The notes under the pieces are model-generated. The model was not told where the DNA came from. It saw nothing but the letters and a program-made list of their open reading frames with translations, and did not search any database. The position numbers and the translations under genes were made by a program. A DNA stretch of 64,000 bases from Escherichia coli (GTDB lineage Bacteria; Pseudomonadota; Gammaproteobacteria; Enterobacterales; Enterobacteriaceae). Shown in pieces: positions 1-64,000 of the stretch. The DNA lies in the NCBI GenBank assembly GCA_022969815.1, contig GCA_022969815.1_4535.1; one strand, given 5' to 3'. How positions within the stretch are numbered: the first letter of the stretch is position 1; each line of letters begins with the position of its first letter.

Positions 1-36
1 CAGTTTTTCTACGGTAACAATAGCGATAGTTTCCAT
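1..36 (-). CDS. 5' end of a leftward early gene that runs off the window edge (partial)
   Basis: ATG at 34-36 (minus) reads METIAIVTVEKL..., preceded by GAGGA SD and by promoter-hairpin module at 55-111. Confidence 0.3.
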   Translation of the reverse strand, partial: METIAIVTVEKL

Positions 37-54
37 TTTGTTTTCCTCATTATC

Positions 55-111
55 GGCGGCACCATTGCCGCCCTACGCATTAAATATAAGTTATCTAAGA
101 GATTAGATCAA
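55..111 (-). promoter_or_regulatory. early promoter-hairpin module E1
   Basis: hairpin GGCGGCACCATTGCCGCC 55-72; -10 TTATAT (rc of 84-89); -35 TTGATC (rc of 106-111); 16-nt spacer. Confidence 0.55.
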
Positions 112-114
112 GGA

Positions 115-306
115 TTATTTTGTAAAGATTACAGCTTCATCAAAATTTTCAACATAGTAAGCAAGCTCTTCATTTGCTGCAACCAGTTGTAAAAGTTGGT
201 CGTAAGATAATCCATTGATCCCCTCTTCATTGTTTAAAGCCTCGATGATTTCATCAACGGGGGCAAAAAACATGTTATTCGATTCCAGGTAGCTGATAGT
301 TTTCAT
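115..306 (-). CDS. hypothetical early protein, 63 aa
   Basis: ATG at 304-306, purine-rich SD, own promoter-hairpin module upstream; no recognisable motif. Confidence 0.6.
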   Translation of the reverse strand: MKTISYLESNNMFFAPVDEIIEALNNEEGINGLSYDQLLQLVAANEELAYYVENFDEAVIFTK

Positions 307-328
307 AATGTTTTACCTTTTTCGGGGA

Positions 329-384
329 GCGGCACCATTGCCGCCCTACGTGGTAAATATTAGCACACTGGCGATCGGTGTCAA
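329..384 (-). promoter_or_regulatory. early promoter-hairpin module E2
   Basis: -35 TTGACA (rc 379-384), 16-nt spacer, -10 TAATAT (rc 357-362), then CACGTAGGG and hairpin GCGGCA-CCAT-TGCCGC (329-344) at predicted 5' end of the 115..306 mRNA. Confidence 0.7.
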
Positions 385-390
385 TACTTT

Positions 391-777
391 TTATTCAATA
401 TAAATCAAATTATCTTCACCAATGTAAGCCGACACGTTCGGCATAAACTTAGCTGCATTTGTTAGGCGGTTCGCCGTGTTAGTGGTGTATACTTCAGGGC
501 GATCCCAGAATCCTACGCCGTGACCGTTACGGGTAAAATGTAAATCATTGCCGATCTGGTTGGCTGTAGCGCCGTCGCTCATTGCTTCCGCAATAGCGGC
601 AAGATTAGCATTAATAAAGGCTGTTACATCCTGGGCGATCCGTTCATCCGCACCAGGAGAAAAATCATAATCGTCTAAGTTATCAATAAAATCACCTTCG
701 TGATCCCTGGCGGATTCAGCAAAAATAAAGGCTTCTTTATAACCGTTGATGATTTCAATAATGATTTCTGTTTTCAT
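391..777 (-). CDS. hypothetical early protein, 128 aa
   Basis: ATG 775-777; ATGA overlap with upstream gene; no recognisable motif. Confidence 0.65.
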   Translation of the reverse strand: MKTEIIIEIINGYKEAFIFAESARDHEGDFIDNLDDYDFSPGADERIAQDVTAFINANLAAIAEAMSDGATANQIGNDLHFTRNGHGVGFWDRPEVYTTNTANRLTNAAKFMPNVSAYIGEDNLIYIE

Positions 778-989
778 GCTGTACGCTCGACAATAATAAT
801 AGTTTGCGGGATCTCGTTTTCTACTACTAACAAGGCTTTTTTCTGTGTAATAGATATTTTAACACGTTGTAACGTAGCGGTAAAGTCTTTCATTTCGTTA
901 TGTGCGGACTTGCTGCAATGCCAGATCTCAGGCTTACCGACTTGCAAACCGCGTAAAAATTCCGTTTTGCCTGTTTTGTTCGTGATCAT
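774..989 (-). CDS. hypothetical early protein, 71 aa
   Basis: track ORF 774..998 begins with GTG; in-frame ATG at 987-989 with AAGGTG SD chosen. Confidence 0.5.
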   Translation of the reverse strand: MITNKTGKTEFLRGLQVGKPEIWHCSKSAHNEMKDFTATLQRVKISITQKKALLVVENEIPQTIIIVERTA

Positions 990-999
990 TTGTTTCACC

Positions 1000-1104
1000 T
1001 TACCCGATACCGTGGGAAGATAGGATCATATTAGCCATAGTTGCAACCACTCCAACCGATAACGCCAGGCCAACTACTGCAACCGTGAAAATTTTCTCTA
1101 ACAT
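1000..1104 (-). CDS. small hydrophobic peptide, 34 aa (not in ORF track)
   Basis: ATG 1102-1104, GAGGG SD, reads MLEKIFTVAVVGLALSVGVVATMANMILSSHGIG, sits directly after promoter module E3. Confidence 0.35.
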   Translation of the reverse strand: MLEKIFTVAVVGLALSVGVVATMANMILSSHGIG

Positions 1105-1122
1105 GATGCTACCCTCATTAAT

Positions 1123-1185
1123 GGGCGTTGCCTTATTGCCCCGCCCTACAAGATGAATACTACGCGCTTACTTTGCTGTTGTCAA
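1123..1185 (-). promoter_or_regulatory. early promoter module E3 (variant leader)
   Basis: -35 TTGACA (rc 1180-1185), 17-nt spacer, -10 TAGTAT (rc 1157-1162), GC stem GGGCG...CGCCC 1123-1146; leader shares CAAGATGAATACTACG with E20. Confidence 0.55.
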
Positions 1186-1350
1186 CAACGGGCGAAAAAA
1201 CTTTTTGATCTGGCTTGCTGTTAGGCGCATATCTGCTTTGAGCGTTGCCAGGCGATAAGCTTTACCCTTGATCAGTTTATGGTGTCCGGTGCCGTTGCCG
1301 ATGATAACATCAATTTCACACAATACACGGGAATAATCAATCTTTTTCAT
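1168..1350 (-). CDS. hypothetical early protein, 60 aa
   Basis: ATG 1348-1350, module E4 upstream. Confidence 0.5.
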   Translation of the reverse strand: MKKIDYSRVLCEIDVIIGNGTGHHKLIKGKAYRLATLKADMRLTASQIKKFFRPLLTTAK

Positions 1351-1370
1351 GTTGTTACCTTTCGTGTTAT

Positions 1371-1427
1371 GGGGGCGCTTGTCGCCCCCTGTCTGATAAA
1401 GATAATCCCTTTCGGGATATCTGTCAA
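1371..1427 (-). promoter_or_regulatory. early promoter-hairpin module E4
   Basis: hairpin GGGGGCGCTTGTCGCCCCC 1371-1389; -10 TATCTT (rc 1399-1404); -35 TTGACA (rc 1422-1427). Confidence 0.55.
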
Positions 1428-1433
1428 CTATTT

Positions 1434-1619
1434 TTATTGTACGGTGTGGCGATCGCTGTATTCAGCGTAAAACTCACATCCATCGTCACGGCTATCAAGT
1501 TTAACGATATATCCACTATTCCAACGTTCAACTGATACTACCGGATAATACTTCCCGTTAAGGATATTTTTCACCAGGTCGCCTTTTACCAGTTCTTTCG
1601 TTTTCTTATAAGTAGTCAT
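1434..1619 (-). CDS. hypothetical early protein, 61 aa
   Basis: track ORF 1434..1700 runs through promoter hairpin E5; internal ATG at 1617-1619 chosen (MTTYKKTKELVKG...). Confidence 0.55.
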   Translation of the reverse strand: MTTYKKTKELVKGDLVKNILNGKYYPVVSVERWNSGYIVKLDSRDDGCEFYAEYSDRHTVQ

Positions 1620-1639
1620 GATGTTTTCTCTTCTGTTTT

Positions 1640-1700
1640 GCGGTGGACCGTTCCGCCGCCCTATGTGGTAAACTATACGCGCCAACGTTCCAGGCGTCAA
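1640..1700 (-). promoter_or_regulatory. early promoter-hairpin module E5
   Basis: hairpin 1640-1659; -10 TATAGT (rc 1672-1677); -35 TTGACG (rc 1695-1700); 17-nt spacer. Confidence 0.65.
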
Positions 1701-1730
1701 GCATATTTTTAAAATTATTTTCTACAACGT

Positions 1731-1757
1731 AAAACGCCCCAGCATAAACCAGGGCGC
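1731..1757 (-). terminator. candidate intrinsic terminator after gene 1818..2045
   Basis: minus-sense hairpin GCGCCC-loop-GGGCG followed by UUUU. Confidence 0.45.
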
Positions 1758-1817
1758 ACTAATTAAATCAGATAGGGGATTGCATTGCCTTACACCTTTT
1801 AGGCTGTTAGCTGGCGA

Positions 1818-2045
1818 TTAGTAGCGTAGGATGTTTACGGATTCATCGCGCCCTAAAATATTCTCATATCTGTTTCCCCTTCCTTCGTACCAGATGATCA
1901 CGGTGTCAGGATCAAACGGATTGTTTTCGATAGCCGTTACCTTGCAGAAGTCATAAGACGGGAACGGATAAACGCCAACCTGTAAACGCGCCCGATCTCC
2001 TGGGCGAATAGTAGCGGCACGATCTGCAATGATATTGTTATACAT
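1818..2045 (-). CDS. hypothetical early protein, 75 aa
   Basis: ATG 2043-2045; no recognisable motif. Confidence 0.55.
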   Translation of the reverse strand: MYNNIIADRAATIRPGDRARLQVGVYPFPSYDFCKVTAIENNPFDPDTVIIWYEGRGNRYENILGRDESVNILRY

Positions 2046-2169
2046 GGTGCACCCCCTTAATATTTTTCTTTTTCTTTGCTTCCAACCGTCTAAGGTTACG
2101 GCTTGACTTATTGCGCAAGGCGCTTAGATCGTCGTACCCTTTCCATGCTTGCATATCTTTCGGATTCAT
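2038..2169 (-). CDS. small basic protein, 43 aa (not in ORF track)
   Basis: ATG 2167-2169 with AAGGGGGG SD 12 nt after the stop of 2181..2459; reads MNPKDMQAWKGYDDLSALRNKSSRNLRRLEAKKKKNIKGVHHV. Confidence 0.4.
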   Translation of the reverse strand: MNPKDMQAWKGYDDLSALRNKSSRNLRRLEAKKKKNIKGVHHV

Positions 2170-2180
2170 GTTATCCCCCC

Positions 2181-2459
2181 TTAACGATTATAAACATTAT
2201 GGATGGCTTCAAAGGCAAGATGACCATAAGCCGCCAAATCGGGATTGATCCAAGCGTTATCCAACATCGTTTCAAGGACTGTGGAATCATCGTATAAAGC
2301 ATCATAGAAATCTGCACGGATGATCGTTTCAATGTCGTCCGGTGTTAGTTTGTCGTTCAACTTGCACACTGTTTCAACGTCAACACCAATTTTCCAATTT
2401 TGTAAATTAGTGGTTAACATTGTTTTCATTTCTTCGGTTGTTAATTTAACGATGGTCAT
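2181..2459 (-). CDS. hypothetical early protein, 92 aa
   Basis: ATG 2457-2459, module E6 upstream. Confidence 0.6.
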   Translation of the reverse strand: MTIVKLTTEEMKTMLTTNLQNWKIGVDVETVCKLNDKLTPDDIETIIRADFYDALYDDSTVLETMLDNAWINPDLAAYGHLAFEAIHNVYNR

Positions 2460-2483
2460 GATTTTTTCTCTCTTCTGTTAGGC

Positions 2484-2538
2484 GGGGCGCTTGTCGCCCC
2501 TATGTGATACATCTTATCAGGTTGATTCAGCTTGTCAA
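2484..2538 (-). promoter_or_regulatory. early promoter-hairpin module E6
   Basis: hairpin GGGGCGCTTGTCGCCCC 2484-2500; -10 TAAGAT (rc 2511-2516); -35 TTGACA (rc 2533-2538). Confidence 0.65.
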
Positions 2539-2539
2539 A

Positions 2540-2719
2540 CTATTTGTTAGCCGGATTATATGCCAGGACCGCGCCGCTCGCTTTCACGCTTTCCGTTTCA
2601 TAGTTGCGCAGATCGTTTTCTGTAAGATTGAGCGCGATCACTTCCTCGATCTCAATGCCAGTGGCAAGGGCGATCTCTTTAATGATGTTTGATGATCTGA
2701 TAACGTTTACTGTTTTCAT
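2540..2719 (-). CDS. hypothetical early protein, 59 aa
   Basis: internal ATG 2717-2719 with AAGGTG SD chosen over the longer track ORF 2540..2776. Confidence 0.5.
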   Translation of the reverse strand: MKTVNVIRSSNIIKEIALATGIEIEEVIALNLTENDLRNYETESVKASGAVLAYNPANK

Positions 2720-2729
2720 GGTGTGCACC

Positions 2730-2849
2730 TTATAAGATGATTGATAAGATAGTGATAACGAAAGCGATAACACCAACGGCGATCGTAGTCTTACGCCCTT
2801 CAGATACTGCCGGATTCTCTACCGTGTATTCTACTGTGTATTTGTTCAT
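2730..2849 (-). CDS. small C-terminally membrane-anchored peptide, 39 aa (not in ORF track)
   Basis: ATG 2847-2849, GAGAGG SD, reads MNKYTVEYTVENPAVSEGRKTTIAVGVIAFVITILSIIL; follows module E7. Confidence 0.35.
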   Translation of the reverse strand: MNKYTVEYTVENPAVSEGRKTTIAVGVIAFVITILSIIL

Positions 2850-2872
2850 TGTGTTATCCTCTCGCTTGCTTT

Positions 2873-2929
2873 GGGAACTATTCCCGCCGCCCTATGAATT
2901 AAATATACACTATCCCAAAATGATTGCAA
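2873..2929 (-). promoter_or_regulatory. early promoter-hairpin module E7
   Basis: hairpin GGGAACTATTCCC 2873-2885; -10 TATATT (rc 2902-2907); -35 TTGCAA 2924-2929. Confidence 0.5.
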
Positions 2930-2948
2930 GCCTTTTTCTAAATTATTT

Positions 2949-3233
2949 TTATGCAGTAAACAGACCATCATTTACAACGGCGGCGATGATCTCCCGCGCC
3001 ATTGATTCAGGAAACGGGGCGCTATAGTCCTGGCTTGTCTCGTCGCTGTCTGTTACCCAATGATAAGCCAACGAGTAAAAGCCTTTACTCCCTGTTTTCA
3101 GTGAAACGATGATCACTCGGTTAAGTCCATCGGTAAACGTTGCCGTTAATGTGCTATCATCTTGCGTCATATTGGACAAGTAAGCGGCATCATTAACCAG
3201 GGAAAACAGTAGCACCGTGTTAGCTTTAACCAT
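2949..3233 (-). CDS. hypothetical early protein, 94 aa
   Basis: track ORF start lies inside hairpin E8; in-frame ATG 3231-3233 with GAGGA SD chosen. Confidence 0.55.
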   Translation of the reverse strand: MVKANTVLLFSLVNDAAYLSNMTQDDSTLTATFTDGLNRVIIVSLKTGSKGFYSLAYHWVTDSDETSQDYSAPFPESMAREIIAAVVNDGLFTA

Positions 3234-3253
3234 GATTTGATCCTCAAACGGGC

Positions 3254-3310
3254 GCGGCACCATTGCCGCCCTACGTAATACAGTTTACCCTATTTCTTCC
3301 AAAAAGCAAG
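3254..3310 (-). promoter_or_regulatory. early promoter-hairpin module E8
   Basis: hairpin GCGGCACCATTGCCGC 3254-3269; -10 TAAACT (rc 3282-3287); -35 TTGCTT (rc 3304-3309). Confidence 0.5.
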
Positions 3311-3490
3311 TTTATTTGCAATTGGTGACAAATAACGTTTACCCGCGTAAAACAGTACAGCGACACTAACCACGGCGGCGATCTCATGCATAACCGACGG
3401 GAAACGAGTATCATAATAAGATCCAATAATAGCAATAGCGGCAACGGCTGCAACGTCGATAATGATTTTTTCTTGTTTTGCGGTGATCAT
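3290..3490 (-). CDS. small membrane protein, 66 aa
   Basis: ATG 3488-3490; hydrophobic stretch DVAAVAAIAIIGSYY and VVSVAVLFYAG. Confidence 0.55.
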   Translation of the reverse strand: MITAKQEKIIIDVAAVAAIAIIGSYYDTRFPSVMHEIAAVVSVAVLFYAGKRYLSPIANKLAFWKK

Positions 3491-3514
3491 AATATTTACC
3501 TTTTTGTATGGTGG

Positions 3515-3571
3515 GGGGAACTATTCCCCGCCTGATGTAATACAGTTTAACAGGTCCGGTTATGGTGTCAA
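3515..3571 (-). promoter_or_regulatory. early promoter-hairpin module E9
   Basis: hairpin GGGGAACTATTCCCC 3515-3529; -10 TAAACT (rc 3544-3549); -35 TTGACA (rc 3566-3571). Confidence 0.6.
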
Positions 3572-3577
3572 CCACTT

Positions 3578-3763
3578 TTAAAGATATTTTATGTTGATAA
3601 CGTTTTCCGGTTTAACCTGGTTGTGATAAGCATCAATGTAAATCAAACCATCATCGGACACGCCCAGGATCACGCCTTGCGCAATAAAACCGTATTGGTC
3701 GCGGTAACGTGCTGCCACTTTGTTCGCTGCGTTGTAGGCTGTTTTAATCTCGTTTAAGGTCAT
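3578..3763 (-). CDS. hypothetical early protein, 61 aa
   Basis: ATG 3761-3763. Confidence 0.5.
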   Translation of the reverse strand: MTLNEIKTAYNAANKVAARYRDQYGFIAQGVILGVSDDGLIYIDAYHNQVKPENVINIKYL

Positions 3764-3793
3764 GTGCTGTTATACTCTCGTTAGATATAAGAA

Positions 3794-3812
3794 AGGGCGC
3801 TATTTGCGCCCT
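3794..3812. terminator. intergenic hairpin, candidate attenuator
   Basis: AGGGCGC-TATTT-GCGCCCT with T-rich flank. Confidence 0.35.
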
Positions 3813-3821
3813 TGATTTGTT

Positions 3822-3968
3822 TTAGTCTTCCAGGTCCATCCATGCACGTTTCTCGGTGCGGTCGCGCTTAGTTTTGTTGCGCTTGTCGCCCTTGCGGATC
3901 ACTTCCTCATTCCACGCTGCGCGTGTTTTGGAGGATTGGATTTTTTCGGCGCGATTAGATGTATTCAT
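3822..3968 (-). CDS. small basic protein, 48 aa (not in ORF track)
   Basis: ATG 3966-3968, AGAGGA SD, reads MNTSNRAEKIQSSKTRAAWNEEVIRKGDKRNKTKRDRTEKRAWMDLED; follows module E10. Confidence 0.4.
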   Translation of the reverse strand: MNTSNRAEKIQSSKTRAAWNEEVIRKGDKRNKTKRDRTEKRAWMDLED

Positions 3969-3992
3969 GATGTTTCCTCTTTTTAGTTGTGA

Positions 3993-4049
3993 GCGGCACC
4001 ATTGCCGCCCTACGTGTTTAAATTTACTTTATTGCTTGATGCCTGTCAA
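3993..4049 (-). promoter_or_regulatory. early promoter-hairpin module E10
   Basis: hairpin 3993-4008; -10 TAAATT (rc 4021-4026); -35 TTGACA (rc 4044-4049); 17-nt spacer. Confidence 0.65.
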
Positions 4050-4066
4050 CTACTTTTAAAAACTTT

Positions 4067-4420
4067 TTATTCGTGGGAAAGTGTAAGGATCACCCCTGCA
4101 ATATATAACCAATAGTTTTCCCTTTCTTTCTGGATCTTGTTTTCGCTACTACGTTCGTTAATGTACCCCCAGGCTGTTAACAACCGATCTACTTCCCAAT
4201 ACTCGAAAGCTATATTAATATTTGACGGCAATCCTTGTAACCATGATGCTATTGCTCTGATAATATTATGATCGTAACGTTTTTGATTATCGGTATACCA
4301 ATACTCGGATTTAAAACAGCGCATCAATTCCGCGATCTTCTCTTTATCTTCTGTGATGCCATACTCGCTATAATCAATTGAGGCCAGAATATAAAGTTTA
4401 ATTGCATTCTGTGCTTTCAT
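4067..4420 (-). CDS. hypothetical early protein, 117 aa
   Basis: ATG 4418-4420, module E11 upstream. Confidence 0.65.
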   Translation of the reverse strand: MKAQNAIKLYILASIDYSEYGITEDKEKIAELMRCFKSEYWYTDNQKRYDHNIIRAIASWLQGLPSNINIAFEYWEVDRLLTAWGYINERSSENKIQKERENYWLYIAGVILTLSHE

Positions 4421-4441
4421 GTTGTCTCTCTTCTGTTGTGA

Positions 4442-4497
4442 GCGGCACCATTGCCGCCCTATGTGTTACATCTTACCGGATTTTTAAAACTTGTCAA
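4442..4497 (-). promoter_or_regulatory. early promoter-hairpin module E11
   Basis: hairpin 4442-4457; -10 TAAGAT (rc 4470-4475); -35 TTGACA (rc 4492-4497). Confidence 0.65.
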
Positions 4498-4718
4498 TCA
4501 TTTTTTACTATCATTTGATACCCTGTTTCCAGGTTAGTAAACACCGTGATCCCGTCCTGGCGTTCACTCATAAGCAAGCAAGGCGCTAACATCCTTCCTA
4601 CTTCCTTGCACTCGTTATAAGCGGCGGTAATGTCTCCCGCTGCCTTGTCTTCTGTGGTGAATGTATCGTTCACGTAAACTTGACCAGCGACAACGGCGAC
4701 AATAGCGAAAGTGATCAT
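4494..4718 (-). CDS. hypothetical protein with hydrophobic N-terminus, 74 aa
   Basis: internal ATG 4716-4718 (MITFAIVAVVAGQVYV...) chosen over the longer track ORF 4494..4790. Confidence 0.5.
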   Translation of the reverse strand: MITFAIVAVVAGQVYVNDTFTTEDKAAGDITAAYNECKEVGRMLAPCLLMSERQDGITVFTNLETGYQMIVKND

Positions 4719-4796
4719 AATGTTTTTCTCTTTATGTGTTTCATTTCGATTAGTTGATAATACGGCAATTCGCAGATTAGTCTTTAGCAATTCATG

Positions 4797-5015
4797 CTAT
4801 TTACTCACAACAATATCGAAAACAAATTTTTCTTTGTTGTCTAAGCTCACGTATCCGATTCGACCACGCAATCCGTGAGTAGTGCCGTATTCGTAACCAT
4901 CCAGACCTTTAACCTTCCAATCCATGCCCATTAAAACCGCATTATATTTCTGACCAACTACAAAAGCGCCACCAGTTGATTCAATGCAAATAACTTTAAT
5001 TTTACGGATTGCCAT
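4797..5015 (-). CDS. hypothetical early protein, 72 aa
   Basis: ATG 5013-5015. Confidence 0.55.
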   Translation of the reverse strand: MAIRKIKVICIESTGGAFVVGQKYNAVLMGMDWKVKGLDGYEYGTTHGLRGRIGYVSLDNKEKFVFDIVVSK

Positions 5016-5054
5016 TTTCTTTCTCTCTCTGTGGTAATTGGTTTCTCTTCTCTA

Positions 5055-5090
5055 TAACGCCCATTATAGGGCGTTATAACGAAAAGTCAA
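5055..5090 (-). promoter_or_regulatory. early promoter with palindrome over the -10 region
   Basis: -35 TTGACT (rc 5085-5090), 16-nt spacer, -10 TATAAT (rc 5063-5068), palindrome TAACGCCC-ATTA-TAGGGCGTTA 5055-5076. Confidence 0.6.
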
Positions 5091-5091
5091 A

Positions 5092-5259
5092 TTATTTTTT
5101 ACGGCTTAAGGTGCCCAGGTTATCAGCGTGGCGCAAACCAGGGAAGATCCACGCGCCTGATGCATCTTTCACAGGGGCTTTAAGCGTAGCGCCCAGGTTG
5201 GCGGCGTTAACTTTACGGGCAACGTTGCGAGCGGCTTCACGGGTAGTAAAAGTGATCAT
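5092..5259 (-). CDS. small protein, 55 aa (not in ORF track)
   Basis: ATG 5257-5259, reads MITFTTREAARNVARKVNAANLGATLKAPVKDASGAWIFPGLRHADNLGTLSRKK; follows module E12. Confidence 0.4.
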   Translation of the reverse strand: MITFTTREAARNVARKVNAANLGATLKAPVKDASGAWIFPGLRHADNLGTLSRKK

Positions 5260-5283
5260 GATGTTTTCCTCTTCTCTTTGTTA

Positions 5284-5345
5284 GGCGGTGGACCATTCCG
5301 CCGCCTTGATGTAATACAGTTTACTTTATTTTGTTAAGATTGCAA
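5284..5345 (-). promoter_or_regulatory. early promoter-hairpin module E12
   Basis: hairpin 5284-5305; -10 TAAACT (rc 5318-5323); -35 TTGCAA 5340-5345. Confidence 0.55.
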
Positions 5346-5351
5346 GTAGTT

Positions 5352-5567
5352 TTATGAAATAATTGTCAAAGTAAAATCATAATCTTTTGACAGTTTATAT
5401 TGCACCTTGTTACCGTATATGTCACCTTTACGTAAAGATCCACGGATACCGATAACATCCTTCACGTCTTTTAAATTTTTCACGCCTGTAATGTCTTTGT
5501 TGAAATACTCGTCATCTGAAAATAAAACTTGACTTGCATTTTTTAACAGTGTGCGGATATTAGCCAT
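5352..5567 (-). CDS. hypothetical early protein, 71 aa
   Basis: ATG 5565-5567. Confidence 0.55.
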   Translation of the reverse strand: MANIRTLLKNASQVLFSDDEYFNKDITGVKNLKDVKDVIGIRGSLRKGDIYGNKVQYKLSKDYDFTLTIIS

Positions 5568-5591
5568 TGAGATAATCTCTCTTTGTTGTGA

Positions 5592-5647
5592 GCGGCACCA
5601 TTGCCGCCCTACGTAATACAGTTTACTCTTTTTCTTTCCGGTGTCAA
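5592..5647 (-). promoter_or_regulatory. early promoter-hairpin module E13
   Basis: hairpin 5592-5607; -10 TAAACT (rc 5620-5625); -35 TTGACA (rc 5642-5647). Confidence 0.65.
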
Positions 5648-5656
5648 CAATCTTTT

Positions 5657-5884
5657 TCAGATTAATTCATCCAGGCATAACAGGCGATCAACGTTGAGAT
5701 CGGTCAGGCTGATGGTTGGCACCTGATAGGATTCGATGTACTCGACGCTCGCATATTCCCCAAAATTAGCAATAGCCCACTTATTCAAGATCTCACATAC
5801 ATCATTAATCTTTTTATTTGTTACAACTGCAATAACCTGGGAAGTGCCAACGGTGCCGGATACGCGAACAATATTGATAGCCAT
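5657..5884 (-). CDS. hypothetical early protein, 75 aa
   Basis: internal ATG 5882-5884 chosen; the longer track ORF runs into hairpin E14. Confidence 0.55.
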   Translation of the reverse strand: MAINIVRVSGTVGTSQVIAVVTNKKINDVCEILNKWAIANFGEYASVEYIESYQVPTISLTDLNVDRLLCLDELI

Positions 5885-5906
5885 GATTTTTCTCTCTTCG
5901 TTAGGC

Positions 5907-5961
5907 GGGGCGCTTGTCGCCCCTATGTGATACATCTTACACTAATTTTAAACGTTGTCAA
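5907..5961 (-). promoter_or_regulatory. early promoter-hairpin module E14
   Basis: hairpin 5907-5923; -10 TAAGAT (rc 5934-5939); -35 TTGACA (rc 5956-5961). Confidence 0.65.
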
Positions 5962-6056
5962 ATTATTTTCTATTTCTTCCGTAATAGCCCAATTTATGAT
6001 CTAAGCTAAAACGTTTTGTTAGATAGGTTGAACGATGTTTCATTTTTATGTCTCCT

Positions 6057-6296
6057 TTACATTCCAACCATAGCGGCGCGGATTGCAGTAGTGCTATATT
6101 TGAATCCGTCCGGTGTTTTATCTTGTCCAGTCTGTTCTAAAAATAACATCATATGACGGGCCGCATCATTGCGATTAGTGTTGTCGTTAATAAAATCCAG
6201 GGCCAACCGATACAATCCCTCATCGTTATTAATCCACAGGCTTACATTCCAATGAGTTTTGTTTTTGTGACCGTTGTACATTTTAGATTTAGCCAT
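6057..6296 (-). CDS. hypothetical early protein, 79 aa
   Basis: ATG 6294-6296. Confidence 0.55.
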   Translation of the reverse strand: MAKSKMYNGHKNKTHWNVSLWINNDEGLYRLALDFINDNTNRNDAARHMMLFLEQTGQDKTPDGFKYSTTAIRAAMVGM

Positions 6297-6317
6297 GATT
6301 TTTCTCTCTTTTTGTTA

Positions 6318-6379
6318 GGCGGTGGACCATTCCGCCGCCTTGATGTAATACAGTTTACTCTTTTTCTTCGTGCTGTCAA
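6318..6379 (-). promoter_or_regulatory. early promoter-hairpin module E15
   Basis: hairpin 6318-6339; -10 TAAACT (rc 6352-6357); -35 TTGACA (rc 6374-6379). Confidence 0.65.
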
Positions 6380-6385
6380 TGCTTT

Positions 6386-6751
6386 TTATAGATCTTTTTT
6401 ACGTTTAACATCGCTTGCATGACTGTATACAGTGATCCCATTGTCACGGCAAAAACGGGAAAGATACGCACCGCGTGAAAATTCCTTGCCCTCAAGGTTG
6501 ATAACCTTGCTAAATTCTTCCAGGGCGACGGTATCGAAATGATCACCATAACCATATTGAAACGGCACGTTAACCACTTCAACCAATTTACCGCAGATCT
6601 CAACGTCTACACTTAAAGAAAAATATGTATTACCGTAGGACTGTTGAAACCAGCGACGGGCGCTAATATGCACCGCCTCAATGCTGGATAATTCAATTTT
6701 AGCCGTGTTAGCCAGGGTAGCATAAGCGGAAACATTGATATTAATAGCCAT
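6386..6751 (-). CDS. hypothetical early protein, 121 aa
   Basis: ATG 6749-6751. Confidence 0.6.
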   Translation of the reverse strand: MAININVSAYATLANTAKIELSSIEAVHISARRWFQQSYGNTYFSLSVDVEICGKLVEVVNVPFQYGYGDHFDTVALEEFSKVINLEGKEFSRGAYLSRFCRDNGITVYSHASDVKRKKDL

Positions 6752-6777
6752 GATGATAATCTCTCTTTTTGGTTAGT

Positions 6778-6829
6778 GGGAAGTATTCCCGATAAAAGTT
6801 ATTATGCTTATACTATCACTCATTGTCAA
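6778..6829 (-). promoter_or_regulatory. early promoter-hairpin module E15b
   Basis: hairpin GGGAAGTATTCCC 6778-6790; -10 CATAAT (rc 6801-6806); -35 TTGACA (rc 6824-6829); 17-nt spacer. Confidence 0.6.
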
Positions 6830-6848
6830 TAGTATAAGACTAAAACTT

Positions 6849-7028
6849 TTAACGATAATCGTTATAGGCTTTATTGACCTGGCGAATGTAACATTCGAAA
6901 GCAAGATCAATGTATTCGTATTCACGCACATAATCACCATAGGTCACTACATACATTTTTAAAGTTTCCTCATAAGCCAGGAGGATCGAATCTAAACCTA
7001 TAATCTCAGTTTTTGCAATGATAGCCAT
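6849..7028 (-). CDS. small protein, 59 aa (not in ORF track)
   Basis: ATG 7026-7028, reads MAIIAKTEIIGLDSILLAYEETLKMYVVTYGDYVREYEYIDLAFECYIRQVNKAYNDYR; follows module E16. Confidence 0.4.
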   Translation of the reverse strand: MAIIAKTEIIGLDSILLAYEETLKMYVVTYGDYVREYEYIDLAFECYIRQVNKAYNDYR

Positions 7029-7049
7029 GATGTTAACCTTTTTATTGTT

Positions 7050-7106
7050 GGCGGCACCATTGCCGCCCTACGTGATAAACTATAACAGAATTTTAAACAG
7101 TGTCAA
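7050..7106 (-). promoter_or_regulatory. early promoter-hairpin module E16
   Basis: hairpin 7050-7067; -10 TATAGT (rc 7079-7084); -35 TTGACA (rc 7101-7106). Confidence 0.65.
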
Positions 7107-7116
7107 ACGTTTTTTC

Positions 7117-7362
7117 TTAGTTTGCGAAATATGGCGCGGCGGCTGATGCCGTTAAGCTCCAAGTGATTTGACTATCGATCAAGTATTCTTCATTCTTGAT
7201 CCGCACGGTATCAATCGAGAAGTTACTAAAAGGCTTACTTTTAATTTTACGAATAACCGTTACACGGCGATCACCTTTCATCTCTTTTAACTGAATCCAG
7301 GCGTAACCTTTTTCATTGACAAAAATTTCATTGTGGTTGGTGATAGATGATAGGTGTTTCAT
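7117..7362 (-). CDS. hypothetical early protein, 81 aa
   Basis: internal ATG 7360-7362 chosen; the longer track ORF runs into hairpin E17. Confidence 0.55.
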   Translation of the reverse strand: MKHLSSITNHNEIFVNEKGYAWIQLKEMKGDRRVTVIRKIKSKPFSNFSIDTVRIKNEEYLIDSQITWSLTASAAAPYFAN

Positions 7363-7383
7363 GATTTCTCTCTTCTGTTTTGA

Positions 7384-7443
7384 GCGGTGGACCATTCCGC
7401 CGCCCTATGTGTTACATCTTACTACTTTTTTAAACATTGTCAA
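7384..7443 (-). promoter_or_regulatory. early promoter-hairpin module E17
   Basis: hairpin 7384-7403; -10 TAAGAT (rc 7416-7421); -35 TTGACA (rc 7438-7443). Confidence 0.65.
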
Positions 7444-7451
7444 GGATATTT

Positions 7452-7733
7452 TTAACTATATGATCCACATCGTTCGCAGTAGTGATCATCGTCGTCATCT
7501 GCTACCTGGCTGATAAAGTGATCAACCTTTGATTTCAGGTTTTTATAGTCGTTTTCGACTTCCTGTAGTCGTCGCTGGTAATATTCCAGGGCTTGCACAT
7601 ATGCCGCTTGTTCGGTTTTCGCTTGCATTGCTAAATTCATGCCGCGCGTTTCATCATACAGCCAATACCCATCATTGCACCCGCTAATTGATAGTGTAGG
7701 GCTTAGTTTTTCGTGGCTGATTGCCTTGCTCAT
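7452..7733 (-). CDS. hypothetical early protein with C-terminal CxxC, 93 aa
   Basis: track start is GTG; in-frame ATG 7731-7733 with AAGGTGG SD chosen; coiled-coil-like middle. Confidence 0.55.
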   Translation of the reverse strand: MSKAISHEKLSPTLSISGCNDGYWLYDETRGMNLAMQAKTEQAAYVQALEYYQRRLQEVENDYKNLKSKVDHFISQVADDDDDHYCERCGSYS

Positions 7734-7743
7734 AGTGTCCACC

Positions 7744-7935
7744 TTACAAAATGACTACGTTATCTTTTTCGTGCAGTGTGGCGGTAATGTTGCGCCCTTT
7801 GTCGCACATTAGCGAGATCTTGCGGTGATGCGGTGGCACTTTCTCGATGTGCGCTACTGTCATTGTGATCCGGTGCAATTCTACTTTGTCACCTGCTTTC
7901 AATGTTGCTACGTTGCCAGTGATATTTTTAAACAT
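7744..7935 (-). CDS. hypothetical early protein, 63 aa
   Basis: in-frame ATG 7933-7935 with AAGGGG SD chosen over the longer track ORF. Confidence 0.5.
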   Translation of the reverse strand: MFKNITGNVATLKAGDKVELHRITMTVAHIEKVPPHHRKISLMCDKGRNITATLHEKDNVVIL

Positions 7936-7945
7936 GGTGCGCCCC

Positions 7946-8056
7946 TTACTTGAAAATGATTGTTGTGATAACTGCCACGGTGATCCAAAATGGAACAACC
8001 AAGATAATAGCGTTAATAGTTCCAACTGTCAAACTATTTTCTTTCTTGATCATCAT
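7946..8056 (-). CDS. small membrane peptide, 36 aa
   Basis: track ORF 7946..8176 starts with GTG inside hairpin E18; ATG 8054-8056 with AAGGA SD gives MMIKKENSLTVGTINAIILVVPFWITVAVITTIIFK. Confidence 0.3.
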   Translation of the reverse strand: MMIKKENSLTVGTINAIILVVPFWITVAVITTIIFK

Positions 8057-8169
8057 GTTTTCCTTACAGTGTCCAAAGAATGATTTCAAGTGCAGCACGG
8101 AAACCAGGAATAAAATTGATTGCAAAAAACAGGGAAGTAGTAGACATTTTTCTATCCTTTCAGTTGTGA

Positions 8170-8225
8170 GCGGCACCGTTGCCGCCCTATGAGTTAACTA
8201 TAAGTGATCACGTTTTACCTGTCAA
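8170..8225 (-). promoter_or_regulatory. early promoter-hairpin module E18
   Basis: hairpin GCGGCACCGTTGCCGC 8170-8185; -10 TTATAG (rc 8198-8203); -35 TTGACA (rc 8220-8225). Confidence 0.55.
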
Positions 8226-8779
8226 CCTAAATCATCAAAATAAAGATAATTTTTTTCGGCTTCTTTCTTCTCTTCCTGCGTTGCCTCAAAGACTGGGAGG
8301 AAGTGATCAAAGGCTATGCACTCAACCGCGTGATCGTCTTCCTCTTCCTGGTCTTCCTCCTGGGCTATGGCTGCAATTTTGGCCAATTTCCTTTCAGCCT
8401 GGATAAGCTTACCATCTAATACGCTTTTTGCAGTACTGTACGCCGTCCAGGTGATGCGCTTACTTTCGAGCGCGGCATCAAGCGCCGCTATCTTGCTGGG
8501 GTATTCATCCAGGACACGAAAAGCCGGATCTACCTTGTACAGCGGATTATCTTTCGCGCCGTCGCTATCATCTGCGGCGCTTGCAATGTCAGCGTTACCA
8601 TTCGCCAGCCAACCAGGGCGATCGCTGCGTGTTTTGGTATTCCCATGACTACGCGCCGATCTGTTGCCTACTTGCTCGCCACTATAACCAGGAGCGTGAT
8701 CGATCATGTCATCCGGTACAATACGCGGATCATTAGCGTCATGTTTTACCCAGGACTGGATCACATATTCGCGCCCCAT
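8222..8779 (-). CDS. hypothetical early protein with acidic patches, 185 aa
   Basis: ATG 8777-8779, AAGGGG SD; acidic run QEEDQEEEDD. Confidence 0.6.
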   Translation of the reverse strand: MGREYVIQSWVKHDANDPRIVPDDMIDHAPGYSGEQVGNRSARSHGNTKTRSDRPGWLANGNADIASAADDSDGAKDNPLYKVDPAFRVLDEYPSKIAALDAALESKRITWTAYSTAKSVLDGKLIQAERKLAKIAAIAQEEDQEEEDDHAVECIAFDHFLPVFEATQEEKKEAEKNYLYFDDLG

Positions 8780-9039
8780 TATACACCCCTTTTAACAATC
8801 ATTTCACACACAAAAAATAAACTGGCGGAATCACGGCAAGGGTAGAAAGATGTGCGATAATCTCTCACCCCTGCTTTTATGATCTCCGTGGTTTTACCTG
8901 ATAGCACATTGTAAATAGTGTAACTTGTCGGACTGTTTTTATATACCTTGCCAGGGTAGATCATAACATAACGAGCAAGGTTATAAAATTCCTCGTTACG
9001 AAAAGCTATGATCTTCCCGCATACCTTAAGAAAATGCAC
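8779..9039 (-). CDS. hypothetical early protein, 86 aa (GTG start)
   Basis: GTG 9037-9039 with AGGGGG SD; alternative ATG at 8962-8964 lacks an SD. Confidence 0.4.
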   Translation of the reverse strand: MHFLKVCGKIIAFRNEEFYNLARYVMIYPGKVYKNSPTSYTIYNVLSGKTTEIIKAGVRDYRTSFYPCRDSASLFFVCEMIVKRGV

Positions 9040-9048
9040 GTTAGCCCC

Positions 9049-9321
9049 CTACAGCAAAAAGTTTACTTGTCTTGCTGTTAATGTAGTATCAACCATCTTC
9101 GGGCTTTTATAATCCACAAAGCGCGCGGTTTTTTCAATAGCGAAACCGAGATAATCTTGCTTGTTGAAATTACATTCTTTCTTAAATGTCTCCCGTGCAA
9201 TGGCGATCGCTGCGTCCAGGGATAAACGCCCGTCAATATTGATATTAGCGAAAGATCCGCCACCGCTCATAGGTTTACCAGTTGTGCCCGTTACGATCAT
9301 TGTTGCGCTATATGATGCCAT
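9049..9321 (-). CDS. hypothetical early protein, 90 aa
   Basis: internal ATG 9319-9321 chosen; the longer track ORF runs into hairpin E19. Confidence 0.55.
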   Translation of the reverse strand: MASYSATMIVTGTTGKPMSGGGSFANINIDGRLSLDAAIAIARETFKKECNFNKQDYLGFAIEKTARFVDYKSPKMVDTTLTARQVNFLL

Positions 9322-9345
9322 GATGATAATCTCTCTTAGTTGTGA

Positions 9346-9405
9346 GCGGTGGACCATTCCGCCGCTCTACGTGATACATCTTATCAGGTTGTTGCCTGTT
9401 GTCAA
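9346..9405 (-). promoter_or_regulatory. early promoter-hairpin module E19
   Basis: hairpin 9346-9365; -10 TAAGAT (rc 9378-9383); -35 TTGACA (rc 9400-9405). Confidence 0.65.
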
Positions 9406-9411
9406 TACTTT

Positions 9412-9609
9412 TTATTCAAGCCCTACGATATGTAAGACACGGCGATCAGCCGTGGCGTGCTGGTCGTCTGTTATAACGCCCATTTCTACCAGGGAATCAA
9501 GGAAGGAAAGCACCGTGATATATTCGTCATCGGGTACACTCATTTCATTAGTACCGTTTACCACTACGCTGATTTGTCCTGCTTTCGCTACTATGTGCAA
9601 TGTTGCCAT
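9412..9609 (-). CDS. hypothetical early protein, 65 aa
   Basis: ATG 9607-9609, GGAG SD. Confidence 0.55.
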   Translation of the reverse strand: MATLHIVAKAGQISVVVNGTNEMSVPDDEYITVLSFLDSLVEMGVITDDQHATADRRVLHIVGLE

Positions 9610-9720
9610 GATCTTAACTCCAGGTGATGAATGATGTTTTTTGTTGGTGGACGGTGGATTATGGAGATCCTCACCTTTGCCCGTCCTACATTGCGCCCTC
9701 CTGTTGTTTATTGTCGTTGT

Positions 9721-9773
9721 GCCTCGCCCCCCTCGACAAGATGAATACTACGCTACCAGGTGCGGAACGTCAA
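9721..9773 (-). promoter_or_regulatory. early promoter E20 (variant leader, about 130-nt 5' UTR)
   Basis: -35 TTGACG (rc 9768-9773), 17-nt spacer, -10 TAGTAT (rc 9745-9750); GC-rich leader shares a motif with E3. Confidence 0.5.
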
Positions 9774-9844
9774 CCACTTTTTCAATCTTTTTTATTTTCT
9801 TTTTGCTTGCTATATATAAAGGAAAGGGCTATCATCTTTCTACC

Positions 9845-9860
9845 GCGCCAACCAGGGCGC
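9845..9860 (+). promoter_or_regulatory. GC hairpin in the leader of the rightward gene 9883..10149
   Basis: GCGCC-AACCAG-GGCGC just upstream of the SD; AT-rich promoter-like sequence at 9795-9836. Confidence 0.35.
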
Positions 9861-9882
9861 ACAACAAAGAAAGGGCGACACC

Positions 9883-10149
9883 ATGACAACTACTACATTA
9901 CACCTCATGCACTCGTTAGGCTGGCAAGGCGGCACGGTCCACCAGGTAGCAAGCGCAACGGGCTTAAAGGTTGAAACCGTTCTCAACCTGGGCGATCATA
10001 AAGTGGAAGAGATAGATCATTTTGATTCGTTCGCTGATGGTTATTTATGGGCTTGCAGTGGCGGCGGGGAAAGCAAGATACCGCCAGGGGCGCGGGGTGA
10101 TATGTATTTTTGGTTAGGCGTTCTTGCCTGGCAAGAAGACAAAAAATAG
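9883..10149 (+). CDS. hypothetical protein, 88 aa (lone rightward gene)
   Basis: ATG 9883, AAGGG SD; divergent from the early array. Confidence 0.45.
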   Translation: MTTTTLHLMHSLGWQGGTVHQVASATGLKVETVLNLGDHKVEEIDHFDSFADGYLWACSGGGESKIPPGARGDMYFWLGVLAWQEDKK

Positions 10150-10151
10150 TC

Positions 10152-10180
10152 TTGACAAGCCCAGGGATCGGGCTTATACT
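10152..10180 (+). promoter_or_regulatory. strong sigma70-type promoter reading into the non-coding region
   Basis: -35 TTGACA 10152-10157, 17-nt spacer, -10 TATACT 10175-10180; no ORF with a start codon downstream for more than 100 nt. Confidence 0.7.
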
Positions 10181-10186
10181 GTTTTA

Positions 10187-10285
10187 CATACAGAAGAGGA
10201 AGCGCCACCCCCACGGCGTAAAGGCGGGGCTAACATACCAGGGGCACCGGTTGGAAGGTCGATCGCCGGGAGGCTGGGCGCTATA
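10187..10285 (+). ncRNA. candidate structured GC-rich transcript
   Basis: about 65% GC with complementary runs (GCGCCACCCCC, GGCGGGG, CCGG-N-CCGG) downstream of the 10152 promoter; 3' end undefined. Confidence 0.3.
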
Positions 10286-10400
10286 TATTTGTAAAGAAAT
10301 GTAAAGATAAAATAATCGCTTGCTTTCCTGGCTGGATCTGTTATTCTTATTACATGGCGAGGGGACACGGGAGCGCGAGATAATCACCGGACCTGCCCGT

Positions 10401-10640
10401 CATTCTCTAAATGAGAATGATTATCATTTACCTTATTGAATAAAAATCAATCTTATTTGGATAGTTGAATGAGAATCAATCTCATTCGCAAGGTGAGAAT
10501 AAATCTCATTTACGCTATTGAATGCGAATCATTCGTATTTACCATGTTGAATGAGAATCATTATCATTTCCGATGCGAAATGAGAATCATTATCATTCTC
10601 ATTCGTATTTCGATTTTAAGTGAGAATAATTCTCATTTCG
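10401..10640. repeat. array of about 7 inverted repeats on GAGAAT/ATTCTC and AATGAG/CTCATT half-sites
   Basis: CATTCTC-TAAAT-GAGAATG (10401-10419), AATGAGAAT-N7-ATTCTCATT, GAGAATAATTCTC (10622-10634) and others. Confidence 0.7.
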
Positions 10641-10653
10641 GTAATTTTCACGC

Positions 10654-10711
10654 AAACTTTAGAATTTGCTTTTCAACTTTCACTTTTGTAAAAGCAAAAA
10701 AACTTTAAATA
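10654..10711. repeat. 58-bp direct repeat, copy R1
   Basis: AAACTTTAGAATTTG...TTTTGTAAA...TTTAAATA, about 80% identical to R2. Confidence 0.7.
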
Positions 10712-10757
10712 CCTGGTGCGCGCGACTTTTTTAAAAATTTTTCTCGGTTTTTTTGTT

Positions 10758-10787
10758 TTGCAATCTGGTCCACCCATTTGAGATAAT
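10758..10787 (+). promoter_or_regulatory. extended -10 promoter
   Basis: -35 TTGCAA 10758-10763, 18-nt spacer, TGaGATAAT 10779-10787; predicted start at the beginning of R2. Confidence 0.45.
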
Positions 10788-10793
10788 GTGTGT

Positions 10794-10851
10794 AAACTTT
10801 AGAATTTGGTTTTGGATTCTCGTTTTTGTAAACTCATAAAAAGTTTAAATA
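10794..10851. repeat. 58-bp direct repeat, copy R2
   Basis: second copy of the R1 unit. Confidence 0.7.
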
Positions 10852-10888
10852 ATTGTAGGGATTTTTGAGATAGTTTGCTTGTAAGATT

Positions 10889-10897
10889 TGAGATAAT
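10889..10897 (+). promoter_or_regulatory. second copy of the extended -10 element ATTTGAGATAAT
   Basis: TGaGATAAT 10889-10897, weak -35; predicted start near 10904. Confidence 0.35.
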
Positions 10898-10903
10898 CTT
10901 TCC

Positions 10904-11006
10904 TGAAGATGCTACGCAGCCTACAACCTACCTGAATGCTCGTCTAACGAGGTTAACTCTAAAAGATGAGTGTTGGTGTAGCTAAAGAGAAAAGGCTCTC
11001 TACGGA
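10904..11006 (+). ncRNA. candidate small RNA, about 100 nt
   Basis: bounded by the extended -10 at 10889-10897 and a terminator; 10-bp inner stem CCTACAACCT/AGGTTGTAGG. Confidence 0.3.
10971..11006. terminator. bidirectional intrinsic terminator
   Basis: AAAA-GGCTC-loop-GAGCC-TTTTT; ends the leftward NADAR operon and the candidate rightward small RNA. Confidence 0.55.
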
Positions 11007-11090
11007 GGTTGTAGGAGCCTTTTTCTGTGGCACAAAGTTGACGTATTCTTTTTAAAAACGAATTTTTTCAAAATATCACGAATATCGCCT

Positions 11091-11618
11091 TTATGGTATT
11101 TTGGCTGGGAACAGGATTTTAATCAGATTGTTGTGGTATTGTCCTAAAAGATTCTGCCCTTTCCAGTTGGCAGGATTAAGCACCCCTGGTTCGTACATAC
11201 CCATTCCAATTCCGTAAACCTTATCATAAGGACTCGCCTCAACGAACGTTTTGAATTGGTACAGTCGCAAGTCAGAGTAAAGATCAGGGTTCTGTGTATA
11301 CTTCAAGCATAAGCCTCGCATTACGATACGCTCTCGGTACTCTTCCCACATGTCATTATTAAAACCAGACACCGCTCGACCCATACGCTTGTAGTATGCC
11401 TGTCCCTTCTCGTCGTCACGCTTCATTGAGTGATCAATGATAGCTGCTGCGATTACCTGATCCTTGAACAGCAAAGCCTTACGCCACATCATGTATTGCT
11501 CTACACAACAGAAAGTCTCACTGTATCCTGGTTCCGTCTCTGTGAATGGTGCAATGTACCAATTGCTAAACACATCTTTATGTGAAAAGAAGAATACATA
11601 TTCATCAGTTATTCGCAT
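11091..11618 (-). CDS. NADAR (YbiA-like) family protein, 175 aa
   Basis: ATG 11616-11618; resemblance to the NADAR/YbiA family over blocks FSNWY, SETFCCVEQYMMWRKALLF, DMWEEYRERIVMRGLCLKYTQNPDL, GIGMG, GQNLLGQ. Confidence 0.7.
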   Translation of the reverse strand: MRITDEYVFFFSHKDVFSNWYIAPFTETEPGYSETFCCVEQYMMWRKALLFKDQVIAAAIIDHSMKRDDEKGQAYYKRMGRAVSGFNNDMWEEYRERIVMRGLCLKYTQNPDLYSDLRLYQFKTFVEASPYDKVYGIGMGMYEPGVLNPANWKGQNLLGQYHNNLIKILFPAKIP

Positions 11619-11793
11619 TTTTCATACCTCTTAAGACTTCAGCTTGCCCGTCTTGAAAAGCTTTCATCAGAACTATCTTAAGATTGACTTCCAAGCGTTC
11701 TTCATCCTCTTTATAACAATCCAACACTGCCTTAAGTTCATCATAGTGGTTCAGAATAGGTTTAAAGATTTCATGATCTGCTAAACGTGCCAT
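11605..11793 (-). CDS. hypothetical protein, 62 aa
   Basis: internal ATG 11791-11793 with AAAGGAG SD chosen. Confidence 0.45.
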   Translation of the reverse strand: MARLADHEIFKPILNHYDELKAVLDCYKEDEERLEVNLKIVLMKAFQDGQAEVLRGMKNANN

Positions 11794-11806
11794 AGTTTCT
11801 CCTTTG

Positions 11807-12172
11807 TTAGTCCATCCACCAGTAGCCATAAACTGCGTCTGCGTCGATGAGTTTGTGTTTGTTGTTCCGCATGTAGTCTAAGATAAGTAGACGTTTATTG
11901 TATCTGGAGAGATTATGACCCTCTTTTCCGCCATAGTCAAAATATTTTGCAAGATCTTTACACTCAAACAAAATCAGTTCGGGAGTTTCTTCACATTGAT
12001 CTGTCTGGTACACTTGACGGATGATCATGTATACATCATCGTCTTCCGCTAAATGCTCTACTGGTCCACATCCAGCAGGAACAAATTCATAGTCCCATCG
12101 AATCAGATGTTTCTCTACTGCTTCAAAGAAATCCATTTTTTCGTTACGCATGATCTGAACATCAACTAACAT
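11807..12172 (-). CDS. hypothetical protein, 121 aa
   Basis: ATG 12170-12172, GGAGG SD. Confidence 0.55.
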   Translation of the reverse strand: MLVDVQIMRNEKMDFFEAVEKHLIRWDYEFVPAGCGPVEHLAEDDDVYMIIRQVYQTDQCEETPELILFECKDLAKYFDYGGKEGHNLSRYNKRLLILDYMRNNKHKLIDADAVYGYWWMD

Positions 12173-12194
12173 AATTTTCCTCCATATGTGAGAA

Positions 12195-12212
12195 ATGCCC
12201 CTTGCGGGGCAT
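12195..12212 (-). terminator. intergenic hairpin, candidate attenuator
   Basis: ATGCCCC-TTGC-GGGGCAT between the ATPase gene and the next gene; weak U tract. Confidence 0.4.
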
Positions 12213-12217
12213 CTTTA

Positions 12218-13357
12218 TTAGAACACACTGCTCAGTGTTGCTGATCGTGTAGTTGTTGGCTCCAGAACTACGCGGAACGTATCTCCAGGTTTATCGCTCA
12301 CTACTACAATCTTACCACCCTCGATCAGGTCACACTTCAAACCTTCGGCAGTAGCTTTCAGGTCGATGCGTGGATCACCATCATCATCCAGGATGACGTA
12401 GCTGCTATCTTCGAGAGGCTCCAGTTCTTCGTCCTTCACTGCTTCCAGGTAGATGTTCAGTTCACATGCACCCGACAAGAACTTGGTAGGAGTGAACTCA
12501 TGCCAGTTGTTGACCCAGTTAGGCTTGATAGCTTTACCGTTGACAACAATAGAGCTAATCGTCCAGCGTGCATCGTTACCCAGAGAGATACCCATCATCT
12601 CCAGACAGGTCTTGAACGTCATTTTCGGATAGAAGTTTAACTCTTCTACGATCCCTTGAATAACATCGAAAGACAGTTCAGTGCTAACATCCCACAAACG
12701 TTGGAAGCTTTCAACATGTTTGCGATTCTTCAGATTCTTATCCAGGTAGTCCAGCATAGTTTCAATAGACAGTTTGTCGTAGTTGAAGCTATAGAAGATA
12801 CGGCTCGGACGGTTGACGAAGTATTCCGAGATGTATCCGCTGTTCTTTGTCAGCATGAACAGTTTGTTACCGCTACCTGTGCCATCCAGCAGAGTCAGCA
12901 GTGCTTCCTGATCTTCCTTCTTGGAATACACTTTGTCGAACTCATCGAACAGTACTACTGCGCGTTCAGAGATTTTACTCATGAACTCCAGGAAGTTGGC
13001 ATCAGAATATGGCTGCGTTACCAGAATAGTTGGGATTCCCAGGTCTTCCGCTTCCAACAGAGTGTTACTGATCAGTTTTGCCAGCATTGTCTTGCCACTG
13101 CCTTTTGTACCCGACAACAGGACACCTGTGTTCTTACCTTCTTTACTACGACGAGCGAAGGTACGGATAACGTGGGCTGCACGTTCTTTGGTTTCCCCGT
13201 ACAGGCGATCAGGAATCGTGAACTTATCAGCACGACTAAGAGAGTAGTTACCATGTGGATCACAATTGACAGTCCAAACGCCAGCGGGGAGTTTATCAAC
13301 CTCTACACCGAAGTCTTTATTAACAATAGCAACATCCCCGTACACTGTGTATTTCAT
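12218..13357 (-). CDS. P-loop NTPase (AAA-like), 379 aa
   Basis: Walker A GTKGSGKT, Walker B VVLFDEFD; ATG 13355-13357, GAGGAG SD. Confidence 0.75.
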   Translation of the reverse strand: MKYTVYGDVAIVNKDFGVEVDKLPAGVWTVNCDPHGNYSLSRADKFTIPDRLYGETKERAAHVIRTFARRSKEGKNTGVLLSGTKGSGKTMLAKLISNTLLEAEDLGIPTILVTQPYSDANFLEFMSKISERAVVLFDEFDKVYSKKEDQEALLTLLDGTGSGNKLFMLTKNSGYISEYFVNRPSRIFYSFNYDKLSIETMLDYLDKNLKNRKHVESFQRLWDVSTELSFDVIQGIVEELNFYPKMTFKTCLEMMGISLGNDARWTISSIVVNGKAIKPNWVNNWHEFTPTKFLSGACELNIYLEAVKDEELEPLEDSSYVILDDDGDPRIDLKATAEGLKCDLIEGGKIVVVSDKPGDTFRVVLEPTTTRSATLSSVF

Positions 13358-13382
13358 TTAATCTCTCCTCTTCTGTTGGAAT

Positions 13383-13417
13383 AGACGTATTATCTCTTGT
13401 CTAATACGTCTTGTCAA
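13383..13417 (-). promoter_or_regulatory. promoter with operator-like palindrome for the ATPase gene
   Basis: -35 TTGACA (rc 13412-13417), 17-nt spacer, -10 GATAAT (rc 13389-13394); 10-bp inverted repeat AGACGTATTA/TAATACGTCT 13383-13411. Confidence 0.55.
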
Positions 13418-13425
13418 TACTTATT

Positions 13426-13785
13426 TTAGATCCCTTCGCCTTTAGTGATGATAGCTTCCATCACCACAGCTTTCTTCTTCTGTTGAACATCTTGACGGAT
13501 CAGGAGGCTACCGCCTTGATCATCCTTATACTGCTTCATGATGATGAAGTTGTTGCCACACACAGCGCCGATAGCCACGTATGGGCGATTAGAGTTATCC
13601 ACATCCACAGATGGGGTTACATCCGTGCAAGTAAAGAACTTGCCATCAGGATCAGTATAAGCAAAGTGGCCTTTAGCAGTTACTGCAACTTCTCCAGTGC
13701 TTGTGGACTGTGCAGCCACAAACGGTGCAGCAGATGCTACGAAACTTGCAGACAGCAGGGCTACAGCTAAAATAATCTTTTTCAT
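13426..13785 (-). CDS. secreted or periplasmic protein, 119 aa
   Basis: N-terminal signal peptide MKKIILAVALLSASFVASAAP; ATG 13783-13785. Confidence 0.6.
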   Translation of the reverse strand: MKKIILAVALLSASFVASAAPFVAAQSTSTGEVAVTAKGHFAYTDPDGKFFTCTDVTPSVDVDNSNRPYVAIGAVCGNNFIIMKQYKDDQGGSLLIRQDVQQKKKAVVMEAIITKGEGI

Positions 13786-13797
13786 GGTGATCTCCTC

Positions 13798-13959
13798 TTA
13801 TTCCAACAACATACACAATGCAGCTACAACCAAGAACAGAGTAGCCACGCTTAAAGCGATAAACATTCCTAATTGAGAATGAAATTCGCCTATGATAGGT
13901 GCAGACAACGCACTTAGCAAACAACCTGTCAAACTTGATTTGATAATAAGATCTAACAT
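13798..13959 (-). CDS. small membrane protein, 53 aa (not in ORF track)
   Basis: ATG 13957-13959, AGGAGG SD; reads MLDLIIKSSLTGCLLSALSAPIIGEFHSQLGMFIALSVATLFLVVAALCMLLE; replaces the overlapping track ORF 13673..13924. Confidence 0.45.
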   Translation of the reverse strand: MLDLIIKSSLTGCLLSALSAPIIGEFHSQLGMFIALSVATLFLVVAALCMLLE

Positions 13960-13967
13960 ATTACCTC

Positions 13968-14219
13968 CTACAATTCCACAATAGTTTTATCTAAGTGGTG
14001 TGCCTCAACTTGAGATAAGGTTAGCACTTCAACCAAACCTCTGTCAATGCCTAATTTGATCACTTGCAAATAATCACCGAAAAGATCAGAGATTTCAATC
14101 TGGTGTTCAGTAACCACCACGACCTCGTTACCCTTGGTATACTCTCTCCAGATTCGTCCACACTTGTAAATGAAATCTTTCTGGTCTTCACTGATCATCT
14201 TAGGCTTAACGCTTAACAT
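13968..14219 (-). CDS. hypothetical protein, 83 aa
   Basis: ATG 14217-14219. Confidence 0.5.
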   Translation of the reverse strand: MLSVKPKMISEDQKDFIYKCGRIWREYTKGNEVVVVTEHQIEISDLFGDYLQVIKLGIDRGLVEVLTLSQVEAHHLDKTIVEL

Positions 14220-14557
14220 TACATACTCCCGTAGTCTGGTTCAATATGGTGTTTACGACAAACAGCATCCCAACGTTCACTACCGAAACCCCGTCCGTGT
14301 AGTGCATCGTATGCGAAATGTTCTGCCAACCACAATACTACACCATCCGGTTCAGTGTCAAGAGGAATTCGAAATTCTCGATCATAACGCATACGGAGAA
14401 CAAACTCATTACCGTCTTCCAGGAGATGCATGTGACTTTTCGCTCGTGATGCTAAGTCAAAGAAAGGTGCCTCATCTTTCCAAGCTTGACGTTCAACCTC
14501 GATACCATGATCAACTACCAGAGTAGCGATCACATCTCTCATTTCTTTACTAAACAT
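14219..14557 (-). CDS. hypothetical protein, 112 aa
   Basis: ATG 14555-14557, GGAGGA SD. Confidence 0.55.
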   Translation of the reverse strand: MFSKEMRDVIATLVVDHGIEVERQAWKDEAPFFDLASRAKSHMHLLEDGNEFVLRMRYDREFRIPLDTEPDGVVLWLAEHFAYDALHGRGFGSERWDAVCRKHHIEPDYGSM

Positions 14558-14566
14558 ATTTCCTCC

Positions 14567-14743
14567 TTAACTAATTAGTTGAACTGCCTTGCAGATGTAA
14601 ATCCAAACAGGACTAAGCATAAGAGCTATACCGAATGTACAAGCCCACTTAATTCCCATATTCTCTATTAGAGACATGATTAAGCCAACAGCATTAATAA
14701 CCAGATAAATCCCTAAGAAAACCACTGTAAAAAATTCAGACAT
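14567..14743 (-). CDS. small membrane protein, 58 aa
   Basis: track start is GTG; ATG 14741-14743 chosen; two hydrophobic segments. Confidence 0.5.
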   Translation of the reverse strand: MSEFFTVVFLGIYLVINAVGLIMSLIENMGIKWACTFGIALMLSPVWIYICKAVQLIS

Positions 14744-14745
14744 AG

Positions 14746-15078
14746 TTAGCTCCACAAGTTATGAAAGTATTCAGCAAACAGGCAACGACCTTCCATTTTA
14801 TCTGTTTTGGTCATAACTGATTCAGGTTTAAAACCTTCGATCATTTGATCAATAATGGATAACCACTCCACTGTAGCTTCCCGCTCCTGCTCTTCTGTTA
14901 GTTTACGGTAATCTGACACATATTTAGCCCAAATCTTAGATGGGATAAGGATATCCCCTCGTTCTACAATACGCGCCTTGAACGCACACAGTCCAGCACA
15001 GATAATCGCGGAGAACGTATCGTCCAGGTCTTGCAGATCTTCTACGTCAAACTGTAATTCATCATGGATAAGTTTCAT
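14746..15078 (-). CDS. hypothetical protein, 110 aa
   Basis: ATG 15076-15078, GAGGAG SD. Confidence 0.55.
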   Translation of the reverse strand: MKLIHDELQFDVEDLQDLDDTFSAIICAGLCAFKARIVERGDILIPSKIWAKYVSDYRKLTEEQEREATVEWLSIIDQMIEGFKPESVMTKTDKMEGRCLFAEYFHNLWS

Positions 15079-15362
15079 TTTGTTTCTCCTCGTTCTGCGT
15101 CCAATTTCAATAAGAAGGCTGCATACTCTTCCGAACCTTTGTGTAAGAACATACGATAAGAACTCACCAGTTTCTTCGTTGTCGTATAACGTTCCATTTC
15201 CCCAACAACACCTCCACCCAGAGTGTAGAGAACAACGCCTTCAACCCCGACATGGGTTACGACTTCAACCATGTCCGTGTTATCCCAGTGATATTTAGGG
15301 GATACAATAAGATCGCCAACTGCTAATTTGATGTTTGCCACTTCGTCTTGTGAATAGTACAT
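15075..15362 (-). CDS. hypothetical protein, 95 aa
   Basis: internal ATG 15360-15362 with GAGGAG SD chosen. Confidence 0.5.
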   Translation of the reverse strand: MYYSQDEVANIKLAVGDLIVSPKYHWDNTDMVEVVTHVGVEGVVLYTLGGGVVGEMERYTTTKKLVSSYRMFLHKGSEEYAAFLLKLDAERGETK

Positions 15363-15399
15363 TTTGTTCTCCTCTCTTAGTTGATGGAAGTAGTATACC

Positions 15400-15891
15400 T
15401 TACCACATAATCTCGCGCAACTCTTTTTCTTCTTTAAAATTACGTAAGTTCTCGATTGCACGGTTTAGTTCTTGTTCCGTCTCTGCTTTCTGAACTTTTT
15501 CCATCATTTTTGCAACAATATCTTTCTTAACTTGAAGATCTGGAACAGGCATACGTTTTTCCATTTCATAAACTTCTCGTCTGTGACGTTCTTCCATCTC
15601 TGCCTTTTCTTTCACCCAATCCGCCTCGTCCATTGCGCCTTTGCAGACACAAGTGTAACCTTTAATATCATAATCCCCATGCTCAATACCAGGTTGAAGG
15701 GATAACGCTTCATTGCCACAATACGCGCACAATGGACGACCTGGCATTTTCAAAGTTTTGGTGGCCTTAGCGCCACATTGACTGTCCCAGCTTGTTTTGT
15801 AGCTGGAACCTGCATCTCCATGTGTTTTTCCAACAAGGAAGTTACGGAAGAAGCCAGTAGCACGTTCGTCGATGTATTCAGGGTAAGCCAT
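15400..15891 (-). CDS. cysteine-cluster (zinc-binding) protein, 163 aa
   Basis: CAYC...CVC cysteines followed by a charged coiled-coil tail; ATG 15889-15891. Confidence 0.6.
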   Translation of the reverse strand: MAYPEYIDERATGFFRNFLVGKTHGDAGSSYKTSWDSQCGAKATKTLKMPGRPLCAYCGNEALSLQPGIEHGDYDIKGYTCVCKGAMDEADWVKEKAEMEERHRREVYEMEKRMPVPDLQVKKDIVAKMMEKVQKAETEQELNRAIENLRNFKEEKELREIMW

Positions 15892-15904
15892 TGTATTTCT
15901 CCTC

Positions 15905-16195
15905 TCACATTAAGACACGTTTTGTGTCGATGGGTGCATTATCAAACATCCGAAGAACGTTGTCAAGCAGTTTTACTAATTCATTTGTAATTTGTTCCTC
16001 TGAACGAGAAGAAGTAAGTACCTTACTCTCACCAACGATGTGCATCACCTTGATAGGAGCGTTCAGGATAATATTATGCTGCTCATCTTCTTCAAAAGAT
16101 GCTAACCACTTCTCATTATTCCCGTGCAAAGCCACGATAACACCAAAACCGTTGATAGTTTGTGAAATGTTCTTAGTTGCTAATGTAATGTTCAT
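15905..16195 (-). CDS. hypothetical protein, 96 aa (first gene of the leftward operon)
   Basis: ATG 16193-16195, AGAGAGG SD. Confidence 0.55.
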   Translation of the reverse strand: MNITLATKNISQTINGFGVIVALHGNNEKWLASFEEDEQHNIILNAPIKVMHIVGESKVLTSSRSEEQITNELVKLLDNVLRMFDNAPIDTKRVLM

Positions 16196-16223
16196 TGTTC
16201 ACCTCTCTTAATAATGTAGGGCT

Positions 16224-16251
16224 ATTGTACACTAAAAATATTTCAGGTCAA
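16224..16251 (-). promoter_or_regulatory. leftward promoter of a divergent pair
   Basis: -35 TTGACC (rc 16246-16251), 16-nt spacer, -10 TACAAT (rc 16224-16229). Confidence 0.6.
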
Positions 16252-16254
16252 GTG

Positions 16255-16282
16255 TTGACAAGCTTTTTGGTTCTGTTATGAT
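16255..16282 (+). promoter_or_regulatory. rightward promoter of a divergent pair
   Basis: -35 TTGACA 16255-16260, 16-nt spacer, extended -10 TGtTATGAT 16274-16282. Confidence 0.65.
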
Positions 16283-16312
16283 TAGCTCATACCAAATGAG
16301 AGGAGAAAACAA

Positions 16313-16729
16313 ATGCAAAACATCAAACTGACTTGGACCGAAGCTAAAGAAGCAATGAAGGAAGGTAGACGTGTTGAGCACAGCTATTTTTGTGGTGGCG
16401 AATGGTTTGAGATGCGGGATGGTGTTATTCTCGACGAACACGGTTATAACATGGAAACTTGGTTCAGAGGGGAGGCTTGGCAAGAAGAGGATTGGTCTGT
16501 AATTGAGGAAGAAGACAATAAGGAAGAACGCGAAATGCGTGAAACAAAGATGCCTGAACTGGACTACCATCGCCTGGAACTTCTTGTGGCAGCATCTTTC
16601 GCTACTGGAGATACAATGTGGCAAACTCCGGTGTCCCGTGTCGATAACCAAAATAAACCGTCTGCCCGTAATCACAAGCTTTACAAAGGTAAAGGTCATA
16701 ACAAACTGAAGAAAGGAAAGAAGAAATGA
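16313..16729 (+). CDS. hypothetical protein with basic C-terminal tail, 138 aa
   Basis: ATG 16313, GAGAGGAG SD; C-terminus KGKGHNKLKKGKKK. Confidence 0.6.
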   Translation: MQNIKLTWTEAKEAMKEGRRVEHSYFCGGEWFEMRDGVILDEHGYNMETWFRGEAWQEEDWSVIEEEDNKEEREMRETKMPELDYHRLELLVAASFATGDTMWQTPVSRVDNQNKPSARNHKLYKGKGHNKLKKGKKK

Positions 16730-16872
16730 TCTACAAAAACAAGTTCACTGGTTGTCTACGTAAGTTTGTCGATAAGAAAGGTTATGTTTCGCTTGACAAC
16801 GGGACTACATGGGTGCAGAATGGGACTTCAGAACAATTGATCAAGGCTCTGCCTTACTACGAGGAGGTTTAA
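16726..16872 (+). CDS. small protein, 48 aa (not in ORF track)
   Basis: ATGA overlap with the upstream stop; its stop abuts the next ATG at 16873; reads MIYKNKFTGCLRKFVDKKGYVSLDNGTTWVQNGTSEQLIKALPYYEEV. Confidence 0.4.
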   Translation: MIYKNKFTGCLRKFVDKKGYVSLDNGTTWVQNGTSEQLIKALPYYEEV

Positions 16873-17196
16873 ATGTCCAACAATCTGTTTAGCGTGTCAA
16901 TCGCACCGCGTGTTAATATTCGCTGCCAGTTTGTTACCTTGCCAGGCGTGACACACATTACTTTAGAGTATGATCCTCGTTCACGAGAGAACCCAATTAC
17001 AGGTAAGATTGATTCAGCCTACGGCGACTTCCTGATGGATCACCAAGCGATCTTATGTTGTGTGCAACGCTTACAGGCAGGGTCTTTATACATCTTTAAG
17101 AAGTCTGTGTTCCAAGAGATTGCTCAAGCAGTTGAAAGCGGTATGGAGACTCTTAACGCTATGATTGAATCAGCTAACAAGAAGGAGGTTTTATGA
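16873..17196 (+). CDS. hypothetical protein, 107 aa
   Basis: ATG with GAGGAGG SD. Confidence 0.6.
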   Translation: MSNNLFSVSIAPRVNIRCQFVTLPGVTHITLEYDPRSRENPITGKIDSAYGDFLMDHQAILCCVQRLQAGSLYIFKKSVFQEIAQAVESGMETLNAMIESANKKEVL

Positions 17197-17450
17197 CACT
17201 TTATCACGTAACTACAGAAGGCGACTGTGAAGGCCGCACTACAAAAGATTTGGGGTATGTTGAAGCAGATTCACCTGAACATGCTATCAAATACCTGCAC
17301 TCCATCGGGAAGTATGCGGGTTATGAGTATACTATCAACGAGGTTGAAGTTAACCCTATACAAGTGGCAACTCCTATGGCAGAGTTGAAACATCTTAAGG
17401 CAAAAGTAAGACCTGGTATAGTGTCCGATTACAAAGGGGAAGTAAAATGA
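17193..17450 (+). CDS. hypothetical protein, 85 aa
   Basis: ATGA overlap, AAGGAGG SD. Confidence 0.6.
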   Translation: MTLYHVTTEGDCEGRTTKDLGYVEADSPEHAIKYLHSIGKYAGYEYTINEVEVNPIQVATPMAELKHLKAKVRPGIVSDYKGEVK

Positions 17451-17656
17451 GTGGATGGATTAAAGTATCTGGCACCGAGGATGTTCCTGTCGGAGAGTGG
17501 TTTGTAATCATGGCAAACGGCAAGAAGGGATTCTGTGAAGTTAACAAAACACGCAATGGCACGGTAGCTGTTATCAATGGTCATTTTTATTTTGACTTGG
17601 CACCTGTGATCGCATATCATGAACTACCAACATATGAAGAGGAGACTAACAAATGA
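17447..17656 (+). CDS. hypothetical protein, 69 aa
   Basis: ATGA overlap. Confidence 0.55.
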   Translation: MSGWIKVSGTEDVPVGEWFVIMANGKKGFCEVNKTRNGTVAVINGHFYFDLAPVIAYHELPTYEEETNK

Positions 17657-17949
17657 GCCTTACCACTATGCACAAAACACTGCTCAAACTATTTAACAAT
17701 CAACGTAATCTTTTGATCGAAGATTTCCGTAGCTTTAAACGTAACAAGGTCAATCGTGCCTACATGCCTCATTCAGCCTTTGATGCCACGTTAAAAGAGT
17801 TTCGTAACCGTATCTCTGAAATGGATGCTTACATCCGTGGCACAAAGCTTGCACGCACAGTAACTATCCAAACAGGGTTGTTGCACTTTTATGATGGAAC
17901 TACCGGATCGATCTACAATCCAGACAGCATAGAGAATTATTTAAAATAA
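17653..17949 (+). CDS. hypothetical protein, 98 aa
   Basis: ATGA overlap. Confidence 0.6.
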   Translation: MSLTTMHKTLLKLFNNQRNLLIEDFRSFKRNKVNRAYMPHSAFDATLKEFRNRISEMDAYIRGTKLARTVTIQTGLLHFYDGTTGSIYNPDSIENYLK

Positions 17950-17952
17950 TTG

Positions 17953-17982
17953 TTGACTTTGATATACGAAGTATGCTACCCT
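17953..17982 (+). promoter_or_regulatory. candidate promoter TTGACTTTGAT...TACCCT
   Basis: -35 TTGACT 17953-17958, 18-nt spacer, -10-like TACCCT 17977-17982; same motif recurs at 42838. Confidence 0.35.
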
Positions 17983-18058
17983 ACCCACGAAGTGCCGAGC
18001 GGGAGCGAGGTATAAGTGTTACCCTCCCGTTAGGGTAGAGGGTAGTAATTATAGTTTC

Positions 18059-18112
18059 TATCGTTAGATTGTTCGAAGAACAGAAACTTAGATCTTGTTC
18101 TTATCGTTAGAT
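18059..18112. repeat. direct repeat TATCGTTAGAT x2 with palindrome TGTTCGAAGAACA
   Basis: copies at 18060-18070 and 18102-18112; palindrome at 18070-18082; in the 200-bp leader of gene 18152. Confidence 0.5.
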
Positions 18113-18151
18113 GATCGTAAGATCAAGAACATAATATAGAGGAGATAAAGA

Positions 18152-18688
18152 ATGAAATTGTTAGATTATGCGATGGTTATGGATCTTAGTGTGCTTCGTG
18201 ACGATGCTCAATACATGACACAGAACCAGGAAGGCACCTTAAACCTGTATTCTGCCTATCCACGTAATCATGGCCCAGTTACAACTTACGGTTGGGGTGA
18301 TAGCAACTTCCTGGATTACTACCCAGCGCCACGTAGCCTGGAAACTGCTGAAGATTGGTTCCACTCTATTATCAACTTGCAAGCAATCCGTGACTACCAA
18401 GAGAGTGGGTCAGATAGCAACCTGGCAAATACATTAGGAACATTGAATACCATCTCTTACACAGAGAAGCCGCCTAAGCTTTACTTCCTGCGGGATATTC
18501 CAGAAGGCACTTTCTTTGTCTATGGCGGTGCTGACGCTTCTGGTGAGCCTCCTATCTGGCAGAAAGTAGATGGTGGTTTAGCAGTTATGTTTGATACAGG
18601 GATCACTTCTCCGCAAGATACCTTCTCTCAAGATCGTATGTGGAAAATCTTGAAAGCGCATCTGACTGTTAGCCCAATCCGAGAATAA
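18152..18688 (+). CDS. hypothetical protein, 178 aa
   Basis: ATG 18152, GAGGAG SD. Confidence 0.65.
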   Translation: MKLLDYAMVMDLSVLRDDAQYMTQNQEGTLNLYSAYPRNHGPVTTYGWGDSNFLDYYPAPRSLETAEDWFHSIINLQAIRDYQESGSDSNLANTLGTLNTISYTEKPPKLYFLRDIPEGTFFVYGGADASGEPPIWQKVDGGLAVMFDTGITSPQDTFSQDRMWKILKAHLTVSPIRE

Positions 18689-18708
18689 TCTTAATCTGTA
18701 AATAAGTC

Positions 18709-18737
18709 TTGATCACGAGGTTGTATTCTGGTAGAAT
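18709..18737 (+). promoter_or_regulatory. sigma70-type promoter
   Basis: -35 TTGATC 18709-18714, 17-nt spacer, -10 TAGAAT 18732-18737. Confidence 0.55.
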
Positions 18738-18766
18738 GCAATCTCACTAAACAAAAGGAGATTTAA

Positions 18767-18964
18767 ATGGCTACGAAGAAACAAAAAATGAAATGTCTGT
18801 CACTGACTCAACTGGGACACAGTGCAGGTTGTGTGACGATCGGTAAAACCTACTCCACCACTTTGAATAAAGAGAACAACAGCTTTACATTCAAAGATGA
18901 CAATGGTAACATGCAGGTGGGTATTTACCCTGAGTGTGCATTCGGCACTTGGGAAAAAGTTTAA
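18767..18964 (+). CDS. hypothetical protein, 65 aa
   Basis: ATG 18767, AAGGAG SD. Confidence 0.55.
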   Translation: MATKKQKMKCLSLTQLGHSAGCVTIGKTYSTTLNKENNSFTFKDDNGNMQVGIYPECAFGTWEKV

Positions 18965-18983
18965 TTAACTGATCGGAGGGAGT

Positions 18984-19157
18984 ATGCAAGACAAGAAAAA
19001 TAATGTTCGTTATGCTTTGTACGGACGTATGGGCGTAGACTGCGAATGGAGACTTCTGTTACAGCGTATTCCCTCTTATCAAGAAGCCATGACGAAGCGA
19101 GAACATTATAAGAAGACGTGGAGACACGTTGTTTGCAAACATTACGAGGAGGCATAA
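18984..19157 (+). CDS. small protein, 57 aa (not in ORF track)
   Basis: ATG 18984 with GGAGGGAG SD; stop overlaps the next start (TAATG); reads MQDKKNNVRYALYGRMGVDCEWRLLLQRIPSYQEAMTKREHYKKTWRHVVCKHYEEA. Confidence 0.4.
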   Translation: MQDKKNNVRYALYGRMGVDCEWRLLLQRIPSYQEAMTKREHYKKTWRHVVCKHYEEA

Positions 19158-19465
19158 TGAGCACATTATCAACAGCAGTCAAGTTCCACCAGGATTATGA
19201 AGAAGCTGTCAAAGATGCTGACAATCCTTCCTCATTAGTGTTTGAGGATCGTACAGGTTTGAAGTGGGTTAAATCTTTCGATGAGATCTATTTCTGGTAT
19301 CCGCAGGGAGCCACAAGCAATAGTTCTCTGTATAGCTACGAACTGGAATACCGTGGCCCTGTAGACGAAGATGAAAACTTTATCATGTATTTCGTAAATA
19401 ATGGTTGCGGTGAAACGTTTAATGTTGTATTCTCTAAAGCAGATGAGTCTGACGAGGAGGTGTGA
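19157..19465 (+). CDS. hypothetical protein, 102 aa (paralog A)
   Basis: ATG 19157 with GAGGAGG SD chosen over the track start 19118; paralogous to 19462..19770. Confidence 0.55.
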   Translation: MSTLSTAVKFHQDYEEAVKDADNPSSLVFEDRTGLKWVKSFDEIYFWYPQGATSNSSLYSYELEYRGPVDEDENFIMYFVNNGCGETFNVVFSKADESDEEV

Positions 19466-19770
19466 TGCAGTACAATACGACTTTAAGTTTGGCAGTTGCA
19501 GCCCACATGCTGTACAATGATTCTGTGAAGGATGAGTTGTCGCCTGTGAGTTTAGCTTTCTATCTGATAGACAGGGATTGGATGTTCTCTGGTGAGGATG
19601 AAATCTACTACGTAAATTCGCGCGGGTTTATTGAAAGTTTTGAACTTGAACATCGCGCACCAACAGCAGAAGATGATCGTTTTATTATGTTCTGTGTAAA
19701 TGATGGTTACGGAGAGGTATATGACGTAGTATTCTTCAAAAACCGACAGAAGACTGAAGAGGAATTCTAA
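19462..19770 (+). CDS. hypothetical protein, 102 aa (paralog B)
   Basis: shares F(V/I)E...E(L/Y)(E/R)...(V/I)N(N/D)G(C/Y)GE(T/V)(F/Y)(N/D)VVF with the upstream gene. Confidence 0.6.
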   Translation: MMQYNTTLSLAVAAHMLYNDSVKDELSPVSLAFYLIDRDWMFSGEDEIYYVNSRGFIESFELEHRAPTAEDDRFIMFCVNDGYGEVYDVVFFKNRQKTEEEF

Positions 19771-20133
19771 ATGAAAAAGCTACTTTGTATCTTGATGTTG
19801 ATGATTGCCACCAATGCTACAGCCGCCCGTGACGGTTTCAAGATTGGGGTGGAAGGTAGCCAATTCTTCACTTGGTACGGTGGTGAAGCTGTCTACCAGG
19901 TGGATGATAAAAAGTATAACTGTAAGTTTGATCGTATAGATCGTGGAGTAGATAGTTGGGGCGACGCTTATAAAGCAACAGGTTTCTATTGCACAAAAGA
20001 TTTATATATTACAGTCAAAGAACCACAAGACAACAGAAAGGTGTTGTTTATTGTGATAAACCCTGCTAAATTTGAAGAACGTAAAGCTTATTATGCAGAT
20101 ATGTTCATTGAATACAAAAAGGAGGAGAAATGA
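19771..20133 (+). CDS. secreted protein, 120 aa
   Basis: signal peptide MKKLLCILMLMIATNATAA. Confidence 0.6.
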   Translation: MKKLLCILMLMIATNATAARDGFKIGVEGSQFFTWYGGEAVYQVDDKKYNCKFDRIDRGVDSWGDAYKATGFYCTKDLYITVKEPQDNRKVLFIVINPAKFEERKAYYADMFIEYKKEEK

Positions 20134-20492
20134 GAGAAACAATCGTAGATGTTGTTATTAATGGTCAACGTTATGTACCTGTTGTAGAGAAGGCTGAACC
20201 AGATGCTTTAGATGTTGTCTTTGAGGATGATGATCTTGGCACTGTTACTGTACGTGAATATTTCAGACGACTGCTCTCTACACTTTGGGAAGAAGAAGAT
20301 AGTTTCAGTGGAAAACGACCTTTTGGTAACTCTTGCTGGCAGTTCGATTTGATTATCGGTTTGATCGATGCTGGCTACCTGGAGGGTAAAGTTTATCGTG
20401 ACGAAGATGGTGGTATAGAAGATACTGATTATGATCGTGAAGAAGCAGATAAACTCATTCAAGGTCTAATTTCACGCATGTGTTTGGGGTAA
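20130..20492 (+). CDS. hypothetical protein, 120 aa
   Basis: ATGA overlap, AAGGAGGAG SD. Confidence 0.6.
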   Translation: MRETIVDVVINGQRYVPVVEKAEPDALDVVFEDDDLGTVTVREYFRRLLSTLWEEEDSFSGKRPFGNSCWQFDLIIGLIDAGYLEGKVYRDEDGGIEDTDYDREEADKLIQGLISRMCLG

Positions 20493-20493
20493 T

Positions 20494-20862
20494 ATGAAAG
20501 TCTTGAACTTCTACCATTTAGGTAAAGTTGTTCCCGACACTGCAACATACATTGGACGCGCGATGCCCCACTTCGGGCTGAAAGCGTCAAAGTTTGCCAA
20601 CCCGTTCAAACTGAAAGAGGATGAACCAAGAGGTGCTACTATCCAAAGATACAAAGAGTGGTTGTGGGATCAGATTCGTTCTGGTAAGATAACTCTTGAA
20701 GATTTGTTGGAGTTGGAAGGTAAAGATGTAGTCTGCTTTTGCTCGCCACAACCGTGCCACGGAGATGTGCTCGTTGCAGCCGTGACATGGGCGAGAAGGG
20801 AATACGATAGACGTAATCCACCGTTTGTGGATGGGTATTGGAACTGGGAGGAGAATCTATGA
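20494..20862 (+). CDS. DUF4326-like protein, 122 aa
   Basis: G(K/R)...NPF...(V/L)xCFCSPQPCHGDVL pattern. Confidence 0.55.
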   Translation: MKVLNFYHLGKVVPDTATYIGRAMPHFGLKASKFANPFKLKEDEPRGATIQRYKEWLWDQIRSGKITLEDLLELEGKDVVCFCSPQPCHGDVLVAAVTWARREYDRRNPPFVDGYWNWEENL

Positions 20863-21212
20863 AGAACATTGTTGCGGTGGATGTATTTGGTGCAAGCGTT
20901 TTGCAAGACAAGCAAGCTCTGCTGTACCACTATGAAGAAGACAAGCTTACGTACATTTATGTCGGGTCAGAAAAGTATCGTATCTTTGATTTGGCTTTGT
21001 TGAAAGAGGGTGATCTCCCTTTAACAGAGAAGCTATACGGCTTCAAATTCAGACGAGATGTAAAGCTTGATGGGAAGATTGCAGTGATTCAAGTTGACGC
21101 GTATTATATCATTACCTTTGTCACCCCTGTGTTCAGCGATCTGAACGGAGAAGGTGCTATTAATGATGTGATCGTCCTGAAAGTAGGTAATGCACTGCAC
21201 GATGTGAAATAA
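20859..21212 (+). CDS. hypothetical protein, 117 aa
   Basis: ATG 20859 with GGGAGGAG SD and ATGA overlap chosen over the track start 20838. Confidence 0.55.
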   Translation: MKNIVAVDVFGASVLQDKQALLYHYEEDKLTYIYVGSEKYRIFDLALLKEGDLPLTEKLYGFKFRRDVKLDGKIAVIQVDAYYIITFVTPVFSDLNGEGAINDVIVLKVGNALHDVK

Positions 21213-21223
21213 CAGGAGGTAGT

Positions 21224-21733
21224 ATGTTCTTTGACGTAGATTCCTTATTCGTTGCCACTGCTGGACAATCTGCGGTTAACGCAGAGTTTGAAGAAAGGGA
21301 GGCGTGGATTGATGCTCATAACTATGATCCTACAAACCTAAACTGGTGCCGTATGGATATCAAAGGTATGAGCAGGGATAGTGCGTTTAGGGCATACTAC
21401 GCTGTATATACTCTTGACAATCTTTATCAGTATTTTGTATTCCGTAATATGATTGTCAACCTTAATCTTGCTGGGAGGCTCAAGAACAAGAAAGAGTTTA
21501 CCCTGGGTCACTACATACCGTTCAAAAAAGGTGGTGAACATTTTCCTTCCAACTGGACAGTGCAAATAAGAGTTGAAAATAACCATGCAGGTGATACAAT
21601 ACCAAAAGTCAAAACAAAATGGTCATGGGAGAAACAGGAACGTTATATACGTTCCCATCTCCCACCAAACTTGAGAGAGCCGTATGCGAGTCGGGCCTTT
21701 CATTTAATGAATATTGTCAAGAGTTTTTACTAA
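21224..21733 (+). CDS. hypothetical protein, 169 aa
   Basis: ATG 21224, AGGAGG SD. Confidence 0.6.
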   Translation: MFFDVDSLFVATAGQSAVNAEFEEREAWIDAHNYDPTNLNWCRMDIKGMSRDSAFRAYYAVYTLDNLYQYFVFRNMIVNLNLAGRLKNKKEFTLGHYIPFKKGGEHFPSNWTVQIRVENNHAGDTIPKVKTKWSWEKQERYIRSHLPPNLREPYASRAFHLMNIVKSFY

Positions 21734-21743
21734 GGAGGATTTA

Positions 21744-23345
21744 GTGTCTAATAATTTGAGTTTCACTCCAACCGAAGAGCAATTTGCTATTGAGCGTGCT
21801 TTCGGGGAAAACCGTTTTGTAACTATTCAAGCAAAATCTGGTTCGGGGAAAACATCTACCCTATACATGCTGGCAAATGGCACAGACAAGAGCATCCTGT
21901 ACCTGGCATTCAACAAAAGCATGGCAGAAGAAGCGCGTCGTAAGATGCCGAGTAATGTAGAGTGTCGAACTCTGCACTCAATTTGCTATCAGAAGCTTCC
22001 GCAAAATTTACGTCACAAACTCTCACGTCCTGAAGGAAAATATGTGAATGTGGCGGGAACAGGTAGCGAAATCGCCAAGAAGTTTAAGATCCAAAACCTT
22101 ATTGATAAAAACGGAAAGACTTTGGTCACTCGTGCTATGATCGGTTTAATGGTTAAACAAACTTTGGCTAAATATGAGTTTTCAGATGATGAGCATATCT
22201 CTTTGAAACACTTCCCTAAAATGCACATCTCTGACCTGAAACGTAAGAATGTGAATGAGAATAAGCTGATCGCAGAAGTCGTTAAATATGCAAAACAATT
22301 GTGGCGTGAGCGTATTGATCCTAACTCGGAAACGATCATGACTCATGACACCTATGTGAAACTGTTCGAACTATCGGGCGAAGACTTAGGGTATGATATC
22401 ATCTTTGGTGATGAGTTCCAGGATGTTAACCCTGCGTTTCTGTCTATCCTGTGTAACGCAGAAAAGGCCAGTCGTATTGTGGTTGTAGGTGATGAGTTCC
22501 AGAGTATTTATCAGTTCCGAGGTAGTCAGAACATGATGAAAGAGACTGCTCAATATGGTGTGGAATTACCATTGACAGCATGTTTCCGTTTTGGTCCTAA
22601 AGTGGCAGATATTGCTAATGCGATCCTTAGTGATAAAACTCCCCTGGCCCATCCATTGGTAGGGAAAGGGTATAACACGGTGACAGGTAGCTTCCACTCG
22701 GATATAGTGGACTTCTCCAAACCGTACACAATCATCTTCCGTAAAAACCTGACATTGCTTATGGATGCAATGGATCGTATTGCGAACGGAGAAGATATCA
22801 ATATTAACGTTGACACCAAAGATTTTATTGCTATGGTGGACAGTGTGAATGCATTGCGTCGCGGAGATATTGATAAAGTTAAGCATGAGACTGTTCTCCC
22901 TTATGCAGACTGGCAGGAGTTTGTGGATTGTGCAGAATCAGATCCAGACGCTAAACGTTTACTGAATATTGTTGTTTCCGGTAAGGCTAACAATATTGCT
23001 TATACGTTGCGTATGCACCGTAATTCACCTACAGCAAAGGTGACGCTGACCACAGCACACAAATCGAAAGGTTTGGAATGGGATCAAGTTATCGTTGCAA
23101 ATGACTTCCCTTCAAACTATGATAAGAAGACACGCGAGTGGGTAGGACTGGAAGAATCTGAACGTAACCTTCTGTATGTTGCTCACACACGTTGTATTAA
23201 ATGTTTGCAGTGGAATGAGACAGTGCATGAGATCTTAACCATGCAGCAATTAGGCGGAGATACATCTCCTAAGATGACTGAAGAAGATGAAATGGTTGCA
23301 GCATTGGCTCGTAAGATCAAGCAGATTCGATGCGAGGAGTATTAA
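21744..23345 (+). CDS. SF1 UvrD/Rep-like DNA helicase, 533 aa
   Basis: Walker A AKSGSGKTS, motif II VVVGDEFQ, motif VI TAHKSKGLEWDQV; GTG start 21744 with AAGGAGG SD just after the upstream stop. Confidence 0.85.
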   Translation: MSNNLSFTPTEEQFAIERAFGENRFVTIQAKSGSGKTSTLYMLANGTDKSILYLAFNKSMAEEARRKMPSNVECRTLHSICYQKLPQNLRHKLSRPEGKYVNVAGTGSEIAKKFKIQNLIDKNGKTLVTRAMIGLMVKQTLAKYEFSDDEHISLKHFPKMHISDLKRKNVNENKLIAEVVKYAKQLWRERIDPNSETIMTHDTYVKLFELSGEDLGYDIIFGDEFQDVNPAFLSILCNAEKASRIVVVGDEFQSIYQFRGSQNMMKETAQYGVELPLTACFRFGPKVADIANAILSDKTPLAHPLVGKGYNTVTGSFHSDIVDFSKPYTIIFRKNLTLLMDAMDRIANGEDININVDTKDFIAMVDSVNALRRGDIDKVKHETVLPYADWQEFVDCAESDPDAKRLLNIVVSGKANNIAYTLRMHRNSPTAKVTLTTAHKSKGLEWDQVIVANDFPSNYDKKTREWVGLEESERNLLYVAHTRCIKCLQWNETVHEILTMQQLGGDTSPKMTEEDEMVAALARKIKQIRCEEY

Positions 23346-23346
23346 T

Positions 23347-23598
23347 ATGGCGGGTTATCATTTAATAGATATTGAGAAACAACCTTACGGCAGTATTGAA
23401 AAGATTCAGGAAGAAGTTTATGAACTTTTTGATGCTGTCGAACAGGATTGCAGACTTATGCAATTGGTCGAATTGTCAGATATTGTGGGTGCTGTTGAAG
23501 GTGTGCTGGAGACACAGTTTCCTGGGATGACGTTGCAAGATTTGATCACTATGTCAGACCTTACCAAACGTGCTTTCCGCACAGGAGGAAGATCATGA
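23347..23598 (+). CDS. hypothetical protein, 83 aa
   Basis: ATG 23347 with GAGGAG SD chosen over the track start 23287. Confidence 0.5.
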   Translation: MAGYHLIDIEKQPYGSIEKIQEEVYELFDAVEQDCRLMQLVELSDIVGAVEGVLETQFPGMTLQDLITMSDLTKRAFRTGGRS

Positions 23599-24158
23599 AT
23601 GGGGAAGTCATTGCCAATGCGATCCACTATTACGGACGCTATGCACAAATGATTCAAGTACCTTACCTGGTAGATGCAGATATTCTTGCATACACACTAC
23701 CAGAAGGTAAAGAGGATCGCCCTTTGGGGCATCCTAATGGGAGATTCTATGTTGCCAGCGCAGAACAATCCTTCCTCCAGATGGAGAAAGATGGTTTTGA
23801 GTTTGTAGCAGAACACCCTTATATGGCATTGACCCCATGTTACCGCACAGAAGATGTTCTTGATGAAAGTCATTTTAACATCTTTCTGAAACTGGAATTG
23901 ATTGAGTTTTATCCGAAACATGGACCTATAGCATATGCAAAGGATATGTGTAATTTTCTTTGGACCTATTATAGTCTGGAAACACGTATAGTAAAAACTG
24001 AAATAGGGTTTGACGTGGAAGACAAATATGGGTTAGAATTAGGGTCATTCGGAATGAGGAATTCTCCGAAAGGTCATCCGTACATGTATGCCACAGGCAT
24101 AGCAGAACCACGAGCATCTATTGCTCTTAACCACAGAGAGGGGTTTATTTATGAATAA
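23595..24158 (+). CDS. hypothetical protein with class II aminoacyl-tRNA synthetase-like motifs, 187 aa
   Basis: PCYRTEDVLDESH...LELIEFY resembles class II motif 2; GLELGSFGMR resembles motif 3; tentative. Confidence 0.45.
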   Translation: MNGEVIANAIHYYGRYAQMIQVPYLVDADILAYTLPEGKEDRPLGHPNGRFYVASAEQSFLQMEKDGFEFVAEHPYMALTPCYRTEDVLDESHFNIFLKLELIEFYPKHGPIAYAKDMCNFLWTYYSLETRIVKTEIGFDVEDKYGLELGSFGMRNSPKGHPYMYATGIAEPRASIALNHREGFIYE

Positions 24159-25653
24159 GTCGATGGAAGAATTGGTTAAATATTATGTCCACACAGAAGA
24201 CCTGACAGATGCAGAGTTTACCAAGATCTATGATCTTTGCGAGCAGATTCAGCAAGGTCCGTGGGACAACGAAGAAGATTTTCGTAATGATGTAGGCGCA
24301 GAGACAGGGTTTTTGTTCTTTGATCCGTCTAATGGTATTGATGCTACACACTCCGAGGATTATCTGCCAGCAGGTGTTTCTTCTGTTACCACTACCGAAC
24401 ATTTTATTGATCTGCTTTTGGAGACAGCCTGGTGTGATTCGAAGCCTATCTACTACTGCATGAAGGATACGCTGCGTATGGCAGCAAGTCGTCTGTACGA
24501 TGGGAACTCCCGTTTATATACGGCTGTAGCCGCGCTTTATGGGAATGGTTGGACTGCCGATCAACTCCAAAAAGCTTGGGAAGAAGGGCATGGTGGGCGT
24601 GACGTTGTTATTTTCTCTGAAGTTTTAGGGGTGGATTCTATCTCCTATGAAAATATTCCACGCTTAGGGACAAAACCAGAAATCATAGATGGAGAAGAAA
24701 TGTTAGATCTTATTTTAGCTAAAGTGGCAGGGCGATCTATTCACGAAGTGTGCGTATCTACCAGAAAGATTTCCACAAGTCAAATGGAATCTCTTTTAAA
24801 GATTTTCACCCTGGTAACTGGTGAAGGGTATTGGAAAGATGCTGAACATTTTCTGATGTATAGTCGTGGTCTGTCTGAACACTACTCTTTCTATAGTTCT
24901 AAGTCGGGGATTGATGGTCACAACAGTCCACAAGGATTAGAAATAGGTGTTGACGAATTTATCAAACTGTTTTTGAAGCATTTAGGTATTGACAATACCG
25001 AGAAATCATTGGAAGATATCATTGCTGACTTAACAAAAGAAGGAGATAAAGTGGAAGAGAATACTTTTGAAGTTGAAGAATATGTGGACGAATATCTTCC
25101 GAACCCTGGTTTCCCTCCAGAGGGTAATCCTTATGTGAAGATCGTCTGCCGTAACGGGCAAACTTTCACAGGTCCAGCCGATGATATGGGTTGGAGAGTA
25201 GATGAGAACCATCCTGATAATTGGGATCTGGTGAAATACATGATTGTTCCGCGTGTAGCTAAAGTGGAGGCTGTTCGAGATGATGTGGTTGCTCCGGTAT
25301 ATGCACCTAAACCACGTTATCGCAAGACTCGCCAAAAACCTCCTGTAGGTAAGAAGCCAGTTGTGCGTATTCTCTACACCACACAACAAACCTACATGTT
25401 TAAGAATGTGGACAGTGTACAGGTTACAGGCGAGAAAGTGTATATCCAATATGCGCGTAATATTGCAGAAGGTATTGTTGAGTCTGTTGTTTCCGAGATC
25501 GACAGCAATCTGCTTCTCGCGGTGGTGATTGAAGAGAATGGACACCGTGATAACTTCTTAGCTAACATCGACGGTTCTTGGGATTACCAAGGTCATGATG
25601 GTACTGCCGTTAAAGGTGGTAAGCTGATGGGACGACAGTTCCTTTCTAAATAA
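24151..25653 (+). CDS. hypothetical protein, 500 aa
   Basis: ATG 24151 chosen (8-nt overlap with the upstream gene); no recognisable motif. Confidence 0.65.
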   Translation: MNKSMEELVKYYVHTEDLTDAEFTKIYDLCEQIQQGPWDNEEDFRNDVGAETGFLFFDPSNGIDATHSEDYLPAGVSSVTTTEHFIDLLLETAWCDSKPIYYCMKDTLRMAASRLYDGNSRLYTAVAALYGNGWTADQLQKAWEEGHGGRDVVIFSEVLGVDSISYENIPRLGTKPEIIDGEEMLDLILAKVAGRSIHEVCVSTRKISTSQMESLLKIFTLVTGEGYWKDAEHFLMYSRGLSEHYSFYSSKSGIDGHNSPQGLEIGVDEFIKLFLKHLGIDNTEKSLEDIIADLTKEGDKVEENTFEVEEYVDEYLPNPGFPPEGNPYVKIVCRNGQTFTGPADDMGWRVDENHPDNWDLVKYMIVPRVAKVEAVRDDVVAPVYAPKPRYRKTRQKPPVGKKPVVRILYTTQQTYMFKNVDSVQVTGEKVYIQYARNIAEGIVESVVSEIDSNLLLAVVIEENGHRDNFLANIDGSWDYQGHDGTAVKGGKLMGRQFLSK

Positions 25654-25658
25654 TGCAT

Positions 25659-25684
25659 AGGGCGCTCTCTGCGCCCTTTTTCTT
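25659..25684 (+). terminator. intrinsic terminator
   Basis: AGGGCGC-TCTCT-GCGCCCT followed by TTTTTCTTT. Confidence 0.65.
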
Positions 25685-25694
25685 TGGAGGTGAT

Positions 25695-25886
25695 ATGGTT
25701 ACGTATTTTGCAGTGAAAAACGAAGTAGGAACGGCTGGGAAGCTGATTATGGACAGCGATCGAGACACTCGTGAGGTTATTTGTATCCTGATTGATATTT
25801 TACAAAGAAAAGAGTTGCTTTCTGATCGAGATATTGCTAATCTACTTGGCATCGGCGGTGACGAACTTCAACGACTGCCATTCTAA
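25695..25886 (+). CDS. hypothetical protein, 63 aa
   Basis: ATG 25695 with GGAGG SD; the track start 25653 lies inside the terminator hairpin. Confidence 0.45.
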   Translation: MVTYFAVKNEVGTAGKLIMDSDRDTREVICILIDILQRKELLSDRDIANLLGIGGDELQRLPF

Positions 25887-25898
25887 AGGAGACTAACA

Positions 25899-26501
25899 AT
25901 GCAACAACTGATCGTTAATATGCCTCGCACTGGTAATGAAGTTTTTGGTGTACCAGTAGACAAAGTTTGGAAAGCACACTTTCATCTGACCTTAGCCGAG
26001 GTAAGTAGTGAAGAGCTTATGCGAGCAGCAAAGATTATCGGTGCAAAATGCACAACTATCGATCTACATCGTGACACGCAATCACAACGCGATCGTATGT
26101 TAACTAAGTATCAGGGTGGCATTGACACAGGCTTGATGTTGGAATGTGTGGCAAAGTTAAAAGCTGCTGGCTTCAAAGTGTTACGCTATAAACTGGAACA
26201 AATGTTCAAGGATGTAGAACATGTAATGCAGATGAACCTAAGCAAAGAGCACTACGGAGAGGTACACATCAAGACTCCTGCTTCTATGCCGGAGATTGAC
26301 ACTGGCTTCTTCCGTATCTCTTCTAATGCAGAAGAGGTGGATTATCGTTTCTATAATGCCCGTCTGTATACCGAAGAAGATAAGTTGCAGTTCAAGAAAG
26401 CTTATGATATGCTTCTGGCACATAATGTTGAAATAAAGGGCTACCATGTAGAACAAGTGGTAGTAGACAGTAATCTTAACTTAGACGCATGGTGGGCTTA
26501 A
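25899..26501 (+). CDS. hypothetical protein, 200 aa
   Basis: ATG 25899, AAGGAG SD. Confidence 0.6.
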   Translation: MQQLIVNMPRTGNEVFGVPVDKVWKAHFHLTLAEVSSEELMRAAKIIGAKCTTIDLHRDTQSQRDRMLTKYQGGIDTGLMLECVAKLKAAGFKVLRYKLEQMFKDVEHVMQMNLSKEHYGEVHIKTPASMPEIDTGFFRISSNAEEVDYRFYNARLYTEEDKLQFKKAYDMLLAHNVEIKGYHVEQVVVDSNLNLDAWWA

Positions 26502-26502
26502 T

Positions 26503-27159
26503 ATGACAATCAAACACATTTCTTTCGATGTATGGAACACACTGATCACAGCAAACCCAAATTACGCGGATATGCGAGCTTGGACTATCGCAAAATACGG
26601 AGATATTTCGGAAGTAGAAGCAAGAGCAGCTTACAAGAAGATCAAAAAGGAACTGGATAATGCGGCACTTCAGGGAACAGCCGAGTGTGCAGCATATGCC
26701 TGGGAAAGACTTGGTTACGAACTTGGGATAACACCTTTGAAGTCTGCAAAGCTTCGTTTCGAGTGTGAACAATGGTTCCTTAAGTTTCCACCTCATGTAG
26801 CTGTGGATCTACCGATGCACTTGCTATATCTTTCGGGGCGTTATGATTTGAGCATTAAGAGCAATACCAACTTCATATCAGGAGATATCTTGCGACGTGC
26901 CTGTAAGTTTGAAAGTTGGAATTGTTTTGAGTTCACACATTTCTCGGATGAAGCTTTACTTTGTAAACCAGATCCGCGATTCTTTGCTCGCACGATCACT
27001 TATTCTCCAATCCCTCTGGTAGGGCAGGAAGTGTTGCACGTAGGTGATAGTGAAGAATATGATGGAAAATGTGTTGACGTAGGATTTAACTTCTGTCATA
27101 TTAAGAACCCTAACGACTTGTTAGATAAACTTGCTAAAGGAGAACTTGTTAATGCGTAA
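26503..27159 (+). CDS. HAD-superfamily hydrolase, 218 aa
   Basis: motif I FDVWNTL (haloacid-dehalogenase-like), motif III KPDP, motif IV GDSEEYD. Confidence 0.65.
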   Translation: MTIKHISFDVWNTLITANPNYADMRAWTIAKYGDISEVEARAAYKKIKKELDNAALQGTAECAAYAWERLGYELGITPLKSAKLRFECEQWFLKFPPHVAVDLPMHLLYLSGRYDLSIKSNTNFISGDILRRACKFESWNCFEFTHFSDEALLCKPDPRFFARTITYSPIPLVGQEVLHVGDSEEYDGKCVDVGFNFCHIKNPNDLLDKLAKGELVNA

Positions 27160-27979
27160 TCAAACTCAAATCTTTGCTCACAAATTTGATAATCTGGAAA
27201 CTGCTCGCTTTGATATTCGTGATTATTCCAAACTGAAGTTTGGTAGCAACCAGGCGGCACGCCGTATGGGGAAAACATTAGCAGTCTCTTTCTATGACTT
27301 GGTAGTCAAGAATATGCCGGAAGAAGAGTTTGTGGTGATCCCTTCACCTTACAATCATGTGCATAACGCAGCAACGATGATGACCAATCAGTTCATCAAC
27401 TTCCTGAACCTGTTGCTGTTGAATCACAAGGGTAGCCGTGCAGTAGAGTTGGATACGATCCACCGCAAGGTGAGTTACATTAACGATTATGGTTTCCTGG
27501 ACAAAGCAAGCCGTAAGAAACTGATCGACGGGGACACATTTTATTGCAACAAAGATTTTTGGGGCAACAAGAAGTTGATCTTCATTGATGATGTGAACAT
27601 CACGGGGACTCATGAAGACAAACTCATTGAGATCCTGGATGAAAACAAAGTTACAAACGATGTTTACTTCCTGTATTTTGCCAAGTACACTGGTAATCAA
27701 GCAGACACAGAAGCTAAACTGAACTTCAATCATATTAACACGACAGATGCTTTTGTTAAGATGATCAATGAAGAACAGGATGCACAATGTTTGGTTCGTC
27801 CTATCAAGTATCTGATGGGACAAGCACCGGAAGAGTTTAAAATCATTCTCTCCCGTCTGCCACACCGTTATGTAGAAGCACTGTTCTTTGGGTGTCTTGG
27901 GGAAGGTTATGACAAGATCGAGAAGTATTCTGAAAACTTCGTCTTCCTGAACCGTTACTTTAACCAACATATCCTGTAA
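27152..27979 (+). CDS. phosphoribosyltransferase-like protein, 275 aa
   Basis: PRPP-binding-loop-like LIFIDDVNITGT; ATG 27152 with AAAGGAG SD chosen. Confidence 0.5.
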   Translation: MRNQTQIFAHKFDNLETARFDIRDYSKLKFGSNQAARRMGKTLAVSFYDLVVKNMPEEEFVVIPSPYNHVHNAATMMTNQFINFLNLLLLNHKGSRAVELDTIHRKVSYINDYGFLDKASRKKLIDGDTFYCNKDFWGNKKLIFIDDVNITGTHEDKLIEILDENKVTNDVYFLYFAKYTGNQADTEAKLNFNHINTTDAFVKMINEEQDAQCLVRPIKYLMGQAPEEFKIILSRLPHRYVEALFFGCLGEGYDKIEKYSENFVFLNRYFNQHIL

Positions 27980-27988
27980 GGAGGCAAA

Positions 27989-28462
27989 ATGTTGAAGGTT
28001 GTTACTGGGAATCTGATCGATGCAGCCAAGAATGGGGAAGTGAACGTTATAGCCCACTGTTGTAACTGTATGTGTAATATGGGTGCAGGAATTGCTCCGC
28101 AAATTAAACGAGCATTTCCTTATGCATATGCAGCAGATCTGGGCACAATGGCAGGTGATCAAAGTAAGTTAGGTTATTTTAGTTTAGGGGTGCCAGACGA
28201 ACAATCAGATCCTTTGGTATATAATCTATACGGGCAGTATCGTTATGGATACAATGCTAAAGGTCGTCAGTTGGACTATGATGCCCTCTACGATGCACTA
28301 ATAGCTATGGCTAATGATTTGCTTCTCCGTGACCAAAAATGTAAGATCGGTTTACCTATGATTGGAGCGGGACACGCTGGAGGTAATTGGGCTATCATCC
28401 AAGTGATGATTGAAGAAACTTTAGTAAAAACAGGTCACGATGTGACTATCTATAAACTTTAA
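27989..28462 (+). CDS. macro-domain protein, 157 aa
   Basis: VVTGNLIDA...VNVIAHCCNC...GAGIA and later GAGHAGG match the macro-domain (ADP-ribose binding/hydrolase) pattern. Confidence 0.7.
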   Translation: MLKVVTGNLIDAAKNGEVNVIAHCCNCMCNMGAGIAPQIKRAFPYAYAADLGTMAGDQSKLGYFSLGVPDEQSDPLVYNLYGQYRYGYNAKGRQLDYDALYDALIAMANDLLLRDQKCKIGLPMIGAGHAGGNWAIIQVMIEETLVKTGHDVTIYKL

Positions 28463-28475
28463 GAGGAGAAATATT

Positions 28476-28697
28476 ATGGGCGTTTTAGCAGGTATTCTTG
28501 CAGTGATTATTGTGTTTGTTATTGCTTTTCTGATCAGTATGATTCCAGCATGGCTTCTGCTGCTGGCTTATAACTACGTTGTTGAAATGATGGGTCACAC
28601 AGATATCACTGTTCCTATCACCTTCTGGACTGTGGTGTGTGTGGCATTTATCATGGCTGTACTACGTGGGATCTTTTCCTCAAGTTCTTCAAAATAA
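28476..28697 (+). CDS. small membrane protein with two hydrophobic segments, 73 aa
   Basis: AGGAG SD; predicted TM segments. Confidence 0.55.
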   Translation: MGVLAGILAVIIVFVIAFLISMIPAWLLLLAYNYVVEMMGHTDITVPITFWTVVCVAFIMAVLRGIFSSSSSK

Positions 28698-28700
28698 GTG

Positions 28701-28759
28701 TTGACAAAGTTTTAGAATAGAGTAAGATGTATCACATGAGGCGGGGAGTGGTTCCCCGC
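28701..28759 (+). promoter_or_regulatory. early-type promoter-hairpin module on the + strand, upstream of terC
   Basis: -35 TTGACA 28701-28706, 16-nt spacer, -10 TAAGAT 28723-28728, then GTATCACAT and hairpin GCGGGGAGTGGTTCCCCGC 28741-28759. Confidence 0.65.
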
Positions 28760-28778
28760 AAAGAGAAAGGAGAAAATA

Positions 28779-29753
28779 ATGCAACTTGGTTTCCCCATTA
28801 TTGATGTAGTGGTTCTGGTAGGTATCTTAGTACTGTCTATTGCGGTGGATTTTTTCGGGCACCGTGAGAACAAGGAGATCTCATTCAAATCAGCAGTCGG
28901 TTGGTCAATCTTTTGGATTGGGGTGTCACTGGCGTACTACGGTTTTGTATACTTCCAACATGGCGCTGACTTCGCCAACCTGTTCCTAAGTGGGTATGTG
29001 TTAGAGAAGTCGCTTTCGGTAGATAACTTAGTTGTGTTTGTGGCAGTGTTCACCAGTTTCGGTATTAAGAGCACGCACTTACAACATAAGATTCTGCTGT
29101 GGGGTATTGCAGGTGCGATTGTCTTCCGAGGTGTGTTTGTAGCAGCAGGTACTTACTTGTTAAGTTTGGGCTGGTATGTTAACATTATCTTCGGTGCTGT
29201 TATCCTGTTCTGTGCATTCAAAATGGTAATGGCTGGCGGGGATGATGAAGAAGTTGATTACTCTAAACATTGGGCTACCCGCGTCGTTCGTAAACTGTTC
29301 CCAGTATCGGATCAGATGGATGGTGAGAAGTTCTTCACGATTAAGAATGGTGTTCGTGTAGCAACTCCGGCTCTGGTTTGTGTGTTCGTGATGGAAATGG
29401 TAGATGTGATCTTTGCAGTAGACTCGGTTCCGGCTGTAATTGCAGTGACACAAGAACCTCTGCTGGTGTTCTCTTCGATGCTCTGTGCAATCTTAGGCTT
29501 ACGTGCTCTGTTCTTTGTTCTTAGTGTGGCCCTGAAGTATCTGGTTCACCTGGAGAAAGCAGTTATCGCGGTACTGGTGTTTGTTGGTGTGAAACTGATG
29601 TATCACCCGTTTGCAGAAACGCTGCACGCAAAAGTGAGCTTCCTGCCAGCGCATATTGACCCGACGATCAGCATGTATATCGTGCTTGGTACTCTGACCC
29701 TGGGCGTGATTGCAAGTTTCATCTTCCCTGAAAAAGAAGAAGCTACCGCTTAA
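28779..29753 (+). CDS. terC: TerC-family integral membrane protein, 324 aa
   Basis: multiple TM helices and the TerC signature EKSLSVDNL. Confidence 0.8.
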   Translation: MQLGFPIIDVVVLVGILVLSIAVDFFGHRENKEISFKSAVGWSIFWIGVSLAYYGFVYFQHGADFANLFLSGYVLEKSLSVDNLVVFVAVFTSFGIKSTHLQHKILLWGIAGAIVFRGVFVAAGTYLLSLGWYVNIIFGAVILFCAFKMVMAGGDDEEVDYSKHWATRVVRKLFPVSDQMDGEKFFTIKNGVRVATPALVCVFVMEMVDVIFAVDSVPAVIAVTQEPLLVFSSMLCAILGLRALFFVLSVALKYLVHLEKAVIAVLVFVGVKLMYHPFAETLHAKVSFLPAHIDPTISMYIVLGTLTLGVIASFIFPEKEEATA

Positions 29754-29761
29754 TACCAATG

Positions 29762-29786
29762 AACCTCCTTCGGGAGGTTTCTTACT
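29762..29786 (+). terminator. candidate intrinsic terminator after terC
   Basis: AACCTCC-TTCG-GGAGGTT followed by a T-rich tract. Confidence 0.55.
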
Positions 29787-29801
29787 AACATAGGAGGAAT
29801 T

Positions 29802-30152
29802 ATGTCTGTATATTTTGACGATGTTCAGGAATATGTTTGGTGTCTTTCTGGCACAATCTCGGAGGTAGAAGCTGCGATTCAAGAGGTTTTTCCTTACGCT
29901 TATGTAGAAGTTAAACAGGCACCTCCTATGGATCTTCCCCCTAATGTGGAAGCTTGTTGTGGTTCCGGCGAGGGTACAGTCATCCCAGTTCTGCGTTACG
30001 AACTACAAGCAGCAAGTGCAAATGTCGATGATATTATTACAGAAATTAAGGCGTATGGTTTCTGGACCTCTCCTTACGCTAAATGGGATAACTCTGACAC
30101 TTGGGATTTATTCTTCTGGGATAATGAGACAGATGACGAGGTATTTCTGTAA
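29802..30152 (+). CDS. hypothetical protein, 116 aa
   Basis: ATG 29802, AGGAGG SD. Confidence 0.55.
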   Translation: MSVYFDDVQEYVWCLSGTISEVEAAIQEVFPYAYVEVKQAPPMDLPPNVEACCGSGEGTVIPVLRYELQAASANVDDIITEIKAYGFWTSPYAKWDNSDTWDLFFWDNETDDEVFL

Positions 30153-30394
30153 TGAAAGTTGTTTGGGTTGTGTTTGAAAATATTTGTTTTGCAATAGGTT
30201 TGTTCGTCATACTTTTTGTGTTGACAAACGTGATCAATGGTAGTAAAGTATCCCTATACAAAGACGGGGAGCAGATTTACTGCTTCTCTGGAGATTTCAA
30301 ACACACCTGTGTTAATATGCAGAAAGAAGAAACTCCACACCAGAAGTCAAGAGAAGATTTTGATTGGTGGTCACTACTTAATAACTTAAGATGA
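30152..30394 (+). CDS. small protein with N-terminal TM helix, 80 aa
   Basis: hydrophobic N-terminus VVWVVFENICFAIGLFVILFVL. Confidence 0.5.
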   Translation: MKVVWVVFENICFAIGLFVILFVLTNVINGSKVSLYKDGEQIYCFSGDFKHTCVNMQKEETPHQKSREDFDWWSLLNNLR

Positions 30395-30403
30395 GGAGAA
30401 AAT

Positions 30404-31270
30404 ATGAAAAATATTCAGCCATTACCTGTAGTTGGGGATTTGTATTTCTTATCTGGTACGGGTTATTCCCCAGAAGCATTAGAAGTTAACAAGAACGTCT
30501 TCCGAGTGAAAGAAATAAGAGAAGAATGTAATGAAATTGTTTTCGAAGGTATTACTAACGGAGTTCTTCAGTATGCAGAGATGCGTAGCTGCTTCCAGCA
30601 ACCTTTCCGCCCGTTGGCAGACGAGTATAAGATTGCGGTAAATATTGACGATCTTAAAAAATCTCCTTTGTTTGAAGGGTTCTCTGCTTTTATGGCAGAT
30701 ACTTATGTTGATGTAAAGAGATCTAACCTTTTCGCAGGGGATAATTTCCCTCACTTTGTAGCAGAGAAAAGTCATGGTTTTTCCGATTATGTGGATGCTG
30801 TAAACTATGATGTTTCTGAATTGACAGGAGAGCAGGATTATCTCCTGTTGTCTCCTGAAGATTTCATGAGTGTAATGTATGCCGTAGCTGAACAGAAATG
30901 GAAGAAAGAAGAACCTGTAGCCAAAGTTAAAAAGGTTAAAGGTAAACGTGCCAAAGGTGTTCCAGAACGTAAGCGCACCGTAAATAAGGCGACAGTTTTC
31001 TTTACCAGCGGTGAGCAATATACGATCAAAGGTTTTAAAGAAGTGGGTTACACTGCTGGCGGAAACCTTATGTTCTTCACAGTTGCAGAAGAAGGAGAAA
31101 CTTTTATCCGTTTTTCCAATATGTGGGAAATGTCTGTAGAAGATATTAAAAGTGTTGTTGTTTTAGGTGTACATAAGAGTTTCATTATTAACCAAATCTC
31201 TGATTTCAGTGCACACTTAACGGCACCAGATTTCGAAACTACCACAACAAGCTTTAACTTCAAGGTGTAA
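30404..31270 (+). CDS. hypothetical protein, 288 aa
   Basis: ATG 30404, GAGGAG SD. Confidence 0.6.
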   Translation: MKNIQPLPVVGDLYFLSGTGYSPEALEVNKNVFRVKEIREECNEIVFEGITNGVLQYAEMRSCFQQPFRPLADEYKIAVNIDDLKKSPLFEGFSAFMADTYVDVKRSNLFAGDNFPHFVAEKSHGFSDYVDAVNYDVSELTGEQDYLLLSPEDFMSVMYAVAEQKWKKEEPVAKVKKVKGKRAKGVPERKRTVNKATVFFTSGEQYTIKGFKEVGYTAGGNLMFFTVAEEGETFIRFSNMWEMSVEDIKSVVVLGVHKSFIINQISDFSAHLTAPDFETTTTSFNFKV

Positions 31271-31273
31271 TGC

Positions 31274-31864
31274 ATGAATACCGAGAGAGATTTAAAACTC
31301 TTGTGGTGGGAAGTGATGCAGGAGATCAAGGAAGATTTCCCTGTTTACTACAACATGCTACGTGAAGCTGGATATACGGCTTGCGTTAGGAACAAAGTGA
31401 ATAACTCTTTCGGTTGGTGCAACTACCGAGAAAAGATTGTTGTTGTGAATTGGTACTTGCATAAAAACTCCACAAGGGATATGATAGTGGACACAATGAA
31501 GCATGAAATTGCTCATGCTATTGATGGTTGTATGGGTAAGTTCAGTCGTCATGGACCACACTGGCAAAAACTGGCAGCAGAGTTGGGAGCCAATCCTAAA
31601 GCTACTTCCAAAGAACCGTTCAATCATGAATACAAATATGTTCTTGTTTTGGTAGACAGATTTGCCACAAGATGTGTTAGAGGGTATAATCGTAAACCTA
31701 ACCGTATGACTCCAGGGAAACAACCACATATTTGGTTGAAGAGTGATAAAGAGGGGACAGAAGGAAAAATATGGTTGTATAAATGGGAAGATTGGGTTAA
31801 AGTAGCTAAAGAATATGGTGTTTCACCTTACACAAGAGAAATAGAAGAGGAGAATGAAGAATGA
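31274..31864 (+). CDS. SprT-like zinc metallopeptidase, 196 aa
   Basis: HExxH motif MKHEIAHAIDG with a downstream H and SprT-like N-terminal region. Confidence 0.6.
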   Translation: MNTERDLKLLWWEVMQEIKEDFPVYYNMLREAGYTACVRNKVNNSFGWCNYREKIVVVNWYLHKNSTRDMIVDTMKHEIAHAIDGCMGKFSRHGPHWQKLAAELGANPKATSKEPFNHEYKYVLVLVDRFATRCVRGYNRKPNRMTPGKQPHIWLKSDKEGTEGKIWLYKWEDWVKVAKEYGVSPYTREIEEENEE

Positions 31865-32973
31865 CAAGTCCATTTTTGAAAGCGGCAACTGGTGGTCAAA
31901 AGAAATCTGAAACGAGTGTACTGACTGCTACTACAGACGCAAGCAAGTCCGTGTTCGCTCCGAGTGTCCTGGATGCAAGTCCGGTGTATGCTCCAGCAGC
32001 GCCAAAAGCTGTGCCTACCCTGCCAACAATGTCTCGTAAAGAGATTGAAGAAGTAGGTGCAGAAGCAGGTTTAACTCTCCGTTCTCTGAACGCTGAAGTG
32101 CTGAAGCACCAACGTAGCAATCAAGGTGACGAAATGAGTCAACGCCTTACCGCCTTGATTAAACAAGCCAAACAGCTTGATCCTGCCTCCATTAAGCAGA
32201 GTAAAGGTGTAGGTAAACTCATCAAGAAACTGATGGGGATGAAAGAAGATCTCTTCGGCGAGTTTGATAACGTGAACAACCGTATCGAAGAACTCGTTAA
32301 GAATCTTCAAATGGATATCCGTAAAGAAGAAGACTCTCTGGTGTACCTGGAGAAGCTGCACCAGGCGATCGGGCAGTACGCCGCAAGTCTGAATCGTGAT
32401 ATGGAATTACTCACAGCAGCTTATGAGCAAGAACTGGCTACTTTTGAAGCCACACCAGAAGATGATGTAGAAGCCCGTCAGAGCGTCCGTGACACGCTTG
32501 ATCTTCTGGAGATACGTATTGCTGACTTAAAGGCATTACGCTTGCTGTGCGTGCAAATGGGGCCGCGTGTACTGGGTATGCAGAAAGTATCTGCCAGCCT
32601 CATGCGTTCTGCTCGTAATATTGTGAACAATGTGATTCCTGCTTACTCTGCCAACTTCTCAATGTATATTGAAAGTCTGCGCCAGAAGAAAGCAGCAGAA
32701 ACACAGAACAACGTTCTGGACGAGTTCAACCTGGCAATCAAACTGGGTAGCGATCTTGCCACACAGAATCAGATCGAAGCAGCAGCACTGGCTAACCGCC
32801 AAGTGTTGGATATTGAAACCCTGCGTCACGATCAGGAAAACTTGGTTAAGATGTTGGAAGAAACTAACCGCATCAATACGGAAGCCCGTGCTGCCCGTGT
32901 TGATTACATCAATGAAGTTCAATCTCTCGAAGATGGGATGGTTGATGCTGTTAAGAAGGGGCTTGGTAAATGA
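31861..32973 (+). CDS. coiled-coil protein, possibly TelA-like, 370 aa
   Basis: long helical, charged repeats; size and composition are compatible with TelA-type proteins; family assignment unverified. Confidence 0.55.
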   Translation: MTSPFLKAATGGQKKSETSVLTATTDASKSVFAPSVLDASPVYAPAAPKAVPTLPTMSRKEIEEVGAEAGLTLRSLNAEVLKHQRSNQGDEMSQRLTALIKQAKQLDPASIKQSKGVGKLIKKLMGMKEDLFGEFDNVNNRIEELVKNLQMDIRKEEDSLVYLEKLHQAIGQYAASLNRDMELLTAAYEQELATFEATPEDDVEARQSVRDTLDLLEIRIADLKALRLLCVQMGPRVLGMQKVSASLMRSARNIVNNVIPAYSANFSMYIESLRQKKAAETQNNVLDEFNLAIKLGSDLATQNQIEAAALANRQVLDIETLRHDQENLVKMLEETNRINTEARAARVDYINEVQSLEDGMVDAVKKGLGK

Positions 32974-33164
32974 GAATCCGTATCTATATAATTGATGATA
33001 GTTTTGGTGTACGTTATGATGACGAACGTCGATTCGCACCTATGAGCAGCGTACATCCCCCAAGCATTTTAGCAAGTTTACGGAAAGATTATTCTTATGA
33101 AACTTGTAATAGTTTCGGTTTTGAGATTCTTTCAGATATAGAATTTAATGAGGAAGAAGAATGA
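32970..33164 (+). CDS. hypothetical protein, 64 aa
   Basis: ATGA overlap. Confidence 0.45.
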   Translation: MRIRIYIIDDSFGVRYDDERRFAPMSSVHPPSILASLRKDYSYETCNSFGFEILSDIEFNEEEE

Positions 33165-33334
33165 AAATTTTACGAGTGAGCATCGAAACAGCTTGGTGTG
33201 GATGTAGTGAGGTTGTTGATATTGAGATTGAAGAGGATATGTCTCAAGAAGATATCGAAGATCTTGCAAAAGAAACATTCCAGGATTATTGTAACTACGG
33301 GTTCCATATTTTAGAGGAGGGAGAAGATGTTTAA
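33161..33334 (+). CDS. small acidic protein with CGC motif, 57 aa (not in ORF track)
   Basis: ATGA overlap; the stop overlaps the next ATG; reads MKILRVSIETAWCGCSEVVDIEIEEDMSQEDIEDLAKETFQDYCNYGFHILEEGEDV. Confidence 0.4.
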   Translation: MKILRVSIETAWCGCSEVVDIEIEEDMSQEDIEDLAKETFQDYCNYGFHILEEGEDV

Positions 33335-33530
33335 CTACGAGAACGACCCTAACATTATCCAGTTAACTCGACAAGAACTGATCACAATCATGGAAGATGC
33401 TTTTATCGATGGGTGGAAGACTCAAAACTATGATTGGAGTGGCCCAGAAGACTTTCTGCGTCTTCATAAAGAGTATGACGAGTCCAGTGAGACGACTATT
33501 GCCATTGACGATCTTAAGGCAGGTGTATAA
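33327..33530 (+). CDS. hypothetical protein, 67 aa
   Basis: GGAGGGAG SD. Confidence 0.5.
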   Translation: MFNYENDPNIIQLTRQELITIMEDAFIDGWKTQNYDWSGPEDFLRLHKEYDESSETTIAIDDLKAGV

Positions 33531-34099
33531 TGGGTTGCTTTAGTTTTCTGTGTAAGGAGTCGGGCAAAGCTGCCCTCTCCACCTCTTTCGATGGATCTCC
33601 TTGCTATCTCTTTCTACTGAAAGATGGAAAGGTTATCGAAGAGATGCACGGCAATTATGATAGTTATGGGCGTGTCTTCTCCAGTAAGCAGGATGCTCAC
33701 GGGAACAGAGAAAGCTTTAAATGGACTATACCTTGGAGCGACGTTTGTGATCTTATGTTCTCTGTAAACCGTGGAGACGGTATTGCTATGGTTTTAGCAG
33801 AACACTTTACAGGAGAAGCCCCCACAGAACGATCCGAGGATGATCCTAATCAAGGTTGGGGAGACGGAGAAGAAGAGGAAGAAGAGGATTATTTCTACAG
33901 CACCGAAAATAATATTTTCAAACGTGTTGACAACCCTTATCATAAAGTGCATAATGTCCTCACTGAAACAGAAGACGACAAAATGGAAATTGAAGAAGAT
34001 GATCCTCTTGTAACACTGCCTACAAGCGAGTTACAAAAAATCATCAAAGAAGCTTACGATTTGGGCTTCAAAACTGGTAAAGGAGGAGTTAATGTTTGA
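33530..34099 (+). CDS. hypothetical protein with polyacidic tract, 189 aa
   Basis: GEEEEEEDYFY acidic run. Confidence 0.55.
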   Translation: MGCFSFLCKESGKAALSTSFDGSPCYLFLLKDGKVIEEMHGNYDSYGRVFSSKQDAHGNRESFKWTIPWSDVCDLMFSVNRGDGIAMVLAEHFTGEAPTERSEDDPNQGWGDGEEEEEEDYFYSTENNIFKRVDNPYHKVHNVLTETEDDKMEIEEDDPLVTLPTSELQKIIKEAYDLGFKTGKGGVNV

Positions 34100-34364
34100 T
34101 TTTAAAATAAAAGATTCAAAACCCCAAGACGTAGCGGTTCGCTTCGAAGAGTTGGGGATTGGTGAAACTTTCATGTATTATTCAGCATACGAAGAAAATG
34201 GTTTGGATACATTTGCAAACTTAGTATTTCTTAAAAGCGGCGGCGCGACTGCTGTTTGTTTGAATAGTTCATCAAGAGGGAGTGTTCATACCGTATCCCC
34301 AGATGTGCCGATGGTTGCAGTTCGTTTAGTAGTTACCGATATTACACTTACAGAGGAGAAATAA
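34092..34364 (+). CDS. hypothetical protein, 90 aa (paralog of 35386..35667)
   Basis: shared F.IK(K)DSKP...SAY(E/D)E(N/D)GLD pattern. Confidence 0.5.
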   Translation: MFDFKIKDSKPQDVAVRFEELGIGETFMYYSAYEENGLDTFANLVFLKSGGATAVCLNSSSRGSVHTVSPDVPMVAVRLVVTDITLTEEK

Positions 34365-34365
34365 T

Positions 34366-35166
34366 ATGTCCAATAAAATTAGCCTGAAGAAACGCCAAGA
34401 CACCCTGACCATTTCACTGAAGAAAAAGAAAATCGTGAACGAAGATCAAAAGATCGTTCTGCGTGTTGCAAGTGCACTGGATATCTCCGGTAGCATGTCC
34501 AGCCTGTATCGTAACGGTACTGTAAGTGAGTTTGTTGGTAAGTTGCTTCCGTTTGGTATGCTGTTCGATGATAACGCGCAGATCGATATGTGGGCTTTCA
34601 ACAATAGCTCTCGTGAAATCACTCCAGCAACTGCTGATGTGTATGATGATTACGTTGGTAAATGCATTAATGGTCGTGTAACAGTCCAGGGTGGCACAAG
34701 CTATGCACCTGTTATGCAGGATATTTACGATTCCTACTTCGGTAGCACCACTAAATATGAAACTGTAGAAACTCCTGTAACCAAAGAAGTTCCTAAGAAA
34801 GGTTTCTTCAACCGTTTACTGGGTAAAACTGAAACTGTAGAAGCTGTTGTAGAAAAAACTGTAGCCGTTGCTGTGCCTGGTGTAGACGTTACTCCGGCAG
34901 TTGTGTTCTTCCAGACAGATGGTGAGAACGATGATCCGAGCCGTGTACTCTCCGTACTGGAAAAGAACAAGGGTAAACCTATCTACTGGTTCATGGTGGG
35001 TGTTGGTAGTGCTCGTTTCTCTTTCCTGAAAGATTTGGCTGAAGCTTACGACAACGTAGCATTCATTGGTCTGAACGATCTTTCCTTGACAGACGAGCAG
35101 CTTTACGATAAACTCTTGTCTGAAGAGTTCGGTGAGTGGGTCGAAAAGGTTGGTGCTAAGAAATGA
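34366..35166 (+). CDS. vWA-domain protein (TerY-like), 266 aa
   Basis: MIDAS motifs DISGSM, GGTSY, QTDGEND; N-terminus ISLKK...ISLKK like the TerD-type protein downstream. Confidence 0.7.
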   Translation: MSNKISLKKRQDTLTISLKKKKIVNEDQKIVLRVASALDISGSMSSLYRNGTVSEFVGKLLPFGMLFDDNAQIDMWAFNNSSREITPATADVYDDYVGKCINGRVTVQGGTSYAPVMQDIYDSYFGSTTKYETVETPVTKEVPKKGFFNRLLGKTETVEAVVEKTVAVAVPGVDVTPAVVFFQTDGENDDPSRVLSVLEKNKGKPIYWFMVGVGSARFSFLKDLAEAYDNVAFIGLNDLSLTDEQLYDKLLSEEFGEWVEKVGAKK

Positions 35167-35405
35167 TCGACACGCTGATCTCTCAAACGGTGTTACAAGT
35201 GATGCGCGAGAGAGAAGCTTTCATCATGAAGGGTCTTAAAGATTACTTTGGGACTCTTTCTTTGGAAGAACTCAAGCTACGCGTTGAAATCCATCAGTAT
35301 CCTTTTTATGAAGAATGGATTGACAAAGCAAATAAAGCTGTTATAATGCGTATCAACAAACCAGAAATCACGACAGGAGGACAAGATGTTAAATTTCGCC
35401 ATTAA
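35163..35405 (+). CDS. hypothetical protein, 80 aa
   Basis: ATGA overlap. Confidence 0.5.
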   Translation: MIDTLISQTVLQVMREREAFIMKGLKDYFGTLSLEELKLRVEIHQYPFYEEWIDKANKAVIMRINKPEITTGGQDVKFRH

Positions 35406-35667
35406 GAAAGATAGCAAACCAGAGATTCAGACTTGTCGCATTGCAAATCTTACACATCGGGATTTGTTTGTTCTGAAAAGCGCCTACGATGAAGACGGTC
35501 TTGACCCAGAAGCAGTCATCGTTTATATGGTATTGCGGCGAGACGAAGACACCAAGCACCCATATAATGCGGTAGAAATGAATTACAATGCAATGTTGTG
35601 TTCAATACACCATACGGCAGAGTTGGTGCAGGTAGAGTTAACAGTTAACGAAATTAAACTTAAATAA
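35386..35667 (+). CDS. hypothetical protein, 93 aa (paralog of 34092..34364)
   Basis: AGGAGG SD; shared pattern with 34092..34364. Confidence 0.5.
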   Translation: MLNFAIKKDSKPEIQTCRIANLTHRDLFVLKSAYDEDGLDPEAVIVYMVLRRDEDTKHPYNAVEMNYNAMLCSIHHTAELVQVELTVNEIKLK

Positions 35668-35682
35668 TAGAGGAGACATATA

Positions 35683-36285
35683 ATGAGCGATAAAATTTCC
35701 CTGAAAAAAGGTTCCACCGACAAGATTTCCCTGAAGAAAGTTGCTCCGGCACTGAAAGAACTGCGTCTGGAGTTCTCCTGGAAATCAAACTCTAAACTGG
35801 ATCTGGATGTAAGCGCACTGGTATGCCGACACAACGCTTCTGGCAACCCTGAAATGCTGTCTGCACGTCATCTGGTTTGTTATGCTAACAAGTTTGATCC
35901 AGAACGTTCTGTATTCGCGGGTGATGATGTTCGTGACGGTACTGGTCAAATGGAACAGATCGATGTAACCTTGGCTAAGATCTCCGATAAAGCCGAAGAG
36001 ATTGCTTTTGTCCTGACTATTGATGATGAAACGGGTCAGAAACGTCTGGGTCACGCTACTGAAGGTATGCTGAAGATTTTCGATTCCGAACGTAACGTAG
36101 AGATCCTGGACTTCGACTTCCTGGCTCCTGAAGTAGCTGGTAACACGATCTGCCACGTAGCTTCCTTGGTTCGTGAAGACGGCGAATGGAAACTGAAAGC
36201 TTACGGTGTTGGTAAAGCAGGTATGGATATCTGTGATGTGGTTATGGCCTTCGGTGGTCAGAAAGAATGGTATGATTGCCCGTAA
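35683..36285 (+). CDS. terD: TerD-family protein, 200 aa
   Basis: ISLKKG...ISLKK, LDLDVSALV, FAGDDVRDGTGQMEQIDV, EIAFVLTIDDE, EDGEWKLKAYGVG match the TerD/TerZ/TerE domain pattern. Confidence 0.8.
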   Translation: MSDKISLKKGSTDKISLKKVAPALKELRLEFSWKSNSKLDLDVSALVCRHNASGNPEMLSARHLVCYANKFDPERSVFAGDDVRDGTGQMEQIDVTLAKISDKAEEIAFVLTIDDETGQKRLGHATEGMLKIFDSERNVEILDFDFLAPEVAGNTICHVASLVREDGEWKLKAYGVGKAGMDICDVVMAFGGQKEWYDCP

Positions 36286-36322
36286 GATTTAACTGAAATG
36301 TTGTTGGGGGAGAAATCCCCCA

Positions 36323-36351
36323 TTGCAAAAACGCCTCTCATGTGTTATACT
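36323..36351 (+). promoter_or_regulatory. sigma70-type promoter for the hydrolase gene
   Basis: -35 TTGCAA 36323-36328, 17-nt spacer, -10 TATACT 36346-36351; hairpin GGGGGAGAAATCCCCC 36306-36321 just upstream. Confidence 0.6.
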
Positions 36352-36382
36352 GGTAGTTCATTCACCCAAAAGGAGGCAAAAT

Positions 36383-36904
36383 TTGCTGATAAAAAACTTT
36401 GTAACAGTTGCGTTACTATCCTTAACTGCTTTTACATTTACACCTGTCACGGCAACCGCCGAAGCTGCAAACGTAAAGACTGCTAAAGTAGTTCACAAAT
36501 GTGCAAAGCAAGATACTAAAGAAAATCTCTTAGCTTGTGCAATTTACGCTGAAAGTCGTAATCAGGGTAAACGTGGAATGTATGCTGTAGGTAACGTAGT
36601 ATTGAACAGGAAAGGTGATGATTACTTCCCTGACAATATTAAAGATATTCTCTTCCAACGGGGACAATTCTCTTACAGGAAGAAGTTTAACGTTACTGAA
36701 GCAGAGCGATGGAAAGAAGCTAAAGCTATCGCAAAACGACTTATATACCTGGATACAAACTTCCCTACACTTAGAGAAGCCCAGGACATGACAAAAGGTG
36801 CGACATTTTTTAAGAAAGTAAAAACCCGTGCACACTGGACAAAAGATATGGTCTTAGTGTATCGTTATAAAGAACATCAGTTCTACTCACCGACAAGGAG
36901 CTAA
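36383..36904 (+). CDS. SleB-like cell-wall hydrolase with signal peptide (probable endolysin), 173 aa
   Basis: hydrolase motifs LACAIYAESRNQGKRGMYAVGNVVLNRKG...FP...QRGQFS; TTG start 36383 six nt after AGGAGG; cleavable signal-like N-terminus VTVALLSLTAFTFTPVTATAEA. Confidence 0.7.
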   Translation: MLIKNFVTVALLSLTAFTFTPVTATAEAANVKTAKVVHKCAKQDTKENLLACAIYAESRNQGKRGMYAVGNVVLNRKGDDYFPDNIKDILFQRGQFSYRKKFNVTEAERWKEAKAIAKRLIYLDTNFPTLREAQDMTKGATFFKKVKTRAHWTKDMVLVYRYKEHQFYSPTRS

Positions 36905-36905
36905 T

Positions 36906-37190
36906 ATGCGAGAAGATAATACTGTTGTTGTTGCGAGCTATCTCGTTATCGGTTTAACCGAAGAAGATGTGTACTACATTCGTAAAGGTTTGGAAGCTTA
37001 CGCTACCCTCTTCATGGAAGACGAAAGCGATGTTGATAAATATTCCGTGGAGTTGATCAACGACAGTATTTATCCTTGCATAGCTCTTAAAGTAGATGCT
37101 GTTCTGTGGGAGCGTTTTGCAAGAAGTCACGATGCTATTGAATCTTCAATGGTTATGACACAAAACAACATTTTGGGGGTGATTCACTAA
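36906..37190 (+). CDS. hypothetical protein, 94 aa
   Basis: AAGGAG SD. Confidence 0.5.
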   Translation: MREDNTVVVASYLVIGLTEEDVYYIRKGLEAYATLFMEDESDVDKYSVELINDSIYPCIALKVDAVLWERFARSHDAIESSMVMTQNNILGVIH

Positions 37191-37420
37191 TGGCAGATAT
37201 CATTGAGGTAAACTTCCGTACTCGGAAGAAAGTAGAGAAATATACAATATTGAAAAGTGTTTGCGTTGTTTGTTTCAATAGTGTAATCTACGATTCAAGA
37301 AAGGGCGAAGACGGTAATGAGCCGTATATCGAACTGTCAAAGGGCAACGGTAGTTGCATTTGTAAAGCTTGTGCTGTTCAGATTAAGGGGGTTGTTGATG
37401 AAAACGAATGGGATAAATAA
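37190..37420 (+). CDS. CxxC zinc-ribbon protein, 76 aa
   Basis: CVVC...CICKAC. Confidence 0.5.
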   Translation: MADIIEVNFRTRKKVEKYTILKSVCVVCFNSVIYDSRKGEDGNEPYIELSKGNGSCICKACAVQIKGVVDENEWDK

Positions 37421-37592
37421 TACAGGGGAACTTTCTCTTGAGAACGTAACAAACGACAAACTGATTAAAATGCGAGATGTAGCTTTGGATCATCTCCAAG
37501 ACTCCTTCAAGGAATATATGGAAGCACGGGATCGTGTGCTTGAGATTCGTCAAGCAATGGTTAAACGCGGAATGGTAGTGGATTCTAAGTAA
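37398..37592 (+). CDS. hypothetical protein, 64 aa
   Basis: internal ATG 37398 with AAGGGGG SD chosen; 23-nt overlap with the upstream gene. Confidence 0.4.
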   Translation: MKTNGINNTGELSLENVTNDKLIKMRDVALDHLQDSFKEYMEARDRVLEIRQAMVKRGMVVDSK

Positions 37593-37601
37593 GGGGTTAG
37601 T

Positions 37602-38165
37602 ATGATTTATTATATTACCCCGTATCTGACTGGAGATATCGGCAAAGCAATTAACGATGCTATTGCCGTTCTTCATGAAGATAGTTGGGTGTGTTTACGT
37701 GATACAGATACCATGTTCTTACTGCCAGACCAACCTTCCATGTTGGAAGATTTGGTAGCAACCAACCCACCGTTCGATGTAATCGGTGCATCCTGTAACC
37801 GTTTAGGCAGTAGTTATCAACTCCTCGGCGGAAAGATTGATGATGATCCTGACATTCTGAACCATATTTCTCATGCCAAAGTTGCTCGTGATTACTATGG
37901 TGATGAAATTGAGGAAGTCCCACAAGGCACTCCCTTGGCAGGTTTCTTCCTATTGTTCAGGAAATCATTATGGAAGGAGATCCCTTTTGAAGAACGTAGC
38001 ATCCAGTTCGATATAATCTTCTCAAACACTTTACATGAACGAGGGAAAAGGTTAGGATTGATGCGTGGGATGTATCTCTTCCACATTTACCGTTTAGGTC
38101 AAAAAGATCCTCAACGGGCAATATCACACCTCATGCATTGTCATGATCACCGGAAAACTATTTAG
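37602..38165 (+). CDS. hypothetical protein, 187 aa (possible transferase)
   Basis: sits at the head of the glycosyltransferase cluster; no firm motif. Confidence 0.5.
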   Translation: MIYYITPYLTGDIGKAINDAIAVLHEDSWVCLRDTDTMFLLPDQPSMLEDLVATNPPFDVIGASCNRLGSSYQLLGGKIDDDPDILNHISHAKVARDYYGDEIEEVPQGTPLAGFFLLFRKSLWKEIPFEERSIQFDIIFSNTLHERGKRLGLMRGMYLFHIYRLGQKDPQRAISHLMHCHDHRKTI

Positions 38166-38173
38166 GGGGAAAG

Positions 38174-38857
38174 ATGGAAAATGTTAAAATTGGGGTTGGC
38201 GTTATCACTGTAGGCGTTCGTCCACTTAAAGATTACATGGTTGCACCTGGTGTAGACTTCAAAGTGTTTCACGATCCCGATCGTAAAGGTGTAGCTTATG
38301 CTCGCAACCAATTGATGAAACAGTTCTACGATGAAGGTTTTGACTACTGGTTTATTTTCGACGATGATTGCTATCCAGTTAAACGTGGTTGGGAAGAATA
38401 CTTCGTTAACCAGGCTGTCGAGAATGGTTGGGACTTCTTCGGTATGCCAGAATACTTCAAAGATACTGTGATCGGTTGTTCTGGAGAAGTAGTCTTCTGG
38501 GAATTGGCTATGTGTCAGTTTGCAATGTATTCTCGTGCAATTGTTGAGACGATGGGTTATTTCCGCCCGTATACGCACGGATATGGTTTTGAAGATGCGG
38601 AATGGACTAACCGTCTGAAAGCTTCAGGTTTGAATAAAGGACTCCAGGGCGTACCTTGCCCGATGCGCATTATGGCGTACATTCACCCCGACGATGTTTT
38701 CGGAGACAACCCTTTACCTTTTGCGAATCTGACGAAAGAAGAGAAAGAAGCAGCAATCGGGATCAACTGGGAAGAATACAAACTATCTTTGGAGGATATC
38801 AATAATGGCAAAACATACATCTCTTTTGAAGAGGCTGAAGGATATGGCGTTAAATAA
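38174..38857 (+). CDS. GT-A (family 2-like) glycosyltransferase, 227 aa
   Basis: GVGVITVGVRP...KGVAYARNQLM...YWFIFDDDCYP (ARN motif and DxD). Confidence 0.65.
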   Translation: MENVKIGVGVITVGVRPLKDYMVAPGVDFKVFHDPDRKGVAYARNQLMKQFYDEGFDYWFIFDDDCYPVKRGWEEYFVNQAVENGWDFFGMPEYFKDTVIGCSGEVVFWELAMCQFAMYSRAIVETMGYFRPYTHGYGFEDAEWTNRLKASGLNKGLQGVPCPMRIMAYIHPDDVFGDNPLPFANLTKEEKEAAIGINWEEYKLSLEDINNGKTYISFEEAEGYGVK

Positions 38858-39791
38858 GAAACCAACCCTACTGTGCGATAACAAATTCAACAGTGGTTGT
38901 GATTATCATCGCATTGTTATGCCATTTTCTCACATAGAGATCAAGCCACGTACTGATGTACTGGTCTTTAACCGCATCTTCTCGAAAGGTTCTGATGAAG
39001 TAGCCAAACTTAAGCGTCAAGGTGTTAAGATTGTTGTAGATTTGGATGATTTCTATCAGTTGAATCCAGAGCACTACCTTGCGCATCTGTACGCGCCAAA
39101 CACCCGCACCATTGTGGAAATGGTTAAATTGGCAGATGCGGTCATCGTGACAACAGAATACCTGGCATATAAAATTCGTCACTTAAACTCTAATGTTGTT
39201 GTGATCCGAAATGCTCTACCGTTCGATGATGACCAGTTCACTCTCTCGAATGATCGTACTTCGGGTACGCCTATTATCTGGGCTGGAGGTGCAAGTCATG
39301 AGCCTGATTTACGTTTGCTTTCAAATACTTTTGATGATAGTCTGTTGTCTATCGCAGGGTATGAAGCGAGCAGCACAGTGACAGGGCAAGAGTGGGTTAA
39401 GATTCGCCGTAGTTTGCCTAATGCGCAGTATAAACCTGCTGTACATTCTTTGGATGAGTATATGTCGGCATACGATGGTCACGCTATGGCGGTAGCCCCG
39501 TTAGTAGATAATGACTTCAACCATTGCAAGAGCAACCTGAAAGTATTAGAAGCTGGTGCTAAAGGCATTCCAATCGTTTGTTCTAAGGTATTACCTTACT
39601 ACAACCCGATCGATGCCCGTGCAGTAACCTTCGCAGATAGCAAGGCAGAGTGGCACTATGAAGTTGTAAAACTACTTCGTAATCCAAACTACCGTGAAGA
39701 TCGTGGACTGTTCTTGGCTGAACATGTTCGTACTCATTACAACTTGAAGGATGCAAACGAATTGCGTCGTCAAGTGATCGAAAGTCTATAG
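38844..39791 (+). CDS. GT-B-type glycosyltransferase, 315 aa (paralog 1)
   Basis: C-terminal K.NLK.LEAGAKG.P.VCS nucleotide-sugar-binding-like motif; ATG 38844 chosen by length match to the paralog (alternative ATG 38805). Confidence 0.6.
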   Translation: MALNKKPTLLCDNKFNSGCDYHRIVMPFSHIEIKPRTDVLVFNRIFSKGSDEVAKLKRQGVKIVVDLDDFYQLNPEHYLAHLYAPNTRTIVEMVKLADAVIVTTEYLAYKIRHLNSNVVVIRNALPFDDDQFTLSNDRTSGTPIIWAGGASHEPDLRLLSNTFDDSLLSIAGYEASSTVTGQEWVKIRRSLPNAQYKPAVHSLDEYMSAYDGHAMAVAPLVDNDFNHCKSNLKVLEAGAKGIPIVCSKVLPYYNPIDARAVTFADSKAEWHYEVVKLLRNPNYREDRGLFLAEHVRTHYNLKDANELRRQVIESL

Positions 39792-39797
39792 GTGTCT

Positions 39798-40742
39798 ATG
39801 GGACAAATTATTCTTGACAATCGTGCTGGAAAAGAATATAGTGTCTGCGATTATCACCGAGTAATGCTGCCTTACACAAGGCAGTTCTCGGCTCAACCGT
39901 CACAGAACGTATATGTCTTTAACGGTGTCCCTACAAAAGGGAAACAAGGTTTCATAGCCCTTAAGAGCATGGGTTTTAAGATGGTAATGGATTTGGATGA
40001 CTCCTTAAACATTCCTCAAGGACACATGCTGGAAGACATTTTTGATGCAGGTATTCGAGAAGACTTGCAATGGTTTCTTGAACGTAGCGATCTTGTGACG
40101 ACAACAACACCTGCTCTCCAGGTGGAACTGTCCCAGTACAATCCTAACGTACATATTATTCCAAATGGCTTACCGTTTGATGAGGATCAGTTCACGTTAA
40201 CTCGTGATCGCTATTCCAAATCGCCGATAGTATGGGCTGGAAGTGAAACACATAAACAAGATTTAGCTCTACTGCCGAATTTTGGAAGGGATTTAACAAT
40301 CTGCGGATTCCGTAGAGATAGTGAAGTCTTAAGTAGTAAGCAATGGACTGACATACGTGAAAAAGTGGCTCCAAGCTGCAATTATGAGGCTGTTAGACCA
40401 TATGAGAGCTATATGGAATCTTATGATGGTCATCAAATAATGCTTGCGCCTTTGACCGATAACCTGTTTAATAACGCCAAAAGTAACCTTAAGATTCTGG
40501 AGGCTGGTGCCAAGGGTCTGCCTTTGGTCTGTTCTCCTCGTGAGAATTACTTCACAGAAGAGTTTAAGGATTTACTGTTCTTTGCAGAATCAAGAAGTGA
40601 ATGGGAAGATATTGTTAATTACCTGATCCAAGAACCTGATGTGGGGATCGAGAAGGGATTGGCTTTAGCTAAATATGTTCGTAAGCATTATCACATTGAT
40701 GTGCTGAATGAACGCCGTAGATTATTATTTGAGGAGCTATAA
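39798..40742 (+). CDS. GT-B-type glycosyltransferase, 314 aa (paralog 2)
   Basis: about 35-40% identical by eye to 38844..39791 (CDYHR, PNGLPFDEDQFTL, LEAGAKGLPLVCS); ATG 39798 (track start is GTG 39792). Confidence 0.6.
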   Translation: MGQIILDNRAGKEYSVCDYHRVMLPYTRQFSAQPSQNVYVFNGVPTKGKQGFIALKSMGFKMVMDLDDSLNIPQGHMLEDIFDAGIREDLQWFLERSDLVTTTTPALQVELSQYNPNVHIIPNGLPFDEDQFTLTRDRYSKSPIVWAGSETHKQDLALLPNFGRDLTICGFRRDSEVLSSKQWTDIREKVAPSCNYEAVRPYESYMESYDGHQIMLAPLTDNLFNNAKSNLKILEAGAKGLPLVCSPRENYFTEEFKDLLFFAESRSEWEDIVNYLIQEPDVGIEKGLALAKYVRKHYHIDVLNERRRLLFEEL

Positions 40743-41020
40743 TGCTGAATACTTTTGATTTTGAGTACACTACGAAAAGTGGTTTTAATGTTGTGGTGGA
40801 AGTTGATTATTACTACGAAGAACCTGATCCACACTCACGGGAAAGTGATTGGGATTACCACGGTGGGTTACTGATCGACGGTATCCGTTTCTATGCGGGT
40901 CTGGAACAGCTTGATGCGGAAGATATTAACGTGACCGTAACAGAAATCGCATACCAATTCAAAAAACATATGGAGGCATTAGAAGCCGCGTACATGATGG
41001 AAACTAACGAATCATTTTAA
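40742..41020 (+). CDS. hypothetical protein, 92 aa
   Basis: TAATG overlap. Confidence 0.5.
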   Translation: MLNTFDFEYTTKSGFNVVVEVDYYYEEPDPHSRESDWDYHGGLLIDGIRFYAGLEQLDAEDINVTVTEIAYQFKKHMEALEAAYMMETNESF

Positions 41021-41032
41021 CAGGAGAGGATT

Positions 41033-42814
41033 GTGACACACATTATAACGAAATATGGATTTGATGTTGATCTTAGCAGGGAAGGGCACACTGGCTGTCC
41101 ACGCTGCATGAAAAATGGCAAGGATCGCTCTCGTAATAACCTGATGGTTTATGGATTGGATTCTAACGGTGAGCATAAAGGAGCTAAATGCTTTGCGTGT
41201 GAGTACACAATCCCCAGCGTTGAATGGTTAAGAGAGAATGGTGAAGTTTTAGAAGAAGAGGAGGATATTGTGGGTTCGGAATTTAATAAAGAGATTCATC
41301 GTAAGATTGTAGAAGAAACAGGTACTAACCCACGAGGCTACCGTGGGATCAAGGAAGAATATTCTAAATTCTACGGTGTTCGTTACCAGTATAAACAAGA
41401 AGAATCTAATCTTGTTGTGGAACATACTTTGTATCCAACAACTATCGGTAAAGAACTGGTAGGTTTTAAGCGTCGTATCCATCCTAAAGACTTCTCCAAG
41501 CCCATTGGTCAAGTAGGTAAAGATGTAGATTTGTTTGGACAATTTCGTTTCCTTGAGCGTTCCCATACCGTAATCATTACTGGTGGTGAACATGATGCCT
41601 TGGCAGCATATCAAATGTTGGCAGAAGGTCTTGACAGGAAATATGAATTACCAGCAGTAGTTAGTGGCACAACTGGTGAAACCAGTATGTACAAACAGGT
41701 ACAGGCACAGTACCCTTTCTTTGAGAAGTTCAAGAAGATCATCGTCTGCATGGATAATGATAAAGCAGGTAAGGAAGCTTTTGAGAACATTGTAAAAGTG
41801 TTGCCTCGTAATAAAGTTTACCTGATGAAGATGGAACTGAAAGATGCTAATGAATACCTGTTGCAAGATAAAGCAAAAGACTTTGTGAAGGCTTATTGGG
41901 GTGCAAAACTCTATACCCCAGCAGGTGTTTATGCTTCAAACGAACTTTATGAAGCTGCAATGGATTGCTTGGATGCACAAGTGATCACTCTCCCTCCGTT
42001 CATGCGTACTGCTGCGAACATGTTGGGTGGTGGTCTGGTAGAAGAAGAGATCACAGTTATTCTGGCTAAAACGAGTATCGGTAAGACGTTGATGGTGAAT
42101 GAGATCACCAAACACATTATCGTAGCTCATCCAGAACATGTGTTGGGTATTCTGTCCCTGGAAGCAACGTATAAGAAATACTCACGTAACCTTCTTTCTT
42201 CGTTCCTGCATATTCCTTTGCATCGTAAGACTAAGGAAGAAAAGGCTGCGATCCTGGAAGAGAACAAGGAAGCTATTAATAACTTCTACGTTCGTGAAGA
42301 TGGTTCTCCTCGCTTCTTTGTCTGTGATGACCGTGGTGCAGACATTGATTCAATCAAGGAGAAGGTGCTGGAGATGATTATCTACTTTGGCATTACCATC
42401 TTGGTAATTGACCCATACTCGGATCTGTTGTCGGGGATGAGTGTTCAGGAACAAGAAGAATTGGCAACGTGGTTGAAGCGCATCATGAAAGAATATGGCA
42501 TTACGATCATCGTGATCTCTCACGTTAAGAAAGCTGCGAACAATGGTAATGAGCACTTAACCGAAGATGATGCAATGGGTAGTAGTTTCTTGGCAAAAGG
42601 TGCAGGTATTACACTGGCACTGGAACGAGATAAAGCCGCAGAAGACCCTGTTGAGCGCAACACAACTCATTGTTATATCTTGAAAAACCGTGAGTTCTCA
42701 GAAACTGGTCCTGCTGGACAATTCTATTACGATATTAAAACTGCCACACTGCACGACAAAGCACAGTATTTTGCTAATCCTGATAATGCAGGTGGTGCAG
42801 AAGGCGCATATTGA
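41033..42814 (+). CDS. bifunctional primase-helicase (T7 gp4-like), 593 aa
   Basis: N-terminal zinc ribbon CPRC...CFAC, TOPRIM CMDNDKAGKE, helicase Walker A AKTSIGKT; GTG start with AGGAGAGG SD. Confidence 0.85.
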   Translation: MTHIITKYGFDVDLSREGHTGCPRCMKNGKDRSRNNLMVYGLDSNGEHKGAKCFACEYTIPSVEWLRENGEVLEEEEDIVGSEFNKEIHRKIVEETGTNPRGYRGIKEEYSKFYGVRYQYKQEESNLVVEHTLYPTTIGKELVGFKRRIHPKDFSKPIGQVGKDVDLFGQFRFLERSHTVIITGGEHDALAAYQMLAEGLDRKYELPAVVSGTTGETSMYKQVQAQYPFFEKFKKIIVCMDNDKAGKEAFENIVKVLPRNKVYLMKMELKDANEYLLQDKAKDFVKAYWGAKLYTPAGVYASNELYEAAMDCLDAQVITLPPFMRTAANMLGGGLVEEEITVILAKTSIGKTLMVNEITKHIIVAHPEHVLGILSLEATYKKYSRNLLSSFLHIPLHRKTKEEKAAILEENKEAINNFYVREDGSPRFFVCDDRGADIDSIKEKVLEMIIYFGITILVIDPYSDLLSGMSVQEQEELATWLKRIMKEYGITIIVISHVKKAANNGNEHLTEDDAMGSSFLAKGAGITLALERDKAAEDPVERNTTHCYILKNREFSETGPAGQFYYDIKTATLHDKAQYFANPDNAGGAEGAY

Positions 42815-42820
42815 TTCAGA

Positions 42821-42836
42821 AGGGGCGCAAGCCCCT
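42821..42836 (+). terminator. hairpin after the primase-helicase gene
   Basis: AGGGGC-GCAA-GCCCCT with a modest T tract. Confidence 0.45.
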
Positions 42837-42837
42837 C

Positions 42838-42867
42838 TTGACTTTTGATTGAGGAATGTGATACCCT
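42838..42867 (+). promoter_or_regulatory. candidate promoter TTGACTTTTGAT...TACCCT
   Basis: -35 TTGACT 42838-42843, 18-nt spacer, TACCCT 42862-42867; mirrors the element at 17953. Confidence 0.35.
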
Positions 42868-42897
42868 TCAGGTTGAGTTACATAATATGGAGGACTA

Positions 42898-45495
42898 ATG
42901 AGTAAGTTTACATGGGATATTGAAGCAACCGCATTACTGAACAATGACACAATTGATTACCTGGCAAGCCCTTATCGATTGAAAGACACTTTTGGTATGC
43001 ATTGTATTTGTCTGGAAAACCACGAAACAGGAGAGATCATTGCTTTTCACGATGGTCCTAAGTACATTTTCGATGGTCGTCCTTATGAAGAGTCTGACGG
43101 TAAGTACACTTATGTACTGAAGGAGTATGTGGCACAAGAATACACACACTTTCCTCTGGCAGATTTTCCAGATTTTGTCAACCATACAGGCAAGTTCGCA
43201 GATAAGCCTGAATACCTCGTAGAAATGGCTGTAGCCCATAACGGCATCAACTATGACCACTTGGCAGTTAAGCTTTACTACGGGCTGAATTACAGCGTTA
43301 AATACAACACTTGGGGTGATTCAAAAGTTAAGATTATTGATACCTTAATCCTTAGTAAAGTATTGAACCCTGATCGCAAGGTTGATGGTAAACCTGGACA
43401 CAACTTGAATGCCCTTTCTAAAAAAGCTGGCGGGGATGTTAAGATCGATTTCCGTAAAGAGATTCCAGAAGGAGAGCGATTCAAGACGTTCGCCGCAGAT
43501 ATGTTGTACTACTGTATCTACGACAACAAGGCAACTACAGCAGTATATTATTACCTCATGGAAGAATGGGGTGATTATAAGAAGTGGCAAGAGCCGTTCG
43601 ACTTGGAGCAACGTATTGCGGATATCATCACCCGTCAAGAACACCGTGGCTTTAAGTTCAACATGCAACAAGCTGAACAGAACCTGGAATTCTTGGACAA
43701 AGAAATGGAACGTCTACGTTTGTTGGTAGAGCCTATTCTTCCACCTAAACCAGCGACTAAAGGTTATCTGAAAGATTTTATTCCACCGAAACTTCAAATC
43801 AAGAAGAACGGTGAGCCAACAAATCATATCATCAGGTTTGCGGAGAAACATGGCGGTAGCCTTGAAGAACGTGAAGGTGATTGGTGGCTGCTTGTTTTAG
43901 ATAAAGAGTTTAAGTTACCGATCTCAAGTGAAGAACCTATTTGTGAACCTACCATTCCGTCTACACTGAATGATACGACACACATTAAAAACTGGCTTGT
44001 AGGTTTGGGTTGGGTTCCGTCTGAATATAAAGACAAAGACTTGACGCTTAAATCTGGTTCGAAGATCAAGAAAGATCCTGACGACTTAGAGAAAGGTATT
44101 CTGTCTTATGTCAAACAAACTCTGGAAAGCAACTTCTGTAATGATCGTTGCGAACACTTACAAGCTGATGCTGAAACATTAGAGCTTAGAATCCGTGAAC
44201 GTCTGGCTAAAGGGAAAGGTCGTGGTCTTAAAGTGCTGACCAACCCATGCTTCACGAAGGGGCAGGAGAAAGAGATTTGTCCTAATCTTGAAGCACTGGG
44301 CGAGAAGTTCCCGTATGCCACGCAGATTGTGCAGTACCTGACGTACAAACATCGTCGAAACTCTATTTTGGGCGGTGGTGCAGATTGGGAAGACGATGAG
44401 GAAGATCAAGAATACGATAAAGGCTTCTTAGCAGCAGTTCGTGCCGATGGTCGTATATCGACTCCAGCGGCTACGTGTGACGCTGCAACATCTCGTATGA
44501 AGCATCGCTCTGTTGCGAACGTTCCTCGCGTTACATCGTTGTTTGGGTACGAAATGCGTAACTTGTTTGGGGTAGAAACACCGCGTTACTTCCAGATCGG
44601 TTATGACTTTGACTCCTTGGAAGCAAAGATTGAGTCGCATTATTGTTGGCGCTACGAACCGGAGCCTCATGAATATTGTAACGCTCTCTTGTTGGAGAAG
44701 CCTAACGATGTTCATACCATGATGGCAAGACGTATCACAGAAACTATTGGACGTAAGTTTGAACGTAGTCCAGCTAAATCTGTTAAGTACGGGATTACAT
44801 ATGGAGCACAGGCAGACAAGGTTGCTAAGACAATTGGTAGTGATAAGTACACAGGACAACTGGTGTTTGATGCATTCTGGGAAGCGGCTTTCCCGTTAGC
44901 ACAACTGAAAGAGAAGTTGAATGCTTTCTGGGTTAACACTGGCAAGCAGTATGTTCTCGGTATCGATGGACGTAAAGTCCCAACACGATCTGCACATGCA
45001 ATCTTAAACTCACTGTTCCAAAGTGGCGGGGTTATCTGTGCTAAACGTGCAATGGTGATTTATGACGATATGATCGAAGAGGAAGGTTTAGCTGTTGACT
45101 TCTTCGTTGACGACTGGAAGAATAAAGACTTCGTTCAGCAAATGATCGCTTACCACGATGAAGCGCAGCTTGAAGTATCTCGTAACTTGGTGGAATTTAA
45201 ATGGTTCTCCAAAGAATCTTTAGGTTGGGTTAAAGTGGATGACGAGAAAGAGCAGAAGAAAATAGATGCGGAATGTCTTGCAAAAGCTAACGAATGGAAG
45301 CATAATAAAGAGAAAGAGACAGGGCAGATTTGGGCTAACGTTCACGAATCACCTAAAGGTGGTTGGTTTACCGCTTACAGTCGTGCCGGAGAACTTGCTT
45401 CTCTTGCTGTTATCAAAGCTGGGGAATATTACAAACTAAATGTTCAGCTTACTGCTGGATACGATGTTGGTAGTTCCTGGGCGAGCTGTCACTGA
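42898..45495 (+). CDS. family A DNA polymerase with 3'-5' exonuclease domain, 865 aa
   Basis: Exo I DIEAT; motif A DFDSLEAKI; motif B RRITETIGRKFERSPAKSVKYGITYG; motif C HDE. Confidence 0.9.
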   Translation: MSKFTWDIEATALLNNDTIDYLASPYRLKDTFGMHCICLENHETGEIIAFHDGPKYIFDGRPYEESDGKYTYVLKEYVAQEYTHFPLADFPDFVNHTGKFADKPEYLVEMAVAHNGINYDHLAVKLYYGLNYSVKYNTWGDSKVKIIDTLILSKVLNPDRKVDGKPGHNLNALSKKAGGDVKIDFRKEIPEGERFKTFAADMLYYCIYDNKATTAVYYYLMEEWGDYKKWQEPFDLEQRIADIITRQEHRGFKFNMQQAEQNLEFLDKEMERLRLLVEPILPPKPATKGYLKDFIPPKLQIKKNGEPTNHIIRFAEKHGGSLEEREGDWWLLVLDKEFKLPISSEEPICEPTIPSTLNDTTHIKNWLVGLGWVPSEYKDKDLTLKSGSKIKKDPDDLEKGILSYVKQTLESNFCNDRCEHLQADAETLELRIRERLAKGKGRGLKVLTNPCFTKGQEKEICPNLEALGEKFPYATQIVQYLTYKHRRNSILGGGADWEDDEEDQEYDKGFLAAVRADGRISTPAATCDAATSRMKHRSVANVPRVTSLFGYEMRNLFGVETPRYFQIGYDFDSLEAKIESHYCWRYEPEPHEYCNALLLEKPNDVHTMMARRITETIGRKFERSPAKSVKYGITYGAQADKVAKTIGSDKYTGQLVFDAFWEAAFPLAQLKEKLNAFWVNTGKQYVLGIDGRKVPTRSAHAILNSLFQSGGVICAKRAMVIYDDMIEEEGLAVDFFVDDWKNKDFVQQMIAYHDEAQLEVSRNLVEFKWFSKESLGWVKVDDEKEQKKIDAECLAKANEWKHNKEKETGQIWANVHESPKGGWFTAYSRAGELASLAVIKAGEYYKLNVQLTAGYDVGSSWASCH

Positions 45496-45501
45496 TGGTA
45501 C

Positions 45502-45520
45502 GGGGCTTCGGCCCCTTTAT
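45502..45520 (+). terminator. hairpin, partial terminator after the polymerase gene
   Basis: GGGGC-TTCG-GCCCC followed by TTTAT. Confidence 0.45.
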
Positions 45521-45530
45521 AGGAGGATAT

Positions 45531-45725
45531 ATGAGTTACGATTTAGATTACTTTGGTATGCCTTACCTACCCGATGAGTTCGCAGATGAGGCGGAGGATC
45601 GTGAGTGGGATGATGGGGATATCCGTTGTTGGTCTTGTGGTAAAGACATGTCTTATGAACAACACATGCACAACGATGGCTTCTGTCCACACTGTCAGAA
45701 TGAAATCGATTTAGAGGAGGACTAA
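45531..45725 (+). CDS. zinc-ribbon protein, 64 aa
   Basis: CWSC...CPHC; ATG 45531 with GGAGG SD (the track start lies before the hairpin). Confidence 0.5.
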   Translation: MSYDLDYFGMPYLPDEFADEAEDREWDDGDIRCWSCGKDMSYEQHMHNDGFCPHCQNEIDLEED

Positions 45726-45727
45726 TA

Positions 45728-45895
45728 ATGACTTCCGGTATTATGATCTGTTATAAGATCGTTCGTATTGTTGGGGATGAAGTTACTACTCGCCACTTTA
45801 TGATTGAAAATCACGCTGACGAAGTGTATAATGATTGGCTGGAACAAGGCGGATACGACTTCGTATCTAAAGAAACTTTCCACTTGGAAGTATAA
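45728..45895 (+). CDS. small protein, 55 aa (not in ORF track)
   Basis: ATG 45728; reads MTSGIMICYKIVRIVGDEVTTRHFMIENHADEVYNDWLEQGGYDFVSKETFHLEV. Confidence 0.4.
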   Translation: MTSGIMICYKIVRIVGDEVTTRHFMIENHADEVYNDWLEQGGYDFVSKETFHLEV

Positions 45896-45904
45896 GGAGA
45901 AGAA

Positions 45905-46123
45905 ATGCGTAAATTAGTGAGTTTTAATGTTTCAATTCTTGTTGATGAACAACATGAAGATGTTATTAAAGGTCTTGCAAATAAGCTTGCAGGTGGAATG
46001 ACGGAAGCTGAAGTGTGGGAAGAATGTGCTCGACTTTATGAGGAAGGTGTTATTGAGGTCTTGGGGGATGAGATTAATATGGACGATGTTGTAAAAGTAA
46101 CTGTGGAGCGTATCAATGACTAA
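45905..46123 (+). CDS. hypothetical protein, 72 aa
   Basis: GGAGAAG SD. Confidence 0.5.
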   Translation: MRKLVSFNVSILVDEQHEDVIKGLANKLAGGMTEAEVWEECARLYEEGVIEVLGDEINMDDVVKVTVERIND

Positions 46124-46712
46124 ATCAAGCCAGATTACCCTTGCCTGTGAGATCCTTACTGTTCTTAAGATTGCTGATCCTCGTTCAATCCTGGCAGGTG
46201 GCGCAGTCCGTGACTGGCGAATGTTAAATGCTGCTGGGCGAGATCTTGACTTCTACACCTCTCTTCCTGCATATAACGGGGAAGCAGAGATTAAAGAATT
46301 TATCACCACATCTTTACGTGGGACAAATATTAAGCTTTTAGGTAACAAAGATTTACCTGAAAACTATTCGTCAATGGTTGGTTTGAAACATGTGTTTGAA
46401 TTTGAACGTGATGGTCAATTATGTAACCTCATGATCATGGAAAGGGGCTACCTACCACAAGTAGCACATAACTTTGATACATCTGTTTGCCAAGCTTCTT
46501 TCGACGGAGACACCTACTGGTATAGTGATAACTTTGAAGTTACACTCGCTACTGGTATTTGTTTCTTGCACAAAGATGCAAAGGAGGATGCCAAACATGT
46601 TCGTAAACTTGCTGATCGCTTCCCAACTATGCGTTTTGTTCGTGAAGTACATGTTCGTCCCGACCCGCAAGCGGATAATTTTGAAGATTTTCAGGACGAC
46701 ATTCCTTGGTAA
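46116..46712 (+). CDS. minimal nucleotidyltransferase (Pol-beta superfamily head domain) with SSB-tip-like C-terminus, 198 aa
   Basis: GGAVRDWRMLNAAGRDLDF (GG.VRD...DxD, as in CCA-adding/poly(A) polymerase heads); C-terminus EDFQDDIPW. Confidence 0.55.
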   Translation: MTKSSQITLACEILTVLKIADPRSILAGGAVRDWRMLNAAGRDLDFYTSLPAYNGEAEIKEFITTSLRGTNIKLLGNKDLPENYSSMVGLKHVFEFERDGQLCNLMIMERGYLPQVAHNFDTSVCQASFDGDTYWYSDNFEVTLATGICFLHKDAKEDAKHVRKLADRFPTMRFVREVHVRPDPQADNFEDFQDDIPW

Positions 46713-46719
46713 ATAAAGC

Positions 46720-46749
46720 TTGACTTTCACTAATCTTTTATGATAGGAT
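46720..46749 (+). promoter_or_regulatory. candidate promoter
   Basis: -35 TTGACT 46720-46725, 18-nt spacer, -10 TAGGAT 46744-46749. Confidence 0.4.
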
Positions 46750-46757
46750 GACAATCA

Positions 46758-47153
46758 ATGACTGAACGTTCAAAAATAAGTGTTGAAACTGAATACAGCG
46801 AATACCTGAACAGTTTGATACTTGTTGAAAAAGATGTAATAGGTCTGGATAACTCGTTCTTCTTTCAAATCCTGATAGGTAAGGGTGGACACCGAAAGTT
46901 ATTCTCTCGTGTGGAAGACTCTGACCTATCCGAAACTGAAATAACGGTTAAAGAATTTATTAGCTTGCAGGATAACATCCGAAAAGTTATTGACACAGCC
47001 GGAAACGCTGTTACAATAAAACTCGATATGCATTCTGTGCAATTTGTTCATTTTCCGAATGGAGAAATTGGAGTTGGAATAGGTAAAGGTAAGTACCTTT
47101 TAGAAAAAGAAAACGCAGAGCTTCTTCGTGAGTTCTGTGCAAAAACAATGTGA
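46758..47153 (+). CDS. hypothetical protein, 131 aa
   Basis: ATG 46758. Confidence 0.55.
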   Translation: MTERSKISVETEYSEYLNSLILVEKDVIGLDNSFFFQILIGKGGHRKLFSRVEDSDLSETEITVKEFISLQDNIRKVIDTAGNAVTIKLDMHSVQFVHFPNGEIGVGIGKGKYLLEKENAELLREFCAKTM

Positions 47154-47170
47154 ATATAGAGGAGATAATA

Positions 47171-48079
47171 ATGTCCGTAATTAATACTGAAACTGATCGT
47201 AAAGGCAAAACTGTAACTTATGCAACTGGTGTTGTAGACTACGTTAAACTGGATAAATTTGCAGAGCCTAAAACCTTCCAATGGGATGGTAAGTCGATTG
47301 TTTCTACTCACCGTGCTTCACTCGTTCTGAAAGAAAAGGGTGCCAAGCAGGATGCAAAAGGGACGTGGATTAGCCTGGGTGATATTGAACTGAAAGAAGG
47401 TTACGAAAATCTTCAGGTTAAAGATGGTGATACTTGGATCACTATCGAAAAAGGTGTTGAAGTTAGTATTGATATCGACAAAGTTGATACCAAAGGTGAC
47501 AAAACTTACTACAATACTAAGAAATCTCGTATCACTGTTCTTTCTACTGAAGGCGTTCAAAAGAAAGAAAATAAATCAGGTGGCACTGGCGTTTCAGGTA
47601 ACACTGGAAACAAACAATCCTTCAAAAAACGTGATACCGTAGGTCTTGAGACTGGTCACGCAGTTAACGGAGCTTTGGAACTGATTCGTAATGGTGTGAA
47701 AGGTGAAGCGTTTGATATTGCAGGTGTGGTTCAGTCTGCTACTGTGACTCTGAAAGCTGAAGTGGCTAAAGAGCGTGGCGTAGATATCAGTGATTATGAT
47801 CTGGGGGCTTCTGTTGGTCACGCTGTTCTGAATGCCTGTAAAGATCATTCCGGTAAGTCTGTTTCAGTAGAAGATTTGATTGAAACTGCTCGTGAAGTTC
47901 TGGCACTTTCTGACAAGGTAGCTAATGCCATTCGTGGTGCAGCAGAACAACCTAAGAAAGAAGAAGCCAAGAAAGAGCCTAAGAAGGAAGAACCTAAGCA
48001 GGAGCCTAAGCAAGAACCTGCTCCTCAACAAAATCAAGAAGAACCTCCAATGGACTTCGACGATGATATTCCTTTTTGA
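47171..48079 (+). CDS. putative ssDNA-binding protein ending in the host SSB C-terminal tip, 302 aa
   Basis: last residues EPPMDFDDDIPF, preceded by a Pro/Glu/Lys-rich linker; ATG 47171 with GAGGAG SD. Confidence 0.6.
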   Translation: MSVINTETDRKGKTVTYATGVVDYVKLDKFAEPKTFQWDGKSIVSTHRASLVLKEKGAKQDAKGTWISLGDIELKEGYENLQVKDGDTWITIEKGVEVSIDIDKVDTKGDKTYYNTKKSRITVLSTEGVQKKENKSGGTGVSGNTGNKQSFKKRDTVGLETGHAVNGALELIRNGVKGEAFDIAGVVQSATVTLKAEVAKERGVDISDYDLGASVGHAVLNACKDHSGKSVSVEDLIETAREVLALSDKVANAIRGAAEQPKKEEAKKEPKKEEPKQEPKQEPAPQQNQEEPPMDFDDDIPF

Positions 48080-48110
48080 TCTTATTGATTTATAAAGAGT
48101 TTTTATAAAA

Positions 48111-48142
48111 GAAAAGGGAACCTTTGCGGGTTCCCTTTTTTA
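48111..48142. terminator. bidirectional intrinsic terminator at the convergence point
   Basis: AAAA-GGGAACC-TTTGCG-GGTTCCC-TTTTTT. Confidence 0.8.
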
Positions 48143-50818
48143 TTAGTCGTAATATTTCAAACCTGTAATGAACTTCGATCCCCAATCCGCACTTGCGGCG
48201 GTGAACGTCAACATCCAAGTAGTAGCTGTACCAGTGAAGACCTCTCGTTGCACAGTCCCATCCGTGTGGTAAATGTCCACCCCAGTGTGTCCGTTCTTAG
48301 GAATAGTGAAGGTAGCAGCACTGGAACTGTCTCGTGCATAAGAACAAACAAATGGTGTCCCCGCCCAAACTGGATTTGTCATATCACCCATCTCAAGCTG
48401 TGGAACCCAAGCAATAAGACCTGCCGTACCATCTCCTGCGAAAGTGTCTGATCCACTTGCATTCAAAGCTATAATCTCATAGGTTATAGATGCTTGTTTG
48501 GCAACTGTCACTTTGTGTAGAATTACACGATACCAACCATTCCCCATATCGATTATGTTTGCATCTGCACCTGTAAATGTTCCAGCTACAAGATCATAAG
48601 TCCCTTCGTTAATCTCGTCTCCTGAAGTCAATTTGAGTTTCACTTTAGTGATCCCGTCTGGCTTCAAGAATACAGATGCCGCCCATTGTTTACCTGCTGT
48701 GATATCCGAAGCCGTGTTCACTGCTGATAAAATATGTTGTCCTGAAGTTGTAGAAGGTGTTAACTTGTAAGTGTTAGCGGTAGTTCCAACCGGAGAGTTG
48801 ATTGTTGATGCTGCTACTGTCAAGTTAGTCTTCAGCCACGGGGAGGCGGTTGTCAAGTTATTGTTGATAAAGATATGTGTACGACTGTTTGCTACAACAC
48901 GTCTACCCTGTGGAGTTGTACCAACATATTCTAAAGGTGCTACGGGAGCAGAACTCTCTGTAGGTACAAGGATATCTCCAGAAGTCCTCGCATAACGGTT
49001 ACTCCTGTTTACGCTTACACCTGCCGGAATAGTTTCTTGCGTCAAATCATAGTCCATCACAATCACCACAGCATTTACCGCTAAATAAGAACTATCTTCC
49101 GCAGTTACCACGCCTTGATAGGTTGCTCTACAACCGATACGACAATCCCCATCAGTAACCGCTGTAATAACGCCTGTAACGGGGTCAACTGTTGCTACCG
49201 TAGGGTCGTTAGAGAAATACTCAACAACCATGCCAGGGAGGTTCTCCGCCCCTGCTGGAGTTATTTCTGCCACCAATGTCTGCGTTGTTCCTTCATCCAT
49301 AGCTGAAAGGCTCGGAGTATACACCCCCAGTACAGAAGCATATCCCCCAGAACTGTCGGATAAGGTTGTTCCTGCTGCGTTTAATGCTGTCATCCCTGCA
49401 TCAAAACCACCTTCAGCAACAAACGTCATCAAACCAGAGGAAGATATCGTCATATAAGCTGGGGCAGATGTTGTGTAAGCTTCGTTGAAGATCTTACCTC
49501 CTGAAGGACTTACTGAATAGGTTAACTGTTTGCTCCCACCAACAATACAAATACCTAAAGAATCTGTAGTTAAACTGGTAGCCAAATCTGATCCTAAGAT
49601 CGAATCTTGTGAAATAGGTGCGAACTTGTTAGAATTCAACGTCCCATTAAACAGAGGGTTGGTCTTACCGTCAACAGTAACACCAGAGTAAAACAGATTA
49701 CCATCGTAGACAAAGAAAGTAGCATGGTAGCCTAACTGGTTAGTCACATCCAGATTCTGACTGTGGACACTTGTTAGTTTGCTCATGTCCCAATTCGGAA
49801 CACCTTCGGGTTTAAGAGGCTTCTCAACAACCAAAGGATCTGCTGCCAGAGATGCGTAACCAACACCTAAGTTTCCTGTGTAGTTTTTACCTACAGCCCA
49901 CAAACTGTTATTAATACTTAAGAAGAAAGCGTGGCGACTCATTGGGAAACTCCATGCAGAGAAACCGCCGGAGAAGTTGCTTACTTTCGTATAAGTTGTC
50001 GCAGTGTTAGAACGTGCATACAAATAATTCGTTGTTCCAGTACCGCCAGAGGTATCTCCAATTACCAATGTCTGGGAAACCGTGTTAACGTAATCTTTCA
50101 CAAAAACTGTTTCGGTAGAAGATATAGTCGCAGTAACGAAAGCTGTTGTTGTACTGTTGTTACCTGCCATACCTTTGCTTGCACCGCAAACACGTAATGC
50201 ACCGACATTGTTAAGGTAAGAACACTGGTTGTATCCTGCATCAAATGCTAAAGCAACAGAAGTTATTTGACGTGGATTTGGGATTTGGTTAGTATTACTT
50301 GCACCAAGGCTTCCTACTGTGTTTTGTCCCGAACCATAAAGGACTCCATTGTTCATGAGCCACAAGGTGTTATTATAACCCCCTTTGACCTCTTTCAGGT
50401 TGGCTAAGGTTATGATTGAGGTAATAGATGATGGGAAGCTGGTCCACGTAGTCATGCAAACATCAGCGCCGCCAGCGGCTGTAGATCCAACAAGACCTGC
50501 TAACAATCCTGCATACTGCCAACCACCACTTTGAAGCTTGATAACGAAGCAACGATCTGCTGGAAATATATCTGCTGCTGTTGTTGATGCTAAATGGAAG
50601 GTAGAGTATTTTGCTGTACGTGTGCCGTCAGCAATCTCTCCGAACACATTATCCCCTTGAGTGAATAAACGCCCATCGTTCAAGAGGAGAGCTAAACTGC
50701 TTTTAGAATTGCCAGAAGCATCTGGGTAATCTAAAGTTATTACTTTCTTGATTATTCCTGCTGGAAGTGGAACTACACCTGTGCTGGTCATAATCATCAT
50801 TACTGGAATTGGAAACAT
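48143..50818 (-). CDS. large tail fibre or adhesin-like protein, 891 aa
   Basis: G/S/T/N-rich beta-type repeats typical of fibre and receptor-binding proteins; ATG 50816-50818, GGAGGA SD. Confidence 0.65.
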   Translation of the reverse strand: MFPIPVMMIMTSTGVVPLPAGIIKKVITLDYPDASGNSKSSLALLLNDGRLFTQGDNVFGEIADGTRTAKYSTFHLASTTAADIFPADRCFVIKLQSGGWQYAGLLAGLVGSTAAGGADVCMTTWTSFPSSITSIITLANLKEVKGGYNNTLWLMNNGVLYGSGQNTVGSLGASNTNQIPNPRQITSVALAFDAGYNQCSYLNNVGALRVCGASKGMAGNNSTTTAFVTATISSTETVFVKDYVNTVSQTLVIGDTSGGTGTTNYLYARSNTATTYTKVSNFSGGFSAWSFPMSRHAFFLSINNSLWAVGKNYTGNLGVGYASLAADPLVVEKPLKPEGVPNWDMSKLTSVHSQNLDVTNQLGYHATFFVYDGNLFYSGVTVDGKTNPLFNGTLNSNKFAPISQDSILGSDLATSLTTDSLGICIVGGSKQLTYSVSPSGGKIFNEAYTTSAPAYMTISSSGLMTFVAEGGFDAGMTALNAAGTTLSDSSGGYASVLGVYTPSLSAMDEGTTQTLVAEITPAGAENLPGMVVEYFSNDPTVATVDPVTGVITAVTDGDCRIGCRATYQGVVTAEDSSYLAVNAVVIVMDYDLTQETIPAGVSVNRSNRYARTSGDILVPTESSAPVAPLEYVGTTPQGRRVVANSRTHIFINNNLTTASPWLKTNLTVAASTINSPVGTTANTYKLTPSTTSGQHILSAVNTASDITAGKQWAASVFLKPDGITKVKLKLTSGDEINEGTYDLVAGTFTGADANIIDMGNGWYRVILHKVTVAKQASITYEIIALNASGSDTFAGDGTAGLIAWVPQLEMGDMTNPVWAGTPFVCSYARDSSSAATFTIPKNGHTGVDIYHTDGTVQREVFTGTATTWMLTFTAASADWGSKFITGLKYYD

Positions 50819-50838
50819 TTTTATCCTCCATAAAAGAA

Positions 50839-50856
50839 AAGCCCCTTGCGGGGCTT
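50839..50856 (-). terminator. hairpin terminator between tail genes
   Basis: AAGCCCC-TTGC-GGGGCTT followed by U-rich tract on the minus strand. Confidence 0.55.
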
Positions 50857-50859
50857 CTA

Positions 50860-52905
50860 TTATCGTGTTACAACAACCATGTCCACGATATTACCCACAC
50901 CTGGATACGTCAACTGTAGAATTGTCACAGCACTTGCTGCTGTTGCTACATCCGTATCGTTCAGTGCTCCGTAAGACGCATCCAGCGTCACGGTGTGTCC
51001 CGTTGTATCTTGCAGAAGGTAAATCATTGCAGAGAAAGCTTTCGGTTTTGTAGCCCCTGTAACTCCAGGCCATGCTCCGATCGTCAATGCGTCTGTAACG
51101 TTGACCACGTACATATTGGTGGCTCCAGAAGGAGTCCAAGAAGTACCTGAACTTGCTACCGTAGTAGTTTCCAGTTCCAGATAACCCGCTGTTACCTTCG
51201 TAGGCGTGATTGCTTCTGTAGGATCTCCCGCAGAGATTTCAATCCAATCACCATCAGAACGCCCGTAGGTTAAACCATCTTCAGGAGCTTCAGGAATGCT
51301 TGGAAGTGTACCAACTTGCGTCCAAACAGTAGCAGCGGTTTTCTTAAAGACAGCCCCTGTTGCAGTGTTGAAAGCGTAGTCGTTAATAACACCTTCGGCA
51401 TTGGTTGGGTTGGTTGCAGCTACAAACCATTGCGCTCCATCCTTACCATCTGTTCCATCAGTCCCTGGTGTACCGTTAGTTCCGTCTGTTCCGTTAGTAC
51501 CTGCTGGACCTGGATCACCCTTATCTCCCTTGTCACCTTTGTCCCCTTTTATACTACCCATGTCAACAAAAGAGGCGGTGTTCGTATCTTTGTCATAAGT
51601 GTAGATATAGAGGTTGCTGGTGTCTTCTGTCAGATAAGCATCGCCGTAGCTGTTGTACGTTGGCAGCGCAGAACCGTTTGGTACATGACCTTTGGCAGTG
51701 ATAGATGTTCCACCAAGGCTTCCTACGTTCATCCAGTCTGTAGCGCCTTCTACCCAAACATACAAGTTGTTGTTGATAATATATGCATCACCAACTTCCC
51801 CTGTTGCTGGGAGTTCAGATTCATTAGAGAGAACGTCTAAGATTTCCAAGCCAGAACCTGTTGCACCAACTGGACCTTGTGGGCCTACTTCACCCTGATC
51901 GCCTTGTTGACCCTGAATCCCTTGGTCGCCTTTCTCCCCTTTGATCGCTGCGATAAAATCTACTTCTGTCCCTGTGTTACCGATATCTAACCAAGATTGG
52001 TAAGCTGACTTCCCTTCGTCACCGTCTGTCCCATCAAGACCATCAACACCTGCTTCACCTTGCGGACCTTGTGGGCCTACAATGTTACCCATGTTAACCC
52101 AGTCTTCACCATTAGAGACATAAAGATATCCGCCAATAGAGTAAGCTTGGCTTACGTTATTTGGGTTAGCTGCTGGTAGGTTAGCAGTAGAGTCAAGATC
52201 CCCACGGTAATCAAAACCGTTCGCATTAAGACCTGCCGCCCCTTGTGGACCTTGAGGACCAACATCTCCTCGATCTCCTTTCAGGGATTCCAGGTAGTCG
52301 TAAATTGTACCAGTATTACCTATTGACAACCATACTTGGTACGCTGACTTCCCTTCTGGACCCAGAGAAGAAATCATTTTCCAAGTTGCGCCGTCCCAAG
52401 CGTAAATTGCGTCCCCGACAATCCAACCATCTCCTAAAGCATTACCTGTTGTAGGTAATTGGTTGATGTTGTTCAAAGATCCTTTGATATTTAATTGTGC
52501 GCCAGTGTCACCTTTAAGAGACGCTAACCACTGTTGTTCTGTGCCTACGAAACCATTATCCAGAGCAATCTGGTAGGCTGATTTCCCAGCTTCAGGGATT
52601 TGAGAAGAGATGTTATTGATCTCTTGCTGCATTATTGCAAAACGGGCATTAATTACTGCGATATCATCAGCAGTGCCTACGCTCTCCCATCCAGTGGAGT
52701 TAATGCCGCCTGTGCTTGCCGGAGTAGAGTTCTCAGGAACAACTTTCGGAAAAGCACCTTTCCATTTATAATAGTTACCGTCATCATCTAAAAGCAGAAC
52801 TTCACGGGCATTACGTAAAGTAAATCCCGCTGCAAAGCTTCGACGTTTACGGTACGTAGCTTCGACCATATCTGCAATCGAGCTATTCGGTCTTGTTAAA
52901 AGCAT
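50860..52905 (-). CDS. tail fibre with collagen-like Gly-X-Y repeats, 681 aa
   Basis: multiple G-X-Y tracts, e.g. KGDKGDKGDKGDPGPAGTNGTDGTNGTPGTDGTDGKDG. Confidence 0.8.
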   Translation of the reverse strand: MLLTRPNSSIADMVEATYRKRRSFAAGFTLRNAREVLLLDDDGNYYKWKGAFPKVVPENSTPASTGGINSTGWESVGTADDIAVINARFAIMQQEINNISSQIPEAGKSAYQIALDNGFVGTEQQWLASLKGDTGAQLNIKGSLNNINQLPTTGNALGDGWIVGDAIYAWDGATWKMISSLGPEGKSAYQVWLSIGNTGTIYDYLESLKGDRGDVGPQGPQGAAGLNANGFDYRGDLDSTANLPAANPNNVSQAYSIGGYLYVSNGEDWVNMGNIVGPQGPQGEAGVDGLDGTDGDEGKSAYQSWLDIGNTGTEVDFIAAIKGEKGDQGIQGQQGDQGEVGPQGPVGATGSGLEILDVLSNESELPATGEVGDAYIINNNLYVWVEGATDWMNVGSLGGTSITAKGHVPNGSALPTYNSYGDAYLTEDTSNLYIYTYDKDTNTASFVDMGSIKGDKGDKGDKGDPGPAGTNGTDGTNGTPGTDGTDGKDGAQWFVAATNPTNAEGVINDYAFNTATGAVFKKTAATVWTQVGTLPSIPEAPEDGLTYGRSDGDWIEISAGDPTEAITPTKVTAGYLELETTTVASSGTSWTPSGATNMYVVNVTDALTIGAWPGVTGATKPKAFSAMIYLLQDTTGHTVTLDASYGALNDTDVATAASAVTILQLTYPGVGNIVDMVVVTR

Positions 52906-52950
52906 TTATTTACTCCTGATTAATCATTCGTTTATCGTTGGGAGTTAAAA

Positions 52951-52965
52951 GGGGGACAAGCCCCC
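52951..52965 (-). terminator. hairpin terminator after the tailspike gene
   Basis: GGGGG-ACAAG-CCCCC followed by UUUU on the minus strand. Confidence 0.5.
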
Positions 52966-52971
52966 TTTCAC

Positions 52972-55900
52972 TTATGTCGTCGGAGTATCAATCACCGGAG
53001 TAGGACGAATTACCGCAGTGTTACCAACCGCAACGTTGCTTGCGCTATTAGGAATAGTTGTGATACGTACTCCTGCTGCTGTCGCTGTTTGGATAGGATC
53101 TGCAATATCCACCTTCACTGGGTTGGTCCAAGTATCGTTATCCTGATAAGGGGCACGAGTGATTACTGTGTCCAAATCAGATCCGCCTGGACCCGCACCT
53201 GGGATACGGATACGTGTACCTGCTGACAGTGGGTAATGATATAACCAAGAAGCATTTGTCGCTGTACCGTTAGGTGTCAGGTTCTGCACAATCGATTTAT
53301 CACCAACATTTGTCGCTCGGATACCGAAGGCTGGAATGTCTGGGATGTACGCACCACTTGTAGTTACAAGGAAGAACGTGTTATCTGCTTTAACGATAAT
53401 ATCTCCTTTATCGAACTCTTTCCCTGTTGGGAAGTGCATCCCGTCAATGTTACGACCTGGGATTGCTTCGATGTAGTAAGATTTACCAGTAGAGCCTACC
53501 AGAGCACCAATACCACCTGCGATGTTCGTATACATATTCGCTTCAACGTTACAGTTGATACGATGTATATCCGAGTAACGGCAACGGCTCCATTGAGGAC
53601 GACCAGTTACCATTGTGTTTCCATTTGGATAGCAGTTTACGTTCACCATCTCCAGTACGGACTTCTCTCTACGGAAGAAACCATCGTAGAAAGTACCTGG
53701 ACCAGATTCAGGCTGACCCACACACTCGAAAGAGTTACAAGTGATGTTAGCCATTGACAACCAAGAAGCGATACCAAACAATTGCAGAGCGTTACAACGG
53801 ATGTTATCGAAGCTAACGCGGTTCTCAAAGCCTGGACCCGCTGATACACCTGCGAAGACACGTCCTGTAGCTGTATGTACGTTACGTACCGAGTAATTGA
53901 AGCAAGGGTTTGATGGGCGACCCTGTGCAGGAACAACAGGTTTACCATCCTCGCCTAAAACTGCGTTCGTACCCCATTCCAGATAGATCATACGGATTGC
54001 ACTTGGCAACGTACTGTCGTCTGTAATAGGCTCACCATAAACACCATCGATCGTGAAATCTTTACAGCCGTACATTACAACAGCGCCTGTTGCAAGCCCT
54101 GTACCAACAGAAACTGTCTGGTCAGGATCACCGTGGATGTTCTGGATAGAAATGTTACGACCAACTTCTACGTGAACAATCTGGCGGCAACGTTTCGCAA
54201 ATACGTTACGGATTGTAATATTCTTACAATACTGCGTATCTGGAATGTCATAACCGTATGGGCCTTTACCTGCTACACCGATACCGATACCCCAGTTGGA
54301 AAGAGGAATTGGTGCGTTCGTTCCGTCGATGTGAGACAAGTAGATGTTCTCAATAACACAACCTTCATCGTAGTGCTTGTTGATTACGTTCAGTTCGATT
54401 GCATCGCCCTGCATATCCATAAACGTCAAGTTACGGAAGACACCGCGACTAACTGGTTCACCAGTACCTTGTTGAAGGATACCGTAAAGTCCGTTTTTAA
54501 ACGTACAGTTGTCAATCTCAAAAGTACCTGGAATTGGGTTGCCCTGGAATACCAAGCTACCAACCTGTCCTGGACGAGGTGCACCATCCCACAAGCAGTC
54601 ATAGATACGCACATCGCCACCCCAGTACATTACACGGGAGTTGCGGAAAGTTGTACCTTCCACTTTACAGTTTTGTAGACGGTAGTCACGTTGTCCACGG
54701 AAGACACCACCAAGGAGGGTGATCCCAGTAATATCAAAAGAACTTGTAGTGAAGGTCATATCACAACCATAAGCATTCAGGATCTTGCTCTTGGTTGCTG
54801 CTGTTGCCACGAGAGCCGCTTGGAAAGCTGCTTCTGGAGTAGCGTACACTGCACTGTTTGCAAACTCGGACAGGTAAACAACATCAAACAGATCATCAAA
54901 CTTACCACCATGTGGAGTTAACAGACCTTCTGTGTTTGTCAGTACCCAAGCATTTGGACCTACGCCACCAGAGGAGGCAAGGGTGTCACTCGCAGAGAGA
55001 GTTTTTGGCAAAGTGCCAGCCCAACGGTAACGACCTGCACCCATACCAATAGTCTGGTGTTTAAGGGTCAGGGTAATTTCATTACCGAAACTGGTAGGCA
55101 GATGTACATATTGCTGACGTTCAACTGCTAATGCTGCCAAGTCAACAGTACCAGAAGAGTGGGTAAGAACACCAGTATCTGATAAGCTAACAAATGTCCC
55201 AGTTAAACCAGGTGGCAGGGTGTAAGCTATTTGGTTAGTGGCATCATACAGGGCTTTCAGACCTACTAAAGCTTGTCCTGATTTTGCGTAAGCCACTTCA
55301 TAATTCAGGAAACCATATTTACGAGCAATTGTCTGAAGAGGAACAGCGTTCATATCTTCGGTCAATGTTTCAGTAGTTGTTTCCAGGTTAGAAATTCGGT
55401 TTTCGAGGTTAGGATCGTTTTCTGCGCTTGCTACAATCTTGCCGATGTAAGCAAACAACTGATTAGGTAATCCAGTTGCAGGATCATGTCCAAGTGGTTC
55501 GGACAAGATGATCTGACTGTTCTCAATACGGAATGCATCACCCACGATCTGGATAACGCCGTTGATAGTCACAATAGCACTATCGAACACATAAGGAGGA
55601 CTGATTACTTTTTCATAACCTGTTGCAGAGGTATACAGCCAAGGAATAACTTCACTTGGCAGTTGTTCAGTCTGCATTCCCCACAGCACCCAGTTATTGT
55701 CCCCGACTGGAGTCCCTTGCATTGGGATAGGGTTCACCAGTGTTGCTGCTGGAGCGTAGTAGTATCCACTCAAGATTCCGTTCTGATAGAAACGGAGTTG
55801 GTTGAATACTGTTTCATTGGTCCCTTGCGCCCAGGCAATAGGACTTTTGAAGTAAAAGTTATCAACCAAAGCCTTACGTAAAGTCGGAATCAATCCTGAT

Positions 55901-56022
55901 TCCGTATCAATACTTTCTGTTGCGCTTCCGTTGATGATATCATGTATCTGGTTAGAAGAAAAGATTACCAGATCTACGCCCTGTTCCAAGGACGTAGCGG
56001 GATATGTTGGGAATAGTGTCAT
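52972..56022 (-). CDS. tailspike with probable right-handed beta-helix (pectate-lyase-like) domain, 1016 aa
   Basis: periodic short beta-strand repeats (NITIRNV, ISIQNIHGD, DFTIDGVYG, FRNLTFMDMQGDAIE) typical of parallel beta-helix depolymerases. Confidence 0.7.
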   Translation of the reverse strand: MTLFPTYPATSLEQGVDLVIFSSNQIHDIINGSATESIDTESGLIPTLRKALVDNFYFKSPIAWAQGTNETVFNQLRFYQNGILSGYYYAPAATLVNPIPMQGTPVGDNNWVLWGMQTEQLPSEVIPWLYTSATGYEKVISPPYVFDSAIVTINGVIQIVGDAFRIENSQIILSEPLGHDPATGLPNQLFAYIGKIVASAENDPNLENRISNLETTTETLTEDMNAVPLQTIARKYGFLNYEVAYAKSGQALVGLKALYDATNQIAYTLPPGLTGTFVSLSDTGVLTHSSGTVDLAALAVERQQYVHLPTSFGNEITLTLKHQTIGMGAGRYRWAGTLPKTLSASDTLASSGGVGPNAWVLTNTEGLLTPHGGKFDDLFDVVYLSEFANSAVYATPEAAFQAALVATAATKSKILNAYGCDMTFTTSSFDITGITLLGGVFRGQRDYRLQNCKVEGTTFRNSRVMYWGGDVRIYDCLWDGAPRPGQVGSLVFQGNPIPGTFEIDNCTFKNGLYGILQQGTGEPVSRGVFRNLTFMDMQGDAIELNVINKHYDEGCVIENIYLSHIDGTNAPIPLSNWGIGIGVAGKGPYGYDIPDTQYCKNITIRNVFAKRCRQIVHVEVGRNISIQNIHGDPDQTVSVGTGLATGAVVMYGCKDFTIDGVYGEPITDDSTLPSAIRMIYLEWGTNAVLGEDGKPVVPAQGRPSNPCFNYSVRNVHTATGRVFAGVSAGPGFENRVSFDNIRCNALQLFGIASWLSMANITCNSFECVGQPESGPGTFYDGFFRREKSVLEMVNVNCYPNGNTMVTGRPQWSRCRYSDIHRINCNVEANMYTNIAGGIGALVGSTGKSYYIEAIPGRNIDGMHFPTGKEFDKGDIIVKADNTFFLVTTSGAYIPDIPAFGIRATNVGDKSIVQNLTPNGTATNASWLYHYPLSAGTRIRIPGAGPGGSDLDTVITRAPYQDNDTWTNPVKVDIADPIQTATAAGVRITTIPNSASNVAVGNTAVIRPTPVIDTPTT

Positions 56023-56028
56023 TTATAA

Positions 56029-56364
56029 TTAACCCTTACTCTGTGTACGTTTAGTAATATCCTCTAACATCATCTGGATCGTTGCATTCTTGAGGTCCAT
56101 GATTTTTTCAATCTTCTGCTCAAGAGTCGTATTGTTCGCCAGTAATGTAGAGTTAATCTGATTCAGCATTTGAGTAAGTTCAGCTTTCGTTGCGTAAGTG
56201 GATTCGACGAAAACAAGTTTCTTTTCCAACTCACGGGCCTTGTCTTCGACCTTCTCCAAATCAACACCAAACTTATCTATTTTTTGTTTAAACAGAAACC
56301 AGATTAAACCGATTAGAGGGATGATTGCATCCTTAGCAAGACCCCAGACTTCTTGAAATTCCAT
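56029..56364 (-). CDS. membrane-anchored coiled-coil protein, 111 aa
   Basis: N-terminal TM helix AIIPLIGLIWFLF followed by a charged heptad region. Confidence 0.5.
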   Translation of the reverse strand: MEFQEVWGLAKDAIIPLIGLIWFLFKQKIDKFGVDLEKVEDKARELEKKLVFVESTYATKAELTQMLNQINSTLLANNTTLEQKIEKIMDLKNATIQMMLEDITKRTQSKG

Positions 56365-56375
56365 ATTTGCATCCC

Positions 56376-56921
56376 TTATTTTGTTGGTAGGGTAGGCCAG
56401 TTAACCTCGTAAGGATATCCCTCTTGAAGAGGCACACGGTTCAATTCCACAACATAAACTTGGAGTTGCTTCAGTTCCGCAAGTTCTTCGGGTGTCGCTA
56501 TCTCAAGATCTTTTGCATATTGCAAAGGCGTGATAAGGGCAACGGCTGCTTCTTGCTTATTCTTTATTTCAGCAGAAACCTTGACAATCATTTGTTCACG
56601 ACTGTACTCTTTATCTTTCAGTGTAAGAGTTTCTAAGTCTAAAACCTTGTCACGGATATCTTCGAAACTTGTAATCTCAAAATCAACTTGTGCAAGAGAC
56701 ATGTTTTCGGGACACAACAGAGTAGGATCTGTGTTCCAAAAAACTATACGGTTCTGATCGTCAAACACAACTTTCATTTTGTCGTTTTTTAACAGACCAT
56801 CGCGTAATTCATACCAATCAAAACCCTGGTCGCAAAGTAGGAACAAAATGTTCTCTACTTCTACGAGTTCTCTTAGGGCGGGATCTTCTGGGATATACTT
56901 CTTAAAATTAGTGTAGAGCAT
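56376..56921 (-). CDS. hypothetical tail-associated protein, 181 aa
   Basis: ATG 56919-56921, GGAGG SD. Confidence 0.55.
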   Translation of the reverse strand: MLYTNFKKYIPEDPALRELVEVENILFLLCDQGFDWYELRDGLLKNDKMKVVFDDQNRIVFWNTDPTLLCPENMSLAQVDFEITSFEDIRDKVLDLETLTLKDKEYSREQMIVKVSAEIKNKQEAAVALITPLQYAKDLEIATPEELAELKQLQVYVVELNRVPLQEGYPYEVNWPTLPTK

Positions 56922-57983
56922 TTAGCCTCCAATATCGTACCAGTTTCCGTTCACGTTTCGCTGGAGACGTTTGAAGTAAACACCACCAATGTTATCCGCA
57001 GAACTACGGCCTGTTTCCTGGACAATAATACCAGAAAGAACATAGCCGGAAGAACAAACATATGTCCAAGACACTTCGTTACCTGGTGGGTAATATACGC
57101 CTTGGCTGGTATAACGTATGTCACGAACAAAAGTACCATTCGCATAGTTATAGTTGTTACTGATCTGGTTTTGCAAGTTATTGTTCACGTTGTCAATACG
57201 TGAGTTCAAGTTGTTGTTAACGTTGTTCAGGTTGTTTTGAACAGAGTTAATATTCGTTTGCAAGGTGTTCTGTAAAGAGCTTAAACGTGAGTTCAAGTAA
57301 TCTAAACGAACCAGAGCATTACCGTTCCCAGTATCTTGTCCACTATTAGATCGTGGATTATCAATCAGGACATAACCACCATCATACAAACGTACTGCAC
57401 AGGATACGTTACCATTGGTAGGGTTCCTGCGATACATGTAAAGGTGTCCTCCGTTATTGTATTCGGAAGAGATTTCACCGTTGGTTTGACCTGCGAAGTT
57501 TTTAAAGAATATAGTAGCAGGATCTGAAGTAGATGTACCATTTACATAAATATCTCCACCATAGATAGCACCGCCGCCGTCACGTTTAACTAACACGTTA
57601 GGGGTTACTGTAGTGCTTGTTGCATCTGTGATGTTTGAAGATAAGTGGTTGTGGCTGTTATCTACAACTTGGATAGAAAGCGTTACTGCTGCATTTCCGT
57701 TCCAGGTTACTTCACCTGTTGCATCCCCTGCCATTGTTATTTTAGTACCAACCAGAGGAAGATATGTATTTGGTAATGTTGGAAGAAACTCGTCAACCAG
57801 ATAACGAATCCATAGCCCGTTATTGTTGAGTACCCAGTTCATTTCTTCACAAGTCATGATCTGACCATAATCCATACCCACGGTACGAATAATTTCTTTA
57901 GGTCGAATCTTGTTTAAGTTTTGTGTTCCTGGGAGGGTAACTGTTTCTACAGCCCAATCAGGATAGTATATTGGCTTCGCCAT
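56922..57983 (-). CDS. tail fibre protein, 353 aa
   Basis: Asn-rich heptad region NINSVQNNLNNVNNNLNSRIDNVNNNLQNQ, Gly/Thr/Ser-rich distal part. Confidence 0.65.
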   Translation of the reverse strand: MAKPIYYPDWAVETVTLPGTQNLNKIRPKEIIRTVGMDYGQIMTCEEMNWVLNNNGLWIRYLVDEFLPTLPNTYLPLVGTKITMAGDATGEVTWNGNAAVTLSIQVVDNSHNHLSSNITDATSTTVTPNVLVKRDGGGAIYGGDIYVNGTSTSDPATIFFKNFAGQTNGEISSEYNNGGHLYMYRRNPTNGNVSCAVRLYDGGYVLIDNPRSNSGQDTGNGNALVRLDYLNSRLSSLQNTLQTNINSVQNNLNNVNNNLNSRIDNVNNNLQNQISNNYNYANGTFVRDIRYTSQGVYYPPGNEVSWTYVCSSGYVLSGIIVQETGRSSADNIGGVYFKRLQRNVNGNWYDIGG

Positions 57984-57992
57984 TGGAACTCC

Positions 57993-58622
57993 TTAATCGA
58001 TTTGTTTCAGAAGCATACACATGCGTCCAGTTTCATCTCCTGTAGATTCCAAGTACAAGGAACCCAAACCACCAATACCATGAGGATCTTTGGTAGCGTA
58101 ATAAGAGGTGAATCCAAAAGCTGATCCGGCTTTAGCTCCCAGTCGATAGTTGCTTATAATTGGGAACACACTTAAAAGTTGCTCAAGAGCTTGATCAGAC
58201 TGAAGACACAAGTTATAAAAGAACACATCAAAGGATTTATTCAATCCCACATATGTGTTAATTGTATCTCGTTTTGTACCTGTGAAACGGGCGAAGATAT
58301 CAATAATGTCCCCACGAGTCCCCGAAGAGGCAACACGATAAGCCCTGATTTTTAAAATTGTGCGGTACTCTTCATCATCAGAACCATTTCGTTCAATACC
58401 CATCTCTTCACCAAGGAGATCAAGATAATCTCCCGTGGCTGTAGATATTAAACGGTGTTTAGCAAGATAGATCATTGCCTGATCTATCTTTTGCTTTTCA
58501 CTTGATACGATGTAGAGGAGCTTGACAATGTTAGGGGAAGATTTAAAATCTTCAATCAACAGATCTTTAACGTCTTCATTGATATTCTCCCAAGTCGTTA
58601 CATGGTCAACACTCACTGCCAT
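57993..58622 (-). CDS. baseplate-associated protein (assumed), 209 aa
   Basis: position within the tail module. Confidence 0.5.
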   Translation of the reverse strand: MAVSVDHVTTWENINEDVKDLLIEDFKSSPNIVKLLYIVSSEKQKIDQAMIYLAKHRLISTATGDYLDLLGEEMGIERNGSDDEEYRTILKIRAYRVASSGTRGDIIDIFARFTGTKRDTINTYVGLNKSFDVFFYNLCLQSDQALEQLLSVFPIISNYRLGAKAGSAFGFTSYYATKDPHGIGGLGSLYLESTGDETGRMCMLLKQID

Positions 58623-58624
58623 TT

Positions 58625-60112
58625 TTAGACTCCATACTCGTAGGAAATGTTATCAAGGTCGAAAGACGGGACAATATTGTAGGCAGGAATAATGTTCCCT
58701 TCTGTATATTTACTGTCGTCTTCATTATTAAGTTTAACATAAACACGGAGAGAAGTCAAGCGCCCAAAGGCAAGTGCTGCATAAATAACACCTTTAATCT
58801 GGTCGTTTGTCACAGAAGAACCCAATTCGAAATAGGCTTGCAGGTTATCCAATGCTTTAACAATGTTTTCTTTCTCTGTTCCACTTAACGTTGTACCGTT
58901 GATTGTCTGGTATACAAGTTTCAAAGAGTACGTTGCAGTAGCACCAGGAGAGAAGCGGATAATCTCTTGTCCACCGTCTTCCGTCATGACAGTAATGTTA
59001 GTTGTGCCATACGTCAAGGTATTGATTGGTTTAGTGTCGTAAATCACTTTAGCAACTTCTTCGGCACTCCCACCATACACGATTGTCTGGAAACTCATTG
59101 CAGGTGCATGTTCCTGATCGTGGATTGTCGGGTTGTCGTAAATCTTAACCTTAGTTACGCCATCAGTTTGCAACAAGGCTTTAACGATAGCTGCGCGTGT
59201 ACCTGCGTTTGCTTCATCAAGGTTATCGTTGAAACGTGAGCGGAACTCTGCGTCTGTCTCTACATCTCGTCCTGAAGAGAAAGCATAGAAGTTACCAGAA
59301 TCAAGGTAGCCTGTGAAGGTTGAAGAGATTCCAGAAATGGATTCCACACCTACCGGATTGTACCCTGCTTCCGCCCCTACCACTGGAATTTCACTCCACT
59401 TCATCCCAACAGGGACAGAAGCGTAGAATTTTATTGGTGTTACCAAACCAACAGGTTCTGCATCTCCCGCTGCTGCGAAGCCAACGTAAACGTTACTTGC
59501 GTCTGCGTGGATTAAACCTTGATCCGTAGTGGAGAGGTTGTCTCGAATAAAGTTTGCAAGATCTGTAATGAATGTCGAAGAAGCTGGAGAGAGTACTCGA
59601 CTGTTCAGACCACCATCATTTGCACTTTGTGCGTAGAAAGTTATGTTAGCCATACCTGTAGCTGTTGCATTCGCACGCGAGATTTGATATGCTGCGATCT
59701 TAGCATTCAACATAGTAGGTGCACTGACATAATAGTTCATGTCGTTGTCTGCATTAAAATACGTATCTGTACCAAGTTCAAAAGTCCAAGGGGCTTTGTT
59801 GTTGCTTTTCACATAAGCAAAACCTGAACCAGGTGCAGCGGCTGAACGGTAGAAACCACGTTTGGAGAAGATCTCATCAAGGTAGATACCTTCGGCACCA
59901 TCCAGTGTCTGGGTATTATAAACCCCTTGCATCCCTTCCCATAATGTGTAGTCGGTATAAGCAATAATACGGAACAACTGCCCGAAAACAGTATCCTCCG
60001 AAGTCGCTGCATCAGCACCAAAGGTGTTCTTAAGTGCAGTCATGTAGTTGTTAAGTACATCGTCGAATGTCGGGATTACAAATCCCGCATCGGTTAAACC
60101 ATATTCATCCAT
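58625..60112 (-). CDS. baseplate-like structural protein, 495 aa
   Basis: position and size within the tail module. Confidence 0.55.
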   Translation of the reverse strand: MDEYGLTDAGFVIPTFDDVLNNYMTALKNTFGADAATSEDTVFGQLFRIIAYTDYTLWEGMQGVYNTQTLDGAEGIYLDEIFSKRGFYRSAAAPGSGFAYVKSNNKAPWTFELGTDTYFNADNDMNYYVSAPTMLNAKIAAYQISRANATATGMANITFYAQSANDGGLNSRVLSPASSTFITDLANFIRDNLSTTDQGLIHADASNVYVGFAAAGDAEPVGLVTPIKFYASVPVGMKWSEIPVVGAEAGYNPVGVESISGISSTFTGYLDSGNFYAFSSGRDVETDAEFRSRFNDNLDEANAGTRAAIVKALLQTDGVTKVKIYDNPTIHDQEHAPAMSFQTIVYGGSAEEVAKVIYDTKPINTLTYGTTNITVMTEDGGQEIIRFSPGATATYSLKLVYQTINGTTLSGTEKENIVKALDNLQAYFELGSSVTNDQIKGVIYAALAFGRLTSLRVYVKLNNEDDSKYTEGNIIPAYNIVPSFDLDNISYEYGV

Positions 60113-60369
60113 TACTCATCCTCTTTGTTGTGTTCAGGGTTAGAAGACCTACCCCAACGCAGGTCTATTAGATTTTTCATTAATCGTGAGGGAGTGATCA
60201 TAAAAACAAAAGCCCAGCCCATCCATTCAGGAATTTCTTTTTCTATTCCTAAAAAGATGAACATGCCTGTCATTGTCATCATACCTACGGCGTTCCATAC
60301 TTTAGTGGAACTTACCCCGTTCCCAGGGTAAGTGCAGAACATGCCACGTAAAAATTTTTTAATGCTCAT
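60112..60369 (-). CDS. small membrane protein with two TM segments and charged C-terminus, 85 aa
   Basis: MMTMTGMFIFLGI and GWAFVFMITP hydrophobic segments, tail ...SSNPEHNKEDE. Confidence 0.45.
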   Translation of the reverse strand: MSIKKFLRGMFCTYPGNGVSSTKVWNAVGMMTMTGMFIFLGIEKEIPEWMGWAFVFMITPSRLMKNLIDLRWGRSSNPEHNKEDE

Positions 60370-60370
60370 A

Positions 60371-63202
60371 TTATGGCCTCAAGTCAATACCGATGTTTGG
60401 TAAGCTGGATTGTGCATTGCTTCGACGATACAAAGCGTACAGACCAAAGCCACGGAGGATTTCTCCAGAGTGGAAACCAAACGCCGGAGCGTTATCATTT
60501 GCAGCATCAGGGTTAGAACTCCAAGAACCGTTCATTACATGGTTGGGACCAGCAACAACATAATTCTCTTGCAGGAGGTCAAAGCAACGATCCGCTACGA
60601 TGGAAATATTAGGGATCTGGTTTTCCAGATTAGCCAACCCGATATAACAGCAACCCGCCAGGAACAATGCAGACATGTGGGATGTAAAGTCCCATGTAGG
60701 AGCCGAGACTGTGCCATCAGGCATGAAGATTGTAGGAGTACGCCCTTCGTTGTTGTCTTGGAACCACTTCAGATAGTTCACCCAGTTCTTAGTCACTGTC
60801 ATGAGTTTGGCTGGAATAGGTTCACCACGAGCTTGCAGTTCATGCAAACAACGAGCACCACAATAAAATGCACGAGCTTCATATCCATCCCAAGCTTTTT
60901 CATTCCAGTGTTTCATTGTAAACTGGTTCTTTTCCCCGTACTTCAATGCATCCCAACGATCCCATACAAAGGCTTGAGCCATTGGTCCAGGCATAACAGG
61001 ATCAAATGTTTCATAGAACCACATTTGAGAGTCATAAAGGAAGTTGATACTTTCTGTTAATCGTGTATACTCAATATTCTCACCAGCAAAGCAATACAAT
61101 ACTGGGTACTGGTATCCAGGGTAGGGCAGTCCACGCCAACCATCAAAGAGCGCCGTATTAGGATCGCTAATGTTGGAGAATGGAATAATACCTGGTGTGT
61201 AATGGAGGCTATTCAGTTTGTAGTCAACAATTACGCAGTCGCCAAGTTTCGCGCTGTATGGATTTTGTGCTTGCAAAGAGATGCGGAAATACATTGTGTA
61301 ATCATCACCATTTGCAGAAGAATACCGAGTAGGTACTTCATTCACACAATACCAATCAAACTGTGCGTTAACACCATTAACAGGATCAGTGTCCAATCCG
61401 ATGTTGATTTGGTCGAGAGCACTAATGTCGATAGTCGCAGGTTTAGGATCTGTTTCTGGGTGATTCGGTTGCCAAGAGCTTAACTGGAAACTTGCCGCAG
61501 TTATTGTCTTAGTTACCCAAGTCCCACCAGTTTTCTCCAACATAGCCCACCATCTCCATCCGTCTTTATCCGTCAATGTGATATTGAAATCATCATTGTA
61601 AGTACGGTAAGATAAAGATTGGAGTGGTGCTACTTCTTCATCCAGTAACCAGAAACCAATAGAGATTCCACCGTCAGTATCCATAACCGCAGTGCAAATC
61701 TGATCGCTAATGTTTGAAGGTAAAATATTCGTTGTATACTGGAAGTTTACCACAGTATTGTCACCCCAGTCAATAACATTTCGCGGATCAGCAACAATAT
61801 ACTGTCCACCACCTGGAGGTGTTGAACGAATGAAGCTGGATAGCGGAATATCCATCGACTGGATAGAGGTTGTCGCTGTTGGGATACCACAACGATAATC
61901 TACCAGGTCATCATTCGTTTTTGTCTTACTCAAAGACAATTCTGGACGGAAGATAACAGGGACACCCGCATCATCCACACCTGCAAACTCTACACGCAAT
62001 TTGGAATTATTATCCACACGGAACCAAATAGCTTGTTGCTCCATTGTCGTCTGTGCAGCCACTTTCTGACGAATGGTAATGTACCCTTGAGCATCACGAC
62101 CAAAATCAGCCGTAGATCCTGATGGATAGTAATAGTCATAACTAATACCATCTGTGAACGGAATACTTGCCAATGTGGATTTACGGAAGAACTTGTCGAA
62201 ACGGTCAATATCAGAGTAATCAATACAAACCATCAAAGAAGACTTCCATGCCAGACGATACTTTTCTTCTCCGGTGATCTTGTACATCATGTAACAAGCA
62301 TCGCACCACCAAGTTTCAGCATCGGAAGCATTATCTGCAAACGAAATATCAATCGGAACGTTTACTGGGCGGTTATGCCACATTTCGTTACGTCCGATCA
62401 GATAACCACCTTTGTCTACAGGATTACATGTTGCATAGTTGAACTTGTAGTTGCCAGTGACTGTCTTGTTTTTCAGTTGAACCGTACCGTACTCGGAAAG
62501 AGAGTGTCCAGTAGAAAGAATGTTTCCGTCCCAGTCTACTTTACGTCCCAGACGATCGATAATCCAATCTACATCCCACTGACTACCCTTAACGTCCCAA
62601 TCTGTTGATCCGTCTGCCTTGGTGCCATATACTGTAGCGTTTACAGAGTTCCATCCCAGATTACCGTCGAAAGCAAACCAAGCTTTATCCAAGTATTCTC
62701 CCCAATGTGGAGCACCTTTAGGAATCACTGTGCGTCCGTTGGTCCAAGTCATCACGCTTCCTTTAAAGCCGCCGTGAGTTGGATACCCATCGTCTGTCAG
62801 AGGATAGTGAGCCAAACGAGGCTCCTTTCCGTTGATGATCCAGTTAGGACGATATTTTGCCGGAGGATTAGGGATTGGCTGACCACCAAAGAAGTGGTCA
62901 ATGTAAGCTTGCCAGTAAGTTTTAGCCAAGTCAAGATACTTAACATCGCCAGTACCCAAATAAGCATAAGCACACCCCAGAACTAAAACAGATTGACCTT
63001 CTGTGGTCGCATCTCCGTTGGGCTGTCCTTCCTGTCCAGTCCAGTTGATGAAGTGTCGGTTGTTTGCAAGAACATGCTCTGGGTTGATAAGGTAATGCTG
63101 TACCGTTGGGTCGATTGTCAAACCTGTGCTTCTTTCCATGAACTGGACATGACCATCAATCAGTTGGAAAGCATTATCAATATTGTGCTTAATTTGAGAC
63201 AT
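60371..63202 (-). CDS. large virion protein, possibly with a carbohydrate-active domain, 943 aa
   Basis: Trp/Tyr-rich; ATG 63200-63202, GGGAG SD; function unassigned. Confidence 0.6.
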   Translation of the reverse strand: MSQIKHNIDNAFQLIDGHVQFMERSTGLTIDPTVQHYLINPEHVLANNRHFINWTGQEGQPNGDATTEGQSVLVLGCAYAYLGTGDVKYLDLAKTYWQAYIDHFFGGQPIPNPPAKYRPNWIINGKEPRLAHYPLTDDGYPTHGGFKGSVMTWTNGRTVIPKGAPHWGEYLDKAWFAFDGNLGWNSVNATVYGTKADGSTDWDVKGSQWDVDWIIDRLGRKVDWDGNILSTGHSLSEYGTVQLKNKTVTGNYKFNYATCNPVDKGGYLIGRNEMWHNRPVNVPIDISFADNASDAETWWCDACYMMYKITGEEKYRLAWKSSLMVCIDYSDIDRFDKFFRKSTLASIPFTDGISYDYYYPSGSTADFGRDAQGYITIRQKVAAQTTMEQQAIWFRVDNNSKLRVEFAGVDDAGVPVIFRPELSLSKTKTNDDLVDYRCGIPTATTSIQSMDIPLSSFIRSTPPGGGQYIVADPRNVIDWGDNTVVNFQYTTNILPSNISDQICTAVMDTDGGISIGFWLLDEEVAPLQSLSYRTYNDDFNITLTDKDGWRWWAMLEKTGGTWVTKTITAASFQLSSWQPNHPETDPKPATIDISALDQINIGLDTDPVNGVNAQFDWYCVNEVPTRYSSANGDDYTMYFRISLQAQNPYSAKLGDCVIVDYKLNSLHYTPGIIPFSNISDPNTALFDGWRGLPYPGYQYPVLYCFAGENIEYTRLTESINFLYDSQMWFYETFDPVMPGPMAQAFVWDRWDALKYGEKNQFTMKHWNEKAWDGYEARAFYCGARCLHELQARGEPIPAKLMTVTKNWVNYLKWFQDNNEGRTPTIFMPDGTVSAPTWDFTSHMSALFLAGCCYIGLANLENQIPNISIVADRCFDLLQENYVVAGPNHVMNGSWSSNPDAANDNAPAFGFHSGEILRGFGLYALYRRSNAQSSLPNIGIDLRP

Positions 63203-63675
63203 TAGATCACTCCCGCCATTACCATACTTCCAATCCAGGAAGCACCGTTGTCTAAACTGATAAATTCAAAAGTATCGATCGCACCTTGACGATAACTCAA
63301 AACAGGTGCACGCCCAAAACTCCACTTAACCGATGCTGGCCATACCACTTTATTCGCCCCACTACCCTGACGCAAAGCCAAACTAAAGTTTAAAACTGTC
63401 GCTGTGGTAACAGGAATGTTTGTAAAGCTGATCGTACAAGAAGCGGAAGAGAGAGTCGCATAAAAATACTCTGCCGAACCCACATCTAAAGCCAATGTAC
63501 TGGTGGCAGTGCCACGGGTACTTAAACGATTACGAGTAACCCCAGCACCATTCAAAAGAACGCGCAGGGACGTTTTCTTAGTTATCCCTGCCTGATCCGT
63601 TACAAAGAAATCTGTATCTGAGACAGACGTGGTTTGAACCAAATCTGTAACTTTGATAGTTGTTAAATCTGCCAT
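63202..63675 (-). CDS. hypothetical tail protein, 157 aa
   Basis: ATG 63673-63675, AGGAG SD. Confidence 0.55.
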   Translation of the reverse strand: MADLTTIKVTDLVQTTSVSDTDFFVTDQAGITKKTSLRVLLNGAGVTRNRLSTRGTATSTLALDVGSAEYFYATLSSASCTISFTNIPVTTATVLNFSLALRQGSGANKVVWPASVKWSFGRAPVLSYRQGAIDTFEFISLDNGASWIGSMVMAGVI

Positions 63676-63676
63676 T

Positions 63677-63988
63677 TTATACTCCTGTCATAGCCGTAAG
63701 GCCGAAGTTATTACTTGTTGAAAGAACTGAACCAGAATCGCTAACCATCATGCGTTCAACAGCAGTTTCCGTCGCCCATTCATTCCACCAAGTAGAATAT
63801 GTATTTTCAGGCAGACCAACAAAGTTAATGAAGCGGTACAGACGGTTAGAAGATTCAACAATGGTATATGCTTCACAAGTGATTGCTGCATTGTCATCGC
63901 CAGCTTCTGGGTAAATAAATTCTTCAGAAGGTTGGGTGTTGAAACTTGTTGTTACTGTGTCTGCGCCTACTGTGACAACAACATCCAT
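63677..63988 (-). CDS. hypothetical structural protein, 103 aa
   Basis: ATG 63986-63988; its upstream region lies outside the window. Confidence 0.5.
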   Translation of the reverse strand: MDVVVTVGADTVTTSFNTQPSEEFIYPEAGDDNAAITCEAYTIVESSNRLYRFINFVGLPENTYSTWWNEWATETAVERMMVSDSGSVLSTSNNFGLTAMTGV

Positions 63989-64000
63989 ATTATAATAGCG

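Follow-up and report, generated by a model that had tools for sequence, protein, structure and literature searches.

The locus raises the question of why a large phage carries a Ter-type gene set next to enzymes of nucleotide metabolism. The window, i.e. the whole stretch of 64,000 nucleotides analysed here, belongs to a large Stephanstirmvirinae (phAPEC8/phi92-like) coliphage with Escherichia coli as its host. Bacterial ter genes give resistance to phages, colicins and tellurite (PMC7824862). Ter systems that include PRTase and HAD enzymes have previously been described in phages (Iyer et al. 2021, PMC7824862, section 3.4.10), and exclusion of superinfecting phages was suggested as the role of phage Ter systems (PMC7824862); the function of phage Ter genes was stated as unknown in PMC9796965. 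The present island adds a PRTase_3 variant to the systems already described.

The first-pass annotation had claimed a Ter-type island in a phage genome. This is borne out, as profile searches placed each gene that it named, and all of these open reading frames are present on the + strand, like every feature given below. Our analysis shows a phage-resident Ter system with a conserved core of six genes, encoding TerC/Alx, TelA, TerD, a TerF-type vWA protein, a HAD hydrolase and PRTase_3. The six genes are dispersed over ~10 kb, probably within a long replication-side transcription block, and are interspersed with lineage-specific small genes. This core is accompanied by genes for a macro domain, an SprT-like protease and a secreted cell-wall hydrolase. 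TerB and the TerY-kinase-phosphatase triad are absent.

The gene at 28779..29753 encodes an integral membrane protein of the TerC/Alx family of metal or cation exporters (Pfam TerC, 3.1e-39; NCBIfam TIGR03718 TerC/Alx, 325.6 vs a cut-off of 246.4). Its sequence shares 94% identity with the copy in Justusliebigvirus, against only 71% with most of those in Phapecoctavirus. The region 28701..28759 upstream of terC has a sigma-70-like promoter (TTGACA-16-TAAGAT) and then a 5'-UTR hairpin (GCGGGGA..TCCCCGC); no Mn riboswitch or other Rfam family was detected there, and a stable UUCG-loop hairpin (29762..29779) immediately follows the terC stop codon. Further upstream, a small hydrophobic membrane protein of 73 aa (28476..28697) is conserved in both genera of the subfamily, and the ribosome-binding region of its gene recurs 5' of the vWA and TerD genes (repeat D1). 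A lineage-specific 288-aa protein (30404..31270), also found in both genera, showed no homology in hhalign comparisons with filler genes from the Ter clusters of other phages. It is followed by an SprT-like zinc metallopeptidase with an HEIAH motif (31274..31864; Pfam SprT-like, 2.2e-9), an accessory gene with no orthologue in Justusliebigvirus (phage PaulScherrer), the end of which overlaps the start of telA. The all-helical product of telA (31861..32973), previously noted as a coiled-coil protein of TelA-like size, is a true member of the TelA toxic anion resistance family according to Pfam (1.8e-34, residues 59–360), so that the likeness goes beyond mere size.

Downstream of telA follow a lineage-specific acidic protein of 189 aa (33530..34099), present in both genera, and a 90-aa protein (34092..34364) encoded directly 5' of the vWA gene. 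The latter is a paralogue of the 93-aa protein (35386..35667) encoded directly 5' of terD (BLASTP, 33% identity, E 7e-10). The vWA-TerF-like protein (34366..35166; Pfam, 2.4e-37) has a complete MIDAS (DISGS...GGT...TDG). Its N-terminus has the TerD-type 'ISLKK..ISLKK' hairpin, as seen in an alignment with seven phage homologues; the ISLKK start that had been noted as common to vWA and TerD is confirmed, and is family-wide in vWA-TerF-like proteins. Just 5' of the p93-terD pair, 35320..35347 is a perfect match to the sigma-70 consensus promoter (TTGACA-16-TG-TATAAT; 12/12 matches plus an extended -10), identified by consensus match only. TerD is encoded as a single copy (35683..36285). Profile searches agree with the TerD assignment, as they do for TerC (Pfam, 2.6e-29; TerD structures 3ibz and 2kxt in PDB, ~2e-14). 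Its 13-residue Ca2+-binding motif is degenerate (GDDVRDGT--GQME), whereas other phage and bacterial TerDs keep the canonical GDNxTGxGDGDDE. Directly 3' of terD a secreted cell-wall hydrolase (SleB/Hydrolase_2) is encoded at 36383..36904 (Pfam, 4.6e-17), with an N-terminal signal peptide and a TTG start at 36383 preceded by an AAGGAGG ribosome-binding site; the copies in related phages are annotated as endolysin.

These proteins raise the possibility that the island mainly serves Mn2+, Zn2+ or Ca2+ export, or metalation, during infection, with TerC as effector and the others as regulators, and that its purposes could include supplying or protecting enzymes of the phage or the secreted hydrolase. 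TerC scores above the cut-off of a metal-homeostasis family, the terC of K. pneumoniae affects Zn, Mn and phage resistance (PMC12054061), and many smaller phages carry terC as a stand-alone gene. Furthermore, TerD and vWA are metal-binding folds, the secreted hydrolase adjoins terD, and a Na/Ca exchanger adjoins HAD-PRTase_3 in an Akkermansiaceae MAG. We nevertheless consider this explanation unlikely, as it gives no reason for the presence of the PRTase-HAD pair and of TelA in the set, and neither the degenerate Ca2+ motif of TerD nor the lack of a Mn riboswitch 5' of terC fits it.

An intrinsic-terminator-like hairpin (25659..25677; AGGGCGC..GCGCCCT and a T run) with 7 pairs, 6 of them G-C, followed by TTTTTCTTT, lies right behind the stop codon (25653) of a gene encoding 500 aa and marks the upstream boundary of the first transcription unit of the island, a tightly packed p200-HAD-PRTase-macro unit. 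Its first gene encodes a 200-aa protein, p200 (25899..26501), that matches PHROG 22504 and contains the invariant motifs HxHxT, EVHIK and HxE. An AlphaFold model of p200 (pLDDT 84) predicts a tandem ferredoxin-like fold and gave no confident match in PDB. p200 is not a core Ter part, and has no orthologue in the Justusliebigvirus PaulScherrer.

The second gene (26503..27159) encodes a HAD-superfamily hydrolase of subfamily IA, REG-2-like, with D-x-W-x-T as motif I. It scored just under the Pfam cut-off (22.1 vs 26.4 bits); support came from PDB 2om6 (7.5e-5), from the NCBIfam REG-2-like IA model (9e-8), and from orthologues in other loci that match PF00702/PF13419. Motifs I–IV are kept in an alignment of 17 orthologues, all of which have Trp or Tyr instead of Asp as the D+2 general acid (17/17), and plain phosphatase chemistry is therefore not assured. 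The HAD gene is located directly 5' of PRTase_3 in 17/19 loci, and here the start of the PRTase_3 gene (27152..27979) overlaps the HAD stop by 8 nt; the two form a translationally coupled pair. The PRTase is a ComF-like type-I phosphoribosyltransferase (Pfam PRTase_3, E 4.5e-41, 141 bits with a cut-off of 28.7) with the invariant motifs of the family, a PRPP loop (LIFIDDVNITGTHEDK) and a C-terminal helical domain. The best PDB matches of its AlphaFold model (pLDDT 90.2, pTM 0.87) in Foldseek were HGPRT/HGXPRT, ComF 7p0h, PyrR and APRT. The model thus upholds the PRTase fold proposed earlier, and predicts a type-I fold nearest to HGPRT and ComF.

The last gene of the unit (27989..28462) encodes a macro domain of the TARG1/DarG/SCO6735 (ALC1-like) class. 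It fell just under the Pfam cut-off (20.6 vs 22 bits), and was identified by the PDB macrodomain 5e3b (1.2e-12), DarG 5m31 (1.6e-7) and TARG1 (3e-6), as well as by DarG models in NCBIfam (3e-9) and PADLOC (2.5e-10). The AHCCN, GQY and GAGHAGG motifs align with N27, Q85 and G128, which are essential in SCO6735 (residues per PMC9411070). The catalytic Gln is of the SCO6735 type, whereas DarG and TARG1 have Lys at this position. The SCO6735/DarG class strips ADP-ribose from DNA (PMC9411070).

The first-pass annotation had also suggested an NAD/ADP-ribose salvage route against NAD-depleting defences. In such a route, NAD+ would be rebuilt or ADP-ribose recycled by HAD, PRTase_3 and the macro domain, with the Ter proteins coupled to this chemistry. 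The macro gene is indeed co-transcribed with HAD-PRTase, with gaps of 9–13 nt. In Otagovirus PN09 the slot 5' of TelA-vWA-TerC-TerD is taken by genes for a Prs-like protein, a NAPRTase-family protein and a macro domain, and the Ter cluster of Acinetobacter phage ME3 has NAD synthetase and macro-domain genes as neighbours. Right after PRTase_3, a cytidylyltransferase-like gene is found in one phage contig (L026), a Nudix gene in Rhizobium phage TM30 and PnuC with an AAA_28 kinase in another contig (L006). However, both enzyme family and gene content speak against this route and make it quite improbable. The predicted fold is type I and nearest to HGPRT, ComF and PyrR, whereas the PRTases for nicotinamide and nicotinate belong to type II. 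The window and 98 kb of the nearest relative yielded no homologues of Prs-like, NAPRTase-family, NMNAT, Nudix, PnuC, NadR or NadE proteins. Moreover, a HAD phosphatase acting on NMN would oppose NAD synthesis, and the genes immediately next to the HAD-PRTase pair in seven other loci point to no consistent NAD function. The macro domain, finally, is missing from most compact phage Ter clusters, and its family is common in phages generally (2983/50,697 phage records, ~6%, among them T4 tk.4). It is not a conserved Ter part; a counter-defence enzyme that removes ADP-ribose is a more likely identity for it than a Ter component.

Is the HAD-PRTase pair itself linked to Ter? Other uncultivated phage lineages also have TerC or DUF475, TelA, TerD, vWA-TerF, HAD and PRTase_3, with the gene order rearranged. 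Outside Stephanstirmvirinae, the six families lie within 10 kb of each other in 6/13 phage loci with PRTase_3, all on divergent phage contigs (L005, L006, L019, L022, L023 and L026) and with differing gene orders. The clustering is not due to chance. The first-pass annotation had pointed to a tie between bacterial Ter clusters and PRTase/HAD enzymes. PMC7824862 reiterates this tie, and a Haliea MAG provides a direct example, with a classical ter locus that encodes TerC-like, TerD, TerY and PP2C, then TerD-HAD-PRTase_3. This locus and the recurrence in phages indicate that the HAD-PRTase link to Ter is real.

An alternative view is that two unrelated modules happen to be neighbours, a p200-HAD-PRTase-macro counter-defence operon that would disturb nucleotide signals and reverse ADP-ribosylation, and a separate Ter membrane module. 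The strong terminator at 25659 and terC's own promoter bound the first unit, p200 matches the PADLOC 'AbiEi' HMMs (4e-13), and the macro domain belongs to the SCO6735/DarG type, with phage macrodomain anti-DarT factors now known (PMC13309987). In addition, HAD-PRTase_3 was found without a Ter gene within 10 kb in the other 7/13 phage loci and in the Akkermansiaceae MAG. The tight placement of the pair beside Ter genes in six independent phage loci of different order, and directly 3' of TerD in the bacterial locus, argues against such a split, and phages of Rhizobium, Caulobacter and Brevundimonas that encode the pair have vWA-TerF or other Ter genes at other sites in their genomes. We therefore regard two independent modules as improbable.

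The island is kept in >130 GenBank genomes of Stephanstirmvirinae, covering both genera, and is under strong purifying selection across the subfamily. Compared with relatives, the core genes have dN/dS values of 0.03–0.12 (0.03–0.07 for telA), with synonymous sites near saturation. The flanking gene content is mosaic, with NrdDG, p200 and SprT variably present, as might be expected of inert cargo acquired from a host and without a role in the phage. This explanation is hardly credible, since it is contradicted by the selection analysis, by the retention in both genera and by the intact catalytic and binding motifs; furthermore, the nearest PRTase relatives are on phage-like contigs rather than in host genomes.

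What the island does can be proposed tentatively. We infer, with a little less than even confidence, that the Ter system and the HAD-PRTase enzymes, as makers of its ligand, protect the envelope of the infected cell, with the macro domain acting separately. Manipulation of host physiology, as suggested earlier, is a fair general reading. The sigma-70-like promoters of terC and terD suggest that the genes are probably made early, a timing based on consensus promoter matches only. The PRTase would couple some base to PRPP, and the HAD enzyme would remove the phosphate or otherwise process the product to yield a nucleoside-like ligand. TerD, vWA and TelA might then gather with TerC on the cytoplasmic face of the inner membrane, an assembly that would change cation flux and membrane properties. 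The infected cell could thereby be hardened until programmed lysis against further envelope insults, such as the entry of DNA from superinfecting phages, pores of the colicin type and a depolarisation that would bring on lysis prematurely. By analogy with DarG or AdfM, the macro domain, most likely acting separately, would remove ADP-ribose from DNA or another target.

Counted against envelope protection are the HAD enzyme without Asp at D+2, the degenerate TerD motif, the missing TerB and TerY triad and the HAD-PRTase_3 loci without nearby Ter genes. A membrane theme in its support is seen in contig L022, where the Ter cluster ends with an SPFH/Band-7 protein and a cell-wall hydrolase homologous to the 36383..36904 gene, and in the small membrane proteins encoded inside the island.

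The region between 25899 and 36285 (+ strand) encodes a Ter system, and this identity is secure. All of the open reading frames named in the first-pass annotation are present, and each belongs to the family claimed for it. TerC (28779–29753, +) matches Pfam PF03741 (3.1e-39; 135 bits against a cut-off of 27.8); judged on curated profile cut-offs and on being a multi-pass membrane protein, it is a TerC. TelA (31861–32973, +) matches PF05816 (1.8e-34; 119.8 bits against 30) over profile positions 13–326 of 332. The TerF-like vWA protein (34366–35166, +) matches PF10138 (2.4e-37; 129.5 bits against 29.4), and its MIDAS residues DISGS, GGT and TDG, where DxSxS...T...D is expected, are kept in all eight aligned sequences. 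TerD (35683–36285, +) matches PF02342 (2.6e-29; 102.5 bits against 25.3) and the solved TerD structures 3ibz and 2kxt at about 2e-14. A structure paper on TerD from K. pneumoniae is said to describe a bipartite Ca2+-binding motif, GDN(R/L)TG(E/A)GDGDDE. The corresponding position in the window TerD reads GDDVRDGT--GQME, so that the DLD element is retained and three acidic positions are gone, whereas other phage and bacterial TerDs in the alignment retain the full motif. Since TerD paralogues that do not bind Ca2+ exist, the degenerate motif is compatible with membership of the family.

The 10.4-kb region is 95–96% identical to Escherichia phages phiWec188 and phiWec190 and to “Pseudomonas” phage PsgM04F, and about 80% identical to phAPEC8-type phages. 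Because of these identities we assign the window to a myovirus of about 150 kb of the subfamily Stephanstirmvirinae, within which the phiWec phages have recently been proposed as a new genus (PMC12695924). GenBank records of the subfamily already bear scattered labels (TerC, TelA-like, “general stress protein 16U”, “orotate phosphoribosyltransferase”, macrodomain). The island sits in a long + strand block, approximately 16 to 48 kb of the window, that also encodes a UvrD-type helicase, glycosyltransferases, a primase/helicase and DNA polymerase I, and thus lies on the replication side and not the structural side of the genome. Downstream of it, positions 37602–40742 hold four glycosyltransferase-like genes, two of them paralogues of about 320 aa, followed by the primase/helicase and DNA polymerase genes.

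The phosphoribosyltransferase of the island (27152–27979, +) belongs to Pfam family PRTase_3 (PF15610; 4.5e-41, 141.4 bits against 28.7). Its PRPP-binding loop is LIFIDDVNITGTHEDK, in which DD, ITGTHE and K are invariant across 15 sequences. A PDB search with the sequence found no relative. The first-pass annotation had staked its reading on a PRTase fold, and this expectation was borne out: the AlphaFold model, computed with 15 homologues (pLDDT 90.2), has a type-I fold, and the top PDB matches in Foldseek are the type-I PRTases HGPRT/HGXPRT, ComF, PyrR and APRT (E approximately 1e-5). The model carries an extra helical domain at residues ~186–275. The HAD hydrolase (26503–27159, +) falls just under the Pfam cut-off (22.1 against 26.4 bits), matches PDB entry 2om6 at 7.5e-5 and is REG-2-like in NCBIfam; its orthologues at other loci do match PF00702/PF13419. 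The superfamily is defined by motifs I DxDx(T/V), II S/T, III K and IV (G/S)DxxxD. In an alignment of 17 orthologues the nucleophile Asp and motifs II (SNTNF), III (KP) and IV (GDxxxxD) are present, and membership of the HAD fold appears sound on these motifs. The D+2 position, where the general acid normally sits, holds Trp or Tyr instead of Asp in all 17 PRTase_3-linked orthologues. Because this holds throughout the family, a role as a simple phosphatase is not assured.

Between this pair and terC lies a macro domain (27989–28462, +) of the TARG1/DarG/SCO6735 (ALC1-like) class, just below the Pfam cut-off but recognisable by PDB similarity: the best match is SCO6735 (5e3b, 1.2e-12), followed by DarG from T. 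aquaticus (5m31, 1.6e-7) and TARG1 (3e-6). The equivalents of Asn N27, Gln Q85 and Gly G128, essential in SCO6735, are present. The catalytic Lys of DarG2, AdfM and TARG1 is replaced by Gln, as in SCO6735, and the DarT-binding C-terminal domain of DarG2 is lacking. A full DarG antitoxin was considered and rejected, the NCBIfam model NF048014 giving 36.5 bits against a cut-off of 250, with the macro part alone aligning (157 aa against a model of 338 positions). Thymidine-linked ADP-ribose on DNA is cleaved off efficiently by SCO6735, which also gives protection from DarT (PMC9411070), and AdfM is a phage macrodomain recently found to counter DarTG2 (PMC13309987). Macro domains of this family occur in 2983 of 50,697 phage records, T4 tk.4 among them, and most compact phage Ter clusters have none. 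The SCO6735-like class and residues, the wide distribution in phages and the lack of a macro domain in most compact clusters suggest that this protein is likely an independent ADP-ribose-removing counter-defence enzyme, its co-transcription with the island being incidental. One reservation is that macro domains lie close to Ter genes in Acinetobacter phage ME3, in Pseudomonas phage PN09 and in an uncultivated phage contig (L019). In Xanthomonas phage XaC1 a macro domain lies near the HAD-PRTase pair, and no Ter genes were found there.

A strong terminator-like hairpin (25659–25677) closes the upstream helicase unit. It is followed by a packed run of a 77-aa ORF, the 200-aa protein p200, HAD, PRTase, macro and a 73-aa membrane protein, with gaps of 1 to 13 nt or an 8-nt overlap from p200 onward. 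The gene terC has its own sigma-70-like site (28701), a hairpin in its 5'-UTR and a UUCG hairpin beyond its stop. A Mn2+ (yybP-ykoY) riboswitch 5' of terC, as in bacterial Alx, was sought and discarded; the single Rfam match in 25000–37000 (E up to 1) was a chance lncRNA. The start of telA overlaps the 3' end of an SprT-like peptidase gene. Two small proteins, p90 (34092–34364) and p93 (35386–35667), are paralogous (33% identity, E 7e-10); p90 is encoded directly 5' of vWA and p93 directly 5' of TerD, and both partners open with a duplicated “KISLKK..ISLKK” hairpin. At the DNA level, vWA and terD resemble each other in their ribosome-binding regions and first codons as well (repeats D1 and D2; 34343–34393 and 35660–35740). 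Hence p90-vWA and p93-terD look like a duplicated two-gene unit, in which p90 and p93 could serve the TerD-type N-terminus as partners or chaperones. A perfect sigma-70 consensus promoter (35320–35347; TTGACA, 16 nt, TG-TATAAT with extended -10) lies within a small ORF immediately 5' of p93-terD, which suggests early transcription by the host polymerase. A cell-wall hydrolase with a signal peptide comes after terD. HAD, PRTase, macro, the small membrane protein, TerC, p80, p288 and TelA are common to both genera of the subfamily, and so are p67, p189, p90, vWA, TerD and the hydrolase; Justusliebigvirus lacks p200 and SprT.

Some of the accessory genes deserve mention. Three motifs, HxHxT, EVHIK and HxE, are invariant in the protein p200 (25899–26501), for which a tandem ferredoxin-like fold is predicted. 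No confident structural relative was found, though PADLOC “AbiEi” HMMs match at 4e-13, and p200 may have an antitoxin-like role in counter-defence. The 67-aa protein (33327–33530) and the C-terminus of the 189-aa protein (33530–34099) seem, by eye, to have a short motif in common, T..EL..I...A...G.KT. Upstream of the island, 23347–25653 encodes an 83-aa, a 187-aa and a 500-aa protein, the last with a C-terminus matching a PHROG labelled ribonucleotide reductase. In the related phages EF1-1 and PaulScherrer the 500-aa gene is separated from the HAD unit by nrdD and nrdG, the genes for anaerobic ribonucleotide reductase; at this place (25653 to 25899) the window has the 77-aa ORF and the terminator alone. 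By eye the 83-aa protein appeared MazG-like and the 187-aa protein class-II aaRS-like, and neither had a match in Pfam, NCBIfam or the PDB; only PHROG labels the latter “histidyl tRNA synthetase”. A second gene with this label is found elsewhere in the genome of the nearest relative (L030, 40345–40917). The 83-aa and 187-aa genes are not counted as parts of the island because the strong terminator, and nrdDG in relatives, intervenes.

Bacterial Ter systems, such as terZABCDEF of IncHI2 plasmids and E. coli O157 and the yceCDEFGH type of B. subtilis, were reportedly analysed by Anantharaman, Iyer and Aravind in 2012. The TerC, TerD, TelA, vWA-TerF-like, PRTase_3 and HAD families are found in both the bacterial systems and the island. 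In contrast to the bacterial systems, the phage has a single TerD with a degenerate Ca2+ motif and not several paralogues; it has no TerB, TerY-kinase-PP2C triad, ATP-grasp or TIM-barrel lyase enzymes, and its genes lie in a lytic phage amid small phage-specific genes.

Ter clusters in phages are already known from several reports (PMC7824862, PMC8386662, PMC9796965). Those described by Iyer et al. (PMC7824862, section 3.4.10), e.g. in the Acinetobacter jumbo phage vB_AbaM_ME3 and in Caulobacter jumbo phages, resemble the island in combining TerD, TerC-family, vWA and TelA proteins with PRTase/HAD “signal biosynthesis” genes; “certain other related smaller tailed phages” are mentioned there just in passing. 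With about 150 kb the phage in the window is not a jumbo phage. The order in ME3 (L028, 6010–16041) is NAD synthetase, x, macro, x, x, vWA, DUF475, x, TerD, x, PRTase_2, HAD, StiP/PELOTA, where x is any other gene. The macro domain beside the Ter cluster is of the Gln type, as in the window, but the biosynthetic module of ME3 consists of PRTase_2, HAD and StiP/PELOTA, whereas the window has a single PRTase_3 with a D-x-W-x-T HAD. TelA, vWA-TerF, TerC and TerD also occur together in other virulent phages, the Pseudomonas Otagovirus phages PhiPsa374 and PN09 and Klebsiella phage phiKp34; unlike the phage in the window, these phages lack HAD-PRTase_3, and the function of such four-gene clusters has been given as unknown (PMC9796965, PMC8386662). 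Because the published enzyme-bearing example, ME3, has a PRTase_2/HAD/StiP-PELOTA module, the island is a PRTase_3 variant of the phage Ter island, in a non-jumbo coliphage. New with respect to the published work are a defined six-gene phage core, a whole PRTase_3-linked HAD family without the usual general-acid Asp, and a separate assignment of the macro domain, likely a counter-defence enzyme in its own right that removes ADP-ribose. These additions leave the category unchanged; it is an island of a known kind.

The six-gene core emerged from loci fetched by PRTase alignment from IMG/VR, a metagenome collection and GTDB genomes, and processed by local gene calling, iterative HMMs, clustering and Pfam. 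The GTDB contig scan depended on exact peptide patterns and gave four loci, so the bacterial sample is small. HAD, PRTase, TerC, TelA, vWA and TerD occur together in six divergent uncultivated phage contigs (L005, L006, L019, L022, L023, L026) and in differing orders: TerC-x-vWA-x-TerD-TerD-x-TelA-HAD-PRTase-SPFH/Band7-x-hydrolase in L022, TelA-vWA-x-x-x-DUF475-HAD-PRTase-TerD in L019, TelA-YqeY-HAD-PRTase-vWA-x-DUF475-TerD in L023, and TerC-TelA-TerD-x-vWA-HAD-PRTase in L026, L005 and L006. DUF475 is a TerC-family protein. The 389–402-aa proteins of L005, L006 and L026 were not recognised as TelA by BLAST or a small HMM; they are counted as divergent TelA because Pfam calls the one of L026 TelA (1.1e-9) and by cluster membership. 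Gene content that stays the same while its order is shuffled classically marks a functional unit. Furthermore, in a Haliea MAG a textbook ter locus (TerC-like, TerD and TerY-type vWA proteins, TerY_C, PP2C) ends with TerD-HAD-PRTase_3, the PRTase being 39% identical to the phage enzyme. The Ter gene set is thus a conserved neighbourhood across unrelated genomes, as expected of functionally linked genes. A seventh core gene was sought among the 290–420-aa fillers (p288, p189, c11, c57 and others) and dismissed, these being unrelated between lineages (hhalign, all probabilities <10%).

The rival reading, that the enzyme pair and the Ter genes are two unrelated modules that happen to be neighbours, draws on the free-standing occurrences of HAD-PRTase_3, which has no Ter gene within 10 kb in seven of the 13 phage loci from other groups than Stephanstirmvirinae. 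In Caulobacter and Brevundimonas jumbo phages it lies 28–37 kb away from the Ter genes, and Rhizobium phages have it plus a distant vWA-TerF gene. In XaC1 (L001, 11333–14527) it adjoins a DUF2828/DUF7788 protein, which we take to be TROVE/vWA-like, and in an Akkermansiaceae MAG (L009, 6420–10783) a Na/Ca exchanger and a trypsin-like protease, without Ter genes. Set against these loci are the six contigs with the complete set and the Haliea locus. A YqeY-like (GatB C-terminal-like) protein was noted near HAD-PRTase_3 in six phage loci, directly 3' of the PRTase in L006 (10810–11262), between TelA and HAD in L023 (8825–9268), and further in L022 (875–1276), L026 (13311–13748), L001 (18981–19412) and L014 (3715–4149); the window has none.

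Phage NAD+ reconstitution pathways include NARP1 (Adps plus Namat) and NARP2 (NadV plus NMNAT). The first-pass annotation had proposed that the island might serve an NAD/ADP-ribose salvage route. This part of its reading is not supported, because PRTase_3 is of type I and not type II, and because the other NAD-salvage genes sought are absent from the window and from 98 kb of the nearest relative (about two-thirds of its genome). The genes sought were Prs-like and NAPRTase (with queries from PN09), NMNAT-like, Nudix, PnuC, NadR-like and NadE; neither of the pairs that define NARP, a Prs-like ADPR pyrophosphokinase with a NAMPT-family transferase or NadV with NMNAT, is thus found there. Neighbourhoods elsewhere do give a hint of a link with NAD. 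In PN09 (L029, 2688–13712) Prs-like, NAPRTase-family and macro genes lie directly 5' of TelA-vWA-TerC-TerD, so that NARP1-type genes and a macro domain fill the slot held in the window by HAD-PRTase_3-macro. In ME3 an NAD synthetase gene and a macro domain lie next to the Ter genes, and at three other loci NMNAT-like, Nudix or PnuC/NadR-like genes come right after PRTase_3. Ten further neighbour genes of the HAD-PRTase pair at seven other loci, the Nudix gene included, have no NAD theme. On this basis HAD(D-x-W-x-T)-PRTase_3-macro might be the counterpart of the Prs-like/NAPRTase-family/macro unit of Otagovirus, Ter modules being coupled to NAD- or ADP-ribose-derived chemistry: a ribosylated ligand would be made or recycled and sensed by TerD/vWA, gating TerC/TelA, and the six-gene set would be a portable device against abortive infection. 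If so, an infected cell would keep its membrane whole under host defences that deplete NAD+ or form pores. We consider this proposal unlikely, and NAD chemistry in general improbable.

From the protein families and the published bacterial Ter systems we instead infer, as the likeliest mechanism, that TerC, TelA, TerD and vWA would form a membrane-associated complex, tuned by a ribosylated small molecule from PRTase_3 and HAD. The complex would harden the envelope of the infected cell against superinfecting phages, colicin-type pores or premature depolarisation. In essence, Iyer et al. (PMC7824862) proposed the same for jumbo phages, and the idea is here extended to the Stephanstirmvirinae lineage. 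Metal housekeeping is a rival to envelope hardening: TerC scores above the cut-off of the curated NCBIfam TerC/Alx metal-homeostasis model TIGR03718 (325.6 against 246.4 bits). The mode of action of Ter has been a puzzle for approximately three decades, and its presence in lytic phages is a puzzle too. In this phage family the system is compact, with one TerD, one TerC, TelA, one vWA and one PRTase-HAD pair, and members of the family, among them phages from the BASEL collection and from the “tuntematon” set, infect E. coli K-12. Both the predicted nucleoside-like metabolite and the membrane phenotype are therefore open to direct tests, and the interest lies mainly in this compact, experimentally tractable form of a long-unsolved system.

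In PADLOC-DB, TerC, TelA, vWA and TerD had no match among defence systems such as TerY-P, and matches from the island were limited to macro with DarG, p200 with AbiEi and PRTase with a weak generic entry. A further rival is that the island is inert cargo, carried without effect. The sequences, however, keep an intact PRPP loop, MIDAS site and HAD nucleophile, and dN/dS is 0.03–0.12 for HAD, PRTase, TerC, TelA, vWA and TerD against EF1-1 and PaulScherrer, with synonymous sites near saturation. The genes are thus in working order, with two points of caution, the Trp or Tyr at D+2 of HAD and the degenerate Ca2+ motif of TerD.

The records MG065639–MG065689 (“Campylobacter phage”), OR584014 (“Pseudomonas phage PsgM04F”) and OP562383 (“Acinetobacter phage ABPW7”) carry islands near-identical to those of coliphages of the subfamily, and their non-Escherichia host labels look doubtful. 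Within the island of the window, TerC (28779–29753) is 94% identical to the Justusliebigvirus copy and 71% to most Phapecoctavirus copies (comparison with loci L003 and L004), and HAD has the opposite pattern (93% vs 51%). The island is a mosaic, and these patterns point to recombination between genera inside it.

Follow-up and report, generated by a model that had tools for sequence, protein, structure and literature searches.

The window (the whole 64-kb stretch of DNA analysed here) comes from an E. coli myovirus of Phapecoctavirus type and carries a Ter system that is nearly complete. Ter systems are common across bacteria, plasmids and large phages, and are tied to tellurite, colicin and phage resistance. 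The components recognised in the window by Pfam profiles are PRTase_3 (27131-27979, E 4.9e-41), TerC (28779-29753, E 3.1e-39), TelA (31861-32973, E 1.8e-34), vWA-TerF-like and TerD; these and all other features given below are on the plus strand. A SprT-like gene (31274-31864) takes its label from annotated relatives and from precomputed Pfam matches at related loci, and weak HAD-like (26503-27159) and Macro-like (27989-28462) matches flank the upstream Ter context (27131..32973). Ter systems (terZABCDEF, telA, and B. subtilis yceCDEFGH/ycbR) are the subject of Anantharaman, Iyer and Aravind (2012), as cited in PMC7824862, and have been noted in phages (PMC7824862; PMC8386662).

The stretch of interest, which on its sequence we assign to the vWA/TerD part of this phage-borne Ter system, has the gene order small A (34092..34364), vWA (34366..35166), X (35163..35405), small B (35386..35667) and TerD (35683..36285). 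The preliminary description had placed two small genes, a vWA gene and a TerD-type gene at 34092-36285, with each small gene directly preceding an ISLKK-initiated protein, and both points are confirmed: 1 nt separates the stop of small A from the start of vWA, and 15 nt separate the stop of small B from the start of TerD. The vWA gene and small B are separated by X, an 80-aa ORF (phrog_22387), whose start overlaps the vWA stop (ATGA) and whose end overlaps the start of small B by 20 nt. In the annotated records examined, the small genes appear only as "hypothetical protein". None of the PADLOC-DB v2 defence models matched small A, vWA, X, small B, TerD, TelA or the 189-aa protein, and no NCBIfam matches were found.

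The vWA protein (266 aa) is a standalone vWA-TerF-like protein, matching PF10138 with 129.5 bits against a cut-off of 29.4 (E 2.4e-37) in two stretches with an insertion between them. The name of the Pfam family derives from TerF. The MIDAS motif, DISGS, is at residues 38-42. No match to the TerD domain (PF02342) is found in the protein; a 17-residue hairpin-like segment alone precedes the vWA domain. This N-terminal extension, KISLKKRQDTLTISLKK (residues 4-20, nt 34375-34425), resembles the N-terminal segment of TerD. No solved structure matching the vWA protein by sequence was found.

The TerD protein (200 aa) matches PF02342 with 102.5 bits against a cut-off of 25.3 (E 2.6e-29), its residues 5-180 covering positions 3-178 of the 187 in the profile. 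Its N-terminal segment is KISLKKGSTDKISLKK (residues 4-19, nt 35692-35739). Residue 5 aligns with residue 3 of both 3IBZ and 2KXT, and ISLKKGSTDKISLKK aligns with VSLSKGG-NVSLTK in 3IBZ and VSLSKGG-NVSLSK in 2KXT. The acidic loop of GDNxTGEGDGDDE type, known as the Ca2+ site of K. pneumoniae TerD, corresponds to GDDVRDGTGQMEQ in the phage protein, in which some acidic and Gly positions are kept and others lost.

The vWA and TerD proteins start with MSNKISLKKRQDTLTISLKK and MSDKISLKKGSTDKISLKK respectively, identical at 14 of 20 positions (E 0.007), so that both do begin ISLKK...ISLKK, as the preliminary description had stated. Among the ORFs of 60 aa or more in all six frames of the window (41,525 residues), ISLKK occurs four times, always at these two N-termini, and the double motif is absent elsewhere. 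Beyond the first 20 residues no similarity between the two proteins was found, and the folds differ, that of vWA being α/β and that of TerD a β-sandwich. The feature was defined in the present analysis as PhiSLxK repeats within the 50 residues before MIDAS. In that region, 68 distant homologs contain 157 strict motifs, compared to 3.7 ± 1.8 after shuffling, and at least two strict motifs are present in 88 of 107 vWA homologs, the density being 5.06 per 100 aa upstream of MIDAS against 0.01 downstream. Two are present in the window protein, approximately 33 and 22 residues before MIDAS. In TerD-vWA fusions, the extension is present downstream of a complete TerD domain, directly before the vWA. 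The ISLKK-type extension is a family-wide trait of vWA-TerF-like proteins, distant bacterial homologs included, and the MSxKISLKK...ISLKK start is the canonical TerD N-terminal motif, old and common to both families. A literature search, with the 2012 comparative-genomics survey of Ter outside its scope, found no account of the vWA N-terminal extension.

The vWA extension also co-varies with the nearby TerD. Across 16 de-replicated lineages of bacteria and phages, the same-genome score is 32.2, compared to a cross-genome score of 25.9 (p = 5e-5). The result holds for bacteria only (p = 2.5e-4) and after removal of the three strongest lineages (p = 0.006). Two trivial causes were considered and rejected. 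Amino-acid composition fails to account for the effect, shuffled sequences giving 0.49 ± 0.70 against 5.34 observed, and gene conversion between the 5' ends of the two genes is contradicted by their codon sharing, which is at expectation (59 observed, 59.3 expected, z -0.06). Given co-variation with no excess of codon sharing, selection acts on the protein, rather than there being exchange of DNA. The initiation regions of the two genes (RBS plus first codons) are 78% identical over 41 nt. Their Ser codons are swapped between boxes (TCC/AGC versus AGC/TCC), and this speaks against a recent shared origin of the DNA.

Small A (90 aa) and small B (93 aa) align end to end with 33% identity (E 7e-10), and both match phrog_11278, small A as an A-type member (E 2.9e-28, positions 1-92 of the 92 in the profile) and small B as a B-type member (E 7.4e-15, positions 1-89 of 92). 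The earlier proposal that they are paralogs therefore stands. AlphaFold predicts small A to be an SH3-like β-barrel, with a pLDDT of 87 (37 when run on the single sequence). The predicted fold is the same as in FeoA, the C-terminal domain of DtxR/IdeR, KOW/EF-P domain I, Tudor and HspQ, and small SH3-like barrels such as FeoA, KOW and Tudor are often small peptide-binding or partner-binding modules. No sequence-profile match or strong structural match links the small proteins to a single named SH3-like family (FeoA, KOW, Tudor, DtxR C-terminal). The fold match is a generic one. All of the small proteins are acidic, with pI 4.3-5.5 and net charge -2 to -11.

The family is very limited in its distribution. 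A profile search among 1.84 billion proteins gave 14 representatives, and a word-indexed homolog search with small A returned a single near-identical copy and nothing else. Neither the 80 bacterial vWA loci, nor unrelated phages with Ter genes, nor the rest of the window contained a member. Four giant surface proteins matched the small-family profile in 4-9 stretches each, and were rejected as members because these are matches of about 35 residues to Calx-beta/Ig/cadherin-type repeats (for example AAEDNDGLDGTAVIV), inflated by repetition, and because they do not fit the SH3-like model. In the tree, the A-type clade has 90% bootstrap and the B-type clade 60%, and the window A and B pair as sisters in 0%; from the 90% and 0% values, the duplication of the small gene is old. 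Sequence divergence is much more rapid in the small proteins (42-51% identity) than in their proposed partners (73-91%), and small B is the fastest-evolving in the module, with 42% identity to its SKA64 ortholog.

In every context examined, at least one of the two Ter genes, TerD or vWA-TerF-like, adjoins the small-family gene. The arrangements seen are small-vWA-TerD, vWA-small-TerD, small-TerD and A-vWA-X-B-TerD, with stop and start codons overlapping or nearly abutting. A single small gene stands before vWA in phi92-like phages (L009-L011), and before TerD in loci L006-L008. The phi92-like phages have no small B, and their TerD, which no small gene precedes, retains the ISLKK start. The small gene is absent from Klebsiella phage KP13-16, from the Caulobacter and Rhizobium phages, and from all of the bacterial loci examined, and it is dispensable for vWA/TerD in general. 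The net charge of the hairpin-like segment is about +5.3 in lineages with a small gene and about +2 in those without. Every lineage with a small gene comes from a single group of related phages that share the gene order TelA ... vWA, TerD, Hydrolase_2, so that both the adjacency and the charge correlation represent few independent events, possibly one.

Two promoter-like sites are predicted, both from their match to the consensus. The first (33927..33955, TTGACA-17-CATAAT, 11/12) is sigma-70-like, lies inside the 189-aa gene, ends 136 nt ahead of small A, and keeps the same distance in three Phapecoctavirus loci (L001-L003) and a Justusliebigvirus locus (L004). The second (35320..35347) is a perfect sigma-70 consensus (TTGACA-16-TATAAT, with an extended -10 TG) that lies inside X and ends 38 nt ahead of small B. 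It is the sole 12/12 sigma-70 site on either strand of the window, and is found as 12/12 at the same position in L001, L002, L003, L012 and L013. It is retained although X is only 59% identical between the window and SKA64, and small B 42%. X occurs solely where small B is present. X was considered as a third small paralog and as what is left of a copy of the 189-aa gene found ahead of small A, either of which would have indicated segmental duplication. Both were rejected (hhalign probability 0.1 and no BLASTP alignment, respectively). A G+C-rich hairpin of the type GGGGGAG-AAAU-CUCCCCC (36305..36322; MFE -15.3 kcal/mol, z -3.07 against shuffles) begins 20 nt after the TerD stop. It has no T-run and is therefore not called a terminator; it is a possible 3' boundary of a small B-TerD unit.

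The preliminary description took the locus to be a duplicated partner pair, that is, a cassette of a small gene and an ISLKK-initiated Ter gene that was copied and diverged into A-vWA and B-TerD. Pairwise alignment does find significant similarity both between the small proteins (E 7e-10) and between the N-termini (E 0.007), and in keeping with a copied cassette, both downstream genes start MSxKISLKK...ISLKK, their 41-nt initiation stretches are 78% identical, and a sigma-70-like promoter lies ahead of each pair. However, homology holds for the small genes and not for vWA and TerD, which have different folds and, outside the 20-residue family motif, no likeness; and the motif is itself an ancient trait of both families in bacteria, fusions included. 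The Ser codon boxes differ, overall codon sharing is at expectation, and single-copy relatives hold the small gene at either position. The two pairs are also not adjacent: the unrelated X intervenes, and has no counterpart before small A. Duplication of a cassette is effectively refuted for the large genes, and as an account of the locus it is highly improbable. On this evidence the small gene alone was duplicated, with a copy before each of two unrelated Ter proteins. The similarity of the initiation regions also suggests that the small proteins could be RNA-binding translational regulators that recognise AGAGGAGAnATAnnATG and the first codons of the Ter genes. Each small gene is immediately 5' of its putative target, and the best fold matches of small A include RNA-binding SH3-like/KOW barrels (ribosomal L2, EF-P domain I, Spt5 KOW). 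We consider such regulation very unlikely, given that the net charge of -2 to -11 is unusual among RNA binders, that a TerD gene with the same start occurs in phi92-like phages where no small gene precedes it, and that a strong Shine-Dalgarno sequence together with the conserved peptide motif accounts for the DNA similarity.

A more serious alternative is that the small genes belong to the usual run of rapidly evolving early phage genes and serve a purpose outside Ter (for example in host takeover), their position being the inherited gene order of the clade. The carrier phages are all related to one another and share their overall gene order, the small genes evolve fast and match no known family, and they are absent wherever Ter genes occur outside the carrier clade. 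Against this, adjacency to vWA/TerD is kept while the position shifts (before vWA, between vWA and TerD, or both) and while the other small neighbours vary, in lineages sharing only about 45-60% vWA identity. In addition, stop codons overlap with, or come very close to, the next start codon, and small B is predicted to be co-transcribed with TerD from a dedicated and perfectly conserved promoter. On balance we think a role outside Ter somewhat unlikely. Should the small proteins prove to be passengers with no link to Ter, the locus would count as a phage Ter module of the usual kind.

Our preferred reading, which we hold at about even chances, is of a Ter vWA/TerD module organised in two units, with an old duplication of the small gene, vWA and TerD linked through their hairpin-like segments, and the small proteins as accessory subunits. 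The first early unit would run from the 33927..33955 promoter-like site through small A, vWA-TerF-like and X, and the second from the perfect sigma-70 promoter through small B and TerD to the G+C-rich hairpin. The vWA and TerD proteins may cooperate via the hairpin-like segment, either by mutual pairing or by both docking on the same site. The small proteins would be lineage-specific accessory subunits (an adaptor, an assembly chaperone or a capping factor), which possibly bind the unusually basic hairpin, and each may have specialised after the duplication for the Ter protein encoded next downstream. It is plausible that the small proteins partner their own downstream proteins. A more specific mechanism, which we put forward as doubtful, is that the vWA extension mimics the first two β-strands of TerD and so assembles vWA with TerD, by strand exchange or at a common docking site, while the acidic small proteins cap or chaperone the basic hairpins, one per client; such an arrangement would control the timing of complex formation during infection. 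Assembly of vWA and TerD in this way would provide the first tangible lead on how complexes of the soluble Ter proteins arise. The co-varying TerD-like hairpin in vWA-TerF-like proteins is a specific candidate for a vWA-TerD interaction surface, and the phage-only small family, with one copy per Ter gene under what would be a strong early promoter, offers a genetic handle on the purpose of the Ter module in the phage.

Comparison with known proteins places the vWA protein close to TerF, in which a TerD domain is followed by a C-terminal vWA. Both TerF and the window protein have a vWA of the PF10138 family with PhiSLxK repeats directly before it. Unlike TerF, the window vWA protein stands alone, retaining of TerD only the N-terminal hairpin-like segment, and TerD is encoded by its own gene. 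The phage TerD can be aligned to K. pneumoniae TerD (2KXT/2KXV) and to the Streptomyces TerD-like protein (3IBZ) over residues 5-180, N-terminal segment included, but differs from 2KXT and 3IBZ in that its motif KISLKKGSTDKISLKK has a spacing three residues longer and a much more basic character. The component set (PRTase_3, TerC, TelA, vWA-TerF-like and TerD) is that of bacterial and large-phage Ter systems, and phiKp34 and the Caulobacter jumbo phages likewise carry an abbreviated Ter operon. Unlike the other Ter loci examined, bacterial or phage, the vWA/TerD part is here interleaved with a phage-only family of small SH3-like genes; this family is absent from those loci, and its duplication is a feature of Phapecoctavirus.

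The genes around the two small paralogs are part of a Ter system carried by a phage. The surrounding 4.6 kb shares 96% identity with the Escherichia phage phiWec188 and ~78-82% with numerous genomes of phAPEC8-like Phapecoctavirus phages (~150 kb; Stephanstirmvirinae), in which the same gene order is kept. All on the plus strand, the region contains a weak HAD-like match (26503-27159), PRTase_3 (27131-27979, E 4.9e-41), a weak Macro-like match (27989-28462), TerC (28779-29753, E 3.1e-39), a SprT-like gene (31274-31864), TelA (31861-32973, E 1.8e-34), several small ORFs followed by a 189-aa ORF (33530-34099), small A (34092-34364), the vWA-TerF-like gene (34366-35166), the ORF X (35163-35405), small B (35386-35667), TerD (35683-36285) and, 3' of it, a SleB-type cell-wall hydrolase gene. 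Given the matches at 26503-29753, the phage encodes not only the vWA/TerD/TelA half of a Ter system but also its 'nucleotide-signal' half (PRTase_3, TerC and the weak HAD-like and Macro-like matches).

It is worth adding that the 189-aa protein (phrog_14928; N-terminus MGCFSFLCKESG, middle part acidic) is encoded 5' of small A in every case, in both genera, with an 8-nt overlap with the small A start, and may be a member of the same module. G+C is ~0.44-0.49 in TerC, TelA, vWA and TerD (regions 28750-29800, 31900-32950, 34450-35200 and 35800-36400), compared to ~0.37-0.42 in the intervening small ORFs, and CTG, GGT and CGT-type codons are used in these four genes; the pattern is compatible with either strong expression or uptake of the genes from a host. 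Just 3' of the hydrolase are four predicted glycosyltransferase-like genes in a row (37602-40742), whose counterparts in the related phage SKA64 are annotated as glycosyltransferases.

The preliminary description interpreted 34092-36285 as a duplicated two-gene cassette, consisting of a small protein and an ISLKK-initiated Ter-type protein. The underlying observations are sound. The two small proteins are paralogs (33% identity over the full length, E 7e-10, both matching phrog_11278 end to end), the downstream proteins are of vWA and Ter type, with Pfam assignments far over thresholds, and they have a common ISLKK start, 14 of 20 N-terminal residues being identical. ISLKK occurs only four times across the six-frame ORFs of the window, always within these two N-termini. 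All elements of the two proposed pairs are present, but an unrelated 80-aa ORF, X, separates vWA from small B, so that the layout is A-vWA-X-B-TerD and not two abutting pairs. Moreover, only the small gene is duplicated: vWA and TerD have no similarity beyond residue 20 and belong to different domain families. The cassette reading thus holds for the paralogy of the small genes but not for a two-gene duplication. Over the 41 nt that span their ribosome-binding sites and initial eight codons, vWA and TerD are 78% identical; however, the pair of Ser codons reads TCC/AGC in one of them but AGC/TCC in the other, implying that the likeness lies at the level of the Shine-Dalgarno sequence and the peptide, and not in recent common DNA.

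On the evidence of a neighbour-joining tree with bootstrap, the small-gene duplication is old: the A-type clade is recovered at 90%, a B-type grouping at 60%, and small A and B of the window as sisters at 0%. The phi92-like phages (Justusliebigvirus) have the order A-vWA-TerD, without X or B, and their single copy falls within the A-type clade, from which we conclude that X and small B were probably lost there. The stretch from TerD to the hydrolase, like that with X and small B, is remodelled between the two genera, the phi92-like phages having an unrelated 200-aa gene at this position (7779-8381 in Escherichia phage outra).

Only 14 of 1.84 billion representative proteins matched the profile of the small family in an exhaustive search, 10 of them short phage-type proteins. 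The multi-stretch matches to P0112, P0113, P0118 and P0120, giant surface proteins of bacteria whose repeats are Calx-beta/Ig/cadherin-like, were judged repeat-inflated and spurious. By tblastn the family is confined to Stephanstirmvirinae-type phages, where Phapecoctavirus has two copies and Justusliebigvirus a single one. Among metagenomic relatives, a single copy is found 5' of vWA (L009-L011), between vWA and TerD (L007, L008) or, where a short contig begins, 5' of TerD (L006), and L012-L015 have the doubled arrangement. The family HMM found no further member in the rest of the window, and none in four unrelated Ter-bearing phages or in 80 bacterial vWA loci. The small proteins are acidic (net charge -2 to -11) and evolve far faster than their neighbours: between the window and SKA64, identity is 51% for small A and 42% for small B, while vWA reaches 73% and both TerD and TelA 91%. 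Klebsiella phage KP13-16 (Stephanstirmvirinae, no genus in the record) has the order TerC ... vWA, two TerD paralogs, a 292-aa gene and TelA, with no small-family member.

The ISLKK...ISLKK stretch of TerD (35692-35739) is the canonical start of its domain, the Pfam profile match beginning at residue 5 and the segment aligning to 'VSLSKGG-NVSLTK', the N-terminus of the solved structures 3IBZ and 2KXT. The equivalent segment of the vWA protein (34375-34425) is outside the core vWA fold, yet it is general among homologs and not specific to this phage. At least two strict motifs ([ILV][SDNT]LxK) lie no more than 50 residues ahead of the MIDAS motif (DxSGS) in 88 of 107 vWA homologs; 68 distant homologs have 157 occurrences there, against 3.7 +/- 1.8 when shuffled, and motif density per 100 residues is 5.06 upstream of the MIDAS and 0.01 downstream. 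In the TerD-vWA fusions P0102-P0106 the repeats follow a complete TerD domain and precede vWA, which shows that they belong to the vWA family itself as an integral N-terminal extension and are not the relic of a lost TerD. Further along the vWA gene, short direct DNA repeats at 34752-34874 (AAACTGTAGAA...) encode a repetitive E/T/V-rich insertion at residues ~129-170 (ETVETPVTKEV...KTETVEAVVEKTVAVAV), which divides the Pfam match into two stretches.

The vWA extension and TerD start carry a common TerD-type, hairpin-like motif, and are alike within a genome and shift together across phage genomes: ISLKK in both in the window, VSLKK in both in L007, the neutral LSLEK with LNLEK and LSLDK in KP13-16, INLAK with INLTK in CcrColossus, and LDLTK with LDLNK in RHph_TM21B. 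Co-variation was analysed in 80 bacterial vWA-TerF-like loci and in phages including L018-L021, with TerD genes identified by HMM and segments extracted in register. With lineages de-replicated at <50% vWA identity and TerD in separate ORFs only, pairs from the same genome scored 32.2 and pairs across genomes 25.9 (n=16 lineages, permutation p = 5e-5). The effect holds in bacteria only (n=12, p = 2.5e-4), at <40% vWA identity (n=7, p = 0.005) and when the three lineages with the strongest signal are left out (p = 0.006). It is most evident in a Ruminococcus locus, where both proteins have a rare Met variant (vWA INMSKDNKIDMTK, TerD INMSKNQKISMTK). Composition is excluded as the explanation, since the effect vanishes once the TerD segments are shuffled (0.49 +/- 0.70, compared to 5.34 observed). 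Gene conversion is likewise rejected: codon usage predicts 59.3 shared codons among the 119 identical residues, 59 are observed (z -0.06), and this lack of excess points to selection on the proteins. At the level of protein sequence, the two segments appear to co-evolve. We found no mention of this relationship in the searchable literature, although it may have been reported elsewhere.

The conservation of promoter-like sites suggests two early units driven by host polymerase, A-vWA-X and B-TerD, these sites being consensus matches. The only 12/12 sigma-70 match in the window (TTGACA-16-TATAAT with an extended -10 TG; 35320-35347, plus strand) lies inside X, 38 nt 5' of small B, and remains a perfect match at the equivalent position in five relatives, although X and B have diverged strongly. 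An 11/12 site 136 nt 5' of small A is kept in both genera, and lineages with other layouts have a 10/12 site ahead of the TerD unit, with or without a small gene. On the plus strand 20 nt 3' of the TerD stop is a G+C-rich hairpin without a T-run (36305-36322; minimum free energy -15.3 kcal/mol, z -3.1), and right after it, 5' of the hydrolase gene, comes a promoter-like site (36323-36351).

We propose that vWA and TerD would cooperate via the N-terminal segment, and that the acidic, putatively SH3-like small proteins would be lineage-specific accessory subunits, each paralog having perhaps specialised for one client after duplication. Net charge of the segment is ~+5.4 (vWA) and ~+5.3 (TerD) in small-gene lineages, compared to ~+2.1 and ~+1.9 in lineages without the gene; in KP13-16, the nearest relative without it, the charges are +3, 0 and 0. 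This difference hints that the small proteins might dock on the basic segment, but all carriers form one clade, so that the correlation amounts in effect to one observation. For Ter function in general the small gene is clearly dispensable. What the data show is a family physically tied to vWA and TerD and duplicated long ago. The main alternative, less likely in our view, is that the small genes are early genes with no relation to Ter, whose position is held by inherited synteny.

A by-product of the analysis that is of wider interest is the co-varying TerD-like segment on vWA-TerF-like proteins. As a phage Ter module the locus itself is of a familiar type; what is particular to this lineage is the duplication of a putative SH3-like accessory gene, each copy of which is predicted to be co-expressed with one Ter protein.
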